Positions 1-64,000 of a DNA stretch of 64,000 nt are shown in pieces (position 1 is the stretch's first letter; each line of letters starts with the position of its first letter). Made by a program: the position numbers and the translations under genes. The notes below the pieces were generated by a model that saw only the letters and a list, made by a program, of their open reading frames with translations, did no database searches and had not been told where the DNA came from. This stretch comes from Candidatus Bathyarchaeota archaeon (GTDB lineage: Archaea > Thermoproteota > Bathyarchaeia > Bathyarchaeales > Bathycorpusculaceae), in assembly GCA_963777155.1 (NCBI GenBank), contig CAVZPM010000036.1, positions 1-64,000 of the forward strand. Reading direction: 5' to 3'.

Positions 1-1827
1 GTAATCTTGCATTCCTAACGCGTGTAACTTGGCTTTTGTGGGTACGCCTTCAACGTTCCAACCGCGAGCTTGATAATAGTCGTCAAGCATAAGGTCAAGT
101 TCGTCTTGGGTTACAACGGCGCCTTTTACTGGTCCGTCATCGGTGATTGGTTGATTCATGACTTTCCAGGGCAACGTGTCGTCTTTTCTGCCAAGTCCTT
201 CTCGGGTGTTGATGAGTTTAGCAAGTGTGTTGATTCGTTCGCCGGCAACTTTTAGTTCGTCTGCAGTTATCGCCTCGCCCGTGACTAGACTGTAGAGTTT
301 AGCCATATCAGGGAGTTCTTTGTAGAGTGTGCCTTTGGCGTTCTTGCAGATGATAAGCGAATCGATCAGGGCATAGACGTCTTCTGCGTCTTTGACTAGT
401 TTGCCTCTGCCTTTTTCTGCTTTCAACCTGTTAACGTCGCCTTTCAAATCGAAGGTGTAAGCGCCGCTTCTGTTTTGGTCTGCGCCCCTGAAGGACACCG
501 CTGAACCTAAAGCAGCTGTTTTTAGGCATCGCAGGTCATATCCTGTGACTTCTAAGCCTTTGATTTGCATAGCAAGTTTCATGGAGTCCTTGCCGATTTT
601 TTCGGCTGCAATCTTTACTCCGTCAGCGAGCATTTCGCCGATTCCTTCGCGTTTCCCGATTTTTTCGATTAGTTGTATTAGTGCTTCTGCGTTTCCGAAG
701 TGAGCGTCTAATCCGCCGAGCTCTTCGTGGGTGAGGATGCCTTTTTCGTGGCAGTCCATTACGAAACTGACTGTTACGCCGACGCTTTGTGCGTCAAGAC
801 CGTAGTAGTTGCAGAGTTCTGCAGCTTTGATTATTGCGTCTAGTTTGTCTACGCCGCAGTTGGGTCCCAACGCCCATAGGTTGTCATATTCCATACGTGC
901 CAAAGTACCTTTGTAAGGTCCTTCGCGTATGAGGGCTTCGTGCTCGCAGCGCATGGCGCATGAGTTGCAAGCGATGATTTTTGTTATGTAGCGTTCGTTG
1001 AGTACTTCGGCGCTGACTTTTTGAGCATTTTCAAAATGGGAGTTGTTGAAGTTGCGTGTGGGTAAACAGGTTAGGTTATTTTGGGTCATGAGGTTTTCGG
1101 TTGTTCCAAGGGTTCGATATTTCTGGGCTGCTGGACCTTTCATGCGTTCATGGAACTCCTTGACCATCTCTATGAATTCTTCAGGTTTAGCGACCATTAT
1201 ATCGCGGGTTCCGCGGACAGCGATAGCTTTTAGGTTCTTGCTTCCCATAACTGCGCCAAGCCCAGTTCGTCCGGCTGCACGGGTTTTCTCGTTTATTATA
1301 CAGGCAATTTTTGATTGCTTTTCACCTGCTAAACCGATAGATGCTACGCGGATGTAGTAGTCGCCTATTTCAGCTTTTATAGCGTCTTCAGTTTCGAAGG
1401 GTGATTTACCCCAAATGTTTGAAGCATCAAGCAGTTGGACTGTATCGTCGTCAATCCAGATGTAAACGGGCTTTTCAGCCTTACCTGTTAAAATTACAGC
1501 GTCATATCCTGCCCTTTTCATTTCAGCTCCAAAGGTGCCGTGGCTTACTGCTTCTCCGACACCGTTTGTTTCTGGTGACTTAGAAATGAATGCGTGACCA
1601 TTTCCGCCAGTCGGAAACATAGTTCCTGAAACTGGACCAACTGCTAGTACAAGTGGGTTTTCTGCGCTAAGCGGGTCAACGCCTGCTTTTGAGTTGGATA
1701 ACCAAAGGTTCATACCAAGGCCGATGCCGCCGATGTATTTTTTGGCGACTTCCTCGCTTAATTTTTCGGTGCGAGTTTTGCCTGTGGTTAAATTAATGTA
1801 TAAGATTGTTCCTGCGTAACCTAGCAA
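1..1827 (-). CDS. aor: Aldehyde:ferredoxin oxidoreductase (tungsten AOR/WOR family), copy 2; stop lies just outside the window
   Basis: Read manually: TTG start MLGYAGTILYINL...YIGGIGLG; C-terminus LDDYYQARGWNVEGVPTKAKLHALG; paralogue of 3282..5196. Absent from the ORF track because it runs off the edge. Confidence 0.9.
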   Translation of the reverse strand, partial: MLGYAGTILYINLTTGKTRTEKLSEEVAKKYIGGIGLGMNLWLSNSKAGVDPLSAENPLVLAVGPVSGTMFPTGGNGHAFISKSPETNGVGEAVSHGTFGAEMKRAGYDAVILTGKAEKPVYIWIDDDTVQLLDASNIWGKSPFETEDAIKAEIGDYYIRVASIGLAGEKQSKIACIINEKTRAAGRTGLGAVMGSKNLKAIAVRGTRDIMVAKPEEFIEMVKEFHERMKGPAAQKYRTLGTTENLMTQNNLTCLPTRNFNNSHFENAQKVSAEVLNERYITKIIACNSCAMRCEHEALIREGPYKGTLARMEYDNLWALGPNCGVDKLDAIIKAAELCNYYGLDAQSVGVTVSFVMDCHEKGILTHEELGGLDAHFGNAEALIQLIEKIGKREGIGEMLADGVKIAAEKIGKDSMKLAMQIKGLEVTGYDLRCLKTAALGSAVSFRGADQNRSGAYTFDLKGDVNRLKAEKGRGKLVKDAEDVYALIDSLIICKNAKGTLYKELPDMAKLYSLVTGEAITADELKVAGERINTLAKLINTREGLGRKDDTLPWKVMNQPITDDGPVKGAVVTQDELDLMLDDYYQARGWNVEGVPTKAKLHALGMQDY

Positions 1828-1872
1828 ACCTTGTTCCTCCAAGAGTTTTGAATATTTAGTGCAGTTGAACAA

Positions 1873-1961
1873 TATATTAAGTTAATGGGTTCTTAGTTTA
1901 GAAATTCACGGGTTTCCATGAAAGTCAAAACGCCGTCATGTATTTTCAGGCATAACGCAAT
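1873..1961 (-). promoter_or_regulatory. Promoter/operator block upstream of AOR copy 2
   Basis: TATATTAAGTTAATGG, TCACGG (+33) and GCATAACGCAAT are all also present upstream of AOR copy 1. Confidence 0.65.
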
Positions 1962-2055
1962 GTAATGTTTTCGTAGGCAAAAACCCGTGCAAAGAAAGAA
2001 AAGAAATATCAGAACCCAACAACAAACATTAAACCGAGAGCAGGAGGCAAGAAAA

Positions 2056-2343
2056 ATGCAAGTGAAAGTACACTACATCAGCTTAGTAAAATCCTACACA
2101 AACACAAGCCAAGACGAATTCACATTGCCAGACAAAACCGTTCTGTCAGTACTTCTCGACAAAATCGCTGAGGACTACGGAAAACCATTCACTCAAGAAG
2201 TCTATGACCCAGTCAAGAAAGAGATGAAAGCCTCCTTTGTCGCTATGGTCAACGGCGTTTTGATGGACCAACTCAATGGCGTAAACACCCCTCTCAAAGA
2301 TCGCGACAGCGTCATTTTGATGTCGCTGATGACAGGCGGCTAA
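2056..2343 (+). CDS. MoaD/ThiS-family sulfur carrier (SAMP-like)
   Basis: Beta-grasp size, C-terminal GG, GGAGG before ATG 2056; divergent from AOR. Confidence 0.85.
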   Translation: MQVKVHYISLVKSYTNTSQDEFTLPDKTVLSVLLDKIAEDYGKPFTQEVYDPVKKEMKASFVAMVNGVLMDQLNGVNTPLKDRDSVILMSLMTGG

Positions 2344-2394
2344 ACCATAGTTTAAACTTAAAAAGGAAAACTATCATATTTCTCGAGGAAAAAA

Positions 2395-2712
2395 ATGCCT
2401 AAAAAAATTCTACTTTACTACGGATTCACCTTTGCCATCTACATTTTTTTTATTATTTTAGCCCTTAACATACGAGTTCTTTGGGTCAGCGCTATCTTTG
2501 TCTTAGTTTTTGGCTCAGGCATCGCTATACCAATCCTCTGGAAATACCATTATAAGCACTCTGGTAAACGGGAAAAAGAACGGATGATTGCTCAAAAACA
2601 AATTAACAGCCACTACTACAACCGATGGTACACACCAGCCGACTCAACCGAACTCGACTATCAAATTGAACGCATCAAAAAAAAGAAAACGCTTTTGACA
2701 TCTACAAGATAA
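2395..2712 (+). CDS. Small membrane protein, hypothetical
   Basis: Two hydrophobic helices followed by a basic tail. Confidence 0.6.
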   Translation: MPKKILLYYGFTFAIYIFFIILALNIRVLWVSAIFVLVFGSGIAIPILWKYHYKHSGKREKERMIAQKQINSHYYNRWYTPADSTELDYQIERIKKKKTLLTSTR

Positions 2713-2764
2713 AGAAAAAAATTATTAAAGAAAAGTTGGCGCTAAAGCGCAAAGGAATTGATAT

Positions 2765-3280
2765 TCATTTTGTTTTGTTGGCTTCTGCTTCGGCTGTTTG
2801 GAACAGGTTCTTGACCGCTTTCTGCCGGTACTTCTGTGCTAATGTCTCTGCACTGACAAAGGTCAGGGCTTCTTCTGGGCACCATTTGACGCATTGGGGT
2901 TCTTTGGTTTCGTTGTCGGTGCAGCTATTGCAGGTGAATACTACTTTTTTTTCTGGATGCATGTTCATGGCGCCGAATTGGCATGCGCTGATGCACCATC
3001 CGCAGCCGTTGCATGCGTTTTCGTCAACACGAATTATGCCGCTATCACATTCTTGTTTCAGGGCATCTCTTGGGCAAGCCGCTACGCATGCTGGGTCTTC
3101 ACAGTGCCTGCAGGTAACTGCAAGGTTTACTAATGGACCTATGCGCATAGCGCGTATTCGTGATTTGGTTGGGTTGAAGGTTTTCTCGTTAATCATGCTA
3201 CAGGCGTATTCGCAGACACAGCAGCCGATGCATTTGTCTGGGTCGGCTGTTACGAATTTTCGGTCTTGTGGGCGTACCAT
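2765..3280 (-). CDS. Four-[4Fe-4S]-cluster electron-transfer subunit (DmsB/CooF/AorA-like)
   Basis: Four Cys groups (CIGCCVCEYAC, CRHCEDPACVAAC, CNGCGWCISAC, CNSC...CVKWC). ATG 3280 lies 1 nt after the AOR stop and follows a GGAGG. Confidence 0.9.
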   Translation of the reverse strand: MVRPQDRKFVTADPDKCIGCCVCEYACSMINEKTFNPTKSRIRAMRIGPLVNLAVTCRHCEDPACVAACPRDALKQECDSGIIRVDENACNGCGWCISACQFGAMNMHPEKKVVFTCNSCTDNETKEPQCVKWCPEEALTFVSAETLAQKYRQKAVKNLFQTAEAEANKTK

Positions 3281-3281
3281 T

Positions 3282-5196
3282 TTAGTTTCCTCCTGCAGTT
3301 GCAACTGTTGCTGTTGGTTTGTTTTCTTTAGCCTTTTTCATTGCATCTTCAGCGATGTAGGCTAAGTCGCCTAAACCTAATGAGTTAAGTCTCTCAACGG
3401 TTGGAATGCCATCAGCCGTCCATCCACGTGAAGCGTAGTAATCGTCTAAGCCGATTGCCATTTCCTCGTCGTTAACGCAGACTCCCTTTGGCTGGTCCTT
3501 CGTCTGGTACGGGGAAATTCTTTATCTTGTATGGGACGTCGTCGAATTTGCGTGTGCCTTTGCCTTCTCGTATGTTGAAGAGGCGTGCGAGGTTTTCGAT
3601 TCTGTCGCCGTCTGCCATCATTTCTTCAGGTGTGATTGGGATGCCTGTTGCGAGTGTGTAGTAGTTGGTTAGGTCTTTCCAGCCGTCGTAGTATGTGCCT
3701 CTGCTGAATTTGCAGACGATAAGTGAGTCGATGATGTTATACATGTGGCTCTCGTCGGTAATCATTTTGCCTCTGCCTTTCTCGATTTTGAAGCGGTTCA
3801 CTTTTCCCTTTACGTCAGGTGAGTAAGCTCCATTTCTTAGGTGGCAAGCACCACGGAATGATACTGAAAATCCTAATGCTGCAGTCTTTAGGGTTCTAAG
3901 GTCGTAGCCTGGAAGCTCTAAGCCTTTGATATGACAGGCATATTTGTATGCATCTCCACCGATTAATTCAGCAGCTTTCGCCACACCTTCTGCCAGAATG
4001 TTTCCCAGCCAGCCTTCGCGTTTACCAATCTTGTGAATAATAGCGATTAAGGCTTCAGCGTTGCCGAACTTGAGGTCGATTCCGTCGGTTTGTTCCTTGG
4101 TGATTATCCCATGCTCATAGAGATCCATCGCGAACGCAACAACGACGCCTATTGAGATGCCGTCCATGCCGTACTCGTTAACAATTCGCATTGCTTCGAT
4201 AATTGCGTCTAGGCGGTCAACACCGCAAAGTGGTCCCATACTCCAGAGGCACTCGAACTCCAATCGTGAAGTTGAACCTTTGTATGGTCCTTCGGGAACA
4301 ACGCCGATGTGGTCGCAACGCATACCGCAAGTTGCACATCCCACAATTTTCTTGACATAATGCTCGTTAAAGTATTCGCCGCTTACTTTGTTGGCGCCTT
4401 CAAAAGTGGCATTTGTCCAGTTCCTTGTTGCCAAGGCTGAAAGCGAGTTTAGAACCAAAACGTTTTCGGGTGTGCCTAAGGTTTTGTATTTCTTGGTTGA
4501 CGGACCCTTCATGCGTTCATGGATAAGTTTAACAAATTCCATGAATCCTTTAAGGTCTGCTACGTTGACATCTTTTGTGCCTCGTACAGCGACTGCCTTG
4601 AGGTTTTTGGAACCCATGACTCCGCCCATACCACTTCTTCCAATAGCACGAAACTCATCGTTTATTATAGCTGCAAACCTACAAAGTTTCTCGCCTGCTT
4701 CACCAATCGCTGAAACACGGATGTAAAAGTCACCGAGTTCATCTCGGATTCTGTCATCAGTTTCTTTAACGGTTGCATTTTTGAGGTATTCAGCATTTCG
4801 GATTTCAACTTTGTCATCGTCAATCCAAAGGTAAGATAGTTTAGGTGCTTTGCCTTTGATTACAACAGCATCGTAACCTGCACGTTTCAGGTCAGGTCCG
4901 AAGAAGCCGTGGGCTTCGGCATTACCGATACCGCCGGTGGCGGGAGATTTGGACACGACGGCGTAGCTGTTGCCACCTGTTGGACCCATGGTGCCGCTAA
5001 GTGGACCAGTTAAGTAAATAATCGGGTTATCTGGGTCATATGGGTCAGTGCCCGGTTTTGAATTGTCAAACAATAAGCGGATACCTAAACCTATTCCGCC
5101 GATGTATTCTTTAGCCATCTGCTCTGATAATGGCTCGGTTCTTGTTTCTCCAGTTGTGAGGTTAACATGTAAAATTTTTCCTGCATAAGCAAACAT
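3282..5196 (-). CDS. aor: Aldehyde:ferredoxin oxidoreductase, copy 1 (frameshift near 3480)
   Basis: MFAYAGKILHVNL, GRSGMGGVMGSKNLKAV, CATCGMRC, RGACH. The conserved tail GLDDYYASRGWTADGIPT continues in another frame to a stop at 3282. Confidence 0.9.
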
Positions 5197-5241
5197 GCTT
5201 TTTTCCCCTCAAGTCTCGTTAGTTAGAAGGCATTTGAAAAC

Positions 5242-5318
5242 TATATTAAGTTAATGGCTGGTTCATTTAAAAAATCACGGCTGAATTCGACCTGTTTTTT
5301 ATTGCATAACGCAATAAA
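5242..5318 (-). promoter_or_regulatory. Promoter/operator block upstream of AOR copy 1, with palindrome TTTATTGC-N5-GCAATAAA
   Basis: Same three blocks as 1873..1961; perfect inverted repeat at 5298..5318. Confidence 0.65.
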
Positions 5319-5399
5319 CAGCTCATACAAAACCATTCAGACACCAGAAGCAAAAACTTAAACCAACCCAAACCCTTTCCCCATAGGCAGGCGAAAAAC

Positions 5400-6450
5400 T
5401 TGAAGCGAACAGATGCTTTAAAACAGGCAGCAGCCAAACAAGGCAAACCCGCAAAACTTCATAATCCTAAATCAAACCAACATAACTTACTTTACAGGTT
5501 TCACCGGGGCAACCGCACTTCTTATTCCCGAAAAAGGAGAAAACACTCTCTACGTCTCAGGTGTAAACTATGAGCAGGCCAAAGCAGAAACCCAAGGCTT
5601 AACTGTGCAACTTCTAAAACGGGGCGAAAACATCATGGAAAAAATCGCTAAACAAGCCCCTGCCAAGAAATTTTCGTTCGACACAATGCCAGTTGAACAC
5701 TGGTGCGCCTTATCCAAAACAGTGGGCGAAGAAAACCTGCAACCAATCAACGATTTGATTCGGGAACTTCGCAGCGTCAAAGACAAGCAGGAAATCAAGC
5801 TTATACGTGAAGCCTGCAGGATAGCGGCTGTCGGTATGCAGACAGCGAAAGAAATCATGTGGCTTGGAACAAAAGAGAGAGATGCCGCAGCGGAAATCGA
5901 GTATTCCATGCGCAAGGCAGGCTCCGACGGAGTAGCCTTTGAAACCATCGTTGCGTCAGGTCCGACATCGGCTTTTCCCCATGGAAGCAACCTTGAGAGA
6001 ACCATCCAGGACTGCGACTTTGTAATAGTTGACATAGGCGCAACATACAAGTCGTACCGTTCAGACATCACCCGAACCTTCATAGCCAGCAAAGCAACCG
6101 ACAAACAAGCAAGAATCTACGACGCCGTAAAGTTAGCTCATGAAAAAGCTCTTGAAACCATAAAGCCCAAAGTTGCCGCAAACGAAGTGGACAAAGCAGC
6201 TAGGCAGGTAATTGAGGAAGCAGGGTATGGCGAGTTCTTCGTTCACAACCTAGGTCATGGCGTGGGCTTAGAGGTCCATGAGGCACCCATCTTGAGCCCC
6301 GATAGTAAAGACATCTTGGCAGCTGGAAATGTTGTTACTGATGAACCAGGAATTTATGTGCCGGGTTTAGGTGGTGTTCGAATCGAAGACACAGTCCTGG
6401 TCACCAAAAATGGCGCAGAGATACTAACTGTTGGACCCTGTCTGCCTTAA
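5400..6450 (+). CDS. pepQ: Xaa-Pro aminopeptidase/prolidase, M24B (frameshift near 5455)
   Basis: HNLGHGVGLEVHE, TDEPGIY, GVRIEDT. The N-terminus from TTG 5400 joins NITYFTGF after a 1-nt shift. Confidence 0.88.
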
Positions 6451-6500
6451 GGTAAACTAAATAGGCTCTGTCTGCACTTCTTTTATTTGAGAGTGATTTT

Positions 6501-7069
6501 TTGATTAACAATCCAGCCATAATTCTTGTGGATGTACAAAATGATTTTGTTCACTGGACCTTTAAAAATCAAAAGAGCCATAAACATAATTGAGCCCCTC
6601 CAGCGGCTTGTTGTTGCAGCACGCAAAAACGAAGTGCCAGTCATTTACAGCATCGATGCCCATTATCCCCAAGACGTTGAGGTAATTCGAAAATGGGGTA
6701 ACCACGCCATAAAAGGCACTGCAGGCGCACAGGTTATTCCTGAGCTTAAGCCAGACGAAACCAAGGATTACATCGTTGAAAAGACGGACTTACAGTGGCT
6801 TTTACGAAACAGGTTTAGATTCGTTGCTTCGAAGCCTGTACAAAGGAGAGGGAGTGAAAACTGTGGTGCTGGGTGGTTTGCATACTCACATGTGTGTACG
6901 CCACACGTCTGCTGATGCTTTTTTCCGAGGCTACCAAATCGTAATCGCTAAAGACGGTGTAGAAGCATTCACGGCTGAGGACCAGGAGCAGGGACTAAAA
7001 TACTTAGAGTACGTCTACAACGCCAAACTAATGACGGCAAACGAGGTCATACAAGAAATAATAAAATAG
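6501..7069 (+). CDS. Isochorismatase/nicotinamidase-family cysteine hydrolase (frameshifted)
   Basis: AIILVDVQNDF, KRTYSGFYET and GLHTHMCVRHT are spread across frames. Confidence 0.85.
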
Positions 7070-7215
7070 TTATTTATCCATCTTAATTCCAAGTTCGCTT
7101 TCTTCAACAAAATAAATTTGCGATTTATATAAAGAAATCTCTAAGAGTCTTTTCAGGCGAACTAAGAGGGGAAAAATTATTTACGGTTAAACAACTCTCT
7201 AAAATTGGGATTAAT

Positions 7216-7857
7216 TTGGCATCTGATTTGTTGAGTAAGCTTGGCTGCAAACAAGTCACTAAGGCTAAGCTGTTGGAGATAATTGAAGCAGATTTCAGTT
7301 TGCTTCCGACTTTGTTCGAGGGCACTTTATCGTCTAAAGCAACAATCAGGTATGGATGCGGAAGTGTACTTGTAGATTTAAGTGAGAAACACCCAAACAA
7401 GGTCTACCCGTACGTGACCAACTTCGTCTCTTTGCTTGACAGCAAATACCGAATTCTATCTTGGAATGCCATGGCAGCCATCGCAAATCTTACTGCTGTG
7501 GACGGTAACCACAAATTCGATGTCATGTTTGACAAGTATTACAGCTTTCTTGGCAGCGAATACATGGTAACTGTGGCGAATGTGGTTGCGAACTCGTCGA
7601 AAATCGCTGCAAACAAGCCCTATTTAGGCAATAGAATAGCCACTGAATTGCTTAAAGTCCAAAACCTCCAAACTACGCCTCACCTGACTGAGGAATGCAA
7701 ACTCGTCATAGCCGAGCAAACCATCCAAACCTTCAACACCCTAATCAATTACACCCAGAATAAGAAAGCCCTCATTGAATTTGCTCAAATGTACCAGGAT
7801 AGCCCAAGAATCAGCTTAAGAAAAGAAGCACAAACATTTCTTAAAAAATGGCAATGA
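7216..7857 (+). CDS. Hypothetical alpha-helical (HEAT-like) protein
   Basis: 213 aa ORF with amphipathic helical pattern. Confidence 0.65.
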   Translation: MASDLLSKLGCKQVTKAKLLEIIEADFSLLPTLFEGTLSSKATIRYGCGSVLVDLSEKHPNKVYPYVTNFVSLLDSKYRILSWNAMAAIANLTAVDGNHKFDVMFDKYYSFLGSEYMVTVANVVANSSKIAANKPYLGNRIATELLKVQNLQTTPHLTEECKLVIAEQTIQTFNTLINYTQNKKALIEFAQMYQDSPRISLRKEAQTFLKKWQ

Positions 7858-7858
7858 C

Positions 7859-7936
7859 TGGTGGGCCCGGGGCGATTTGAACACCCGGTCAACAGATTAT
7901 GAGTCTGGCGCTCTAGCCGGACTGAGCTACGGGCCC
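7859..7936 (-). tRNA. tRNA with CAT anticodon, most likely tRNA-Ile2 (agmatidine type); Met not excluded
   Basis: GGGCCCGTAGCTCAG...CTCATAA...GTTCAAATC...CGGGCCCACCA; intronless, CCA encoded. The GGGCCC acceptor stem is typical of archaeal tRNA-Ile. Confidence 0.9.
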
Positions 7937-8063
7937 ACAGAGCTCTGTTTTAATATTGCTATTTCTGAATAGATTTAAACGTTTTCTGGGTTTTTACAGC
8001 TATGAGTTAGTGTTTAGGAAAAAATCGCATTTTACCTTGATGTCTTTCAAAGCAACAAAAGAA

Positions 8064-8318
8064 TTATGGTGTGCCGAACCATTTTTCGTACCATGCGTTG
8101 AACATTGACAGGCAGTCTTTTTGCCATGCTTGTTCGCCCTCGTCCTTGCGGAGGCAGTTAGCGAGTTCTAAGTTATGGGTGATTTCGGCCTTTGCTTCTT
8201 TCAGCATAGCGTCTACGTCGTCGAGCATGTCATTGCCGCCAGCTGAGTATTCTTTCATTGTTTGTCTAAGAAAAGCTCTTTTATGCTTGATTAATTCTTC
8301 AATTTTGCCCTCACTCAT
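8064..8318 (-). CDS. Hypothetical protein
   Basis: 84 aa ATG ORF downstream of ogg. Confidence 0.6.
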   Translation of the reverse strand: MSEGKIEELIKHKRAFLRQTMKEYSAGGNDMLDDVDAMLKEAKAEITHNLELANCLRKDEGEQAWQKDCLSMFNAWYEKWFGTP

Positions 8319-8354
8319 AGTCGCACCAGTAGGGAAATGTTGTCTGACGCCATT

Positions 8355-9215
8355 TTAACGTTGCGTTCGCTCGTAGTGGAAGAGGTATTCTTGGGCGTAG
8401 CCTGCATAGGCACCGAAGTAGTTTCGGGCGAACTCACCAATTTTCAGGTATTCGCCGTTAGTTAGAGAATTGTGATTTTGCATCTTTTTGACCGCTTCAA
8501 TGGGAAAATGATCTGAATAGTGTTTTAGGATGACCCGCTTGACCCAGACATCTACAGGGAAAGCCTCAGTTTTTTCAAGAGAAAACAAAAGCACACAGTC
8601 AGCAACTTTCAAGCCTACCCCTGAGAACTCCAAAAGATTTTTCCGGGCTTCTAGATAGGGTAAATTTTTTAAATCTTCAAGGTTTACTTTGTCATCTCGA
8701 ATTTTTTTGGCTGTTGCCTGCACATACTTTGCTCTGTAGCCTAAACCGCATTCCCGCAGCCCATTCTCGCTTGCATTTGCTAGTCTTTCCACAGTTGGGA
8801 AAGTGTAAAAATCAATGTCGTCGAAAACCTGTTTTTCCCCATATTTAGCGGAGATTTTTTTGAGCATCAATTCGATGGCTGCAATACTCTTGTAGGTGGC
8901 GCAGATGAAGCTGATGAGGCATTCCCAAGGCAACTGACGTACGATGCGAAGCCCCTTGAACTTGCATAATGCCAATCGGATGTAATCATCTTTGTCGATG
9001 CACTGGCTGATTTCTTTCAAGTTATCGTTTAAACCAAAATAGTCCTGCACAAATTCTTCGCCAATACCCTCAAACTCCAAATTTGCGCCACATTGTCGAA
9101 CTTTAAACACGTTTTTGCCAACAACGCCATACCACCAACTCCCAAGTTTTTGCCACCTAAACACTTGCCCGCAGCAAAGTGAAAAATCCAAATCAAACGG
9201 CACATCAAGCTGCAT
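8355..9215 (-). CDS. ogg: 8-oxoguanine DNA glycosylase (OGG1-like HhH-GPD)
   Basis: CCGQVFRW, WECLISFIC, GLGYRAKY, GVGLKVADC, FPVDVWV, YAGYAQEYLF. Confidence 0.9.
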   Translation of the reverse strand: MQLDVPFDLDFSLCCGQVFRWQKLGSWWYGVVGKNVFKVRQCGANLEFEGIGEEFVQDYFGLNDNLKEISQCIDKDDYIRLALCKFKGLRIVRQLPWECLISFICATYKSIAAIELMLKKISAKYGEKQVFDDIDFYTFPTVERLANASENGLRECGLGYRAKYVQATAKKIRDDKVNLEDLKNLPYLEARKNLLEFSGVGLKVADCVLLFSLEKTEAFPVDVWVKRVILKHYSDHFPIEAVKKMQNHNSLTNGEYLKIGEFARNYFGAYAGYAQEYLFHYERTQR

Positions 9216-11347
9216 CAGGGTTGCTCCATGAACTTTTCTGGTTTAGGAACTTCTGATGCCAAGCCTTTGCGCCTTCGCAAATCCAGAATGACTTCCTCGG
9301 CAAGTTTTTGAGGCATTTTTTCCCAATGGTCAAAGAAGGTTTGCCAAAAAGCTCTGCCTGAGGTGGTGGATCGGAGTTCTTTGGAGAAGCCAAAGGTTTC
9401 AGAGACAGGGATGAAGCCCGTGATAACGTTCTGGAGTCCTTTCTGCTCGAACAACGTCACTCTTCCGCGTCTGGTGCTCAGCATTCTTGAGGATTCGCCA
9501 GACAATTCTGATGCAACTGAGATGATTATTTTGTAAATAGGCTCGAACAGTACGGGATCTGCAGTTAGGAAACTGCCAAAGATTGCTTTGCCGATACCAT
9601 GCATGATTTCTGTGCCGACCACCTCTTCTTTGCCGAGTTGGAAATCAATCAAGTTCACTTTAAGGTGCCGCATCGGTTCGCCGCACAGTGGTCCTGCCCT
9701 GCAAGCGTACTCGAACCCTGCGATAATTGCCTCCAACGCTGCCTCGGAAATCTCTGCGGTTTTATTTTTGCAGTCAATGATAATATTTCGGTGTTCATCA
9801 ATTGAAAGTATGTTGCTACAGTCGCTGTCTAGAGAAGAATTTGGTGTCTCTTCAGTCTCAGGCATGACCTGAATCCAAAAGCAGTTTTGCTTGTTGGGAC
9901 TTTTAGCTAAAGCCAAAGCGCCTTTTCTCTGAACGCTCTCCATGTAGACAACCCGTGGCGAAGAAACGGCAATGTCGATTTCGCATGTGCGTCTAAGTTG
10001 GCCCAGGGCTATTTCCAGATGCAGCTCGCCCATTCCGCTTAGCAAGTACTCCCCTGTCACCTTGTCTGTGGATATTTTTAAGTTGGGGTCTTCAGCCGTT
10101 AGACGCTCCAGCCCTTCAAGCAAAACAGGGATGTCTTGGGGGTTTTTGGGTTCCAACGCCAACGTGACAACGGGTTCGGAGACATAGCATATGCCTTCGA
10201 ACGGAACCATCCCCTCTTTATGATCTAAGTCGACGAGTGTTTCGCCTGCTTGGACCTTTCCTGCAAGAGTTAATGATACCAAGTTGCCTGCGGAGACTTC
10301 GGTGACTTCTTCATGGAAAAAGCCCATGTCTATCGCTACCTGCTTAATCTCGGTTTTAGCCAATGCATCCACTAGGTGGAGTTTGTCTCCTTTCCTAACT
10401 TTTCCAGAGAACAGTCTACCTGTTGCAACGGTGTAATCGTTTGAGACTGAATGGATGTTAGTTACGTAGACCACAGCCGGGCCATCGTCACTGCATTTAG
10501 TTAGTGCTTTACCAACTTTCGAACCAACTTGTCCATCCCAAATCTTAGTAATTCTGTAGCCTTGCGCTTCAAGAGGGCTGGGAAGCTGATTAATTGCCAT
10601 ATTAAAAATCGCTTCACCTACAGGTGAGGTCTTCTTTAGTTTTGCCTGTTCACCGTTAAGGACTATTTGGATTATGTCTGAGAATTTTATACCCTGTTGC
10701 TTTGCCGATCCCAAAGTAAAACCCCAACCATAGAGGGCTGCGCCAAATGCCACATTGCCGTTTGCCGCATTTATTTTCCATTGTGCCCTGTAGGGGTTTT
10801 CGGCATAGAGTTCGATTAAGTCGTTAAACTTGTCGATTATGTTGTTGAGTTTTTTCTGGATTTGCTCCTCACCCAACTGGAGTTCAGTGATGAGGCGGTC
10901 AACCTTATTTATGAAAAGCACTGGACGCACCCGTTCTTCGAGAGCTTGGCGCGTGACGATTTCGGTCTGCGCCATAATCTCTTCCACTGCATCCACAACC
11001 ACCACAGCACCGTCAATAACGCGGAGGGCGCGAGTGACTTTTCCTGTGAAGTCTACGTGCCCCGGCGTGTCAACCAAGTTAATTATGTAGGAGTTTTGGG
11101 GGTTTTTGTAGAGAAGACTTATGTTGGCTGTTTTGATGGTGATTTTGCGTTTCTGTTCTTCCTCTAGGTAATCTAACACTCTTGCCGTGCCAGCCATCTG
11201 AGGTGACAGCAGCCCCGTGCCAGCCAACAGGGAATCAGCAAGCGTGGTCTTGCCATGGTCAATGTGCGCAATAATGCCTATATTTCGAATTAGCTCTTTT
11301 TTGCTCATCAGCTGCTGTATCTCTGGGATTTGTTTGAACCGCGGCAT
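9215..11347 (-). CDS. Elongation factor 2 paralogue (aEF-2p-like) without the diphthamide loop
   Basis: IAHIDHGKTT, DTPGHVDF, NKVD, SGMGELHLE, GPLCGEP; the HEDxxHRG loop is absent. Confidence 0.88.
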   Translation of the reverse strand: MPRFKQIPEIQQLMSKKELIRNIGIIAHIDHGKTTLADSLLAGTGLLSPQMAGTARVLDYLEEEQKRKITIKTANISLLYKNPQNSYIINLVDTPGHVDFTGKVTRALRVIDGAVVVVDAVEEIMAQTEIVTRQALEERVRPVLFINKVDRLITELQLGEEQIQKKLNNIIDKFNDLIELYAENPYRAQWKINAANGNVAFGAALYGWGFTLGSAKQQGIKFSDIIQIVLNGEQAKLKKTSPVGEAIFNMAINQLPSPLEAQGYRITKIWDGQVGSKVGKALTKCSDDGPAVVYVTNIHSVSNDYTVATGRLFSGKVRKGDKLHLVDALAKTEIKQVAIDMGFFHEEVTEVSAGNLVSLTLAGKVQAGETLVDLDHKEGMVPFEGICYVSEPVVTLALEPKNPQDIPVLLEGLERLTAEDPNLKISTDKVTGEYLLSGMGELHLEIALGQLRRTCEIDIAVSSPRVVYMESVQRKGALALAKSPNKQNCFWIQVMPETEETPNSSLDSDCSNILSIDEHRNIIIDCKNKTAEISEAALEAIIAGFEYACRAGPLCGEPMRHLKVNLIDFQLGKEEVVGTEIMHGIGKAIFGSFLTADPVLFEPIYKIIISVASELSGESSRMLSTRRGRVTLFEQKGLQNVITGFIPVSETFGFSKELRSTTSGRAFWQTFFDHWEKMPQKLAEEVILDLRRRKGLASEVPKPEKFMEQP

Positions 11348-11437
11348 AGTGACCCCTTTAGGATAAGTTTAAGTTGGAACTAAAGGTTCCTATTAAATTT
11401 AAAAGCTTAATGCTTCACCTTTGAAGGATCTAAAAAA

Positions 11438-12220
11438 TTGAATCTGTCCACAATCATTCCTGTTGAAGGACTCATCGAAGAACCTTACGCCTCAACTGTT
11501 TGTTACCCAAGAACCAACCAAGCTGAAACGCAAAGCCGAATACAGGAACTAAAAGAACTGGGTGTTGAAGCACTTGAATTCTCTGGCAAAGCAGCGGCAG
11601 CTAACATTCCAGTTCTCGGCAAAGGCTACGTCGGCGTTGTTGTGGTAGCACATGTGAGTGGGCAAAGGGTAGCGTTGAAGATGCGCAGAATAGACGCCGA
11701 CCGACCAGATTTTAAGCATGAAGCCGAAATGCTCCAGAAAGCCAACGCAATTGGCGTCGGACCCAAGTTTATTGCAATCAGCAACAATTTTCTTCTATCA
11801 GAACTTATTGAGGGGGATTTGCTCGAGGATTGGCTAGAAATTCACCGAGATAAAGGGCTCATCCGCAAGGTTTTGGTTGATATATTGGAACAGTGTTGGC
11901 GTTTGGATGAAGCAGGTTTAGATCACGGTGAAATAAGCAAGGCACCAAAACATCTGCTCGTAGATAAAGGGAACAACCCCTACATCGTAGATTTCGAAAC
12001 CGCAAGCATAGTTCGAAGGGTGATTAACGTTACGTCGGTATGCCAATTTCTTTTTATGGGAAACAGCAGAGCAGCAAAGATGCTGGGTGAACTATTCGGG
12101 GTTAAGGAAAAATCAGAGCTAATTTCGGCTTTGAGATACTTTAAGAAGAATGAGAATAGAGAAAACTTTGAAGGACTACGCGAGTTTTGCCTATTAGATT
12201 TAAGCTACTATGTCTTGTAG
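11438..12220 (+). CDS. Archaeal atypical Ser/Thr protein kinase (COG2112-like)
   Basis: LGKGYVGVV, VALK, HGEIS, IVDFE. Confidence 0.8.
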   Translation: MNLSTIIPVEGLIEEPYASTVCYPRTNQAETQSRIQELKELGVEALEFSGKAAAANIPVLGKGYVGVVVVAHVSGQRVALKMRRIDADRPDFKHEAEMLQKANAIGVGPKFIAISNNFLLSELIEGDLLEDWLEIHRDKGLIRKVLVDILEQCWRLDEAGLDHGEISKAPKHLLVDKGNNPYIVDFETASIVRRVINVTSVCQFLFMGNSRAAKMLGELFGVKEKSELISALRYFKKNENRENFEGLREFCLLDLSYYVL

Positions 12221-13286
12221 TCGTTTCTGTTTGATAGCTTCTTTGAATTCCATAGCTATGCGTCTGCCCATGTACATGTTCTCGCCGTACTTGAGGTAAG
12301 CGTAGGGCGATGTGCCGATGCCAACATTGGTTCCTGCGACGATGCGTGCACTGATTTCGAAAGTGTAGATTTTGGCTTCGTCTGTTATGACTGTTTCAAG
12401 GCAGAATGGTCCTATGATTCCTGGCGGTGAGAGTTCGCGGGCTTTTTTGTGGACGTTTTCTCCCATGCGCATGATTTCTGGCAGAAGTGATTCGCGGAGA
12501 ACTATGGGGAAGTTGCCGATTACGGTGTAAGTAGGGTTTATATCGATTTCGAGCTGTTGGCAGGCGGGGATTTTACCTATTGAGTCTACGGCGGATTCGT
12601 AGCGTCGGTCAACGCAGAGCATCTCCACGTCATCGTTTATGATGGAGCTGAAGTAGCTTGGATAAACGTTCACGCCTAGGGCATACTCCTGCAGGTGAAT
12701 GCTTGGCAAGTCGTCCTCTGTGAGCATGCCTCGTTTGACCATTTCTTTGAATTGCTTGTGGAAATTCTTGGGTGAGTTGGCAAGGAAATAGCCTCTGCCG
12801 CCCTTGGCGCCCTGCAGTTTGGCGATGATTAGGCGGTCGATGTCTTCTGGTGTCTTGAAGGTTGCGGGCAATCTGAGTCCAGCTTGGCGCAACCAATCTT
12901 CTTGGCTTTTGCGGTTGGCTTCCCAGTGGAGCAGTTGGCGGTTGCCAAACATGGGCACAAAAAGGCTGTCAGTCAACTCTTCGGTACTTAGGTACGCAGT
13001 GAAAGAACCATGCGGAACCAAAACCACATTAAGATTACGCAAGTTTTTCTTGCAGTTTCTCACTAAGCAACTCCGTGAAGTCCTTAACAATGATTAGCTC
13101 GTCAACCAGAGGGTACTTCTGGTACATTATGGCGTCTTTTTCCTTACAAACGCAGACGGTTTTGAAACCTTCCTCTTTGGCACCCTTGAAAATGTTAAGC
13201 GAACTGTGCGAGCCCAAAGTGCCTATGGCTATTTTCTTCTGGTCGTATTTTCCGATAATTTTACCAATGTCCGCGCTTGTTATCAT
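12200..13286 (-). CDS. purP: PurP, FAICAR synthetase (frameshift near 13045)
   Basis: TLGSHSSL...GAKEEGF, VPHGSF, GAKGGRGYF, IGPFCLE, FEISARIVAGTN, MGRRIA; split across two ORFs. Confidence 0.88.
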
Positions 13287-14380
13287 GTTACCACTTCTTC
13301 AAGCCTGCGTTTTCTGACTGCACGCTTTATTTCCATAGCGACACGTTTACCTGGACCTACCTCAACGCCATACTTGTATTTCATGTAGGGCGATGTAGGC
13401 TCGACACATGGGCAGCCTGGAACACGGGGGCTAACGTCGAAAACTCGGAATTCTAAGTCTTTTGTTACTGCGCCTTGGAGAGCAAAGAGCCCTATCATGC
13501 CTGGCGGGAACTCTTTTTTGCAGATGTTCACGAAGCGTTCTGCTGCTTCGAAAATTTTTTCAAGTTGACTCTCTCTCATTGTTGCGCCCATATGTCCGAT
13601 TTCGATATTTTGGGTTGCTATGTTAAGTTCGAGTTGTTCTTTGGCTGGCAGGTCGAGAACGCCATCGAGGTCGGTTTGGATTCGCCTGTCAAAGCCAAGC
13701 AGGTCGATGTCGTCGGTTAAGGGTGACCAGAAATAGTTAGCGTTGAATTTGGCGCCAATAACATATTCTTCAATGACAGATTGGTTGAGAGCTTCACGGG
13801 TTATGATACCTGCTTTGATGCGTTTTTGGGCTTCCCGCTCGTACTCCTCAGGGGTCGAGGCGTAAAAGAATGCGCGTTCAATGGTGCGGCCTTTCTCAGC
13901 GACTTTCACGATAGCTGGGCAGTTGATGTCGGCTGGGGATTTGAAGGCGCGGGGAAGTTTTATACCAGCTTCTTTTAGGAGCCAGAGCTGGTTCTTTGGA
14001 GCCGTGCGTTCCTCGGTTTTTAACAGGTACCTATTGCCCATGAGGGGAACGGCGAATTTCTGTTCTATGGCTTCGTAGCCTGCGTACACACTAAAGGAGC
14101 GGTTAGGGACGAAAACTGTGTTTAGGTCGGTTAGCTGCTTCACAACCTCGGGTGTTGTTATATCCGAGAACTTGTCTAGGAATATGATTTTGTCAAAAAT
14201 GTTTCGGTAGTATCGGGCATAGGTCTTTTCTCTTCCGTTTTGGCAAACGACAACAGTTTTAAAGCCTTCCTGTCTAGCCCCAGAAGCAATTTCCAGCGCT
14301 GAATGCGAACCTAATACACCTATGTAGATTTTCTTTTGATCATAATCGGCTAATGTTTGTTTTATTTTATCTTGCATCAT
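13283..14380 (-). CDS. PurP-like ATP-grasp paralogue
   Basis: LGSHSALE, PNRSFSVY, IERAFF, IGLFALQG, DVSPRVPG. Confidence 0.85.
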   Translation of the reverse strand: MMQDKIKQTLADYDQKKIYIGVLGSHSALEIASGARQEGFKTVVVCQNGREKTYARYYRNIFDKIIFLDKFSDITTPEVVKQLTDLNTVFVPNRSFSVYAGYEAIEQKFAVPLMGNRYLLKTEERTAPKNQLWLLKEAGIKLPRAFKSPADINCPAIVKVAEKGRTIERAFFYASTPEEYEREAQKRIKAGIITREALNQSVIEEYVIGAKFNANYFWSPLTDDIDLLGFDRRIQTDLDGVLDLPAKEQLELNIATQNIEIGHMGATMRESQLEKIFEAAERFVNICKKEFPPGMIGLFALQGAVTKDLEFRVFDVSPRVPGCPCVEPTSPYMKYKYGVEVGPGKRVAMEIKRAVRKRRLEEVVT

Positions 14381-15435
14381 GCTTTTTCACCCATAAAGTC
14401 CCTGTAAGCGTTAATTGCCTTTGCAAGCTTTGGGACATCAAACAGTTTTATGTTTGTCATCTCATTCGCTACTGCCATGTACATTTGGCTGATGATTGTT
14501 TTAAGTTTGGGGTCAAGTTTGGATGGCTGCGACTTGCAGAGGGACTTCCAGTCTTGGATTCCTCTGGCTTCGGCATCCTTTTTGGCTTGCTCTAAGTCGT
14601 TGTACCAGTTTGTTTTCTTGTAGAATTGTCTAGCGACCTCTTTGCTGACATGCACGCCCTCGTAAGTAAATCGGCACTCGTCAAGTGTTCCTAAAACATC
14701 AACAAGCATAAGCTTTCGTTTGTCGTCGAAGGCTAATTCGATTTTGCCGTCCTCATTCTTTAAATCTGCGTTTGCGGCAGCTTTTGTTATGGTTTCATCC
14801 GCTCTTAGAAGGACTGTTTTGACCTCGGTGAGTTCAGGGGCGGTTAAGCCTGCGATTTTCTGTGCCTCTGTCCAAGTGACGTAGCGGTCGGTTTCTTCAA
14901 GTTTTGTGCTGACATCGAAGATGGGGTTTGCGAGGGTTTCGCCAGGTTTAGGCTGGTGGTCTAAGCCGAGGTCTTTTAGAGTTACCTTACCTTGAGCCAA
15001 CCGTTTGAAAACTGATGAGCCTTCGGGCAATCCGTTTCGATAGATTACTTCGAGGGGGATGAGGCAGTTTTTCAGCGTTGAAGTGTACATGCTGTATTCG
15101 TGAACTATTTTGCCGTTGGCAATATCTATTTTGGGTTTGTAAACGTTAACCAATGCCACTTCCATAATGTTTGAGGGCGCACTGAGCTCACTTAATGTAA
15201 CAGCTTCACCCTTTTCGTTAGCCAATCCCTTGTAGTGGGTCTTAATACCTATCTTTTCAAGCTGTTCAAAACAGTAAGCACCCATAAGACAGAGAGCAGC
15301 CCCTTTGCCTTCAATGTGGTCGGGCATTTCGCCCCAGTCAAAAACGCTGTAACGGTCAGTGAAGACAAATCTGCCGGTGCCCATTTCCGTTAGGGTTGGT
15401 TTCTGTATTACTTGTAAGTCTTTTACGCTGCCCAT
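14377..15435 (-). CDS. purC: SAICAR synthase (long archaeal type)
   Basis: MGSVKD, FTDRYSVFDWG, IPLEVIYRN, STKLE, DGKIE, GTLDECRF. Confidence 0.92.
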   Translation of the reverse strand: MGSVKDLQVIQKPTLTEMGTGRFVFTDRYSVFDWGEMPDHIEGKGAALCLMGAYCFEQLEKIGIKTHYKGLANEKGEAVTLSELSAPSNIMEVALVNVYKPKIDIANGKIVHEYSMYTSTLKNCLIPLEVIYRNGLPEGSSVFKRLAQGKVTLKDLGLDHQPKPGETLANPIFDVSTKLEETDRYVTWTEAQKIAGLTAPELTEVKTVLLRADETITKAAANADLKNEDGKIELAFDDKRKLMLVDVLGTLDECRFTYEGVHVSKEVARQFYKKTNWYNDLEQAKKDAEARGIQDWKSLCKSQPSKLDPKLKTIISQMYMAVANEMTNIKLFDVPKLAKAINAYRDFMGEKA

Positions 15436-15643
15436 CTTGGTTGCCTCAAATTCTTTTGTAATTAATATTTTTGTCCTTATATCGCTTATCTATTGATCAC
15501 TTGAATTTTTGGGTAAGCGAGCAAACTTCATATGAGGACCAAAATTGAAGTATTCGAATCTTAAAAACGTGAAATGACAGCAAAGATTATTTAGCCCATA
15601 CCTCCCAAGGACTTGCAATACAACAAATCGTTAGTTGGGGGCA

Positions 15644-16846
15644 ATGACAATAAACGAACAAGAATTACCAGATACTTCCACACAGACTAGATTTCCAGTT
15701 TCACCAACAGGTCCGCTGGAAATTATGCAGAAAAAATGGTTCTGCATGGGCTTAGAATCTTCTGGAAAAACTTTTAAGCAGGATGCTGAATCGCCAACTA
15801 ATTTTTTGGAGGTAGTAAATAAATCAAAAGTAGCCTGGGTTGACTATATTACTGATGACCCAATGAAGGACCTTTCAGCGGTGGCTGCTCAAATGGGTTT
15901 TACCGAAGGTTTTATTTCTAATCTTTCTTGCTGTGACCAGATTAACTATCAAGATTTTGATACTGAGATGTGGCTGAGTTTTCCATCGATTCAAATTCGC
16001 GGAACCGAAGTCAAAGCTTACTCTTTGATTGTTCTGATAAGGAAGAATTTGGTTTTAACTATACACGTGCGCTTAGTAGATAAACGGTTTATAAGACTAA
16101 GAAGATATTCTGAAACGATTCTGAAAAAAATTCCGATCGACAGCACACCAGAAGATAGACTTACTATCTTGTTATCACGTATTCTTGAAGCGAACAATGA
16201 CAGCAATTTCAGACATTTGCGTGTAATAGAAGAATTTGGTGATGATCTAAACCGCGACCTAATGAACCAAACGACCGATAAAGCCCTGTTAGGTCCAAAA
16301 ATATATATGATGAAACATGCCCTCATCATTTATTTGAATGCTCTCTGGGAAAGCGTCGATGTCCTCCAAGCTATCCGCTACGGTGACGCCGAACTCCTGA
16401 CTGACGACCAAAAAATAGTAAATCTATTCGCCGCCATGGTGGAACAAGTAAAAAGTCAAATCGGGCTCTCAGAGCATATGTCGGAAGTCTTAGCTTCAGG
16501 AATAGAAGCAACCCAAGCAATTTATAACAATCAATTAACAATAGCAAACAACCAACTGACAATATCGAACAATCAGCTGACAATATTCAACAACCGCTTA
16601 GCCAAACTCGTAGCCTACCTAACCATAATTGGTACAGCGCTGTTAATACCCAACACAATAGGCACTATGTTGGGCAACTCAGTTTGGGTTTACGGACCAG
16701 ACAGTCTCGGGCTATATATCCTCCTCATGTTTGGTGCTACGTTGTTTGGCAGCTTATTGATGTGGTATTGGGTGAAAAAAAACAGGTTGCTTGAAGAGAT
16801 GCCAATTAAAACAGTTGAGACGCCGCCGGAAAAATCTAATCTTTAA
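15644..16846 (+). CDS. corA: CorA-family divalent cation transporter, atypical
   Basis: AWVD N-domain, long stalk helix, two C-terminal TM helices; GMN motif not present. Confidence 0.75.
   Translation: MTINEQELPDTSTQTRFPVSPTGPLEIMQKKWFCMGLESSGKTFKQDAESPTNFLEVVNKSKVAWVDYITDDPMKDLSAVAAQMGFTEGFISNLSCCDQINYQDFDTEMWLSFPSIQIRGTEVKAYSLIVLIRKNLVLTIHVRLVDKRFIRLRRYSETILKKIPIDSTPEDRLTILLSRILEANNDSNFRHLRVIEEFGDDLNRDLMNQTTDKALLGPKIYMMKHALIIYLNALWESVDVLQAIRYGDAELLTDDQKIVNLFAAMVEQVKSQIGLSEHMSEVLASGIEATQAIYNNQLTIANNQLTISNNQLTIFNNRLAKLVAYLTIIGTALLIPNTIGTMLGNSVWVYGPDSLGLYILLMFGATLFGSLLMWYWVKKNRLLEEMPIKTVETPPEKSNL
16526..16600 (+). repeat. In-frame 21 bp tandem repeat (NNQLTIx x3, then NNRL)
   Basis: aacaatcaattaacaatagca / aacaaccaactgacaatatcg / aacaatcagctgacaatattc / aacaaccgctta. 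Confidence 0.85.
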
Positions 16847-16946
16847 AATCGACATTTGTCAACATTTCATCGGTTGAAAACGAGCGCATCAACTTGTTGA
16901 AAATCAGTGCTTAAAATTATCGGAGGGAGTCTCCAAGATTAACAGG

Positions 16947-17438
16947 CTAATTGAGTTTTTTTACTGACTCATTGGCTTTCTCGAGTTCTTTTCGTTTGTC
17001 TTCTTGGTAACCCTTAACGTTAGCCAGCAAGTCTGTATCTTCTAAACCTAAAATTTTTGCTATTGCAATCGCTGCACCTTCAGGCTCAATGGTTACCACA
17101 GAGCCAATTCCGCTTGGAACCCGAAGTGAAGAGTAGATGTCTGCTCCACCGAATTTTTCGCTGTATGGTGGACACGCAATGACTGGTTTGGTTGTATTGC
17201 CATCGATAAAGGCGCTTAAGGCATTAGAGCGACCAGCGACGGTAACGAAGACGACTTTCTGGTTCTCGAATTCTTTAATTATCTCAAGAACTTTGTCTGG
17301 AGTTTTATGGGCAGAAGCCACCCGAAACTCGTAGTTTACGCCTAGGAGTTTGAGATATTTTGCTATTTCACGGGAAAAATCCAAATCCCGCTCTGAGCCC
17401 ATAATTATAACAGCTTTTCCATCCATGACGGTTCTCAC
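16947..17438 (-). CDS. purE: N5-CAIR mutase / AIR carboxylase
   Basis: IIMGSERD, VASAHKTP, VAGRSNAL, PVIACPP. Confidence 0.93.
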   Translation of the reverse strand: MRTVMDGKAVIIMGSERDLDFSREIAKYLKLLGVNYEFRVASAHKTPDKVLEIIKEFENQKVVFVTVAGRSNALSAFIDGNTTKPVIACPPYSEKFGGADIYSSLRVPSGIGSVVTIEPEGAAIAIAKILGLEDTDLLANVKGYQEDKRKELEKANESVKKLN

Positions 17439-17519
17439 AGTACAATGCTAACTAGAAACTTGCTAATTAATATTTAATCAAGCCCAAAAAGGGAAAGAAA
17501 GAAATTACGTGTTCCAAAG

Positions 17520-18086
17520 CTAGTTTTCTCCGAAAAATCTCTGCTCAAACCGTTTCATCCACGAAGGAGCCCTGACCAAAGCGTATATCAAAGTTCCCAA
17601 TAGTCCAAAACCAACTCCAATCAAAACAGGCATAAGAATAATTACTATTATTGGCGCACCCTCAGTTATGAATACGTAAGCTAGAAATACCCAAACGGCA
17701 GTCAAAATGGCTGACAGAGCAATACTAATTGCTAGGAACGCTTTCACTATGGGTTGAAGGCTCGTTTTCTGGGAGAACGCGGCTATTTTAACGTATTTTT
17801 CGTCTTCAGGACTAGTTTTCTGTTCGATAAGGTTTAGGTGTTCGAGTGCTTTCTTGCCAAAAGAAGTAAGAACATATTTTTGGTTGCTGTTTTTTTCAAT
17901 CAAGCCTTTGAGCTGTTCGAGATGGTAGTTGAGTTTTCCCGTTGACATTCCGAGTTCAGTAATTAGCTCAGTATAAGAGATGCCTTGGCTTTTTGATTGG
18001 ATAAGTCTTATTATTGTTCTTCGGGTTGAATGAGCCAAGGCTTGGAAAGTAACATCTTTGATTTGCTCATTTTGGTTCATCATCAA
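17520..18086 (-). CDS. ArsR-like winged-helix regulator with two C-terminal TM helices
   Basis: FQALAHSTRRTII...STGKLNYHLEQL...YVLTSFG, followed by a hydrophobic hairpin. Confidence 0.8.
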   Translation of the reverse strand: MMMNQNEQIKDVTFQALAHSTRRTIIRLIQSKSQGISYTELITELGMSTGKLNYHLEQLKGLIEKNSNQKYVLTSFGKKALEHLNLIEQKTSPEDEKYVKIAAFSQKTSLQPIVKAFLAISIALSAILTAVWVFLAYVFITEGAPIIVIILMPVLIGVGFGLLGTLIYALVRAPSWMKRFEQRFFGEN

Positions 18087-18136
18087 CTTTTACCTCAGAA
18101 CCATAATGTTTCATAAGTGCTTAAATCGGTTTTTAA

Positions 18137-18175
18137 CAAGTATTACTTGACAAATTCTCCATTGTTGCAAACAAT
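18137..18175. promoter_or_regulatory. Two palindromes in a divergent promoter
   Basis: CAAGTA-T-TACTTG (18137..18149) and ATTGTT-GCA-AACAAT (18161..18175). Confidence 0.45.
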
Positions 18176-18238
18176 CAATCAAAAGCCTTTATTACCCTAA
18201 TTCGTATGTTGGATGCTTGGTTTTTCAAGGTTGGTTTT

Positions 18239-18694
18239 ATGACACAACAGACAAAGGAGTTAGAGTTACTCAAACAGTTAATTGGTGTGTGGACTGTCGG
18301 GATAGCAATGAAAACCAGCGACGACAATTTAGTCTCGGGTTGCGGTGATATGATTGCCGCGGAAATCGCTGATTTAGGCGTAAACTCCGAAATAGAAACA
18401 CACATTGAGGGTTACGAGGATTACTATGAAAATGATATGTGGAGTTTTGACCGCGCAAGCGGCAAAGTGCATCTTTTTGGCATAACATCTGAAGGCGATG
18501 CTCGCGACCACGTTGGAACGTGGAAGGATGAGGAAACTCTTGAGTTGCATTGGAGAGGAACATTTGAGGACCAAGAGTTAGAAGAACTGATTCTGGTAAA
18601 ATGGTTGTCAAAAGACCAGTTCGAATTAAGAGAAATTGCGTTCTCTTTTGGAAAAATAAACCTTACAACTAATTACGTTTTCAAACGAAAATAA
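18239..18694 (+). CDS. Hypothetical beta-barrel protein (DUF1579-like)
   Basis: LELLKQLIGVW start; beta-rich and acidic. Confidence 0.6.
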   Translation: MTQQTKELELLKQLIGVWTVGIAMKTSDDNLVSGCGDMIAAEIADLGVNSEIETHIEGYEDYYENDMWSFDRASGKVHLFGITSEGDARDHVGTWKDEETLELHWRGTFEDQELEELILVKWLSKDQFELREIAFSFGKINLTTNYVFKRK

Positions 18695-18696
18695 AC

Positions 18697-19182
18697 CTAA
18701 CATAGCAAACTAACCAGAATTGTCCCTATTTTTTGTGCTGCCTCTTGGACTTCAACGCTTAATCCTTCACCAAACTCCATGTTTTTCGGTTCTATAAGAA
18801 GCAGACCTATTTTTGCGCCAGTCGACTGGTTAACGTATTCACAGAAAACTTTCAGTGGCAACACATGCGTAGTTATTGCCGGGAAATCAACAATTTTTTG
18901 TGTGCCAAAAAGACTTGCTGACCCTGGTTTTAGCCCCAAAAAAGCGGCGTCGATCAAAAGGACGTGTGTGGGCTTAAACTGTTCTATATCCAGCAGGTAG
19001 CTTTCGGGAACAGTTTCGCACTCCATAAGGCAAACGTTGACTGGAACCTTACCCTGCAAATCCTCAACAATCTTTAACCCAACATAGTCATCTTGGCGAA
19101 TTGGGTTTCCAATGCCTGCTATAACAATTTTTTCCCTGTCAATAAGCCATTTTTCTAGTTCTGCTTTTAAGTCGCCAACCAC
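18697..19182 (-). CDS. hycI: Hydrogenase maturation protease (HycI-like)
   Basis: GIGNPIRQDDYVG, ETVPE, LIDAA, TTHVLPL. Confidence 0.88.
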   Translation of the reverse strand: MVGDLKAELEKWLIDREKIVIAGIGNPIRQDDYVGLKIVEDLQGKVPVNVCLMECETVPESYLLDIEQFKPTHVLLIDAAFLGLKPGSASLFGTQKIVDFPAITTHVLPLKVFCEYVNQSTGAKIGLLLIEPKNMEFGEGLSVEVQEAAQKIGTILVSLLC

Positions 19183-19229
19183 GAGTGCACCAGAAGAAAA
19201 ATGGGTTTAAAGCTTGAAAAAGGTTGTTA

Positions 19230-19589
19230 CTAACTCGTTTTCTTGGCGAGGGTCGGTGCTTTCCGACGAGCGTCCCAAATGTGATGGAGCGCAAAAGTTG
19301 GATGATGTATAAGCATGCGTGGACCAGAATAACGCATTACAACTTTGACTTTTTCCTTCATGTCAGGTTTATAGCAGTGAATGACGCATTTACCACATGT
19401 GCTTTTTTTGTCTTGAAAGGGACATTTGTCTAGCCGCATGAAGGCGTATTCTTGGAATTGTCTGCATTCTGGGCATATTTCGCCTTTGGTTCCGTGGTGG
19501 TTTTTGCAATAGATTTCTACCATGTATCCGATTGTTTTCTTTTCACGTTTCATTCGTTTATGTTCAGGATTAGGTGGTTGCGGTTGCAT
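19230..19589 (-). CDS. YgbA-family Cys-rich protein
   Basis: REKKTI..MVEIYC..HH, RLDKCPF...KSTCGKC..HCY, VMRYSGPRM. Confidence 0.85.
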   Translation of the reverse strand: MQPQPPNPEHKRMKREKKTIGYMVEIYCKNHHGTKGEICPECRQFQEYAFMRLDKCPFQDKKSTCGKCVIHCYKPDMKEKVKVVMRYSGPRMLIHHPTFALHHIWDARRKAPTLAKKTS

Positions 19590-19675
19590 GAAATCCCAAG
19601 CTTACAGAATAAGTTAGGTGTTGGCGCAAATAAGACTTTACCCTAAAATGTTAGGGATTTTGAGAAGAAAGAGAC

Positions 19676-20152
19676 TCATGTTTTAGCGATGAGTTTTTTG
19701 CACCAGTCACCTATTTGTTTTTCAGATTCCTCTTTATTGCTCAACGGCTGAATCACCGAAAGCTCTCCAATGCATTCCGAGTTCAGCAACAACGCTTTGG
19801 CTTGTTTAAAACCAGTAATTTTTTTGCCTCCCTGACTAAAGAAAACGGCTACCTTTTTAGCTGAAAGATCATTTTTCCTTAGATAAGTAGTCAGGGCAGG
19901 AGCAGGTCTACCAGCCCAGATGGGACATCCAACAACTACAAGTTCGTAGCCAGCAGGAGACTTTATTGTTGGAGATATCTTGGTTTCTTTGCCTTGCCTA
20001 GCATCTTTACCGCCGCTCAAGTAACCAAATATGCCGCTTCGCTTTTTGAGGTCAACAACTTCCTCAAGGTCCGCACCTATTTCTGCTGCGATTGTTTCAG
20101 CAACAAATCGGGTGTTACCATCTCTTGTGTAATAAACAACTAAGCTCTTCAT
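19676..20152 (-). CDS. Flavodoxin-family protein
   Basis: VYYTRDGNTRFVA, VVGCPIWAG. Confidence 0.85.
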   Translation of the reverse strand: MKSLVVYYTRDGNTRFVAETIAAEIGADLEEVVDLKKRSGIFGYLSGGKDARQGKETKISPTIKSPAGYELVVVGCPIWAGRPAPALTTYLRKNDLSAKKVAVFFSQGGKKITGFKQAKALLLNSECIGELSVIQPLSNKEESEKQIGDWCKKLIAKT

Positions 20153-20259
20153 AAATAATCCCTGCAGTGTGTTGTATTCAATTGAGATGGCATATAAGAG
20201 TTACTTCAAAGTCAAAAATCAAAAATGAAAAGAGAGTTGCCCTGAGAAGAAGGGCTATT

Positions 20260-21714
20260 TTATCGACTAACTGAACTTACTAACTGTTTTTGCGAGTTGA
20301 AGACCTCAATGGTTAAGGGCATTTGGCCGATTGCGGCGTGTGTTGCACAACCAAAACATGGATCATACGCCCTGAAAGCCATTTCAACCTTATTTAGTAT
20401 GCCTTGGTCGACTTTTCCACCGTGGATTAAGCCTTTCGCTGCGTCACGTATACTCATACAGATGGCGGGGTAATTGTTAGTTGTTGCAACTATCAAGTTT
20501 ACGTCTTTGACCAATGCGTCCTTGTCCAGCGTGTAATGATGGATTAATGTGCCTCGTGCGGCTTCAACAACGCCAACTCCTTCACCTGGTTCACCTGGCT
20601 TGTTGCGGACATTGGTACTTGTGATTTCTGGGTCTTTGATAAGTTCCATCGCTCTTTCGGTGGCATAGAGCAGTTCGATAACTCTTGCCCAGTGGAAAGC
20701 GAGGGTACTGTGAACTGGTTTGCCGCCAAGCGTCTTGTACATTTCCTGGTATTCCGCCTGTGCAAGCGGAGTTGCCATTCCGTCAGAAGCATTTAGTCGT
20801 CCTAGTGGACCAACACGATAAACACCGCTGTCTGCGCCTGCAACTTGGCCTTTCCAGCCGACTGCTTTAAGGTATGGAAACTTGCTGTAGGTCCATTCTT
20901 CGACGTGTTCGCCTATGTGTTTGAGGTAGTCTTTTGATTCGAACTTGAGGAATTCTTTGCCTGCTGGATCGACAACTCGGATTTTGCCGTCGTAAAAGTT
21001 GACTTTGTTGTTTTTGTCTACTGTTCCCATGTAGTATGTTGGCATGGTGTATGCAGGGCTTTTTATCATGTCGACATATTTGGTGTTGCCCAAGACGATA
21101 TCATGGAATATTTTTATTGTAAACTGGGCAAAATTGAGACATGAAGAAGCCATAGTCTCGATTTCTTTTCTGTTCTCTTCGGTTAATGGTTTTGAGATTC
21201 CGCCTGGCAAACCGCAGACTGGGTGCGTTGCTTTGCCTCCGATGATTTCAGTGATTTTTTGGCCGTAAGCACGGTGTTTTATTACTTCAGCTGCAATTGG
21301 CATGCCGACTTTTTCGATGACGCCAAGGATGTTACGTTTTTCTGCTGGTGCGTCTGGACCAACGATGAAGTCGGGTCCGCCGAGATAGTAAAAGTGAAGT
21401 GTGTGGTCGTAAATGAAGTAAGCAGCGTACATGAGTTCACGAAGTTTCTTTGCAGGTTCGGTTGGTTCAACATTGAATGCTGCATCTAAAGCTTTTACTG
21501 CAGCAAAATGGTGAGCAACTGGGCAGACACCGCAGATTCTGGTGGTTAATTGTGGCATGAGTTCGGCTCTTCTGCCGATGCAGAATTTCTCGAAACCTCT
21601 CAGTTCGGGAATTTTAAGGTAAGCGTTTTCTACTTCGCCACTGTCGTTTAGGAATATGGATACGTTTCCGTGTCCTTCAAGGCGAGTGATTGGGTCTATA
21701 ATTATTTCTTTCAT
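20260..21714 (-). CDS. mvhA: Group 3c [NiFe] hydrogenase large subunit
   Basis: ITRLEGHG, RICGVCPVAH, EAARGTLIH, AYDPCFGCATH plus a cleavable C-terminal extension. Confidence 0.92.
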   Translation of the reverse strand: MKEIIIDPITRLEGHGNVSIFLNDSGEVENAYLKIPELRGFEKFCIGRRAELMPQLTTRICGVCPVAHHFAAVKALDAAFNVEPTEPAKKLRELMYAAYFIYDHTLHFYYLGGPDFIVGPDAPAEKRNILGVIEKVGMPIAAEVIKHRAYGQKITEIIGGKATHPVCGLPGGISKPLTEENRKEIETMASSCLNFAQFTIKIFHDIVLGNTKYVDMIKSPAYTMPTYYMGTVDKNNKVNFYDGKIRVVDPAGKEFLKFESKDYLKHIGEHVEEWTYSKFPYLKAVGWKGQVAGADSGVYRVGPLGRLNASDGMATPLAQAEYQEMYKTLGGKPVHSTLAFHWARVIELLYATERAMELIKDPEITSTNVRNKPGEPGEGVGVVEAARGTLIHHYTLDKDALVKDVNLIVATTNNYPAICMSIRDAAKGLIHGGKVDQGILNKVEMAFRAYDPCFGCATHAAIGQMPLTIEVFNSQKQLVSSVSR

Positions 21715-22700
21715 TTTTTAATCACCTTTCTCTTTAAGATGGAATTTGGTAGACTGTACATGTATACTGTGCCGACTGGGTCTTTGATTTGGTTCATTAA
21801 TTCTTCAATTTCTTTTTCAGTATACTTTGTTTTTCCTTCTACACCGTCGTAGCCGAGAATTGATGCTAAGGCAGTTATCATGGCTGCTCCTTGTTCGGGA
21901 ACGTTGGGGGCTGGTCCGCCGCAGCCTGTGCATGGCATGTCAACTTTTAAGCATTGGGCACCACAACCGCTTCTGGTTGCCATTCCCATACAAAGTATAC
22001 CTTGTTCCATGAGGCATTTCTCTGGTTCAGGCGCTTTTTCGTAGACACGGTAGATTTTGTCGATTTTCTTGTTTTCACGTTTTCTGGGGCACTCATCGCA
22101 GACTGCTTTGAGTGGAGCGAGCACTGAACCTTTTGGTGGCAATTTGTTGCTTGCGATTGCGTCAACTGCTGCCGCGATTAGTTTAACTGGAGGTGGGCAC
22201 CCTGGAAGGAAATAGTCAACATCGACTGTTTGAGCTAGGGTTTTTACGGTGTCATAGAACTCTGGGATTTTCAGTGTGCCTTCCTTAACTTGGGTTTGGG
22301 TTTTAGGTGTTACTGCTTTGGGGTTAACGTTTGATTTGTCTTTTATGTAAACTTGATCAAAAATTTCTTTTTTGTCGTTGAGGTTTGCTAAGCCTGGAAC
22401 ACAGCCTTCGTGGGCGCATGAGCCAAACGCAACCAGGGTTTTGGATTTTGCTCGCAGGACTTTTGCCATATGTTCTTGCTCTGAGTTGCGTATGGAGCCG
22501 TTGAAGAAGGTTATGTCTATATGTTTGTCTGGTAAAGCTTCAACGTCTTTATATTTTACGTCGATGGCTACTGGCCAGAAAACTATGTCGGCGAGTTTTA
22601 CTACGTCTAGGATTTTCTCGTTTAAGTCTAAGACGGCAATTTCGCAGCCGCCGCAGCTTGCAGCCCAGTAGAAGGCTATTTTTAGTTTGTTTTGGCTCAT
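21711..22700 (-). CDS. mvhG: Group 3c [NiFe] hydrogenase small subunit
   Basis: WAASCGGCE, FGSCA, PGCPP, VCDEC, CMG.AT..GCGAQC, PCTGCGG. Confidence 0.92.
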   Translation of the reverse strand: MSQNKLKIAFYWAASCGGCEIAVLDLNEKILDVVKLADIVFWPVAIDVKYKDVEALPDKHIDITFFNGSIRNSEQEHMAKVLRAKSKTLVAFGSCAHEGCVPGLANLNDKKEIFDQVYIKDKSNVNPKAVTPKTQTQVKEGTLKIPEFYDTVKTLAQTVDVDYFLPGCPPPVKLIAAAVDAIASNKLPPKGSVLAPLKAVCDECPRKRENKKIDKIYRVYEKAPEPEKCLMEQGILCMGMATRSGCGAQCLKVDMPCTGCGGPAPNVPEQGAAMITALASILGYDGVEGKTKYTEKEIEELMNQIKDPVGTVYMYSLPNSILKRKVIKK

Positions 22701-23590
22701 GGTTTGTTTGCTCCTTGATTTACTTGTTTTAGTAGGTTTGATGCGTTTACTCGAAGTTCGCTGAAGGCTAACTCTTCAGGACATATACCCATAGCTAACC
22801 CCAGTAGTTGCGGGTAGTGAAGTATTGGGATTCCATAGGTTTCATTAAATAGTTTCTCTATGCGTAACTCGTTTGTATCGTACATTATATGGCAAAAAGG
22901 ACAAATCGTGATTAATGCCTGTGCCTCAACCTGTTTTATGTGGCTAAGCTTGTCTTTTGCCAATGCCAACGCCACTTTGTCACTTACGCCAACGCTAGGT
23001 GCTCCACAACATTCTGTTTCGTCTATGTAGTCTAGGCAGGTGGCTCCTGTTGCTTCGATGAGCATTTTGAGCGTTTGCGGATCTTCTGGGTCGTCAAAGC
23101 CTATGTATTCTTTTGGTCGTAGAATGTGGCAGCCGTTGTGTTCAGCGACCTTAAGGTTTGTTAGCGGCTTAATTACTGACGCTTTTATTTTTTCCACGCC
23201 AACATCTTCCTTAAGCAATTGTAGCAGATGTTTGGTTTCGATGGTTCCCTTGAATTCTAATCCTGCTTCTTTGAGGTGAGCGTTGATTTCTTCTCTTTGG
23301 ACTTTATCGGCTTTGAGGATTTTATTTACTTTCTTTAGGGTGCCAGCGCAGCCTGGACAAAGCGTTAGGATGTTTAACCCCTGTTGCTCTGCTAACGCCA
23401 AGTTTTTCGCTGCCAAAATAAGCATAGTTTCGTGACTAACCGGATCTAACGGCAACCCGCAACAGTTGAATTCAGGCATTTCAACCAGTTCAACGCCAAG
23501 TTTAGCGAGGACTTTACGCGCTGAAATTTCGTACCCGGAAACTCGGTAGGGAATTGCACAGCCTAAGAATATCAGGTATTTATTGCCCAC
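22697..23590 (-). CDS. hdrB: Heterodisulfide reductase subunit B
   Basis: FLGC, two CCG domains (NCCG...CPGC; ECCG...CPFC), HNGCH. Confidence 0.92.
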   Translation of the reverse strand: MGNKYLIFLGCAIPYRVSGYEISARKVLAKLGVELVEMPEFNCCGLPLDPVSHETMLILAAKNLALAEQQGLNILTLCPGCAGTLKKVNKILKADKVQREEINAHLKEAGLEFKGTIETKHLLQLLKEDVGVEKIKASVIKPLTNLKVAEHNGCHILRPKEYIGFDDPEDPQTLKMLIEATGATCLDYIDETECCGAPSVGVSDKVALALAKDKLSHIKQVEAQALITICPFCHIMYDTNELRIEKLFNETYGIPILHYPQLLGLAMGICPEELAFSELRVNASNLLKQVNQGANKP

Positions 23591-24143
23591 TTGGTTGTTC
23601 TCCCTGGGGTTTTTGGATTTTTTCGATGAATTTTACGCCTTTGAGGGTTTTTTTGACATTCTCAGGGTTACCTTTTGGCAGGGGTGGGAGCCCTTGAGAT
23701 TCACGTTTCTTTATCCTTAACTCTGGAATCTTGTAAGCGTAACCTGATTCAAGAAGGCTTGAGGCTTGGTCTTTGAAAACTTGTGGGAAGCAGCCTTTTT
23801 CTGCGGCTAAATTGCGGAAAACTCGTATGACAGCTGCTACTTCAACGTCTTGTGGACAGCGGTCGGTGCATGTGAAGCATGCTGCACAAAGCCAGAGTGT
23901 GTCGCTTTTTAGTACTCGGTCTTTTAAGCCGAGTTGAGCCATGTGTATAAGAGTTCGTGGGCGGTAACTGTCGCTGTATCTTGCAACTGGGCAATCTGAA
24001 GTGCATGTTCCGCACTGGAAACATTTCAGGATCTTTTCGCTTCCATGAATCTTTTGAAGTTCATACTTGAATTTAGGGTCAAGTTCGGAAGCTTTTATTG
24101 GCTGTTCCCTGTTTTGGCTTGGGGTTGATGCTGCCTCAGTCAT
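23580..24143 (-). CDS. hdrC: Heterodisulfide reductase subunit C
   Basis: CFQCGTCTSDCP, WLCAACFTCTDRCPQ. Confidence 0.92.
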   Translation of the reverse strand: MTEAASTPSQNREQPIKASELDPKFKYELQKIHGSEKILKCFQCGTCTSDCPVARYSDSYRPRTLIHMAQLGLKDRVLKSDTLWLCAACFTCTDRCPQDVEVAAVIRVFRNLAAEKGCFPQVFKDQASSLLESGYAYKIPELRIKKRESQGLPPLPKGNPENVKKTLKGVKFIEKIQKPQGEQPSGQ

Positions 24144-24470
24144 AAATTCTAACCTTGACAGTTAATTTCAGGCACTTCAGGTGCTTTTACTCAAGAAAGT
24201 CAATGTCCAATAGATAAAGTTTCAGCCAAACCATCATTATTTCTTCCCTGTTTCTATTCGGGAAACAAAGGTTCAGTATAGACCCACAATGCTTTTATTC
24301 TATAGACCCTTTCGAAAGCGTAGAAGAACAAAAACAGCCTTTTTCAGGAATCAGACAGTTGTTGTTCTTTCAAAACATTGTCGCATATTGATTTTGCCAG
24401 CGTGATTGTCGATGCTCCAGAAGGTTACTTTCCAATGCCCATATTCTTCTTTGACGATGCAACCTAAAGC

Positions 24471-24528
24471 TTAGTCAAGAAACCTTGACTAAAATAACCT
24501 CTTGTTAGTAAAGAAACCTTGACAACAA
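24471..24528. promoter_or_regulatory. Tandem palindromic operator sites
   Basis: TTAGTCAAG-AAAC-CTTGACTAA (24471..24492) and TTAGTAAAG-AAAC-CTTGACAAC 34 bp later, just before a TTTTAA box. Confidence 0.6.
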
Positions 24529-24571
24529 ATCTTTTAACTGCAAAGTAAGCCCAGATAAAATGGTGAAGTAA

Positions 24572-24763
24572 ATGCATAAAATTGGTGCTCTACTAATCTT
24601 CTCCGTTTTAGCTGAAATTCCTATTATGCATGTTTTGCATGCAAGGATGACAACACTTCCATCGCCGCTTCTAGTCGTCGTTGCAATATTGGCTTTGGTC
24701 GCGGTTTTTGGGGCAATTATCTCGTTGCTGCTTAGAAGAAGGGGAAGAAATAATGGTAGTTAG
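24572..24763 (+). CDS. Small membrane protein
   Basis: GGTGA before ATG; hydrophobic helix plus RRRGR tail. Confidence 0.55.
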   Translation: MHKIGALLIFSVLAEIPIMHVLHARMTTLPSPLLVVVAILALVAVFGAIISLLLRRRGRNNGS

Positions 24764-24770
24764 GGGAAAG

Positions 24771-25055
24771 TTATTCTCTGCATTGCCGGAGACTACGAAG
24801 CTCTTCAAATTTCTTGTTTAACATAACTTTATCTGGCGCTACGGAATCAACAGTTGAGACTGGCAAGCAAACAGTTACTTTTCCAAGGTAAGGATGCTTA
24901 AAACCCATTTTATTCGAGGCTTCGTCAGATAAAGCCACAAATAAATTGATTATTTGCCAGTTACTTGTATCGAGTTCTGCACTCTCTACTTCACCGAGCA
25001 CAAAATTATCAAAGGTTACAGCTTTTTTCCAAAATAGTCTTGTAATTTCAACCAT
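24771..25055 (-). CDS. PRC-barrel domain protein
   Basis: LFWKKAVTFDNFVLGEV..AELD..NWQI..L.V...LPVSTV..V.DKVML. Confidence 0.75.
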   Translation of the reverse strand: MVEITRLFWKKAVTFDNFVLGEVESAELDTSNWQIINLFVALSDEASNKMGFKHPYLGKVTVCLPVSTVDSVAPDKVMLNKKFEELRSLRQCRE

Positions 25056-25157
25056 TAAAAAACCTTCAAATAGTAATATCAAGCGCTTATTTATATCTGT
25101 TTTTTTGGAGGCAACGTCAAGAGAAGTCTTTTTACCTTCCAAGACGCATTAGTTAAC

Positions 25158-25559
25158 TTGGTGTTTTACTTGTCAACTTCTAAAAACCAAACTAACCTCA
25201 AACCACTTACTACTGAAGAAGAACAAGTCATAGTGCACAAAGGAACCGAAATGCCCTTCACGGGCAAATACTACGCTTTCTGGGAAAAGGGCACCTATGT
25301 ATGCAAACGCTGCGGCGCAAAACTCTACCGTTCCGAGAACAAGTTTGAAGCAAACTGCGGCTGGCCAAGCTTCGACGACGAAATCCCAGGTGCTGTAAAA
25401 AGGCTACCTGATCCTGATGGCATACGAACGGAGATTCAATGCGTCAATTGCGGCGCCCACCTTGGACACGTCTTTACTGGCGAGCATTTCACAAAAAAGG
25501 ACACAAGACACTGCGTTAACTCGATGTCAATGGAGTTTATTCCAGACAAAACATTGTAG
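25158..25559 (+). CDS. msrB: Peptide-methionine (R)-S-oxide reductase
   Basis: GTE.PFTG, CKRC, GWPSF, RTEI.C..C, HLGHVF, RHCVNS. Confidence 0.95.
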   Translation: MVFYLSTSKNQTNLKPLTTEEEQVIVHKGTEMPFTGKYYAFWEKGTYVCKRCGAKLYRSENKFEANCGWPSFDDEIPGAVKRLPDPDGIRTEIQCVNCGAHLGHVFTGEHFTKKDTRHCVNSMSMEFIPDKTL

Positions 25560-25619
25560 GTAGACGCGAAAGAGTTATAGACGACTTAAGGCAAGTGGCA
25601 GTTAGCAGGCGGTTCGACT

Positions 25620-26402
25620 TTGGCTGATATCTTCGGAGCACAAATTCCACTTTCAACCATATTTGACATAGTGATAATTGCAATAATCGCTGTTACACTG
25701 GAAAGACTAATCAGCCGCTACCTAACAAGGTTTGCAAAACGCATCAAACTTGAACCCAGCGCCAGCAACAACCTTGTCTTAACGTTCCGAATCCTAATTC
25801 TAATTTTTGCTGTACTAGCTATAAGCAGTTTAGGCGGAGTTCAAGCAGAATGGCTCTTGTCCGTGTCAGCAATAGGCGGCGCCGCGTTGGGTTTTGCCTC
25901 ACAAAAAACCATCGGCAACTTCTTAGCCGGACTTTTTCTTTTAGCAGCTAAACCCTTCAAAGTCGGCGATTACGTTAAAATCGGCACGGTTGAAGGCATA
26001 GTTCAAGAAATTACCATAAACTACGCTAAAATCTTAACTTCAGGAAACAATACAGTTTCAGTTAGCAACCTGCAAATTCTAGACAGAGACATAACCAATT
26101 ACCTCTTTGAGAGCACAAAAAACCGCAATCTCTACTGCTACACGTTTGAAGTTGGCTTTGACCATAGCATTCCATCAGAAAAAATAAATCAGTTGTTCAA
26201 CCAAATTTTTGATAGTTACTCACAGATCCTGCCTAGAAGACCAAGCTGCACGCTTATTCGCTCAGGCGCCTTTGACAGGTTTTTTTTGGTTTATCTTTAC
26301 GTTGACAAACCTCAAGATATCTTTGTATTGAGACCAAAAATTGCTGATGAAGTCTTCCAGCGTTGGGACGAGGAAAGAGCTAAGCTTAACAAAAAACCAT
26401 AA
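25620..26402 (+). CDS. MscS-family mechanosensitive channel
   Basis: ALGFASQKTIGNFLAG...KPFKVGDYV..G.VEGIV. Confidence 0.88.
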   Translation: MADIFGAQIPLSTIFDIVIIAIIAVTLERLISRYLTRFAKRIKLEPSASNNLVLTFRILILIFAVLAISSLGGVQAEWLLSVSAIGGAALGFASQKTIGNFLAGLFLLAAKPFKVGDYVKIGTVEGIVQEITINYAKILTSGNNTVSVSNLQILDRDITNYLFESTKNRNLYCYTFEVGFDHSIPSEKINQLFNQIFDSYSQILPRRPSCTLIRSGAFDRFFLVYLYVDKPQDIFVLRPKIADEVFQRWDEERAKLNKKP

Positions 26403-26423
26403 ACCATCCAACCATTATGTGTT

Positions 26424-26762
26424 ATGATTATGCCAGACAAAAAAGAAAAACTCGTTGCTAAAGCCTCAATCCTTCAAGAGCTAATTGATTACCAGGAAGG
26501 CTCAGTTGTTAGCCGCACAATAATCGACAAGAAAACAGGATCGGTGACGCTATTTGCTTTTGACAAAGACCAAGGCTTAAGCGAGCACACGGCACCTTAT
26601 GATGCGATGGTTTATGTTGTGGAAGGCGAAGTCCAAGTTACCATAGCGGGCAAACCCATAAGTCTAAAGCAGGGCGAAGTCACCATCATGCCGGCAAACC
26701 AACCGCATGCCCTCACAGCAAAGTCAAGGTTCAAGATGCTTCTGACAATGATAAAATCCTAA
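26424..26762 (+). CDS. Cupin domain protein
   Basis: TLFAFD..QGLSEHTAP, MPANQPHAL. Confidence 0.88.
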   Translation: MIMPDKKEKLVAKASILQELIDYQEGSVVSRTIIDKKTGSVTLFAFDKDQGLSEHTAPYDAMVYVVEGEVQVTIAGKPISLKQGEVTIMPANQPHALTAKSRFKMLLTMIKS

Positions 26763-27370
26763 AGCTTCAATCCCCACATATCCCTAAAACAATATTCCTC
26801 AAGAGGTTTTTTCGATGGCACTGAAGGCGTTTCTCCTGAGTAACCCATTATTACGAAGGCTTCAGGCTCCACTGCCTCTGGAATCCCCAAAACTTTTCGT
26901 ACAGTTTCTTTACAGAAGCCAGGCGCGCAAAACCAACAAGCCCCCAAACCCAAAGAATGAGCAGTCAAAAGTAGGTTCTGCATTGCAGCACCTAAACTCT
27001 GTTGAGCCAAGTCACGTTCCAACATCTGCCGTTTCTGATCTGGGAACTTTCTTAGCCCATTCATTGAAATGCATGCGAGAATAAGAGCTGGTGCATTAGC
27101 GAAGCGGTCGACTCGTTCTTGTCTCATTTTAACCTCAACTTTTACCCCATCTTTTTCGGCGTCGGCAACCCACGCATCTGCCATAACCTCCGCCAACTCT
27201 CGCTTGACTGAAGGATTCTCCAAAATGATGAAGCTCCAGGGCTGAGAATTATGAGCTGAAGGCGCCAAGCCAGCAGCCACCAAAACCGCAAGGACAGCTT
27301 CTCTATGTACTGCCTGGGGCAGGTATTTTCTTACGCTTCGACGTTTTTTGATGATATCGTTAAGCGACAT
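26759..27370 (-). CDS. Nitroreductase-family protein (resembles FbiB C-terminal domain)
   Basis: RRSVRKY, APSAHNSQPW, GAAMQNLLL.AH..GLGACW. Confidence 0.88.
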   Translation of the reverse strand: MSLNDIIKKRRSVRKYLPQAVHREAVLAVLVAAGLAPSAHNSQPWSFIILENPSVKRELAEVMADAWVADAEKDGVKVEVKMRQERVDRFANAPALILACISMNGLRKFPDQKRQMLERDLAQQSLGAAMQNLLLTAHSLGLGACWFCAPGFCKETVRKVLGIPEAVEPEAFVIMGYSGETPSVPSKKPLEEYCFRDMWGLKL

Positions 27371-28348
27371 GGTCTCTTTTATGTTAGTTTAAGTTTTTAT
27401 CTCTATATTCTATCTATCGATTGGTTGGATGTCCGCTTGGGTAAATTGCCAAGCTATAGCTTCCAAGAATGTTCAAACAATCTTTCTGAAACCCTAAAAC
27501 CGACCGCTATTTACCGATCCTTCTTTGTTAATCTAGGAGAAGATACTGATGATGGTGATGATGATACACCTGCATTTTGCACAACAGTGTTATCTTTCAG
27601 AAGTAAACCCGAAGTATACAGTTTAGCCCTAACAGAAATATGATTAATTCCTATTTGGTTCTAGAATTACCTTGAGTGACGCGCCTGCTTCAGCCATTAG
27701 TCGGAAACCTTCCTGCGCTTCACGAAGACTATCGTTCTTGTCTCATTTTAACCTCAACTTTTACTCCATCTTTTTCGGCGTCGGCAACCCACGCATCTGC
27801 CATCACCTTCGCTAACTCTCGCTTGACTGAAGGATTCTCCAAAATGATGAAGCTCCATGGCTGAGAATTATGAGCTGAAGGCGCCAAGCCAGCAGCCACC
27901 AAAACCGCAAGGACCGCTTCTCTAGGTACTGCCTGGGGTAGGTATTTTCTTACGCTTCGACGTTTTTTGATGATATCGTTAAGCGACATGGTCTCTTTAT
28001 GTTAGTTCAAGTTTTTATCTCTATATTCTATCTAGCGATTGATTAGATGCCAGCTTGGTCAAATTGCCAAGCTATAGCTTCCAAGAATGTTCAAACAATC
28101 TTTCTGAAACCCTAAAACCGACCGCTATTTACCGATCCTTCTTTATTAATCTAGGAGAAGATACTGATGATGGTGATGATGATGCACCTGCATTTTGCAC
28201 AACAGTGTTATCTTTCAGAAGTAAACCTGAAGTATACAGTTTAGCCCTAACAGAAATATGATTAATTCCTATTTGGTTCTAGAATGACCTTGAGTGACGC
28301 GCCTGCTTCAGCCATTAGTCGGAAACCTTCCTGCGCTTCACGTAGACT
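27113..28348. repeat. Diverged direct tandem duplication, ~618 bp unit (27113..27730 / 27732..28348)
   Basis: Each unit holds the nitroreductase 5' part, the intergenic region and the dehydrogenase 3' end; GACT microhomology at the junction. Confidence 0.92.
27729..27989 (-). pseudogene. Truncated duplicate of the nitroreductase 5' end
   Basis: 86 aa, near-identical to the N-terminus of 26759..27370; ends at the duplication junction. Confidence 0.85.
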
Positions 28349-29290
28349 TAGCCTATGCGTAATCATGTCCTTAACATTGAGTTGTCCGGTCTTCAAGTAC
28401 CGCAGTGAATCATCAAGGTCGTTTGGTGCTGCGCCGTAGCTGGTGCGCATTGTGATTTCGTTTCTCCAGAACTGGTTAATCGGCACTGGAAGCTTAACGG
28501 TTGGATCGGGCACGGCAAAGAACAGGATGGTTCCGCCGTTGTCTACGCAATCCAACGCTGAAGTGGCGGCTGAGGTTGCGCCCGTACATACGATGACTTG
28601 GTCGGCTAAGTGTCCATCGTTGATTTCTTTGAGTTTCTGAGGCAGGTTGTCTTTGGCGTTTAGGGCATGGTTTGCGCCGAATTTTTTGGCAAGTTCCAAC
28701 CGATACGGGTTAATGTCAGCGACAACGATGTTTTGGATACCTTTGAACTTGGCAAGCTGCGCATGCAGAATACCCGAGATGCCGCTCCCGATTATTAGGA
28801 GGCTATCGTCTTTCTGGAGGTTTGCCAGCCGTTGACCCCGGGATACGCAGGCAAGTGGCTCGATGAATGTGCCTTCTTCGAAACTCATGGCATCTGGGAG
28901 TTTGTAAATGCCGTATTGGACGTTGATTTTTGGGACTTGGATGTATTGTGCAAAGCCGCCGGGGTAATAGTTTGTTGTATGCAGGGTGTGGCAGGCCGTG
29001 TGACTGCCACGTTTGCAATAGCGACATTTGTTGCAGGGGACATGGTGGGAAACAAAGACACGGTCTCCGACTTTTACGCCTTTGACTTTGTCGCCAACTT
29101 TATCGATAATGCCAGTGGCTTCGTGGCCCAGCACACGCGGTGCTTTGGGAATACGGTACCATTCGATTACGTCGCTGCCGCATATTCCACTCGCCATCAC
29201 TTTAAGAAGGACTTCTTCTGCACCGATGCTGGGAACTGGGATTTCTTCTATGCGGACGTCATGGTTGTTGTAGTAGAAGGCGGCAAGCAT
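28262..29290 (-). CDS. Zinc-dependent (sorbitol/threonine-type) dehydrogenase, MDR family
   Basis: GICGSD, GHE, CNKCRYC...C, IIGSGISG. Confidence 0.9.
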   Translation of the reverse strand: MLAAFYYNNHDVRIEEIPVPSIGAEEVLLKVMASGICGSDVIEWYRIPKAPRVLGHEATGIIDKVGDKVKGVKVGDRVFVSHHVPCNKCRYCKRGSHTACHTLHTTNYYPGGFAQYIQVPKINVQYGIYKLPDAMSFEEGTFIEPLACVSRGQRLANLQKDDSLLIIGSGISGILHAQLAKFKGIQNIVVADINPYRLELAKKFGANHALNAKDNLPQKLKEINDGHLADQVIVCTGATSAATSALDCVDNGGTILFFAVPDPTVKLPVPINQFWRNEITMRTSYGAAPNDLDDSLRYLKTGQLNVKDMITHRLSLREAQEGFRLMAEAGASLKVILEPNRN

Positions 29291-29312
29291 AACAATCACA
29301 AAAAAAGAAGGG

Positions 29313-30110
29313 CTAAGTTTTGGCTGCTACGATTTGGTTGTAGAGGTCGTCGGCTTCTTGGGGGGTGTAACCTTCGTGGATTATGGCACGGATGGCTTTG
29401 ATGGATGCCACTGGATGAGCGGTTTGCCAGATGTTGCGTCCCAAGTTGACGCCTATGGCGCCTTTCTGTATGCCGTCATAGACGAAATCGAAGACTTCAC
29501 GCTGGGTTTCGGTTTTAGGTCCTCCCGCAATCACAATGGGAACTGGACAGCCGTCTACAACTTTCTCAAAATGCTCTTTGCAATAGTAAGTCTTAACGAC
29601 GCGAGCGCCAATTTCAGCCGTGATGCGGGCAGCTAAAGCTAGGTAACGGGCTTCCCGTTTTTCAAGTTCCTTACCGACCGCACAAACCGCCATGACAGGT
29701 ATCCCGTATTCTTCACATTCGTCGACAAGTTTGGAGAGGTTAGTTAGGCTTTTATTCTCATATTTTGTTCCGACAAAAACTGACATTGAAACAGCTGAAA
29801 CATTTAACCTAAGAATTTCTTCTATTGATGTCACGACGCTTTCGTTAGCTAAGTCTTCACCAACTACTGAAACTGCACCTGAAACCCGCATTATGATTGG
29901 TTTCTCGATCGCTGGATCAATGCAATTACGCAAAATGCCGCGGGTAAGCATAAGGCCATCGGCGTATTGGATGATTGGTTTTATGGTTTCGCCCGGGTGT
30001 TCAAGGCCATGCGTTGGTCCCTGGAAGTAGCCGTGGTCAATAGGCAGAAAGAGTGCTTTACCGTCTTTTTGGATAAGTCTACTTAAACGGTTTTTCATTC
30101 CCCATTCCAT
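29313..30110 (-). CDS. lsrF: LsrF-like class I aldolase/thiolase (DhnA family)
   Basis: MEWGMKNRL, IDHGYFQGPT, GARVVKTYY, IAGGPK, GRNIWQ. Confidence 0.85.
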   Translation of the reverse strand: MEWGMKNRLSRLIQKDGKALFLPIDHGYFQGPTHGLEHPGETIKPIIQYADGLMLTRGILRNCIDPAIEKPIIMRVSGAVSVVGEDLANESVVTSIEEILRLNVSAVSMSVFVGTKYENKSLTNLSKLVDECEEYGIPVMAVCAVGKELEKREARYLALAARITAEIGARVVKTYYCKEHFEKVVDGCPVPIVIAGGPKTETQREVFDFVYDGIQKGAIGVNLGRNIWQTAHPVASIKAIRAIIHEGYTPQEADDLYNQIVAAKT

Positions 30111-30366
30111 ACATTATTTCTCCGAGGAAGCTTTTGGCTTCAGAAATAAATAACCTTATCCCTTTTATTTAGTCCCAATTTACTTAGGGAGACAGATTAT
30201 CGTTTGTTAGATACTTGAAATTTTGAACCAAATTGATGCAGCAACTTGGGATCTTAAACGTCTTAATCAGGAGAGTTATTGAATTGTATCAATAAAAAGT
30301 GATTAAAAGCGGAGAATAGTTTAAGAGTATGACACGTGACATAAATATGTTAAGGAAAGGTCCGAA

Positions 30367-31184
30367 ATGATGCCAAAATTTCTTTTAATATTCGCATTTC
30401 TCACAATACTTCTAATCAGCATCACACCAACAATAGCCGCTACTACCGAAACACTTGAAATAACTGACCTATCAAACGTCAAATACGATTTCACATATCA
30501 ACAACTTACAGAAATGCCTAAAACCAACGTATATGCAGAACTCTACTGTTACGGAAACATGGTAACCCTTGGAGAACTGGAGTGGAGTACAGCTGAGCTA
30601 TCTACTCCAACAAATAAACGACAGCTCCAATGTAAACTCAATCCAACTCGTCGCTGCAGACTCTTATAAAGTCGCTATACCCATCTCAACAGCAATGGCA
30701 CCCGAAACCATCATCGCTTACCAAAAAGACGGAGTATTGCTATCTGAAGGGCTACGATTGATCCTTCCAGGATATAATGGTGCATCTTGGATTGCCCAAA
30801 TCGTATCCATAACCCTAAGCACCAATGAAGCTGCTGCACCACAATCCACAGCGGGTCTAGGGGCACAAGGCAATCTAATAGCCAGCTTTATTGGAAACAG
30901 ACAAAATCCTCCAACAATAACAATCCCTCCAAAACAACAAACACAACCCACCCTCCAACCCACACCAAATAACTCCACACCAAATCCAACCGCTCATTCC
31001 ATCAAACAATACTGAAATTGAACCAACACCCAAACAACAAACCACAGATAAGCAATCAACAATGTTCGAAAGTGGGACAATTGCGATAATAGCCGCTGCT
31101 TCTGCTGTGGGGTTGACAACGACAGGAATGATGCTACATAAACGCAGATCCAAATTGAAAGATAGCCCAACAAACAACAGATAA
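30367..31184 (+). CDS. Secreted, membrane-anchored molybdopterin-binding (sulfite oxidase/MsrP-like) domain protein (frameshifted)
   Basis: Signal peptide; ELYCYG, WSGV.LSYLL, IIAYQKDG..L..GLRLILPG.NG..WI; P/T/Q linker; C-terminal TM and basic tail in a third frame. Confidence 0.65.
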
Positions 31185-31256
31185 TTAGAACATTTTTCAG
31201 CCGTTAACTCCATAACGCACGTTAACTTTTTTAAACCATAAAACCTCAAACCTTGT

Positions 31257-31889
31257 ATGCCCAAATACTATTTATTAGGGGGAGAAAACACCCAGAAAAG
31301 AGATGCAAAAGAGGTAAACCAACGAGCCTTCAACGACGCAGGAGGGACACCAAGAGTTCTCGTGTTTTCTTGGGCAAGAGCATCCTTCGATAATACCTAC
31401 TCTAAAAGCAAAATAATATTTGATTATTTTAGAAGTTTAGGCGCAAGCAGCGTCAACACTGTCAACTATTCTAGCACAAATGGGGAAATCAAAGAAAAAA
31501 TGTCCGAGTCAGACCTTGTTTATTTAACGGGCGGTGTGCCCAGCGTTTTGGTGGAACGCTTAAAAGAATCAGGAATGAGCAGTTTACTTGAGAACTTTAG
31601 AGGAGTTGTTATAGGGCGAAGTGCCGGTGCGTTGGCGCTTTGCAGCAAATGCGTGATAACATACAGGAGCAATTGCGCAATCAAAATTATTGATGGGTTA
31701 GGTCTCGTAGATTTAACGCTTAAAGCTCATTATAAAATGGGGGTAGATGAAAAATTAAGGGAGTTGTCGGAAAATCAGGATATTTTTGCTGTCCCAAAAG
31801 GTTCAGCTGTTGTTTGCAACAACGGAAATCTCTCGTTTATAAACACAGTTTACCTATTTCATAAATGCGAGAAGCAAATCCTGAGTTAA
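31257..31889 (+). CDS. Peptidase S51 (PepE/cyanophycinase-like)
   Basis: LVYLTGG, GRSAGA, GLGLV..KAHY. Confidence 0.85.
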   Translation: MPKYYLLGGENTQKRDAKEVNQRAFNDAGGTPRVLVFSWARASFDNTYSKSKIIFDYFRSLGASSVNTVNYSSTNGEIKEKMSESDLVYLTGGVPSVLVERLKESGMSSLLENFRGVVIGRSAGALALCSKCVITYRSNCAIKIIDGLGLVDLTLKAHYKMGVDEKLRELSENQDIFAVPKGSAVVCNNGNLSFINTVYLFHKCEKQILS

Positions 31890-31933
31890 ATAAAAGTGGT
31901 TTATTTTATCGTGTCTTTGATTTTGTTGCTGAA

Positions 31934-32161
31934 TTACTTTTTCTTCTTTGAAGCCGCAATGAAAACAGTCGCGAGTACAAATAGTAAAAGAACTACACCA
32001 AAAACAAACAACGGAATCCTAAACACCGGCTCCGAATGCAGAACTGTAGTTGTTGGAGTCAACCCACTAAGGTAAGCAGCTAAGAAAAATCCGACAAATA
32101 TGATGCCCACTGCTTCTACAGCAAACAAAAATTTTGTCAAACGGTTATTAAGTATCTCCAA
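31934..32161 (-). CDS. Small two-TM membrane protein
   Basis: Hydrophobic hairpin with KKKK tail. Confidence 0.6.
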   Translation of the reverse strand: MEILNNRLTKFLFAVEAVGIIFVGFFLAAYLSGLTPTTTVLHSEPVFRIPLFVFGVVLLLFVLATVFIAASKKKK

Positions 32162-32291
32162 ACAAAGCCCTCTATACTATTAATTTCGAAGTTTAGGTAT
32201 TTAACACTAACCATTAGCCCTAAGAATTTGGACTGCCATTACCGCAAGTATAATATACAATACCCAACGAATTAATTTAGAGAAACCTTCG

Positions 32292-33232
32292 GTGATTTTG
32301 TTGGAACAGCAGAAATTCCTTACCCCACTGAAAATAGGCATATTCACAGTAACAATTGCATATTTCCTATTCACCTTGCATGCCATGTTCACGACTTTCA
32401 TGGATTGGAGAGTGGGACAGAATTGGCGGTGGCTCATCTCAAACAGCTTTTTGGATATTAATAACCGATGTCGCAGCAGGTGTTTTTCCAGGACTTTTTA
32501 GATTCTTAGGCAGCCTAATCGCAGTATCAGCAGTAAGTCTCTATGTTTCCAAAAAAAACCTACCTCCAACCACAATATACAAGTTGCTTAAGGTAATATT
32601 TGTTTTTGAGGGTACTCTATTGGGTGGGTTTGTTGCCATCGGGTATTTGGGGTATTCTGCCGTTAGGAGGAAGCTTGACCCTAGGCTTTATCTTATCCAC
32701 GGGTTTGCCTTGCATGGTTGCTTCAATTTGTATTCCAATTTCCCTGTTCATCCTTGCATTCAAGCTTAGCCCAAACAAGCCGATGAAAGGGCAGATAAAA
32801 TGGGGCACGATTGCAGGCGTCTTTTACGTTCTGTCGTTTTGGCTCAACAACAGCGGCATGTGGATTATCACTGTAATGGGAAAAGGTTTTGGCTTTGTTA
32901 CTGATACTCCCCAATACTTAGTCAGTTTCTTAACAACTTTGGTGGGGTTGCTTGCATTGACAATATTTACAGCATACTTCGCTGTGAAATCGATAAAAGC
33001 TGGACAAATCCACCTGCCAACCGTCGGCGCCATATTGACATCGTTAGGCATGTACTTCTTATGGAACTACTTAACATGGATCTTCTTCGGAGGCTGGAAT
33101 GAATGGTATGCATGGATACTTGGCCACAACTTGGATTTGTGGATGTTGTCACTTCCACTAGTTGGCTTGCCCCTGCTCTTCTACCGTAAACCCGTCAAAG
33201 AAATCATTGACACAGAAAACAAGAATGCATAA
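32292..33232 (+). CDS. Polytopic membrane protein, hypothetical (frameshifted)
   Basis: Three overlapping hydrophobic ORFs join through 1-nt shifts. Confidence 0.6.
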
Positions 33233-33243
33233 AGCTTGAGGCT

Positions 33244-33402
33244 CTATTCGCCTCTTGTGTCATTTCTGTTACATTCCGCTTTTGGCCTGTACTCAACTTT
33301 CTTATGCCGTTCCTTGTGATGCCTCTCGCACTCTTTTATGCGTACAAGCATCCACTCGTTTTCTTCGTAAACGCATCCGCAAAGCAATGTTTTAGTAGTC
33401 AA
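33244..33402 (-). CDS. 52 aa putative zinc-binding microprotein
   Basis: Read manually: MTTKTLLCGCVYEENEWMLVRIKECERHHKERHKK...; CxC...CxxH. Confidence 0.5.
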   Translation of the reverse strand: MTTKTLLCGCVYEENEWMLVRIKECERHHKERHKKVEYRPKAECNRNDTRGE

Positions 33403-33568
33403 AACTCGTGCACTTCAAACAGGCTAACAAAATCAATATAGCATCTTAACTCATAACAATTTCGATAAAAAACCGACAAACAAGCTTTTTGACAAATGTA
33501 AGGCTGTTATTTAAGAGGATAACATTTTAGAGTGTGAAACGTTACTTGTTTGCTTGTAGTGTCGAAAT

Positions 33569-33694
33569 ATGAGCGTTATGAGTAGAAAAAATAAGAATAC
33601 ACAACTTGAAAGACAAAAGAAAGAACAACGTGAAAAAGAAGCAAAAAAGAAAGCTATGTTAAATCAGCTTCCTCCTAAAGGAAAAAAGAAATAA
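33569..33694 (+). CDS. 41 aa basic microprotein
   Basis: Read manually: MSVMSRKNKNTQLERQKKEQREKEAKKKAMLNQLPPKGKKK; TTTAAG box upstream. Confidence 0.5.
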   Translation: MSVMSRKNKNTQLERQKKEQREKEAKKKAMLNQLPPKGKKK

Positions 33695-33713
33695 TCTTTT
33701 AAGCTTCACTGGA

Positions 33714-34292
33714 CTACCAATCGTCCCGTTTGCTTAACTGCTCTTTCTTTATCGTTTTTTCAATTTCTCTAAAAACAATCTTCTCCGGTTCAGAGACAAC
33801 CGCTAAGTCTTTTCCTGCAACACTTTTAACAGTTGGAACCTTAACAAACCTCGATTCTCGGGTTTGTGGCACATAATCCACGTTCAATTCTTTAGAAGCT
33901 TCAGAGAGCTTTTCTCCGGAAGACCAAAACTCGTACATCTCAACTTTTATAGTGTAGGACCCAGCAGGTATTCCTTTCATATCCAGCACGGGCGTTAACT
34001 CAAACTCGTCAGCTGCCAAAGAACCCTGAGGTATCCTGATAGATACAGATCTGATTTGTTGATTATCAAACCATAAAACGAAGTGGACCTTTGAAAACGC
34101 GGTTCTTGAAGGAACCAGCCTGAAGTCGACTTTGAGTGATAGTTCATCTACCTTAGTTGTGGTAGAAATTTCGGTTATAACTATTTGTTTTTCGGTTTTT
34201 TGTTGAATAACCTCTTTTTTGGCATCATTATCTGTCCTATCGTACTTACGGTCTAGCGTTTGTTGTTTTGATGCTTTAGTATTTTGAGTCAT
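33714..34292 (-). CDS. Hypothetical protein with Ig-like beta-sandwich
   Basis: Beta-rich region with GIPAGSYTIKVEM. Confidence 0.6.
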   Translation of the reverse strand: MTQNTKASKQQTLDRKYDRTDNDAKKEVIQQKTEKQIVITEISTTTKVDELSLKVDFRLVPSRTAFSKVHFVLWFDNQQIRSVSIRIPQGSLAADEFELTPVLDMKGIPAGSYTIKVEMYEFWSSGEKLSEASKELNVDYVPQTRESRFVKVPTVKSVAGKDLAVVSEPEKIVFREIEKTIKKEQLSKRDDW

Positions 34293-34501
34293 CTTGCTGT
34301 TTGAGTCTTTTTTTCTTTTCGTTCCTATCTTCAGGAAGTTTGTTTGCACTTTTTATCCGTAGCAAAGTGCTTCTAGAGCATACTGCTTGTTTTCCAGTTT
34401 AGCCTTTTTTTGTCCAACGGCAAATTCAACTTTTAGTTCTTTCAGGCGCCTTCCATTTACTGTCTCATGAGTAATACTAGTTCGCATTCATACAAATGAC
34501 A

Positions 34502-35062
34502 CTAAAACCCCTTTCCATCATGGAAGTTTTTATGAGCCTTTAATATTTCTTCGCGCCACTTGTTTTCCCAGCTTGCCCAACCAGTTTTCACAAGACCCTC
34601 CCTGACCTGCGGTTTCTCGGCAACCCACTCCAGAAATTTCCAAAAACGCCTCTTATCCTGCAAAATTTCCTCCGGCACACCTTTTTCGACGCACCATCGC
34701 GTGTAGGCTTTTTCAACAAGTGGCTTGAGTTCGCCCGTGGATTCGACTCTTTGAACGTTGAATCCTTGATTCTGAAGGTACAATGCTAAGCTGGAGAGGA
34801 CATATTCTGAACTGACTCTAAAACAAGTTTCTCCATCAGGCTTCATAACAGCGATAATTTCGTTGGCAATTTTAATTGCATCTTCCAAGTATTTTTTGTT
34901 GTGGAAGTTTGGCGATTGAAAGGATGCTGTTGGGATTCGGCGTTCCATCAACATTGGATGCGGAGGCTTGAGTGCGCCAACGACTACGCCAAGTAGCAGG
35001 TCGCTCCATCCCGAAGCATCAATAATAATTGTTTTGTCAGGAAGAAAACAATCTAACGCCAA
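34502..35062 (-). CDS. Hypothetical protein; N-terminus resembles RNase H fold/RNase HII
   Basis: IIIDASGWSDLLLGVVVG resembles the IDEAG.G...GP.VV motif, but degenerate. Confidence 0.55.
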   Translation of the reverse strand: MALDCFLPDKTIIIDASGWSDLLLGVVVGALKPPHPMLMERRIPTASFQSPNFHNKKYLEDAIKIANEIIAVMKPDGETCFRVSSEYVLSSLALYLQNQGFNVQRVESTGELKPLVEKAYTRWCVEKGVPEEILQDKRRFWKFLEWVAEKPQVREGLVKTGWASWENKWREEILKAHKNFHDGKGF

Positions 35063-35288
35063 ACTCTATCACTCAAGGATTAGGGATTATTGCCGGGTTG
35101 GCTTTTCTATCTTTTGCTTATAATATAGTAATATTAGGGGAAAATAACCAACAATCGCAAAACTCTTTTAGTGCTCTTTGTGTGGGTGTGGAGGCATGTT
35201 GGCGCTTCTAATCCTGTATCACATACCTGGTTTTTCTTTCTGAAGTACTAAACTACGGTTTCATAAGAAATACAGTTAGAAGAGTTGG

Positions 35289-35364
35289 TGGTAGCCCGTG
35301 AGAGATTCGAACTCTCGTCGTCGGGTCCAAAGCCCGATATGCTTGACCACTACACCAACGGGCT
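35289..35364 (-). tRNA. tRNA-Gln(TTG)
   Basis: AGCCCGTTGGTGTAGTGGTCAAGCAT...CTTTGGA...GTTCGAATC...ACGGGCTACCA; archaeal A1-U72 pair. Confidence 0.95.
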
Positions 35365-35733
35365 GCACGGTTTCAATTAGCACTTGTTTTATTTATTGTT
35401 AGAGGTTTAATGGGTGTCTTTTTTCTTAATAAGGATTCTCAATTAGATGGATGAATCGTTTGGTGGTAATGGGGTAAAATTTATGAGAAATCTTACGGTA
35501 TCTTCCGTGCGCTGTTTTGCGCTTTTTTACACTTTTCTATGTCATTTTCCATGAGCCAATATTGGATATGTTAGGTAATTAGAAGCCATAGTGTGCAATA
35601 GGTTTAATAAACCACAAAACTTAAATATTAGAGACGTTCATCAGGTAAGTTTGCGCGGGCCGAATGTACTATTTTCTAGCCAGATTGGCCTATGGTGACG
35701 GTTCTACGCATGTTTAAATCGAGGTAGAAGAGA

Positions 35734-36678
35734 TTGAGCAAAAAAGAAACACCACCACGCACATCACAGCGCTTAGTTGACAAGTGCCCAGAGTGCGGTA
35801 GCGAGAATTTAGTTCACGATTATGATACAGGAGAAACCGTATGTGGCGACTGCGGATTAGTCGTCTACGAACAGATGATGGATAAAGGACCAGAATGGCG
35901 CGCATTCACCCAGGAAGAAAAAGCTTCCAGAAGCCGTGTCGGTGTCCCAACATCCTACTCAGTACACGACAAAGGATTATCCACCGCGATTAGCCAAGTT
36001 GACCGCGATGCGTTCGGACGCAAACTACCCCTATCCACTAGGTTGCAGATGTGGCGTCTACGCAAATGGCAAATCCGCTCACGTGTCCATTCATCTGTCG
36101 ACCGAAACCTTGCCCAAGCCATGGCTGAACTTGACCGCTTATCCGACAAAGTCTACATTCCACCACCAATTAAAGAAAAAGCCGCCGTCGTCTACCGTAA
36201 AGCACTCGACAAAGGCTTGGTCAGAGGCAGATCAATTGCCGCCATTGCTGCTGCAGCTTTGTATGCTGCTTGCCGCGGAAGCGGAACCCCACGTACACTA
36301 CGAGAAATCGCTGAAGCAAGCTTAGTCGACAAGAAAGACGTTGCAAGATGCTACCGACTTCTGCTACGTGAACTCGATGTCCACATGCCAATCGCCGATC
36401 CATTAACCTACGTCTCCAAAATCGCTGAGAAAACAGGCATTTCAGGCAAAACCCAAGGAGCAGCCATCCAAATTCTCCGAGAAGCAAGACGGAAACGTGC
36501 CGCGGCGGGAAAAGACCCGATGGGTTTAGCCGCAGCCGCCCTCTACATTGCGTGCTTGCAAAACAACGAGAAGAAAACCCAAAAAGACATAGCCGAAGCT
36601 GCTGGCGTAACCGAAGTAACTGTTCGCAACCGCTACAAGACCCTCAAAAAACAGTTAAATCTAGAGTTGCCTGATTAG
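35734..36678 (+). CDS. tfb: Transcription initiation factor IIB
   Basis: CPECGS zinc ribbon, GPEWRAF, GRSIAA, GKDPMGLAAAALY, VTEVTVRNRYK. Confidence 0.97.
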   Translation: MSKKETPPRTSQRLVDKCPECGSENLVHDYDTGETVCGDCGLVVYEQMMDKGPEWRAFTQEEKASRSRVGVPTSYSVHDKGLSTAISQVDRDAFGRKLPLSTRLQMWRLRKWQIRSRVHSSVDRNLAQAMAELDRLSDKVYIPPPIKEKAAVVYRKALDKGLVRGRSIAAIAAAALYAACRGSGTPRTLREIAEASLVDKKDVARCYRLLLRELDVHMPIADPLTYVSKIAEKTGISGKTQGAAIQILREARRKRAAAGKDPMGLAAAALYIACLQNNEKKTQKDIAEAAGVTEVTVRNRYKTLKKQLNLELPD

Positions 36679-36683
36679 GCACT

Positions 36684-36908
36684 TTACTTCTTTTCAGAAT
36701 TTGTTTCTGCTTCTTCTTTTTCTAGTTCCATAACAATTATACCCAGGTAACCGCAGTCTTCACAATAGTATTGCTTCGGAGTTAACCAAACCGCTAGGCT
36801 ACTGGACAACTGGATTTTTGGGCTGGCACAACGGGGGCAGTAGATTTGGGCGGGCTTTCGATGTTTTGTATTTTTAAATATATCTCGAATGCCATCTAGG
36901 TTTTTCAT
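36684..36908 (-). CDS. Small zinc-ribbon protein
   Basis: CPRCAS...YYCEDCGY. Confidence 0.7.
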   Translation of the reverse strand: MKNLDGIRDIFKNTKHRKPAQIYCPRCASPKIQLSSSLAVWLTPKQYYCEDCGYLGIIVMELEKEEAETNSEKK

Positions 36909-36948
36909 TAGGAAATAATCACCATAGATTTAGGGGAGTTTGCGTTGC

Positions 36949-37257
36949 TTATTGGAGTTCGATGTTCTCTTGTGGATAACCCATCTTTACAAGGAATTCG
37001 CGCACTCGATCTCGGTGGTCACCTTGAAGCATGATTTGCCCGTTTTTGCTGGTTCCGCCGCATGCACAGTATGTTTTGAGTTTTTGGGCAATACTGGTTA
37101 AATTCGAGTTTTTATCATCCATGCCATCGATGATGGTGGTTGCTTTGCCAAATTTCCGGGTTTCAAGACGAATACGAATGCGCTGTTGCTCTTTTTCTAT
37201 TTCTCCACAAACGCAAAGGTCCTTTGGTAGTCCGCATGTTGAACAAACTTCAGCCAT
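36949..37257 (-). CDS. sui1: Translation initiation factor SUI1/aIF-1
   Basis: CSTCGLPKDLCVC, LKTYCACGGT, LQGDHR. Confidence 0.93.
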   Translation of the reverse strand: MAEVCSTCGLPKDLCVCGEIEKEQQRIRIRLETRKFGKATTIIDGMDDKNSNLTSIAQKLKTYCACGGTSKNGQIMLQGDHRDRVREFLVKMGYPQENIELQ

Positions 37258-37428
37258 GACACTCAACAGAGAAATTAGCAACAGCCGTATATAAGAGTTT
37301 CAAGGCTTCAAAGAAGATTTTTCTAGATTAACGCTGATTGTTTAGCCAAAGCTTGAAACGTTAGAAAAGAACCCAACAAATAAATATCGATAAGATTAAA
37401 GTGTAAATTTGAAGGTGAACAACAAATC

Positions 37429-38001
37429 ATGACCGCTACACTGAAAAGATGCTGGAATGTTGACAAACCTCTCTACATCAGATACCACGATGAAGAATGG
37501 GGCATTCCCGTCCATGATGACCAGAAACTATTTGAGTTTTTGGTTTTAGATGGTTTTCAAGCTGGGTTATCATGGTGGCTGATTCTAGAGAAGCGAGAAG
37601 CCTTTAGGGCAGCGTTTGATGGCTTCGACCCCGTAAAAGTTGCAAAATACACCATCAAAGATTTTGAGCGTTTAATGAAAGCTCCCGGCGTAGTTAAGAA
37701 CCGAGCCAAAATCTCCGCAACCATAACGAACGCGCAAGAGTTTCTCAAGGTTCAAAAAGAATTTGGCTCCTTTGACAAATTCATCTGGCAATTTGTAAAT
37801 GGAAAAACAATTCAGAATGCTTTCAAGGATTTTTCCGAAATACCATCTGAGACAGAACAGTCAAGAGTGATGAGCCGAGAACTCAAAGCGAGAGGATTTA
37901 AGTTCGTGGGACCAACAATATGCTATGCTTTCATGCAGGCTGCAGGACTAGTAAACGATCATTTGGTAGACTGTTTTCGATATACCCAGCTTCAAAGTTA
38001 A
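37429..38001 (+). CDS. tag: DNA-3-methyladenine glycosylase I
   Basis: RCW, YHDEEWG, QAGLSW, FVGPTICYAFMQA.G.VNDH..DC. Confidence 0.93.
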   Translation: MTATLKRCWNVDKPLYIRYHDEEWGIPVHDDQKLFEFLVLDGFQAGLSWWLILEKREAFRAAFDGFDPVKVAKYTIKDFERLMKAPGVVKNRAKISATITNAQEFLKVQKEFGSFDKFIWQFVNGKTIQNAFKDFSEIPSETEQSRVMSRELKARGFKFVGPTICYAFMQAAGLVNDHLVDCFRYTQLQS

Positions 38002-38579
38002 ATTTTGGATTTATTTTGTTCATTGAAGAGGTTGAACAGGGCTAATTCGTCGTCTGTTATGCCTTCTTGGTGTAGTTTGTTTATGCAAGTTTGGTATTGT
38101 TTTTTCGTGAACTTTGATGGTTTGAGGGTTTCTTGGCTTGCACCTGAAAAGTGATAAGTCTCTTTGGCAGATCTGCCTTTTCGCAGGGCAATTCGCATCC
38201 TTTTAAATCTGTTAAGAGGTTCGCAGTCTTGGGTTTGCATTCCAAAAGCAGTTTTTGGGAAGAGTCGACAGCCTTCAGGCCGAATTTCGTAAATAGAGCA
38301 GGACTTATCCACCAGAAAGGGGCAGGGGTTTTGCTGGACATATTTGTCGTATTCTGATTCGCTGGCTTCCCAAATCTTGCCCAAGGCTTCAAAGAGGATC
38401 TTTACTTTGGCGTGGGTTTCGGGGTGGCTTTGGGGGTTGGCGGTGATTTCTCCTGCAGTCAAGAAATCCTCAAGCGTACAGCAAACACCGCATTTACTGC
38501 ATAAAAAAGGCAGGTTAATAGACCAAACACCATTTTTGTATCTAAACTCCAAATGCAGATAAAATGTTTCAACCATCAT
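37998..38579 (-). CDS. YkgJ-family CxxCxxCC protein
   Basis: CSKCGVCC, CPFL, CSIYEIRPEGCRLFP. Confidence 0.82.
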   Translation of the reverse strand: MMVETFYLHLEFRYKNGVWSINLPFLCSKCGVCCTLEDFLTAGEITANPQSHPETHAKVKILFEALGKIWEASESEYDKYVQQNPCPFLVDKSCSIYEIRPEGCRLFPKTAFGMQTQDCEPLNRFKRMRIALRKGRSAKETYHFSGASQETLKPSKFTKKQYQTCINKLHQEGITDDELALFNLFNEQNKSKI

Positions 38580-38743
38580 GCGTCCAACAAAGTAACATCT
38601 TCGCTTTTCTCTTTCAACCTTTCGCCCAAAAGAATAGAATAGATATCAAACTTGGTCCTGTTATGTTTGCAAGAGCTATTATATTGAGCTCTCTTTAGGT
38701 TGGTTGTTAGGAATTTAACGGACCGACAAAAAACTTTGTTCCT

Positions 38744-39097
38744 TCATTTTTTGACTTTCTCTTTGTGCCCAAAATGCCGACCAACATAAACCAGGATAAT
38801 AATACTCCACATTGCGCCTAATGCTATTAACACCAGTTTAGCTAGTTGTGTAATGTCGAATTGGGATATGGCTTCAGCAAACGATTGGCCACCAAGCGAT
38901 AGGGGTGAGCCAGGCATAACTTTGGGGGTCGGAGTAGGAGTTGGCACTGGAGTGGATGTTGTGATGGGGGTGGGCGAGGAGGTGGGTTGGGTAGTTTGGG
39001 CCAAGGTCGTATGAATGTTAGCAATCAGAAACATGATGGTCAGCAAGATTGTGGCAATAAGCGCTAACCCGACGAGTTTTCTTATGCTTCCACCCAC
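38744..39097 (-). CDS. Small exported/membrane protein with PT-rich linker
   Basis: N- and C-terminal hydrophobic helices flanking TPTPTP. Confidence 0.6.
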   Translation of the reverse strand: MGGSIRKLVGLALIATILLTIMFLIANIHTTLAQTTQPTSSPTPITTSTPVPTPTPTPKVMPGSPLSLGGQSFAEAISQFDITQLAKLVLIALGAMWSIIILVYVGRHFGHKEKVKK

Positions 39098-39156
39098 TCT
39101 TGATAATGGCGGCTTAGAAATTTAAAACTATTCAAAAAATCAAAAATAAAAAGAAA

Positions 39157-41982
39157 CTAAGCCGGTGTGGCTTCTCGTGGTTCCCGAACGACTTTTTTGC
39201 CTTGAGAAACCGAGATGTCCTGCAACTGTTTTTCCTGTTTTGTTTGTGGTGGTTCAGGGAGCTTTTGTTGTATGCAGCGAAAGTCAATGTCTTCTTCTTT
39301 CAGGTTGAGTTCGGCTTTGACGGTGCCATCATTTAAGTATTCAATCTTGAAGCCCATCTTCTTTGACAAGCTTAAGGCACGGTAGTTGTCCTGCAGGATG
39401 ATCGAGTGGACGCTTTCCATGCCCCTTTCCTTTGCGATGTCAAGCACATAATCGACCATTTTTGTGCCTAACCCTAAGCCTTGCCAATAATCGCTAACAA
39501 GGAAAGCGATTTCACCGCTTTTCTCATCAGATTCGATGCTTAAACGGGTTACGCCAAGGATTCTTCTTTTACCGTTTTCAACGATTTCGGCGACTATAGC
39601 AATTTCACGATCATAGTCAATGTTGCAATAGCGGACTCGGACTTCATGTGGTGTATCTTTCAACATCTGGAAGAAACGATACCGTATAGATTCTTCTGAG
39701 AGGCTTTGGAACATTTCAAGCCATAGTGGTTCATCTTCAGGTTTTATGGGGCGAAGTAATACTTCTTGTCCATTTTTGAGCAGCCAGAGTATTTCGTATT
39801 TTTTGGGGTATGGACTTATGACCATGTGTTCATGGGGTTCAAATTTCTTGCAGACGTTGTCTTTGTTGATAACTATGCGGGCGTCAAGGATTGTTGCGTC
39901 TTTCTCGCTGACAAGTAGGGGGTTTATGTCTATTTCTTTTATCTGTGGGAAATCAACTAGCAGTTGTGAGAACATCAGTACGGTTTCGTCAAGTTTTTTA
40001 AGGTCTACTGGCGGTGCGTTTCTCCAGCCTTTGAGTAGACGATAGACTTTGGTTTCTTCCATAATTCGGTGTATTAAGGTTGTGTTTAACGGGGGCAGAC
40101 CAATCGAGGTGTCTTTGAAGAGCTCCACGCCTACACCACCGCTACCGAAGAGGATAACGGGACCAAACACGGGGTCGGTTTTTCCGCCGATGATTAGTTC
40201 ATAGCCCTTCTTCTCAATCATAGGTTGAACGGTGACGCCGATTATTTGGGCATTCGGGTTGTAGGCTGTTGCTCTCTGGATCAATAGTTCGAAGGCGCTT
40301 CGGACTTCGTCCGGGGAGTTAACGTTTAGGATTACTCCGCCTGCATCGCTTTTATGAACGATCTGCGGTGACAGAATCTTGAGCACCACTGGGAAACCCA
40401 TTTCCTGCGCGAATGCCACCGCCTCGTCAACGTTGTTTGCGACTGAGGTTTTTACGACTGGGAAATTGTAGTATTTAAGTATCTTTTTAGCTTCGTCTTC
40501 GGTAAGGATTTCGCGATCTTCAAACGCAGCGTTTCGCAGGATTGCCATTATTGGGCGTTTAGGTGGGGCAGCATCAACGGGCAATTCTTCTGGGGTTTCG
40601 TATAGAAGATCTATGTTACGTTGGTAATCGTACATGTACATGTATGTTCTAACGGCTTGTTCGGGTGTTGAGTACGTGGGGATATTGTTGGCGTTTAGGA
40701 TGCTGTTTGCCTCCTGAACGGCACCATAACCCATAAACGAGGTGAGGATTGTCTTGTTCTGGAAGGTCTTATTGCGAACAAGTTCAACAATATTTTTTGA
40801 GATTTCAACTGATTCTGAAACAGCCTGTTGAGTGAAAACAATCAAAATACCATCAATGTTTTCATCATTTAAGCAGGCTTCAACCGCTGCTTTGTACCTT
40901 TCAGACTTGGCATCTCCAAGGACATCGATGGGGTTGCCGTGGCTCCAAAACGGAGGTAGAACAGCGTTAAGAGAATCCATCGTTTTCTGGCTTAGCTTAG
41001 CCAATTTGCCGCCCTGAGCAATCAATGCGTCAGTCGCCATGACGCCGGGTCCACCAGCGTTGGTGATTATGGCTAATCTTGGTCCCTTTGGTAACGGTTG
41101 GGTTCCTAGAACCTCCGCTGCATTAAACAAGTCAGCTATCTCGTTGACACGGACAATACCCGCGCGTTTGAATGCCGCATCGTAGATTCCATCTTCGCCA
41201 GATAGTGAACCCGTGTGAGAAGCCGCGGCTTTGGCACTCTCAGAAAACTTGCCCGACTTTACAACGATTATGGGTTTTGTTCTTGCGAAGTGTCTTGCAG
41301 CACTCATAAATTTGCGGGCTTCAGTTATGCCCTCCACATACATTAGGATACTTTTGGTTTTGGGGTCTGATCCAAAATAATCGATCAAGTCGCCAAAATC
41401 TACATCAATCATGGAGCCTACAGAGACAAAGTTGCTGAATCCAATATTTTCATGTAGAGCCCAGTCAAGGATTGCAGAACCCAAAGCGCCACTCTGTGAC
41501 AGAAAAGCTACGTTGCCGGCTTTGGGCATTTTATCTAGGAAGGTAGCATTCAAATTGTTTCGGGGACGAATTATTCCGATGCAGTTGGGACCAATTATTC
41601 GGATGCCGTATTTCTTGGCGATTTCTAGAGTTTTTTCTTCAAGCGCTTTGCCCGCTGGCCCAGTTTCTTTGAAGCCAGCTGAAACTATTATTGCTCCTTT
41701 GACTTTTCCTTTTCCGCATTCCTCCATCACGTCTGGAACGGTTTTGGCTGGAGTAGCGATTATGGCTAAGTCAACAGGCTCAGGAACCTGATCCACTGTC
41801 GGGTAGGTTTTAACTCCTAGAATTTCTGGTTTACGAATGTTAACAAAGTAAACTTTTCCAGTGTAACCCATTTGGGTAAAATTTTTAACTATGGCGTAAC
41901 CGACAGACCCTTCAACGTCGCTGGCTCCAATGATGGCTACATTTTGAGGATTGAAGATCTTGTCAAGGTTTGTGGTGACCAT
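39157..41982 (-). CDS. ADP-forming acyl-CoA synthetase (alpha+beta) fused to a C-terminal GNAT domain (Pat/Pka-like)
   Basis: IIGPNCIG, SQSGA, AASHTGSL, TNAGGPG, VHKSDAGGV, DINPL; GNAT part LRPIKPED...WQGLGLGT. Confidence 0.92.
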   Translation of the reverse strand: MVTTNLDKIFNPQNVAIIGASDVEGSVGYAIVKNFTQMGYTGKVYFVNIRKPEILGVKTYPTVDQVPEPVDLAIIATPAKTVPDVMEECGKGKVKGAIIVSAGFKETGPAGKALEEKTLEIAKKYGIRIIGPNCIGIIRPRNNLNATFLDKMPKAGNVAFLSQSGALGSAILDWALHENIGFSNFVSVGSMIDVDFGDLIDYFGSDPKTKSILMYVEGITEARKFMSAARHFARTKPIIVVKSGKFSESAKAAASHTGSLSGEDGIYDAAFKRAGIVRVNEIADLFNAAEVLGTQPLPKGPRLAIITNAGGPGVMATDALIAQGGKLAKLSQKTMDSLNAVLPPFWSHGNPIDVLGDAKSERYKAAVEACLNDENIDGILIVFTQQAVSESVEISKNIVELVRNKTFQNKTILTSFMGYGAVQEANSILNANNIPTYSTPEQAVRTYMYMYDYQRNIDLLYETPEELPVDAAPPKRPIMAILRNAAFEDREILTEDEAKKILKYYNFPVVKTSVANNVDEAVAFAQEMGFPVVLKILSPQIVHKSDAGGVILNVNSPDEVRSAFELLIQRATAYNPNAQIIGVTVQPMIEKKGYELIIGGKTDPVFGPVILFGSGGVGVELFKDTSIGLPPLNTTLIHRIMEETKVYRLLKGWRNAPPVDLKKLDETVLMFSQLLVDFPQIKEIDINPLLVSEKDATILDARIVINKDNVCKKFEPHEHMVISPYPKKYEILWLLKNGQEVLLRPIKPEDEPLWLEMFQSLSEESIRYRFFQMLKDTPHEVRVRYCNIDYDREIAIVAEIVENGKRRILGVTRLSIESDEKSGEIAFLVSDYWQGLGLGTKMVDYVLDIAKERGMESVHSIILQDNYRALSLSKKMGFKIEYLNDGTVKAELNLKEEDIDFRCIQQKLPEPPQTKQEKQLQDISVSQGKKVVREPREATPA

Positions 41983-42120
41983 TATTTAACCTCTGCTTAG
42001 GGTCGTATAATGCCATAAATTAAAGGTTACTGTTCCAGAATCAGTATTTTCCACTACAAAATACGGCTCAAAGGTCAAAAAGAACGTTTTGGGGGGGATT
42101 ATATATTCATGAAGACTAAG

Positions 42121-42567
42121 TCACTGGAAATACTTTTTGATTTCATCCAATGATAGAACAGCAACGCCTGCCGCAGTCAACATTTGCTCTGCCCGTTCAA
42201 CATTACTTGGCCGCAGAATCAACGCAACTTTCCCATCTAAATGAACCGCTGAAGAATATGCATACTCAATGTTTATGCCGCCGTCGCCTAAAATTTTCGT
42301 AATTTTTGAGAGCGTGTTTTGTTCTGAGATGAAAGTGGCGGTTACTTCCGTGTTCTTCTTTGATTTGGCAAGATTGAACTCTGCGTCCTCCAAAAGCTTA
42401 GAAGCTTTCTGTGGTTCCTCAGTTATCAAACGAACCAAGCCGAATTCGCCTGCATCAGCAATAGACAATGCGAAGACCTTGATTTTGTTTTTGTCAAGCT
42501 GTGACATCGTATCGAATAGTGACCCCGGATGGTTATCAAGGAAAACGCTTACTTGCGGTATAGGCAA
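42121..42567 (-). CDS. Tandem ACT-domain protein (PaaK-associated type)
   Basis: QVSVFLDNHPGSL, ALSIAD..EFG.VRLI, INIEYAYS. Confidence 0.88.
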   Translation of the reverse strand: MPIPQVSVFLDNHPGSLFDTMSQLDKNKIKVFALSIADAGEFGLVRLITEEPQKASKLLEDAEFNLAKSKKNTEVTATFISEQNTLSKITKILGDGGINIEYAYSSAVHLDGKVALILRPSNVERAEQMLTAAGVAVLSLDEIKKYFQ

Positions 42568-42684
42568 ACAGACACCTACAACCAGATAGTTCAGGTTGAT
42601 ATTTAACTTTTAAGGGAAAAATGGTTCTCTACCAACCTTTATATTTCCACATGAATAATTCCTTGCTGACTGGAGACAGCTACT

Positions 42685-43422
42685 TTGCTAAAATGCACCG
42701 AGGTGTCCAAGCGTTTTGGAGGACTTCAAGCATTAGGAAACGTCGACTTCATGGTCAACGATGGTGAGATAGCAGGGCTTGTTGGACCCAACGGCTCAGG
42801 TAAATCAACTCTCCTTAACCTCATTAGCGGCGTTTACAAACCCGACTCAGGAAGAATCATATTTCTAGACCAGGATATCACGAAACTCCCGCCATATAAG
42901 ATCTGTGCATTAGGCATAACCAAAACAGCTCAAACCGTTCAGTCTTTCCCTGAAATGACCGCTGCCGAAAATGTTCTGACAAGCGTGCTGTTTAATGAGA
43001 AAAAGTATAGCGGCAAAACCAACGCACTTCTACGGGCTCAGGAACTTTTGGGGTTTGTAGGACTAAGCAAAGAAAAGTTTGATTTGCCAGCAAAAAAGCT
43101 TAACGTTGTTGAGTTGCGGCGTATCCAGCTTGCCAAAGCCCTAGCAACCAACCCGAAGTTGTTGCTGTTGGACGAGTTGCTAACTGGGTTGACGCCCAAA
43201 GAATCAGATGAAGCAATAGAACTTATCAAAACAATCAACAAACAGGGCGTAACAATATTAATCGTCGAGCATGTCATGAGGGTCATTATGGGTTTGTGCA
43301 GTCGCGTAATAGTATTAAATCACGGCGAAAAAATCTGCGAAGGTGACCCCAAAACGGTGGTTTGCAACGAGAATGTTGTGAAAGTTTACTTGGGTAAACG
43401 TTTCACTTTTGGAGAGGAGTAA
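42685..43422 (+). CDS. livG: Branched-chain amino acid-type ABC transporter ATPase
   Basis: KRFGGLQA, GPNGSGKST, LLLDE, VEHVM. Confidence 0.9.
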   Translation: MLKCTEVSKRFGGLQALGNVDFMVNDGEIAGLVGPNGSGKSTLLNLISGVYKPDSGRIIFLDQDITKLPPYKICALGITKTAQTVQSFPEMTAAENVLTSVLFNEKKYSGKTNALLRAQELLGFVGLSKEKFDLPAKKLNVVELRRIQLAKALATNPKLLLLDELLTGLTPKESDEAIELIKTINKQGVTILIVEHVMRVIMGLCSRVIVLNHGEKICEGDPKTVVCNENVVKVYLGKRFTFGEE

Positions 43423-43425
43423 TAG

Positions 43426-44130
43426 ATGCTTGAAATCGCGAATTTGTCCGCAGCTTATGGCATGGTTCAGATACTCTACAATGTAGATTTCAAGGTGGAA
43501 AAAGGTGAAATTGTGAGCATCATCGGACCAAACGGAGCAGGAAAAACCACTTTGGCAAAAACAATCATGGGCTTTATGCATCCAAAAACTGGCTCAATTA
43601 AGTTTAAGGGTGAAAATATCGAGAAATTGCCCACTTACGAGATAGTCAAGAAAGGCTTGACGATGATTCCTGAAGGCAGGGAAATCTTTCCCCGAATGAC
43701 CGTCGATGAAAACCTTCAACTCGGCGCCTACAACATTGCCGACAAAGCAAAGATAAAGGAAACCAAAGAGAAAGCCTTCGATATTTTTCCAGTCTTAAAA
43801 AAGAAAGAGAAAGTGTTGGCTCAAACTCTAAGCGGTGGAGAGCAGCAAATGCTGGTTATTTGCAGAAGCCTAATGTCTAACCCTCAATTGCTAATCCTCG
43901 ATGAACCTTCGCTGGGATTGGCGCCAATTATCGTGGAGAAAGTTCTCGATACTGTGCGTACAATTAACGAGGAAGGAGTAACGGTGCTCTTGGTAGAGCA
44001 GAACATTCATGATAGCCTAACCGTAGCTGACAGAGGCTACGTTTTGGAGGAGGGCAAGATAATCTTAGAAGGGAAGAGTAGGGAACTTTTATCTAATAGT
44101 CACATAAAAGAAGTGTATCTAGGCCTTTAA
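43426..44130 (+). CDS. livF: Branched-chain amino acid-type ABC transporter ATPase
   Basis: GPNGAGKTT, LSGGEQQML, LDEPSLGLAP, LVEQN. Confidence 0.92.
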   Translation: MLEIANLSAAYGMVQILYNVDFKVEKGEIVSIIGPNGAGKTTLAKTIMGFMHPKTGSIKFKGENIEKLPTYEIVKKGLTMIPEGREIFPRMTVDENLQLGAYNIADKAKIKETKEKAFDIFPVLKKKEKVLAQTLSGGEQQMLVICRSLMSNPQLLILDEPSLGLAPIIVEKVLDTVRTINEEGVTVLLVEQNIHDSLTVADRGYVLEEGKIILEGKSRELLSNSHIKEVYLGL

Positions 44131-44149
44131 ACCAGAGAGGAAAAAGAAC

Positions 44150-45469
44150 TTGGCAGACGGCAAATACTGGAACGAAAAAATAGAAACCATGCCCACACAG
44201 GAAATAAAGAAGCTCCAACTCCAAAAACTCAAGCAACAAGTCAAACACTGCTATGAACACAGCAGCTTTTACAAGAAAAAATTTGACAGCGTCGGCCTTA
44301 AACCCCTCGACATAAAGGCTCTAGACGACTTGCAAAAGATTCCCTTCACCATAAAGAGCGATTTACGTGACAATTATCCCTTCGGTATGGTTGCCGCTAA
44401 ATCAGATGAGATTGTTGAGATTCATGCATCAAGTGGAACCACAGGAAACCCAATAATCGGAGCCTACACCCAGAGCGACATGGACATGTGGCAGGAACTC
44501 ATGGCCCGCAGTATCTACACCACGGGCGGAAGACGCCAAGACGTCATCCACATTGCCTACGGCTATGGCTTGTTCACTGGCGGTTTAGGTTTTCATTACG
44601 GCGCTCAGAAAGTTGGCGCAAAAATCGTTCCGGCAAGCGGCGGAATGACCCAGCGGCAAATTAAACTTATGAAAGACTTAGACGTCACCATTTTAGCCTG
44701 TACACCCAGTTTCGCCGTTTACCTTGCCGAGACGATGGCTCAAGAAGGCGTTGTTCCGCAAAAGGACCTTAAACTTAGATTGGGCATGTTCGGAGCTGAA
44801 CCATGGTCGCACAAAATACGTGAAAGAATCGAAAAGGAAATGGGCATAGAAGCTTTTGACGTTTACGGCTTAACCGAGCTTTGCGGTCCAGGAGTCTCCA
44901 TAGAATGCTCCGAGCATAATGGCCTGCACATTTGGGAAGACCACTTTATTGTAGAAACAATTGACCCTGACACGGGCGAAGTGTTGCCTCAAGGAGAAGA
45001 GGGCGAACTGGTTTTTACAGCGCTTAGCAAAACAGGTTTGCCAATGCTACGCTATAGGACAAGAGACATCTCAAAAATCAATGCAGAAAAATGTGCATGT
45101 GGAAGAACACATGCCAGAATGGACAGGATAACAGGAAGATCAGACGACATGCTAATCATCCGAGGAGTAAATGTGTTCCCATCGCAAATAGAATACGCCG
45201 TTATGTGCTTCGCTGAACTCGCAACTCAATACCTAATCGTCCTTGATAGGCCAGGCGCATTAGACACTTTCGTGGTTAAGGTTGAGTTGTCTGAGAAGGC
45301 CTCCAAAGATGCGACCCTCGATAAAGCTGTCTTGATAAATGAAATCCAAAAGAGAATCCACATAGTGACAGGCATATCTGCTGATGTCCAGATCGTTAAG
45401 CCAGGTGAGCTTCCAAGGACAGAGGGCAAAGCAAAAAGGGTATTGGACTTGCGTAAAGGCAAAATGTAA
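44150..45469 (+). CDS. paaK: Phenylacetate-CoA ligase (AMP-forming)
   Basis: HASSGTTG, YGYGLFTGGLG.HYG, GAEPWS, YGLTE, RYRTRD, GRSDDMLIIRGVNVFP, EGKAKRV. Confidence 0.93.
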   Translation: MADGKYWNEKIETMPTQEIKKLQLQKLKQQVKHCYEHSSFYKKKFDSVGLKPLDIKALDDLQKIPFTIKSDLRDNYPFGMVAAKSDEIVEIHASSGTTGNPIIGAYTQSDMDMWQELMARSIYTTGGRRQDVIHIAYGYGLFTGGLGFHYGAQKVGAKIVPASGGMTQRQIKLMKDLDVTILACTPSFAVYLAETMAQEGVVPQKDLKLRLGMFGAEPWSHKIRERIEKEMGIEAFDVYGLTELCGPGVSIECSEHNGLHIWEDHFIVETIDPDTGEVLPQGEEGELVFTALSKTGLPMLRYRTRDISKINAEKCACGRTHARMDRITGRSDDMLIIRGVNVFPSQIEYAVMCFAELATQYLIVLDRPGALDTFVVKVELSEKASKDATLDKAVLINEIQKRIHIVTGISADVQIVKPGELPRTEGKAKRVLDLRKGKM

Positions 45470-45480
45470 AGGACAAACTT

Positions 45481-47670
45481 ATGACTTCCAAGATTGCACA
45501 AGATAAACCGGGCACCTTTGTCTTGCTTAACGGTGATGAAGCAGTTGCACGAGGCGCAGTAGAAGCTACCGTCAAAGTTGCTGCTTCATACCCCGGAACA
45601 CCTGCAACCGAAATCTTGGAAACACTCGCTGAAGTTGCGAAAGATTTTGGAATCTATGCCGAATGGAGCATTAACGAGATAGTAGCTGCGGAAGTTGCGG
45701 CGGGCGCATCAATGACTGGAGTGCGTTCGATTGTATCTATGAAACATGTAGGGCTTAATGTCGCTGCAGACGCCGCCATGACTTTAGCCTACACTGGAGT
45801 TGAAGGAGGCATGGTAATCGCTGTCTGCGACGACCCAGCACTACATAGTAGCCAAAACGAACAGGACACCCGCTTCTTTGCAGTTCATTCCAAGTTGCCA
45901 CTACTAGACGCTGGTAATCCTCAAGAAGCCCACGACATGGCAAAAGAAGCTTTCGAAATCAGCGAAAAACTCCACCTTCCTATAATTTTGCGCCTGACCA
46001 CTAGAGTCGCCCACGGAAAATCAAGGGTAAAACTTGGGACTTTCCAGAAACTTAACCGTCGAGCCAACTTTGGGAAAGACAGCTCAAAATGGGTAATGGT
46101 TCCTTCCAACGCAATACGACAGCATCGTGTTTTGGAAGGCAGGCTAGCGGAGGCAAAGGGGCTAGCTGAAAACTCAAGGTTCAACACCATAGAAGATAAC
46201 GGAAGCGAAATAGGCATCGTTGGAAGCGGAGTCGGCTATTATTATGCAAGATCAATTCTCGATTCAGCCAAGTTTTCTTGGCTAAAGCTGGGTTTCGTTC
46301 ATCCTTTCCCAGCGGAAATCGTTAGGGTATTTGCTTCTAAAGTTAAAAAAATAATAGTTATCGAAGAATTAAGACCCTATATAGAGGAGAACATTCAGAG
46401 GTTAGGTTTTCAAGTAATTGGCAAAAAAATGTTAGGGCTCGAAGAAATCGGCGAATTCACACCTGATAACATCCGATTAGCCTTTGCAAAGTTGGAATTG
46501 GCAGCTCAAGCGGAAAAACAGGAAGCCATAGATTTACCTCCACGTCCACCAGCGCTTTGCCCCGGATGCCCTCATAGAGCATTTTACTACGCCCTAAACA
46601 TGACCAACCAATACGTGAACTGTGACAACGAGAAATGTGTTGGCTGCGACATCTGCGAATATGCATGCTCTTTTGAGAAGGAAAAAATCTTCAATCCACT
46701 CAAGTCGCGGATTCGCTCAATAAGAATTAACCAAACTTTCAATACAGCTGTCACCTGCAAAGCCTGCTTGAACGCTCCATGCATCAATGCATGCCCCGAA
46801 AATGCTATAAGCCAAACAGAAAAAGGAACGATCGTTATAGATGAACAAAAATGCAAAGGCTGCGACTGGTGCATAGATGCTTGTCAATACGGAGCGTTAA
46901 CACTCCACCCCAGCAGCCACAAAGCAATTGTCTGCGACCTATGCGGGGGCGAACCAAAATGCATTCCTGCCTGCCCAGAGAGCGCATTAAGTTTGACGGG
47001 AAAATCCAGCGACAAAATCGTAACAGGCGACATCGGTTGCTACACTCTCGGTGTTTTACCTCCTGTCGGTGCAGTCCAAACTTGCCTTTGCATGGGAGCA
47101 GGAATTTCTCAAGCAGCTGGAATGATTCATGCAGGAGTTAAAGAAAAAGTGTTCGCAGTCATCGGTGACTCAACTTTTTTCCATGCAGGAATGCCGGGAC
47201 TACTAAACATAGTGTATAACAAAGCAAATGTCTGCGTTATCGTAATGGATAATAGCGTAGTTGCTATGACTGGTCATCAACCAACACCTGGCTCAGGAAA
47301 AACTGCCATGGGATTCGATGCAAAAATCATCGATATAAAAGACATCGCAAAAGCTGTCGGAATCGAAAAAGTAACCAGAGTTGATCCTTATGATCTTAAA
47401 GCTACAAGCACCGCCATACATGAAGCAATCAACTACCAAGGCCCATCAGTAATCATTTCCCAGCGAGCATGCCCACTCTTAGTTGAGAAAGGCAAACAAA
47501 GGGAAATCAAAGAAGAATGCAACGCCTGCGGCGTTTGCGTAAAAGCGTTCGGTTGCCCAGCCATAAGCTTAGTAAACGAACGGGCTGAAATCGACCCAAC
47601 CCTCTGCAACGGCTGCGGAGTCTGCGAAACCGTCTGCCCCTTCGACGCGATAAGGAGAAAAGAGATATGA
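45481..47670 (+). CDS. iorA: Indolepyruvate:ferredoxin oxidoreductase alpha subunit with an internal four-cluster Fe-S insertion
   Basis: YPGTP, MKHVGLNVAAD, SSQNEQD, LCPGCPHR, GDIGCY, IGDSTFFH, C-terminal 2x[4Fe-4S]; extra ~137 aa domain. Confidence 0.93.
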   Translation: MTSKIAQDKPGTFVLLNGDEAVARGAVEATVKVAASYPGTPATEILETLAEVAKDFGIYAEWSINEIVAAEVAAGASMTGVRSIVSMKHVGLNVAADAAMTLAYTGVEGGMVIAVCDDPALHSSQNEQDTRFFAVHSKLPLLDAGNPQEAHDMAKEAFEISEKLHLPIILRLTTRVAHGKSRVKLGTFQKLNRRANFGKDSSKWVMVPSNAIRQHRVLEGRLAEAKGLAENSRFNTIEDNGSEIGIVGSGVGYYYARSILDSAKFSWLKLGFVHPFPAEIVRVFASKVKKIIVIEELRPYIEENIQRLGFQVIGKKMLGLEEIGEFTPDNIRLAFAKLELAAQAEKQEAIDLPPRPPALCPGCPHRAFYYALNMTNQYVNCDNEKCVGCDICEYACSFEKEKIFNPLKSRIRSIRINQTFNTAVTCKACLNAPCINACPENAISQTEKGTIVIDEQKCKGCDWCIDACQYGALTLHPSSHKAIVCDLCGGEPKCIPACPESALSLTGKSSDKIVTGDIGCYTLGVLPPVGAVQTCLCMGAGISQAAGMIHAGVKEKVFAVIGDSTFFHAGMPGLLNIVYNKANVCVIVMDNSVVAMTGHQPTPGSGKTAMGFDAKIIDIKDIAKAVGIEKVTRVDPYDLKATSTAIHEAINYQGPSVIISQRACPLLVEKGKQREIKEECNACGVCVKAFGCPAISLVNERAEIDPTLCNGCGVCETVCPFDAIRRKEI

Positions 47671-48254
47671 ATCTTGATATAGTTTTTAGTGGCGTGGGTG
47701 GACAAGGAGTCGTAGTTCTTAGTGACATATATTGTGAGGCTGCAATGCTTGAGGGTTTCGATGTTGCAAAAGCTGAGATTCACGGCATGGCTCAGCGTGG
47801 AGGCTCAATAGTTGCATACACAAGAATCGGCACTAAAGTTGAGTCACCCCTAATTGAGACGGGAAAAGCCGATGTCGTCGTTGGTTTTGAGATTTTGGAA
47901 ACAGCAAGAGCGCTGACTATGCTCAAAAAGAATGGCTCAGTGATTGTAAATATGAAGTATATTCCACCTAATTGTGTAGCTTCAGGCGTTAAACCTAAAA
48001 AGATAGAGGAGCTAATGATGCTGCTTCGAGCTAAGGCGCTGGTTCATGAAGTGGATGGCGTTGGCATTGCACAGAAACTGGGTAATATGCTGGTTGTTAA
48101 TACTATCCTCTTAGGTGCGCTTTCGGCGCTTCCAGAGATTCCTGTGAAGGTGGAGTCTTTCCAGAAGGCTATGGCAGGCAGGCTTAAAGAAAAATACATC
48201 AATTTGAACCTTAAAGCCTTTCAGTTAGGCAGGGAAACCGTGATAAAGAGTTAA
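47667..48254 (+). CDS. iorB: Indolepyruvate:ferredoxin oxidoreductase beta subunit
   Basis: GVGGQG, EIHGMAQRGGS, NTILLGA, NLKAFQLG. Confidence 0.93.
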   Translation: MNLDIVFSGVGGQGVVVLSDIYCEAAMLEGFDVAKAEIHGMAQRGGSIVAYTRIGTKVESPLIETGKADVVVGFEILETARALTMLKKNGSVIVNMKYIPPNCVASGVKPKKIEELMMLLRAKALVHEVDGVGIAQKLGNMLVVNTILLGALSALPEIPVKVESFQKAMAGRLKEKYINLNLKAFQLGRETVIKS

Positions 48255-48307
48255 TTTTATTAACGTTTCCTTGTGATATAGCAAAGAAAAAACAAGAGGA
48301 AAGTAAA

Positions 48308-49681
48308 GTGCAAAAGAAAATACTCGCTATATTAGTCGTTGTAATAATTGCTGTTGCAGCAGTAGCAGCCATAGAATTATACCCCAAAGCAGCATCACCT
48401 GACGCAAGAGACATAAAGATTGGACTAGTAGCACCAATATCAGGATCGCCGATTGGGCAAGACATGGAACGAGCCGCTGAACTAGCCGTTAAGGAAATCA
48501 ACGATGCAGGCGGAGTCTATGTTTCAAGCTGGAACACCAAAGTAAACATAACCCTTGTACTCGCTGACACAATTAATGATGCCCCAGCCAACGCAGTAAC
48601 CCCAGTTACCCGCGCAGTAGAAACAGACAACGTCGACATGCTCATAGGCGGATACGGCAGCGCAGGAACACTAGCCAACGAGATAGTAGCCATCGAAAAC
48701 AGAGTGCCATACATCATCTCTGGAGCTTCTAACCAACTCGTAACAAGGAGAGGACCACAAGGTAACTATGGCGGCTTTGGACCAAATGGTGCAAACAGTG
48801 TAAGCGACGCAGAAGGCATGAGCTACATCTTCCATTATTGCACAACAACTTACCACTACAGCAAAACAGTCGTTGACTTCTTCGCATCCGAAATGAAACC
48901 CATGGTTGCAGAGAATCGTAACTTCAGTCTTGCATTGCTCTACCGCAATGACGCTTTCGGAACAGGAGTTGCAGCGGCAACTAAATTCTGGATACAGAAC
49001 GAAAGCCTCCCAATCAATATCGTTGCAGACAGAAGCTATGACCCCACAACCACAAACTACCAAACTGACCTAACAGCGGTCGCCGCAGCACATCCAGATG
49101 CAGTTTTCATCGCTGACAACCCCGATAAAACACCACTCATAATAAAACAAGGATGGGACGACGTTGGCTTAAAGACTGTCTATATAGCAGTTGAAAACAA
49201 CCAAGATGAAGCCTTCTACGACCTTCTGGGAAGCGTAGGTGACGGACAGCTTCTCGAGTCAAAACTTAATCCCTTCATGACACCTTCGTACTCTACAGTT
49301 GTAGAAAACTATGCTAAGGCTTTCGACGTAGCCTATCCACATGTTATGCCGGGAATGATGGGTGCCGATACATATGATGCAGTATACATCGCTAAAGACG
49401 CAATCCAAAGAGCAGGATCAGTTGACAAAGCAGCAGTTCGCACAGCAATCGAGAGCACAAACATCGACCAAATGCTTATCCAAACAAAGACAGGCAAAAT
49501 ACAGTTTAGCACAGGGGTCAACTACCACGAAATCGACCCAGTAACCTTCATTGAGCAACTTAAATGGGATGCATCAACCAGTCATCTGACATCACAAATA
49601 GTTTGGTCACCACCAAGCAGTACCAACCTCAAACAAGCAGACTTCGTCTTACCAACAGGCTACCTATCTGGAGATCACTAG
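48308..49681 (+). CDS. livK: ABC transporter substrate-binding protein (LivJ/K family), N-terminal membrane anchor
   Basis: IKIGLVAPISG, AVKEINDAGG, IGGYGS, YDAVY..KDAIQRAGS. Confidence 0.85.
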   Translation: MQKKILAILVVVIIAVAAVAAIELYPKAASPDARDIKIGLVAPISGSPIGQDMERAAELAVKEINDAGGVYVSSWNTKVNITLVLADTINDAPANAVTPVTRAVETDNVDMLIGGYGSAGTLANEIVAIENRVPYIISGASNQLVTRRGPQGNYGGFGPNGANSVSDAEGMSYIFHYCTTTYHYSKTVVDFFASEMKPMVAENRNFSLALLYRNDAFGTGVAAATKFWIQNESLPINIVADRSYDPTTTNYQTDLTAVAAAHPDAVFIADNPDKTPLIIKQGWDDVGLKTVYIAVENNQDEAFYDLLGSVGDGQLLESKLNPFMTPSYSTVVENYAKAFDVAYPHVMPGMMGADTYDAVYIAKDAIQRAGSVDKAAVRTAIESTNIDQMLIQTKTGKIQFSTGVNYHEIDPVTFIEQLKWDASTSHLTSQIVWSPPSSTNLKQADFVLPTGYLSGDH

Positions 49682-49786
49682 ATAAAAACCAACCTCCCTC
49701 CCTTTTCTTTTATTTCTCGCATGTTTTAAATAGTTAACAAGAGAAGTTATGTCAATCGCCAAAATAAAGAAAGGATGCGATAGACC

Positions 49787-50665
49787 ATGGACTTAACGGC
49801 ACCAACAATACTCCTAACGTTAGTTTGGGGTGTTGCCATCGGTTGTGTATACATTCTTCTGGCAACGGGTCTAAATATAATCTTTGGCGTAATGAAACTC
49901 GTTAATTTTGCCCATGGTCAGTTGCTCATGATAAGTGCGTTCTTAACATGGACAATATCTGTTTCATTGGGGGTAAACGCTTATCTCGCCATAATAATAT
50001 CTATGATTATTGTTGCCCTATTAGGGGTGGTAGTTGAAAGATTCACCTTTCGCAGGGTTCTGGGCACGGACAAACTTAACGAAATATTTGTGAGCTTGGG
50101 TCTAATCTACATTTTTGAAAACGTAGCTATGCTCATTTGGGGAGCCAGTTCAAAGCAAGTGACTAGCCCTTTTTATGGTATGAGCGTTAGTTTACCGGGC
50201 TTCTCAATAACATATGACCGAGTCATAGCTGTGTTCGTAGTGGTCGCTGCACTTGCAACTTTTGGCTTGCTTCTTTGGAAAACGAAAATTGGGTTAGCCA
50301 TGCGAGCAACCAGCCAAAGAAACACAACAGCTACGCTAATGGGGATAAACGTCCAGAAAGTTTACATGTTTACCTTCGCAATTGGAGCCGCGTTAGCAGC
50401 GGTCGCTGGAGGATTGTATGGCGTAATTTACCCCTTTGACTATCAGGTTGGGGCTCTACCTACAATCATTGCTTTCGCCATCATAATAATGGGCGGTTTA
50501 GGAAGCATAAAAGGCGCTATAATCGGCGGCTTACTCTACGGCATAACAGAGCAGATGGCAACCCTGTTTTTGGGAGGTACATGGGGAAGTGCAGTTGCTT
50601 TCACCTTGCTAATTGTTGTACTTATAATTAGACCGAATGGAATATTCGGGGAGAAGGGAGAATAA
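49787..50665 (+). CDS. livH: ABC transporter permease
   Basis: GLNIIFGVMKLVNFAHG, GLAMRA, GGLGS. Confidence 0.92.
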   Translation: MDLTAPTILLTLVWGVAIGCVYILLATGLNIIFGVMKLVNFAHGQLLMISAFLTWTISVSLGVNAYLAIIISMIIVALLGVVVERFTFRRVLGTDKLNEIFVSLGLIYIFENVAMLIWGASSKQVTSPFYGMSVSLPGFSITYDRVIAVFVVVAALATFGLLLWKTKIGLAMRATSQRNTTATLMGINVQKVYMFTFAIGAALAAVAGGLYGVIYPFDYQVGALPTIIAFAIIIMGGLGSIKGAIIGGLLYGITEQMATLFLGGTWGSAVAFTLLIVVLIIRPNGIFGEKGE

Positions 50666-50666
50666 A

Positions 50667-51761
50667 ATGCAAATCAAACAAACACTAAGCAGGTTCTTGC
50701 ATTCTAGGAGCTTCCTCTTCATCGTTGCCTTCTTTGTCATCATGGCTTTTATTCCATTACTTTTTCGAGATAATTTTTTCCTAACAGTCATGACACTAAT
50801 AACTATCTTTTCAATCTACGCCGCAAGCTGGAATTTCTTGGCAAATTCAGGGCAGGGTTCCCTAGGACACGCTGTATTCTTAGGCGTAGGCGGCTTTGCC
50901 TCAGCAATAATTGGCAGTTCAATATCGAAAGCGACAGTAAATTTTCTTGGCACCACCCAAATGCCGGTGGGCGGTTTATCCGCTACTATCTTAATAGTAG
51001 CGCTTCTGCTAGGCGGACTACTTTCAGCGGGAGTTGGGTTACTGATAGGTTTAGCCTGCATAAGACTGAAGGCATGGTACTTGGCTATGGTAACGTTTGG
51101 TTTTTCAGTGATAGCGGCAACATTGTCAAGTCAATTTGATTCAATCACCCAGGGAATAAACGGATATGCTACGACAACGCTTGTGGCCAAAGGTTACCCA
51201 TTTTACCTTCTGGTTGTTCTCTTCGCTTTGACCTCCATTTCGGTAATGTACTTCATAATGAATTCAAGAATGGGGTTAGCATTCAGAGCAATCCATGGAA
51301 ATGAAACCGAAGCAAAGATGATTGGAGTAAACACCGCAAAATACAAGTTGCTAGCTTTTATCATAAGCACATTCTTCGCCGGGATATCTGGAGGCTTGTA
51401 CGCTTACTTTATCAGACTCATCGACAACTCAATCTTTTCACCAGCAAACTCATTCCTACCGCTAATAATGTCAGTCATCGGAGGCTTAGGAACAGTTCCA
51501 GGACCAATCATCGGATCAATATTCTTGGTCTCAATCCAGCAAATCTCCACATTACCCACTGTTGTTAATTCCCTAAATGGCGCACTTGGGATGTATTTCC
51601 CAAGTGTAAGTAACGTTGGACCACCTTTGAGCCTCCTAGCCATAGGCGTAATACTTATAGTCATCGTGATCTTCGCTCCAAAAGGCTTGATATCACTGCT
51701 CCGCAAAATCTACAAATACCTTATGTCCGAACCAAAAAACAAAGAGACAAAACTCAAATGA
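50667..51761 (+). CDS. livM: ABC transporter permease
   Basis: GQGSLGHA, YLAMVT, GLAFRAI, GGLGT..GP..G. Confidence 0.9.
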   Translation: MQIKQTLSRFLHSRSFLFIVAFFVIMAFIPLLFRDNFFLTVMTLITIFSIYAASWNFLANSGQGSLGHAVFLGVGGFASAIIGSSISKATVNFLGTTQMPVGGLSATILIVALLLGGLLSAGVGLLIGLACIRLKAWYLAMVTFGFSVIAATLSSQFDSITQGINGYATTTLVAKGYPFYLLVVLFALTSISVMYFIMNSRMGLAFRAIHGNETEAKMIGVNTAKYKLLAFIISTFFAGISGGLYAYFIRLIDNSIFSPANSFLPLIMSVIGGLGTVPGPIIGSIFLVSIQQISTLPTVVNSLNGALGMYFPSVSNVGPPLSLLAIGVILIVIVIFAPKGLISLLRKIYKYLMSEPKNKETKLK

Positions 51762-52120
51762 AAGGCACAGATCATTTTGCAGAAGCCTTAGGCATCAATG
51801 TTCTTGAAGCAAAGGACGGTTACGCAAAAGTAACGATGAAGGTTGAAAAGATCCATACAAACGCCTTAGGGTTTACACATGGTGGCGCAATCTTTTCGTT
51901 GGCAGACTACGCGTTTGCTCAGGCATGCAACTTCGGCGACAACGTTGCAGTGGCGGTTCAAGTTAGCATAAACTTTCTTAAGCCCTCAGTAGAAGGCGAC
52001 ACGTTGATCGCAGAGGCAACCCGGGTTTCAGACGGCAAAACAATGGGCTTATACAATGTTATAGTATGCAATCAAAGCAAACAGGTTGCTGTTTTTTCGG
52101 GTTTAGCCTTTAAAAAGTAA
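51758..52120 (+). CDS. paaI: PaaI-family hotdog acyl-CoA thioesterase
   Basis: N..GFTHGGAIFSLADYAFA.ACN. Confidence 0.9.
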   Translation: MKGTDHFAEALGINVLEAKDGYAKVTMKVEKIHTNALGFTHGGAIFSLADYAFAQACNFGDNVAVAVQVSINFLKPSVEGDTLIAEATRVSDGKTMGLYNVIVCNQSKQVAVFSGLAFKK

Positions 52121-52199
52121 GCAAGCGTTTTGGCGGATGGAATAAAAAGTAGGCTATGCCAACAATATTTTTATGTCAGTCATAGCCCTAGAATCACGT

Positions 52200-52275
52200 G
52201 CTGGGGTGGCCGAATCGCTGAGGCGGTAGCCTGCAGAGCTGCTCTATATGGGTTCAATTCCCATCCCCAGCTCCA
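52200..52275 (+). tRNA. tRNA-Cys(GCA)
   Basis: GCTGGGG/CCCCAGC acceptor stem, CTGCAGA anticodon loop, GTTCAATTC, U73 plus CCA. Confidence 0.9.
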
Positions 52276-52349
52276 CGGATATTTAGACATAATAACAAAA
52301 ACAAGCTTGCTTTTCTGGAATACTGCTGAAGGAAAAGTTGTTTTTGGGT

Positions 52350-52739
52350 TTAGACAAATTGAGTTGTTTGGTAACGTTGGAGATTTGTTCTATCAAGGTC
52401 TGCAATTTGTCTTTTTATGTCACCATTTCGATCAGTCTTACAAGCGTTTCTCTCGTCAATACTTTCCAAAGTAGGGATCTTTATATGCCTCATTGTTTTG
52501 CCGCTTCCTTCAAACATACTTATCTCATCATCACTCAATCCAGCGACTGCAAAACCGATATGAACGCAATTCTTCATAGCGGCAATGTAGAATTTACCTG
52601 ACGAAAACGTTACGACACCCCAAGCCATTTTTTCTTCGCAGTTTGGAAGCGTTTCTTGGAAGATTTTTCTTACTTTTTGTAGAATTTCCTTCTGAGGCGA
52701 TTTTTGCTTCTCTATATACGCATCAGCTTGTTTGCCCAC
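52350..52739 (-). CDS. DUF1801 (YdhG-like) protein; 3' end probably frameshifted
   Basis: YIEKQ...EEKMAWG...HIGF...FEGSGKTMRHIKI. Confidence 0.8.
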   Translation of the reverse strand: MGKQADAYIEKQKSPQKEILQKVRKIFQETLPNCEEKMAWGVVTFSSGKFYIAAMKNCVHIGFAVAGLSDDEISMFEGSGKTMRHIKIPTLESIDERNACKTDRNGDIKRQIADLDRTNLQRYQTTQFV

Positions 52740-52958
52740 TCAATTCACTCCGTACTTGGTGATCTAATATTTGCAAACTTTTTGGATATAACACTAAACC
52801 CTTTGCTCGCTTAAAAATGGGTTTTGATGATGATGTCAAAAATGCAAAAATGTTTTAAAGAATTTTGGTAAAGTCTTCTGCAGCTTTAGTAATTAACTTC
52901 ACAACGAACTCATTTAACATCTCTGCGAAATTGCAGAAAGAAAGAACAAAAAAAGGTA

Positions 52959-54167
52959 TCAGAAGCTCACGAAGTTGAATTTAATTATTGAAACCACGCC
53001 CCACAAATTGACCAAAATACTCAGAATTATCAGAGCCTTTTCTTCCCAACCTAAGTTTTCTCTCATACCTTTTGCCGCGAGGAGTATAAGGAATGGCGTG
53101 AAGTCGAGGCTAAAGCGGTAGCCGAATTGGGTGAAGCCTACAGTGCCGTGGGTAATCAGGATGGGCAGAATACAGACTACAGCTAATGCAGCGTATTTGC
53201 TGAGTTTGTTCCATGGTCCTTTGAAGATGTAGATGAAAGCAGGTGTGGTGAAAAACAAGCCTAAGCCCACCCAATTTGGCTCAAAGTATGGGAAGCTGTT
53301 TAGTTGGATTGGCCCTTGGAACAGGATAGCGTAGATGTGACGCGGGATGTAGCTGAGGCTAAAGATTCCGTTTGTAAAGTAGGGGTCCTGCTCGATGCCT
53401 GGTATGAGCGTGTAGCCAAGGTCGGAGAAGACTCCCCAACGACCAAAATTATACAGTTCATACACGCCAACTAGTATGCCTAAACCTATCAGGAAATAGG
53501 CAATTTGTCTTAGTCTGGGTTTCCAGACGCTGTTTTGCTCATAAATTAGAAGCAGAAAGAATGGAAAAGAAAGCACCACTGGCAGCCGTGACAAGAACGC
53601 AAAGCCTAAAAGTAAACCTGTGATGAATGGACTTTTCTTGGAGAGAGCAAAAATTATGGCTAATGTCAGAAAAAGAACAGCTACGACATGCTCAATGTAC
53701 CAGGATGAACCAACCGATGCAATAAACCAAAAACATGTTCCGAAGCCAAAAAGAGCAGTTAACCAAACCGTTTTGCTTCCGTTCACACCAGTTTTCTTCA
53801 TCATGAACCAAGTGGCAGCGACGCAAAGGCATGCGAGAAATATCGACATTAAACCTTGGTCGAAAGATGTACCAAAAACAGCCACGAAGGGTAAAAGAAG
53901 AACCGCGGGCATCGGTGGATAGACAACATAGAAATTGCCGTGATAGGGTACGATTTCAGCAAGTGCTGTTCCACCGCCTGTCACACCCAACCTGCCATGG
54001 AGTAAAGCGTCAGCCAAATAAACAAAATGGTTTTGTCCTGGAGAAGGACCTTTAGTAAGTAAAAGAACCAGAAGGGCAACTAACACTATTATGAGGAGTT
54101 TGTAGCGAATCCTCAAGGATACCAATTTTTGATAGACTCGGGAAAAAGTTACTTTGATCTCGCTCAT
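52959..54167 (-). CDS. Polytopic membrane protein, GT-C-fold glycosyltransferase-like
   Basis: About 10 TM helices; YVVYPP.PA.LLLPF, QFGYRFSLD. Confidence 0.65.
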   Translation of the reverse strand: MSEIKVTFSRVYQKLVSLRIRYKLLIIVLVALLVLLLTKGPSPGQNHFVYLADALLHGRLGVTGGGTALAEIVPYHGNFYVVYPPMPAVLLLPFVAVFGTSFDQGLMSIFLACLCVAATWFMMKKTGVNGSKTVWLTALFGFGTCFWFIASVGSSWYIEHVVAVLFLTLAIIFALSKKSPFITGLLLGFAFLSRLPVVLSFPFFLLLIYEQNSVWKPRLRQIAYFLIGLGILVGVYELYNFGRWGVFSDLGYTLIPGIEQDPYFTNGIFSLSYIPRHIYAILFQGPIQLNSFPYFEPNWVGLGLFFTTPAFIYIFKGPWNKLSKYAALAVVCILPILITHGTVGFTQFGYRFSLDFTPFLILLAAKGMRENLGWEEKALIILSILVNLWGVVSIIKFNFVSF

Positions 54168-54286
54168 TATTGTTACCTTCAGGTTTTGATTTAAGTGGGC
54201 TTTCCAATTAAGTCTTTTAGCTTTTTCGGATTTTACGGCAAGTTATTTTAGAGCAGACAGCCATATAATATCTGGAGGGTATCTTT

Positions 54287-54496
54287 GTGGCTGTTTTGGA
54301 ATGCCCCTTCTGCTACGAAATCCTCGAGGTACAACCGCCTAATCGACTTCATTCAGCTTTTTCCATAGAAAAACCAATGCTAAAAAGTTACCATGGAGAC
54401 ATCGTGAAAACCAAACATAAATGCCAAAATCCTGAATGCAAAAAACCAATAACCATTTTCTGGTATGCTCCACTAGAATATTTCAATAGACTTTAA
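54287..54496 (+). CDS. Small zinc-finger protein
   Basis: CPFC...CQNPEC; GGAGG before GTG. Confidence 0.65.
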   Translation: MAVLECPFCYEILEVQPPNRLHSAFSIEKPMLKSYHGDIVKTKHKCQNPECKKPITIFWYAPLEYFNRL

Positions 54497-54564
54497 CTAA
54501 CCAAAGCATTTAGGGGAAAATAGAGTTAAAAATATAAGCCTCGGATAGACTTGAGGCTGGAAAA

Positions 54565-54990
54565 CTACTTGGCCCTTTTTGGTTGTTTACTAAAATATTC
54601 TTTTAGCGGAATCCAATAGAATTCTGACCAGCCATCGGAAGCCTCATCAGCTATTTCCTTCGGAACATTCGAGTGAACCATCACTATTTGGGTTCCCTTT
54701 GGAACTTCACAGAAAGTCAACTCTAGCCTGGATGGGGGGTAGCCTTCTGGAAAATCTGTAGACTGCCATTCTTGAATCACCCGTTTTCCCTCTTCAAGCT
54801 CGAGGAATTTGCCTGAGATGTATTCATCCCAAGCCGTAAATTTGCCGCCGACTACGGGTTTGCCTGTGGCTTCGCTGCCAGTAAATTCACTGTGTATTTT
54901 GGGGTCTACATAGGCTTCGTAGACTTGTTTGGGAGACACTTTAGGGATGATGATTTTTTGAGTTATTGTCGTTGTTTCTAATTTGTTCAA
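54565..54990 (-). CDS. SRPBCC/AHSA1 domain protein
   Basis: VYEAY.D, VGGKFTAWD..ISG, IQEW, GW..FYW.PLK. Confidence 0.88.
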   Translation of the reverse strand: MNKLETTTITQKIIIPKVSPKQVYEAYVDPKIHSEFTGSEATGKPVVGGKFTAWDEYISGKFLELEEGKRVIQEWQSTDFPEGYPPSRLELTFCEVPKGTQIVMVHSNVPKEIADEASDGWSEFYWIPLKEYFSKQPKRAK

Positions 54991-55061
54991 AATCTCACGA
55001 CCACTTACTATTAGGTTGGAAGGGTTTTTTAACTTTGACGCTTAATTATCGGTGACTAAAA

Positions 55062-55265
55062 ATGGGAAGATGCACCGCTACAAGAGGAGAACGTAGAATC
55101 GGCAGAACCATCTACAAGCTCGGAAACAGCGTTGAGTTAAGCAGCAAAGAAGGCAAGGCGAAGCTGGATGAACAAAAATACAAGCAGAAAACCCAAGCCT
55201 CCCAAGGATACGCTGATGATTCGCCAATTCAGAATTTACGTGATTCTTCAAAACATAGCAAGTAA
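55062..55265 (+). CDS. Small hypothetical protein
   Basis: GGTGA then ATG; 67 aa hydrophilic ORF. Confidence 0.45.
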   Translation: MGRCTATRGERRIGRTIYKLGNSVELSSKEGKAKLDEQKYKQKTQASQGYADDSPIQNLRDSSKHSK

Positions 55266-55373
55266 ACTCTTTAGAACTATCCTTTCGTCTCTTATAGTAC
55301 CTGTGACTGTTTAGTTGCAACCACACAGACTTAATTCCTTTAAGCCCTCACAGTCAAGTGGTGAATTGATTTT

Positions 55374-55679
55374 ATGACTGAAAATATTAATGATCCTCTA
55401 AAGGTTGCTAGTAACGTCTACAAGTTAAAGATGGAGAATAACCGTGTACGCGTATTCGAAGTTACTTTTAAGCCCGGCGATAAAGCCGTGATGCATCACC
55501 ATCCTGACCACGTTGTCTATGTGTTATCCGGTGGAAAGATGAAGTTAACCAGCAATGGAAAAACTGATATTTTAAATCTAGCAGATGGAGACACAATTTT
55601 TCTTAACACACAATCGCATGAAGCAGAAAACATCGGACAATCAACACTTAAGCTCTTAGTGGTTGAACTAAAGAAGTAA
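55374..55679 (+). CDS. Cupin domain protein
   Basis: ENNRVRV...PG...MHHHPDHVVY, HEAENIG. Confidence 0.85.
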   Translation: MTENINDPLKVASNVYKLKMENNRVRVFEVTFKPGDKAVMHHHPDHVVYVLSGGKMKLTSNGKTDILNLADGDTIFLNTQSHEAENIGQSTLKLLVVELKK

Positions 55680-55719
55680 CGTAAGTAGTCTCTAACGCTT
55701 CATTCTTACGGGAATTTAT

Positions 55720-56079
55720 TTGTCAGCCTCATTGAACCAGCAAACAAATTGGAACTATAGAAAAACAGAAGAAAGACTAGTCGTCATAAAAACCAAAAGC
55801 CAGAAGGTACGCAAAGCTGCAGCACAGGACATTCTAACTAACCTACCGTTCACAATAGAAATTCCAGAAAACATCTACATTGAAGATTTGCAAGAGGAAA
55901 AAGAATACTTAGCCCACCTAAAAGTCTACACATCTACCAATCTTGCAGGAATTGATACAGAATTCATAAATTTCTTCGATACCATAGACATCGATCAACC
56001 CATCGAGAATTTTATTAAGGCATATTGGGTTTACCCCAGCAAAATACGCTTTGAACTAACCGATCTCGAAGAACCCTGA
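55720..56079 (+). CDS. Hypothetical protein
   Basis: 119 aa ORF. Confidence 0.55.
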   Translation: MSASLNQQTNWNYRKTEERLVVIKTKSQKVRKAAAQDILTNLPFTIEIPENIYIEDLQEEKEYLAHLKVYTSTNLAGIDTEFINFFDTIDIDQPIENFIKAYWVYPSKIRFELTDLEEP

Positions 56080-56213
56080 CACATTTTTCCAACAGGTTGT
56101 TAGGTGAAAGTTACAATTCTAGTAACGCCAATAAGCATACATGAAAATTGGGGGTTTTTTTTATCTGAAGATCAACGTTTTAACCTCCAATCGAGAGGCT
56201 ATGAACGGTTGGT

Positions 56214-57119
56214 TTATCGAAGTACCATGTTGACGAATTTCTCAGGGTTAAACAGTTCCAGGTCCTTGTAGGTTTGTCCCACTCCGATGAACAGAATTGG
56301 TCTTTGCGTCACGTAGGTCACGCTTAGGGCTGAACCGCCTTTCACGTCGGCATCTACCTTGGTTAGGATAGTTGCGTCGATACAGATTGCTTTGTTGAAT
56401 TCTTCAGCCTGCATAACAGCGTCATTACCGATAAGCGAGTCAACCACGAAAACGGTTAAGTCAGGACATACAACACGCTTAATCTTTACGAGTTCATTCA
56501 TCAAGTTCTGGTTCGTCTGCATTCTACCTGCAGTATCAATCAAGACAATGTTTAAGCCATGTGCTTTCGCGTGACTTACAGCGTCATAAGCTACTGCGGC
56601 TGGGTCACCGCCATAAATACTCTTAATTACACGTATACCCAGACGTTTGCCGTGCTCTTCCAACTGTTCAATTGAGCCTGCTCGATAAGTGTCAGCGGCA
56701 GCAAGCAGAACTGAAAAGCTCTTGTCCCTCAGGAACTGGGCAACCTTGGCTATGGTAGTTGTTTTTCCAGTGCCGTTGATTCCAACAAACATTAAAGTGA
56801 AGGGCTCCTTTTTTTGGCGTTTCTCTTCTGCCAACTTTAAAAGGTCGATTCTTTTGTTCGTTAACATTACGTCCAAAAGAACTTGCCTCAGGTTATCTTC
56901 AACAATTTTCTTTCGGTCATCTAAACGTTTAACCGAAACACCTGCCAAACGCTTCTCCATTTCCTCGCAGATTTTGTCTGCAACTTGGTAGGCAACGTCG
57001 TTTTCGGCAAGGCTCATCTTAAAATCTGATAAAATAGGAGATAAATTTTCTGTTTTAAGCTCAATCGTCGTTACTTTACTTACTAGACCTTTAAACCCAG
57101 ACTTGAGCTTCTCAAACAT
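56214..57119 (-). CDS. ftsY: SRP receptor FtsY
   Basis: GINGTGKTTT, DTYRAG, DTAGR, TKVDAD.KGG. Confidence 0.96.
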   Translation of the reverse strand: MFEKLKSGFKGLVSKVTTIELKTENLSPILSDFKMSLAENDVAYQVADKICEEMEKRLAGVSVKRLDDRKKIVEDNLRQVLLDVMLTNKRIDLLKLAEEKRQKKEPFTLMFVGINGTGKTTTIAKVAQFLRDKSFSVLLAAADTYRAGSIEQLEEHGKRLGIRVIKSIYGGDPAAVAYDAVSHAKAHGLNIVLIDTAGRMQTNQNLMNELVKIKRVVCPDLTVFVVDSLIGNDAVMQAEEFNKAICIDATILTKVDADVKGGSALSVTYVTQRPILFIGVGQTYKDLELFNPEKFVNMVLR

Positions 57120-57123
57120 TTAG

Positions 57124-57579
57124 CTACTGGTTCCCTTCTCGTGCGCTGGAAAGCAGAGTCTCAAGTCGGCCTCTGCCGGTGTTGATTCTTTCAGCCACTT
57201 GACTGAACTGTTGTTGGGCTGCATGCATAGTTTTCTCCAGCTCATCTAGGCGTTCTTTAAGGGTAGTTCTTGCTTGAGAAAGAGTTTGTTCAACCGATAC
57301 GCCAGAACCCAAGCCTATTATTACTTTGTTTGCATCTGCCAACTTTACTTTGACATAGGAGCTTCCGCCAATTGGAACCAACATTTCAGTGTTTTCTTTC
57401 TCTTTTTCTATCCCGTCAAGAGTCATGTTAGCGTAGTTTATGTCAGTTAATGCTGAGTTGACCATGCCTATGCGTTGTTGCAGAGCATCTGCGGTTTGCT
57501 CTAGATAACGCATTTCCATGCTGAGTCTACGAAGTTCCTCTTCAGCTTGAGCTCTCTGCGCCAAGATTTTATTCCCCAC
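57124..57579 (-). CDS. pfdA: Prefoldin alpha subunit
   Basis: LVPIGGSSYV, IIGLGSGVSVE; conserved synteny. Confidence 0.93.
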   Translation of the reverse strand: MGNKILAQRAQAEEELRRLSMEMRYLEQTADALQQRIGMVNSALTDINYANMTLDGIEKEKENTEMLVPIGGSSYVKVKLADANKVIIGLGSGVSVEQTLSQARTTLKERLDELEKTMHAAQQQFSQVAERINTGRGRLETLLSSAREGNQ

Positions 57580-57796
57580 TAACGATTTTCTTTAAGATGG
57601 GGTTTTTGATTTGGTCAACAGAAATTTCTTCTGAGCTTACAATTTTGATATGGTGACGTTTCACACGGTGTCTGCTGCCTATTTCTGCGTAGACTTTTTC
57701 GACTGCGTGTTCGCTTTTGTCAGCTAAGAGTTCTCGAACAAATGGAGTTTTGAGATTTGGCTTGTTGATTTTGCCAGTTACTTTGAAAGTTTTCAT
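57569..57796 (-). CDS. rpl18a: Ribosomal protein LX (eL20/L18ae)
   Basis: AVEKVYAEIGSRHRVKR..IKI. Confidence 0.93.
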   Translation of the reverse strand: MKTFKVTGKINKPNLKTPFVRELLADKSEHAVEKVYAEIGSRHRVKRHHIKIVSSEEISVDQIKNPILKKIVSGE

Positions 57797-58476
57797 TTTT
57801 CTTCTTCCTGCACAACATCCAGTGCGTTCCCAATTATAAACATCTCGGGTCCAGTTGTCATAGAACCAGCCACAGCTGCATGACTATTAGCGATTAAGCC
57901 TGTGCCAACGTAGGGGACACCGCAGTTTACTGTACCAACGTCAACTGGAACTTTGAGGATCTTTTCCAAGGTTTTCTTTTCCTCAGCGGTCAGCATCGGA
58001 TGAGCCAGTACGCCTTTGTTGGTGGCTACAGCCAAAGAGCCAACGTACGGTAACCCTGCGATTTCTGTTGGCACCGCTTCTACACCTAGTGTTTCGGAGA
58101 TTTTTTTGATTTCCGTTTCTTTGAAGCGTGGATCAACAACTGCGCCTTTATCGTTTGCTAAAATTAGGTTGCCGTATGCGTTTTTTTTGGTTTCCATGAT
58201 GGTTATATTGCCTTTGTAAGCTGCTTTTATCTTTTCAAGCTCTTCTTCCCTGACGGCGTTGTGAATTAACATGCCGTTGGAGTTTGCGCATGTTAACGCA
58301 CCGATAAGAACTGAGCCGCTGATTGAGGTGTAGACGAGTTCTGCTTGGAGCCAGTCAGCGTATTCTTGGGCTTTCTGTTTGGGAACTATAACTGGAATTA
58401 TTACTATGTTTTCGGTTGCTAGCGAGTATACGCCTATGCTTGCGCTTCCGACTATGCTTGATAAGTAAACGGTCAA
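57793..58476 (-). CDS. eif6: Translation initiation factor 6
   Basis: IGVY, GNLILANDKGA, GTVNCG, TTGPEM. Confidence 0.95.
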   Translation of the reverse strand: MTVYLSSIVGSASIGVYSLATENIVIIPVIVPKQKAQEYADWLQAELVYTSISGSVLIGALTCANSNGMLIHNAVREEELEKIKAAYKGNITIMETKKNAYGNLILANDKGAVVDPRFKETEIKKISETLGVEAVPTEIAGLPYVGSLAVATNKGVLAHPMLTAEEKKTLEKILKVPVDVGTVNCGVPYVGTGLIANSHAAVAGSMTTGPEMFIIGNALDVVQEEEK

Positions 58477-58593
58477 GAAATATTTCTCCTTGGGTGGTGA
58501 TGATGTTGTTGGCGAAAGGTGTCTTTGTTCTTCCTATTTTAGGTTGTGGTTAACATGGAATAATAGAAACAGAATTGTTTGAAAAGAAGGAAA

Positions 58594-59076
58594 TTATTGT
58601 TTGGTTTCAGCCAAGTAGACGGTTACGTTGCCATCTTTATCCTTGGTCACGCGAGTCTTAATTTTGCGTGGAGGCTTCTCGATTCCTCTGTCCCAAACCT
58701 TCTCATTAACCTCTTTGCTAATGACCAGTTGAGGCAACTCTTCTTCTTCCTCTTCCTCAGAAACCTTCATCTCAAGCTTCATGTGTTTAGTAACAAAGAT
58801 TTTGATAAGCTGCATCGCGCGTGGAGCACGTTTCTTTGGTGGACGAACCAGTGCTTTCTGCAGTGGAATTGTATAGAATCTTTCTTCAACGATTTCTTCT
58901 TCTTTCTTCTTCTTTTTCTTTGTGACAGCTTCCTCTTTTTCCTCTGCCGCTTCTTCTACTGCTGGAACCTGCTCTTTAATGGCTTCTTCAGCTACAAGTT
59001 CTTCCTCTGGCATCTCTGCTAATTCTTCAGTTTCTTCCTCTTTTATTGCTTGAGTAACTTTAGTTTCTTTGGCCAT
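58594..59076 (-). CDS. rpl31e: Ribosomal protein L31e with acidic N-terminal extension
   Basis: ERFYTIPL, KRAPRA, VNEKVW.RGIEKPPRKI. Confidence 0.94.
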   Translation of the reverse strand: MAKETKVTQAIKEEETEELAEMPEEELVAEEAIKEQVPAVEEAAEEKEEAVTKKKKKKEEEIVEERFYTIPLQKALVRPPKKRAPRAMQLIKIFVTKHMKLEMKVSEEEEEEELPQLVISKEVNEKVWDRGIEKPPRKIKTRVTKDKDGNVTVYLAETKQ

Positions 59077-59091
59077 GGCTTCCTAATTCTC

Positions 59092-59250
59092 CTATGCTCT
59101 TATCTTCCTTGTTCTCCAATTGCGTCTCTGCTTTGGGTTATTCCTGACTTTACCGTCAGTTCTGGCAATTACCCATGTTGGAACGGACTGTGATTCTTTG
59201 CCAGCTTTGGCTAATCGGAGTTTTTTTCCTGGTGGTTTGACTCTTGCCAT
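59092..59250 (-). CDS. rpl39e: Ribosomal protein L39e
   Basis: Read manually: [52 protein letters not shown]; below the ORF track cutoff. Confidence 0.94.
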
Positions 59251-59252
59251 TT

Positions 59253-59585
59253 CTATATCCTTCTGATTTGTGTCTCTCGCTTCCGTGATTGAAGCTGAAC
59301 TAGGATCTGTTTGAGCTGTGCGTCTGAAAGTGGAATGGGCAACTTTCCGGTTTGCGCCATCTCAATCAGCTGCATCTCAATATTTTCGGTGAAGTCTTTT
59401 TTAACCATTTTCAGGTTATTTAGCCTTTGCCGAGCTTCAGGCGCCAATATCTTGCTAAGCAACGCCTCTTTTTGTGCTTCGTATTGTTGTTCTGCTTGAG
59501 CTTGCCTTTGCTCATCACTCATGCGACGGTTCTGCATCGACAAAAGTTTTCGTTTACGGATTTGGTCAAGCTCATCATCAGACAT
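59253..59585 (-). CDS. PDCD5-like DNA-binding protein
   Basis: [24 protein letters not shown]; synteny after S19e. Confidence 0.92.
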
Positions 59586-59590
59586 TGCTT

Positions 59591-60055
59591 CTATTCGCCT
59601 TGATACTTCTTGAGCTCAGGGATAGTTTTAACTATTTCTTTTGATAAGTCTCCAGCGATTTCTTGAAGCAGTTTGCGTCCTTTTGGACTCATAACTCTTC
59701 CTTTTGGCTTTGAAATCTGAACTAAACCTGCAGTTTCAAGTTGCTGCAGCACCTTACGGATATCGCTTCCACCAGCTTTCACAACGCGGTTAGGCTTGCT
59801 GCCTCTATTCTTTTTTCCGCCGTATTCAGCACGCAGTTTTTCAAGCCCGATGGGACCATGAATGTAGACTTTGCGTAGAATAGAAGCGCTACGTGTGTAC
59901 CACCAGTTAGGGCTTTGTGGTTGTTTTTCAACATGCATACCTGTTTTAGCGAAGGTTGCCCATGGAAGAGGTTGAATTTCGTCAACGTTTTCCCTAAGAT
60001 ACTTGGCTAATCTATCGATGAATTTTGAAGCTGGAACGTCATGAGGAGTGGTCAA
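59591..60055 (-). CDS. rps19e: Ribosomal protein S19e
   Basis: DVPA..FI..LA, WWYTRSASILRK, LQQLE.AGLV; TTG start at 60055. Confidence 0.95.
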   Translation of the reverse strand: MTTPHDVPASKFIDRLAKYLRENVDEIQPLPWATFAKTGMHVEKQPQSPNWWYTRSASILRKVYIHGPIGLEKLRAEYGGKKNRGSKPNRVVKAGGSDIRKVLQQLETAGLVQISKPKGRVMSPKGRKLLQEIAGDLSKEIVKTIPELKKYQGE

Positions 60056-60199
60056 AGATGCTCTATCCTTTGGTTTTTCCTTGCAGTTAAACATTGACGA
60101 CTAATATAAATATTCTCTGGGCAAATATTGTAGGTTACGCGTGGAGGGTTATTTGGTTAGTTTTAGTTTTTAATCTATCTTCCGGGAAAAAGCTTCCCC

Positions 60200-60399
60200 T
60201 TAGAAAGCCAATCGACTAAAAACGTGCTTCAACCTTACCCCTGCTCCCTGATCAGCAAAAACCAGCGCCCTTACCTCCACGCAACCACGCATAAACCGTT
60301 CAAAAGCACCCGTCACCGTGCAGCCACTGCCAGAACAATCGCCTTGAAATCGCCATAGAGCGAGGGGTCAAACCTTAACCGATAGTAACCCTTAGCCAT
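60200..60399 (-). pseudogene. Broken ribbon-helix-helix-like ORF
   Basis: MAKGYYRLRFDPSLYGDFKAIV, shift, SGCTVTGAFERFMRGCVE..., then a further break. Confidence 0.35.
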
Positions 60400-60540
60400 A
60401 ATCACCCACTGTATAAACAAAATGTATAAACAAACCATATAAGCTCCCGCCCCAGCAAAAAAGAAGTCACACACACATTCCCCAACTAAAAAAACACAAC
60501 CTAAAAACACCCAAACCCAAAGATTAAATTAACAAGAAGA

Positions 60541-60855
60541 TTACGGGATGGTTTTGGGTTCATCCGGCTCTACGGCTTTGCGTTTTCTGAAGAGAATGAA
60601 CACGTGTCCTCTGACCTCAACTAAGGCAGCGTTGGTTTGTTCAGCTGCGTTAGCCGCAATTGCTTGAGCCGTAACTTCACCCTGCATTGCAGCGGGCAAA
60701 ATGCGTACCTTAACCATCTTGTTTTTCTGAAGTTGTTTTTCCATTTCCGCGGCTAGCTGAGGCGTCAATCCTTCTTTGCCAACCCAAATCGTTGGGTTCT
60801 CATCTTTCAGTACGTGCCTAACGTGGCGTTTCATTCTGGTTGTTATCTTGCTCAA
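60541..60855 (-). CDS. yhbY: YhbY/CRM-domain RNA-binding protein
   Basis: IWVGKEGLT, MVKVRIL, EVRGH.FILFR. Confidence 0.9.
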   Translation of the reverse strand: MSKITTRMKRHVRHVLKDENPTIWVGKEGLTPQLAAEMEKQLQKNKMVKVRILPAAMQGEVTAQAIAANAAEQTNAALVEVRGHVFILFRKRKAVEPDEPKTIP

Positions 60856-61177
60856 ATTCGTTGTTCTCCTTTTTCTTTAACATTATGCGTGTTTGGTTGC
60901 CGCAGTTTAAACATGTTATTACAACATGAGGCTCCCTTTTCTGCTTTACCCTAACCCGGCAGTTAACACCATGCACAAAGAGGCTGTTGCATTCTTTGCA
61001 GGTTTCCCGCCGAAAATCCAGTGGCATACGAATCCTTGCCGCCATGGCAATCCGCCTGGCCGAAGCAACATACTGCATCGCCAATTTAGGGTCCTCTCTA
61101 CGCACTTTCTTGGCTTGCTCAAACAGAATCGCTATCCGTTGCCGCGCAATTTGTTTAACATTGGCTTGCTGATTCAT
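60818..61177 (-). CDS. rnp4: RNase P protein Rpp21/Rpr2
   Basis: IARQRI..LF, CKECNS, RVRVK, TCLNCG. Confidence 0.92.
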   Translation of the reverse strand: MNQQANVKQIARQRIAILFEQAKKVRREDPKLAMQYVASARRIAMAARIRMPLDFRRETCKECNSLFVHGVNCRVRVKQKREPHVVITCLNCGNQTRIMLKKKENNEFEQDNNQNETPR

Positions 61178-61233
61178 CGACTCTACCAAACAACCTCAAA
61201 AGCTCGGTCCAATTACATAACACTTGCGCCCAA

Positions 61234-62124
61234 TCACGAAACTTTTTGGGAAAGCTCAAACTTTAGCTGCTCAAGAGCTTTATCCATCGTTAACGGCTTG
61301 CAACGCAGGGCTTTTTGGGCTTTGGAAGTGTCCAATGAGGAATCAGCTGGACGTTTAGCTGGCCAAGTAAACTGCGAGGATAATACCTTATCGATTAGAC
61401 CCATGTCTAAGCCGAATGCTTCGGCGATTTGGGCTGGCAAACTCGAATCTGCTAACCCGTGTGGCACCACACAGATGGTAAATACCAGTTAGTCTGCGCT
61501 CTGCCACTTCAAGAGTCATCTCAGCCAAATTCGTGTTAAGTGTAGGTGTGTTCCATTGGTCAGTTACAATCTTGACTCTTTCGCCTTTTCGCAGGGTTTC
61601 GATTAGCCAGAGGGCAAAGTTGACTTTTCCCGCTGCCGGGGTAGAACCATAGATAACGCTTGGGCGGGCAATGAAGTATTCAGATTGGGTCTGGACGATT
61701 TCTTCTGCTTTAAGCTTGGTTAAGCCATAGTAGTTGATTGGGTCAGGTTTGTCGGTTTCTTTGTAGTTGCCTTTTTCACCGCTAAAGACGTAGTCTGTAG
61801 AAATATAGATTAAAAAAGACCCTGCGTTTGTGCAGCTTCTACAATGTTTTTTGTGCCCTCAACGTTTACTTTCCAAGCGAGCTCCTTGTTTGTCTCACAT
61901 TTATCGACATCAGTCAAGGTTGCTGCATGGACCACAACGTCTGGCTTTATGGTTTTGAAAGCTTCCTCGACCTGATGCTTCCCAGAAATGTCCAGTTTAA
62001 CAAAGTTGCCGTAGACCGATAGGCTCTGAATATCGGAGGAGTAAACCTCAATGCCCTTGGCTAACGCCAACTTTGCAAGTTTGGAACCGTAAAGCCCGCT
62101 TGCACCCGTAATCAGAAGCTTCAA
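61234..62124 (-). CDS. rmlD: dTDP-4-dehydrorhamnose reductase (frameshifts near 61815 and 61470)
   Basis: LITGASGLYG, HAATLTDVDKCE, YISTDYVFSG, YYGLTK, AKRP..SSLD. Confidence 0.88.
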
Positions 62125-63129
62125 TGAAGCCCACCAAGCTTCCAAGGAGTCGGATGAAGAATCACTTCAGTAGCAAACGGAGACCACCAATGCTCATTCG
62201 CAAGGTACCATTTTACAGTTGACTCAAGAGACTTCTCGAAACTAAACTTTGGTTTCCAACCCAGCTCCCTGCGAGTTTTCGTCGAATCCAAACTGTATCG
62301 TGGTGTCATGTCCAGGTCGGTCCTCCACGAACGTAATTAGGCTTTCAGGTTTCTTGAGCATAGCAATGATTTTCTTGACGATTTCAATGTTAGTAACTTC
62401 GTTACCTGCTGAGACATTGTAGATTTCGCCTGGCTTACCCTTCTCAAGCACGGTGCTTATGGCTTCGCAGTGGTCAACAACGTATATCCAGTCTCGGATG
62501 TTGGTTCCTTTGCCGTAGATGGGAATGGGAAGGTCTCGGAGTGCCCGGATTACGGTTTTAGGAATTAGTTTTTCAGGAAGCTGGTAGGGACCAAAGTTGT
62601 TGGTGCATCGTGTGATTGAAACGTTTAAGCCGAAAGTCTTGTGGTATGAGAGCACAAACATGTCTGCAGCTGCTTTTGAGGCTGAATAGGGATTAGACGG
62701 TTTAGGCGGAGTGTTCTCTGTAAAAGAGCCCTCGAGAGCTTCACCATAAACCTCATCGGTTGAAACCTGCAGAAGCCGCGCTTTATGGTTATGTCGTCTC
62801 ATGGCTTCTAGAATTGTGAAGGTGCCAAGAGTGTTGTTTTGTAGAAATACGTTTGGATCAGCGATGCTTCGGTCAACGTGTGTTTCCGCCGCGATGTTAA
62901 CTATAGCATCTACCTGATGAACCAAACGGTTCATGAGCTGAGGATTACAAATGTCGCCCTTGATGAAGGTGTACCGCTTATCATTTTCGATGTCATGCAG
63001 GCTTGCAGGGTTAGCGCCAATGCCCACTTTGTCAACATTTATCAATTCAAGGTCAGGGTGCTTTGCAAGCAGGTGCCTGCAGAAGTTGCTTCCGATAAAT
63101 CCTAAACCGCCAGTCACTAACACTTTCAT
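62121..63129 (-). CDS. rmlB: dTDP-glucose 4,6-dehydratase (frameshift near 62305)
   Basis: TGGLGFIG, AAETHVDRS, STDEVYG, PYSASKA, DRPGHD, then RYSLD in the next frame. Confidence 0.92.
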
Positions 63130-63135
63130 AGTATA

Positions 63136-63639
63136 TCACTTATGAGGTAGATAATTCCAATCCCAAGGTTTGCCAACACGTGGATCATTCTTTTTGCCGT
63201 TGATGATTTTTGGAATAAGTGTTGGGTCATTCCATTCGCGGCGTTCTTCGTCTGGATCTTGTGGGTTATAGAGGTTGGTTGTAAAATAAAGCAGCATAGC
63301 CGGTTCATTTCCGACTGCTTTAAACCCATGCCAATAGTGCCCCGGCATACGTACCACTTGCATATCTGAGCCGCTGGAGACAACTTCATCTAGCTCGCCA
63401 GTTTTGTCGTCAAAGCCACAAATCTTAATAGTGCCCTTCAGAGCCAAAAAATAGTCGTTTTGTCCTTTAACATGTCGATGCCAAGCACGAATAACACCTG
63501 GGAACGTAAATGAGTGGTTTGCTTGGGAAATCGTGTCTTCGCCAAAGAGGTCTTTCCAGTCGGTACGCATAACCTCGCTAAAGAAGCCTCTCTCGTCTGG
63601 AAAACGCCGAATTGGCCTAATTTTTATTCCTTGCAGCAT
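63136..63639 (-). CDS. rmlC: dTDP-4-dehydrorhamnose 3,5-epimerase family
   Basis: DERGFFSE, PGVIRAWH.H, WHGF. Confidence 0.9.
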   Translation of the reverse strand: MLQGIKIRPIRRFPDERGFFSEVMRTDWKDLFGEDTISQANHSFTFPGVIRAWHRHVKGQNDYFLALKGTIKICGFDDKTGELDEVVSSGSDMQVVRMPGHYWHGFKAVGNEPAMLLYFTTNLYNPQDPDEERREWNDPTLIPKIINGKKNDPRVGKPWDWNYLPHK

Positions 63640-63707
63640 GAGTTAAACCTTGTTTTGGCTGGAAATATATCGTTTAAAAAACTTTATAATGGTTGCCCTT
63701 ATTGGCG

Positions 63708-64000
63708 TTAAACCTCAACTTCTGAGTAATCGCCAACATGCAGTTTTATGGTTCTGTTCCTCTGGTTACGGGTGACCTTAGCGTTTTTGCCAATCAAACT
63801 GTCCTCAAGCCGCTCAATGTCTTTGACGGTTACGCTGTCCTGAATAACGCAGTATTCGATGTTGGAGCAAAGAATCTTAGAGTTATCACCAACGCTTGAG
63901 TAAGGTCCAATAAACGAGTTCTCGACATATGCATTCTTACCTATAACGCATGGTCCCCTGATTGTGCTGTTGATTATTTTTGCGTCAGGCATCACTTTGA
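63708..64000 (-). CDS. rmlA: Glucose-1-phosphate thymidylyltransferase (long form), C-terminal fragment
   Basis: IRGPCVIG, SFIGPYSSVG, EDSLIG, VGDYS; upstream of rmlC. Confidence 0.85.
   Translation of the reverse strand, partial: KVMPDAKIINSTIRGPCVIGKNAYVENSFIGPYSSVGDNSKILCSNIEYCVIQDSVTVKDIERLEDSLIGKNAKVTRNQRNRTIKLHVGDYSEVEV

Follow-up and report, generated by a model that had tools for sequence, protein, structure and literature searches.

2-Oxoacid:ferredoxin oxidoreductases (OFORs) are three-cluster enzymes and, to our knowledge, their diversity consists in the pattern of subunit fusion and does not extend to extra wires within the catalytic chain. In tungsten oxidoreductases, small subunits of the WorS type serve as wires that carry electrons from the cluster of the catalytic subunit to a further module; in the solved WorABCSL and AorABC, each small subunit is attached to its neighbour through its C-terminal helix, and deletion of this helix abolishes the filaments (PMC12318220; PMC10413684). 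Polyferredoxins of a 2-oxoacid oxidoreductase, PorE and PorF, are encoded in the por operon of M. maripaludis and are thought to supply electrons for the anabolic direction (PMC4902934; PMC13768988).

Here we analyze the iorA gene in a 64,000-nucleotide stretch of bathyarchaeal DNA (hereafter, the window), in which the IorA chain contains an insert related to the WorS-type subunits. The insert is probably, if by no means certainly, a functional WorS/AorA-type four-[4Fe-4S] electron-transfer domain that was captured once and acts as a built-in wire or second port of IorA. An earlier note on this DNA stated that its author knew of no description of this architecture, and our literature searches likewise found no account of an IorA that contains a polyferredoxin domain within its chain.

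The iorA gene and its operon

The iorA gene (45481..47670, + strand; 729 aa) is the sole iorA found in the genome and therefore carries whatever IOR function the cell has. The protein scores above the equivalog cut-off of the IOR_alpha model TIGR03336 (706.3 versus 650.9 bits; NCBIfam), in a match of two stretches that are split by the insert, with the break at residue 375. Pfam searches place POR_N (PF01855, aa 25-187) and the TPP-binding domain (TPP_enzyme_C, PF02775, aa 517-658) on a single polypeptide, with a 2x[4Fe-4S] domain (Fer4, aa 676-727) at its C-terminus; Fer4_11/Fer4_7 are matched at aa 423-505. By its sequence, the protein is still a 2-oxoacid oxidoreductase of the IorAB type. 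The start of iorB (PF01558, E 3.9e-38; 47667..48254, + strand) overlaps the iorA stop; its best match to an IorB model, 192 bits, is below the cut-off of 237 (NCBIfam).

The cysteines Cys360 and Cys363 of the CPGCPH motif (aa 360-365; 46558..46575, + strand), Cys520 of GDIGCY (aa 516-521; 47026..47043, + strand), where the TPP-binding domain starts, and Cys664 (47470..47472, + strand) are all invariant across a 135-sequence alignment. By analogy with PFOR, we take these to be, respectively, the first, second, third and candidate fourth ligands of the proximal [4Fe-4S] cluster. The insert (46603..47010, + strand; aa 375-510) lies between the second and third of these ligands, and its core, approximately aa 379-503, is absent from an insert-less orthologue. 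Cys363 and Cys520 are 157 residues apart, compared to 22-36 residues (median 26) in canonical IorA, as measured in the 134 of the 150 best representatives in which both motifs were found by pattern. Thus, the insert with four cysteine groups that the earlier note had placed between CPGCPH and GDIGCY is indeed there (C386 to C498), but the statement that these motifs are normally only a few residues apart was too strong, and the size given, ~137 aa, was too large: comparison with the insert-less orthologue P0121 gives a length of ~122-125 aa. The C-terminal 2x[4Fe-4S] ferredoxin domain (47506..47661, + strand) is retained in its canonical form (C680/683/686/692 and C709/712/715/719). Because the four presumed proximal ligands are invariant, the cysteine count fits seven putative clusters per alpha subunit (one proximal, four in the insert and two C-terminal) instead of three, in agreement with the upper figure proposed earlier.

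Upstream of iorA, on the same (+) strand, are a conserved neighbour encoding a PaaK-like, AMP-forming phenylacetate-CoA ligase (44150..45469; TIGR02155, 575 bits, below 646) and two ABC-transporter ATPase genes of the Liv type (42685..44130). Downstream, also on the + strand, follow further genes of this transporter, for its substrate-binding protein (Peripla_BP_6) and two permeases (48308..51761), and a gene for a PaaI-like hotdog thioesterase (51758..52120; TIGR02286, 114 bits, cut-off 118.9). The order PaaK-IorA-IorB-substrate-binding protein is kept in all five insert-bearing loci examined. A flavoprotein domain of the PadI type is absent here. The PaaK-like ligase and the PaaI-like thioesterase are the contextual indication that the enzyme may act on arylpyruvates. 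The AMP-forming ligase adjoining iorA suggests that IOR may run in the reductive direction, from arylacetyl-CoA and CO2 to arylpyruvate. The genome also encodes chorismate synthase and prephenate dehydratase, so that an anabolic role of IOR is not required; these genes for de novo aromatic amino acid synthesis do not settle the direction of the reaction.

Motifs and relatives of the insert

The insert contains four cysteine motifs, all on the + strand: motif I, C386-x2-C389-x2-C392-x3-C396 (46636..46668); motif II, C426-x2-C429-x4-C434-x3-C438-P (46756..46794); motif III, C458-x2-C461-x2-C464-x3-C468 (46852..46884); and motif IV, C485-x2-C488-x5-C494-x3-C498-P (46933..46974). The 16 cluster cysteines, together with an extra one, Cys381 (46621..46623, + strand), are invariant in 120 of 120 close homologues and in 32 of 32 sequences with identity down to 65%. 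Cys381 is replaced with Ala or Val in free-standing relatives and, along with K481 and G507, distinguishes the inserts, in which these three residues are invariant, from the AOR small subunits.

The insert is 47% identical over 134 aa (BLASTP of IorA, E 2e-41) to a free-standing 179-aa polyferredoxin paralogue encoded in the window (2765..3304, - strand), downstream of an AOR gene (3472..5196, - strand; 574 aa, with the C-terminal part in another frame). The parallel drawn in the earlier note between the insert and this AOR partner therefore stands, including the short strings quoted in its support; only the extent of the partner, given as 2765..3280, needs amendment, because the open reading frame ends at 3304. 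A second AOR gene (1..1872, - strand) runs off the window, and its own 171-aa small subunit, encoded on an overlapping contig (C35), is 55% identical to the insert, so that the identity to the AOR-linked polyferredoxins of the same genome is 47-55%. The closest free-standing relatives are polyferredoxins of Bathyarchaeia (56-59% identity), the genes of which immediately follow an AOR gene at all of the loci examined (29 of 29). Among solved structures, the best matches are 9mqx_E (E 7.6e-27), 6x6u_B/6x1o_B (~3e-26) and 8c0z_C (1e-21), each of them an Fe-S small subunit of the WorS/AorA type from a tungsten oxidoreductase. Together, the solved relatives and the AOR-linked loci bear out the assignment of the insert as a four-cluster domain of the AOR-partner type. 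Here, this is an internal domain of IorA, not a separate polypeptide encoded beside the gene for the AOR large subunit.

From this homology, we infer a double-ferredoxin fold for the insert. In the full-length AF2 model, the insert has pLDDT of 51-83, compared to >90 for most of the core, and the insert domain modeled alone yields pLDDT of 50.5 and pTM of 0.35. A Foldseek search of the PDB with the full IorA model returned PFOR, OGOR, OOR and other TPP enzymes only, with no IOR and no chain bearing such an insert.

Distribution and origin of the insert

This layout could be an artefact of assembly or gene calling, in which iorA and a polyferredoxin gene were fused into a chimera. The same in-frame architecture, however, is present in at least 58 genome assemblies (65-86% identity), and 120 protein clusters of various sources share it. 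The 5' junction of the insert is spanned by a contig assembled from another sample (X4, 46283-46751), and contigs from other samples likewise span the 3' junction (X1, 46632-47204; X4, 46825-47167; and X23, from an RNA library, 46913-47074), and among these contigs from independent samples there is no joint that skips the insert. No evidence in support of an artefact was found, and this explanation, which the earlier note had kept in view, is refuted for practical purposes, its probability being negligible. Contigs from RNA libraries cover the gene in part, in 17 and 10 of 30 bins, the uncovered parts being uninformative; this thin coverage may reflect DNA carry-over.

The distribution of the insert among IorA homologues was mapped as proposed earlier. 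Contiguous matches through the insert were detected in at least 60 of the 401 sampled genomes of the class Bathyarchaeia, all within two families of one order, and in 18 of 401 genomes of a phylum-wide sample, limited to families f1 and f5. Among the best 150 representatives in a set of 1.84 billion proteins (clustered at 50% identity), the remaining 149 all lack a match that runs through the insert. A search of the ESM Atlas returned the protein's own 730-aa cluster along with ordinary IorA clusters; a 701-aa bacterial cluster is also among these matches. The source metagenomes of the insert clade here are from wetland, soil and freshwater sediment.

In the phylogenetic tree, which the earlier note had likewise put forward, the inserts form one clade (SH-aLRT 99), and their closest free-standing relatives are the AOR-linked ones. 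On this phylogenetic ground, the inserts are of a single origin. In the IorA tree, three insert-less sequences are sister to the 32 insert-bearing ones (SH-aLRT 93 and 83), a topology that needs one change, so that gain and loss of the insert are indistinguishable. Two sister orthologues that lack the insert, G394 and G346 (605-607 aa, 64-68% identity by BLASTP), are encoded in the same operon (PaaK-IorAB-ABC transporter-PaaI), and no extra polyferredoxin gene was found nearby at either locus. Thus, IOR works without the insert, which is an accessory module. The insert-less G394 protein retains linker residues that resemble the C-terminal end of the insert, a remnant that hints at domain loss.

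These observations raise the question of whether the insert is tolerated baggage, or else a structural or protective domain, contributing to stability or shielding the proximal cluster from oxygen, that transfers no electrons to a partner. The insert-less orthologues in the same operon are compatible with such a dispensable domain, as is the G394 remnant, which hints that the domain can be lost. The insert also evolves faster than genuine AOR small subunits: the mean pairwise identity is 0.62 among the inserts, although these span the narrower taxonomic range, compared to 0.76 among the small subunits. Against this explanation, all 17 cysteines of the insert are invariant over at least 150 sequences, with within-insert pairwise identity down to 38%, and neither broken motifs nor partial deletions of the insert were seen among the insert-bearing copies. 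The mean column conservation of the insert is 0.85 versus 0.85-0.93 for other regions of IorA. Such invariance implies strong purifying selection on cluster binding and makes the baggage or structural explanation highly improbable.

We therefore consider a wire module to be the better reading of the insert, because of its homology to AOR small subunits and the invariance of all cluster cysteines. That an OFOR is served by a polyferredoxin has precedents in PorE/PorF of M. maripaludis and in the N-terminal polyferredoxin domain of PadI. The insert would have originated by a single capture from the lineage's own AOR small-subunit gene family, with in-frame insertion into a surface loop between the second and third cysteine ligands of the proximal cluster. 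The four extra clusters would then form a wire, either a side branch or an extension of the TPP-proximal-medial-distal chain, provided that they are electronically coupled to it. Through this second port or electron buffer, the enzyme would exchange electrons with a redox partner that replaces or complements free ferredoxin. The benefit of such a wire would be greatest for catalysis in the reductive direction. Counted against a built-in wire are the moderate AF2 confidence of the insert and the lack of a partner gene linked to the operon, as well as the insert-less sister IORs, the faster evolution of the insert and the fact that an anabolic role is not required.

Candidate redox partners and known systems

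The earlier note suggested that the insert is a docking and wire module that plugs IOR into an AOR or another Fe-S complex. The wire part of this proposal is upheld by homology and the invariant cysteines. The plug into an AOR has a structure prediction in its favor (ipSAE 0.86) and receives no support from gene order or co-occurrence. Made specific, the proposal is that the insert would still act as WorS and bind the catalytic (WorL) subunit of an AOR, yielding a hard-wired IOR-AOR supercomplex. The complex of IorA 356-729 with the window's 624-aa AOR was predicted with ipSAE of 0.86, compared to 0.00 for the best of three controls, for a truncated construct and with look-alike complexes already solved. 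The runs agree in at least 89% of the contacts, the partner pLDDT is at least 90, and the predicted interface is the canonical one between small and large subunits: the cluster-cysteine region of AOR (297-314) faces the insert at motif I (residues 387-391), along the loop 401-408 and at motif IV (residues 497-500). The ipSAE mark applied here is reached by 58 of 80 solved complexes and by 2 of 110 mismatched pairs, counts that hold only roughly for IorA-AOR because our own alignments were used. Given that structures of WorSL and AorAB exist, the high score may reflect known complexes reproduced by the predictor and, in the calibration, close cousins of true partners often pass as well (10 of 12); both factors confound the prediction. 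Moreover, IorA 1-355, IorB and the dimer mate, with which clashes could arise, were left out of the construct.

The residues at the predicted interface give mixed indications. Of the 24 interface positions, 19 are identical between the window's insert and its closest AOR small subunit, compared to 36 of the remaining 84 non-Cys positions (Fisher p 0.002), in line with retained AOR binding; against the consensus of the ~205-aa group, the respective counts are 13 of 24 and 43 of 84. The member of this ~205-aa group in the same genome is not encoded next to an AOR. Across the insert clade, no specific relaxation of the predicted AOR-binding face was detected (entropy difference of 0.59 bits at interface versus 0.52 bits at other positions, permutation p 0.38), which argues neither way. 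In the model of the monomer, pLDDT is lowest for residues 401-430, which is consistent with a loop that is unpacked in the monomer and might provide a weak hint at a partner. Against the supercomplex, Trp497, present in 96% of 28 AOR small subunits, is Trp in 25% of 32 inserts and Ala in the window; V387 is likewise relaxed, L407 and K402 are less conserved than in the AOR small subunits, and the insert lacks the conserved tail at the C-terminus of the small subunits.

Genome context also weighs against the supercomplex. Both AOR genes near the start of the window possess their own small subunits and are ~40 kb from iorA, and none of the seven iorA loci examined contains an AOR or polyferredoxin homologue (BLASTP against window proteins). 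The third AOR of the genome adjoins aminotransferase genes and has no small-subunit gene beside it. Its close orthologues were detected in 13 of the 40 genomes from the genus but in 53 of the 71 from family f22, for which no contiguous insert-type match is listed in the class-wide sample. As these orthologues do not track the insert, the third AOR was rejected as its dedicated partner.

On balance, the hard-wired supercomplex appears unlikely. Were it real, electrons would pass directly between the oxidation of aldehydes and the synthesis or oxidation of 2-oxoacids, with no need for free ferredoxin. The very low-potential aldehyde/acid couple would drive arylpyruvate formation by reductive carboxylation of arylacetates taken up by the cell, or else the reaction would proceed the other way. 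Two ferredoxin-level reactions would thereby be coupled in a new manner.

Alternatively, the insert could be a docking platform for an AOR small subunit, the tail of which would bind the distal half of the insert, so that IOR would cap or join an AOR nanowire. The stacking of small subunits through the C-terminal helix in the solved WorABCSL and AorABC lends this arrangement some plausibility, and a conserved C-terminal tail of ~25 aa is kept in the AOR small subunits of Bathyarchaeia (5 shown of the 28 in the set), whereas the insert is without the tail and its chain rejoins IorA at G507. However, in P. furiosus WOR5, the helix is reported to fold back onto its own subunit (PMC12318220 / PMC10413684), and there is no co-occurrence signal, the pair of AOR and small subunit being present throughout the order with or without the insert. 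We consider such docking quite improbable. The broader proposition, that the captured small subunit still recruits an AOR catalytic subunit, directly or via small-subunit stacking, is doubtful.

The architecture of this IorA shows that the WorS module can be transferred from one catalytic core to another, unrelated one. The insert may mark a low-potential source of electrons dedicated to the synthesis of arylpyruvate, or else the physical IOR-AOR coupling; either outcome would alter the models of amino acid and aromatic acid metabolism in these uncultured archaea. The orthologues with and without the insert are a natural pair for probing the function of the wire, which is also of interest for engineering wired redox enzymes.

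The IorA described here shares with canonical IorAB (e.g., that of P. furiosus; TIGR03336/TIGR03334) the POR_N and TPP-binding domains, the proximal cysteines, the C-terminal 2x[4Fe-4S] domain and the adjacent IorB, but differs in the ~125-aa putative four-cluster domain between the second and third cysteines, which in canonical IorA are separated by 22-36 residues. With the small subunits WorS, AorA and WOR5-S (9mqx_E, 8c0z_C and 6x6u_B), the insert shares homology across the double-ferredoxin unit, including all 16 cysteines; unlike these free subunits, it is internal to a TPP enzyme and has neither their N-terminal extension nor the C-terminal helix or tail, which determines the oligomeric state of the solved WorS/AorA. 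PorE and PorF are, similarly, extra multi-cluster ferredoxins dedicated to a 2-oxoacid oxidoreductase; however, they are separate proteins encoded by separate genes and belong to a pyruvate enzyme.

The NADH-dependent phenylglyoxylate dehydrogenase PadEFGHI is also an aryl 2-oxoacid OFOR with a polyferredoxin module of the same superfamily. The model of PadI is among the best NCBIfam matches of the insert, which aligns with its N-terminal ~140 positions (E 3e-21). In PadI, however, the module is fused to a flavin/NAD domain in a separate subunit, and the insert scores 76 bits versus a cut-off of 700, with 136 of 443 model positions, all N-terminal, matched. Finally, a ferredoxin unit is spliced into a loop of a redox enzyme also in HdrA and in sulfite reductase; the hosts differ, and the inserts of HdrA and sulfite reductase are two-cluster ferredoxins, unlike the four-cluster WorS unit.

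Domain architecture of the insert-bearing IorA

The iorA gene (45481..47670, + strand) is a 729-aa ORF in which Pfam recognizes POR_N (aa 25-187), a Fer4_11/Fer4_7 block (aa 423-505), TPP_enzyme_C (aa 517-658) and a C-terminal Fer4 pair (aa 676-727); the next gene is iorB (47667..48254, + strand; PF01558). The protein scores 706.3 bits against the NCBIfam equivalog for the IOR alpha subunit, TIGR03336 (curated cut-off, 650.9), and the match consists of two stretches, broken at residue 375. The segment separating CPGCPH (aa 360-365) from GDIGCY (aa 516-521) contains four complete Cys motifs and an extra Cys, C381. The two flanking Cys are 157 residues apart, compared to 22-36 (median 26) in canonical IorAs, as measured in those 134 of the best 150 IorA representatives in which a pattern detected both motifs. 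C360, C363, C520 and C664, presumably the proximal-cluster ligands by analogy with PFOR, are invariant in 135 aligned IorAs, and the C-terminal domain contains eight Cys. The earlier note counted up to seven [4Fe-4S] clusters, a number that the four invariant Cys, the insert motifs and the eight C-terminal Cys would permit.

The insert is also borne out by other samples, from which contig X4 bridges the 5' junction (46283-46751), and contigs X1 (46632-47204) and X4 (46825-47167) bridge the 3' junction, as does the RNA-library contig X23 (46913-47074), with zero differences. No joint skipping the insert was found among the contigs of other samples. Sampled words were contained at fractions of 0.29-0.53 in 22 DNA runs from wetland, soil and freshwater-sediment metagenomes.

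Full-text literature searches retrieved no description of an IorA with an internal polyferredoxin domain, and in the accessible text of a 2026 review of PFOR diversity (PMC13768988), polyferredoxins are mentioned only as separate subunits. The insert-bearing IorA is a new domain architecture inside two known families.

Conservation, distribution and history of the insert

For IorA residues 300-560, 120 clusters were listed at 75% identity or more and full coverage; 103 of these are 729 or 730 aa long, and the names are Bathyarchaeota or Bathyarchaeia, with one labelled Binatia. None of the 17 insert Cys varies in the 120 clusters, or in any of a set of 32 sequences with the most divergent copies (65-71% identity) included. 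Of 401 sampled genomes of the class, 58 gave an unbroken match from residue 1 to about residue 728, and in two more the match crosses the insert and then ends at a stop or contig end. The mapping proposed in the earlier note thus places the insert in at least 60 of the 401 genomes among the matches listed, all 60 belonging to family f1 (genera g1, g3, g6, g7, g8, g13 and g23) or, within family f5, to genus g42. When 401 genomes were sampled across the phylum, an insert-spanning match was found in 18, from f1 and f5 only.

None of the 150 top-ranking proteins among 1.84 billion cluster representatives matches contiguously through the insert: each matches in at least two stretches, stopping at about residue 373 and resuming at about 510. 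Because an insert-less member can represent a cluster, further carriers may hide in this set. The top representative, P0121 (607 aa, 70% identity), is cleanly devoid of the insert. Rank 5 in the ESM Atlas is a longer-than-usual, 701-aa IorA cluster of 126 members, mostly Thermodesulfobacteriota.

Genus g6 also includes two genomes, G394 and G346, whose IorA orthologs lack the insert; the G394 protein is identical to P0121. The surroundings of iorA match those of the carriers, with a PaaK-like ligase, IorB and a thioesterase in both and ABC-transporter genes only in G394, and no polyferredoxin gene was found near iorA in either locus. In a quick IQ-TREE phylogeny with the insert columns removed (32 of the at least 58 carriers, 3 insert-less and 14 canonical outgroup sequences), the insert-less trio is the sister of all carriers (SH-aLRT 93 and 83). 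This topology would require one change, compatible with either gain or loss of the insert; residues retained in the G394 linker that resemble the C-terminal end of the insert hint at a secondary deletion. Gained or lost, the insert is dispensable for the IOR core, since insert-less orthologs exist, and orthologs with and without it amount to a natural experiment.

The gene order PaaK-like ligase, IorA, IorB, substrate-binding protein is kept in all five insert-bearing loci examined, which extend as far as the inside of the binding-protein gene. Permeases together with a PaaI-like thioesterase were seen only in the window and on the downstream side of iorA in insert-less G394. In methanogens and in rumen bacteria, arylacetates are activated and then reductively carboxylated; the AMP-forming arylacetate-CoA ligase and the importer that adjoin IOR suggest such a route for imported arylacetates. 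Chorismate synthase and prephenate dehydratase are also present in the genome, so IOR may run in either direction. Elsewhere in the window, genes for the large and small subunits of a [NiFe]-hydrogenase are clustered with HdrB-like (CCG) and HdrC-like (Fer4) genes (20260-24143, - strand), which could supply or accept low-potential electrons. In a 941-aa protein (39157-41982, - strand), ADP-forming acyl-CoA synthetase-like domains are joined to a GNAT acetyltransferase at the C terminus, the architecture of a Pat-type protein acetyltransferase.

Relatives of the insert and the AOR genes

The insert is 47% identical over 134 aa (BLASTP, E 2e-41) to the 179-aa polyferredoxin encoded at 2765..3304 (- strand). 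The genome encodes this single IorA and several free-standing paralogs of the insert, the nearest of which, a 171-aa protein (55% identity) on contig C35, has a gene start overlapping the stop of an AOR gene. In a collection of 5.8 billion proteins, the four best 'free' matches are pieces of insert-bearing IorAs, and the nearest truly free-standing relatives are Bathyarchaeia proteins of 161-171 aa (56-59% identity). The label 'AOR-partner type' given in the earlier note is well founded, as judged from these closest free relatives and because such polyferredoxins directly follow the ortholog of the window AOR, on the same strand, in each of 29 loci, drawn from 29 genomes spread over the order. 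A phylogeny of 12 of the 32 inserts, 58 free-standing proteins (every second match) and 3 own-genome paralogs, unites the inserts of these 12 diverse IorAs in a single clade apart from the free-standing proteins (SH-aLRT 99).

Among all PDB sequences, the top match of the insert is 9mqx_E (E 7.6e-27), followed by 6x6u_B, presumably from P. furiosus WOR5, and 6x1o_B (both about 3e-26), 8c0z_C (1e-21; molecule name 'potential subunit of aldehyde oxidoreductase'), which we take to be from A. aromaticum AOR, and weaker matches to HycB3/HycB4, NrfC and others. No solved IOR was found among the PDB matches by sequence or by fold. The code 9MQX appears in the WorABCSL paper (PMC12318220).

In the region 3372-5238 (- strand), the AOR gene at 3472..5196 encodes 574 aa, with the last ~40 AFOR_C positions in another frame (3372-3503); an extended match includes a TGA. 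The gene is either frameshifted or a pseudogene, or else the assembly is in error, and in-frame stops also occur in several AOR orthologs of relatives. The end of C35 (72199-75375; loci L003 and L005) duplicates positions 1-3300 of the window at ~98% protein identity, reflecting either contig overlap or strain heterogeneity of the assembly, and provides the 171-aa small subunit after the first AOR of the window. The gene for a small MoaD-family protein (1987-2343, + strand) lies between the two AOR/small-subunit pairs; the protein scores 35.9 bits against TIGR01687, whose cut-off is 49.5, and has a probable link to synthesis of the tungstopterin cofactor. A third AOR of 607 aa (G000:C1:188219-192316; 2219-6320 of locus L072) has no adjoining small-subunit gene; it adjoins a class I/II aminotransferase gene and a class IV aminotransferase gene that falls into two overlapping ORFs, an arrangement that suggests amino-acid-derived aldehyde metabolism.

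Possible roles of the insert

The insert is best read as a built-in wire that would give IOR a second port or an electron buffer. According to the accessible text of PMC12318220 and PMC10413684, the first-cluster end of AOR small subunits packs against the catalytic subunit, at a distance of 10.8 A in WorSL and of 11.9 A in AorAB; the remaining half hands electrons either to the next small subunit in line or to a flavoprotein or bifurcating core; and the C-terminal helix determines the oligomeric state. Compared with these solved WorS/AorA subunits, the insert retains all cluster ligands but lacks the C-terminal tail. Its peculiar invariants are C381, K481 and G507; C381 (46621-46623), five residues ahead of the first cluster motif, is present in all 120 and all 32 inserts and is replaced by Ala or Val in free-standing relatives. 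The insert diverges more rapidly than the AOR small subunits do (0.62 versus 0.76 in mean pairwise identity). In the AF2 model of the whole IorA chain (pLDDT 90.8, pTM 0.87), the insert region reaches only 51-83.

Direct docking of the insert to an AOR catalytic subunit, although favored by complex prediction, appears unlikely. The predicted complex of IorA 356-729 (alignment A3) with the 624-aa AOR of the window (alignment A4) passes with an ipSAE of 0.86, the best of three controls reaching 0.00. Of 80 solved complexes, 58 attain this mark, as do 2 of 110 mismatched pairs, counts that are a rough guide given that our own alignments were used. Model runs share at least 89% of contacts, with AOR pLDDT of at least 90, and the predicted interface, between the AOR cluster-Cys region (297-314) and insert residues 387-391, 394-395, 398, 401-408, 415-421, 477 and 497-500, corresponds to the canonical large/small subunit mode. 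However, like complexes are already solved, cousins of true partners tend to pass such prediction, and the model contained neither IorB nor the dimer mate and only half of the IorA chain. At 19 of 24 interface positions, versus 36 of 84 elsewhere, the insert of the window has the same residue as its closest AOR small subunit (p 0.002); matches to the consensus of a ~205-aa group, whose member in this genome does not adjoin an AOR, number 13 of 24 and 43 of 84, respectively. Yet, across the insert clade, interface positions are constrained no differently from the rest (p 0.38), and only 25% of inserts have Trp at position 497, where 96% of 28 AOR small subunits conserve it. Furthermore, the neighboring AORs possess their own small subunits, and the third AOR does not co-occur with the insert, which rules it out as a dedicated partner. 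In a variant of this explanation, docking may proceed via the C-terminal tail of an AOR small subunit. An IOR-AOR supercomplex is a testable hypothesis.

As a built-in wire, the insert would be an in-cis counterpart of PorE/PorF or of the polyferredoxin part of PadI.
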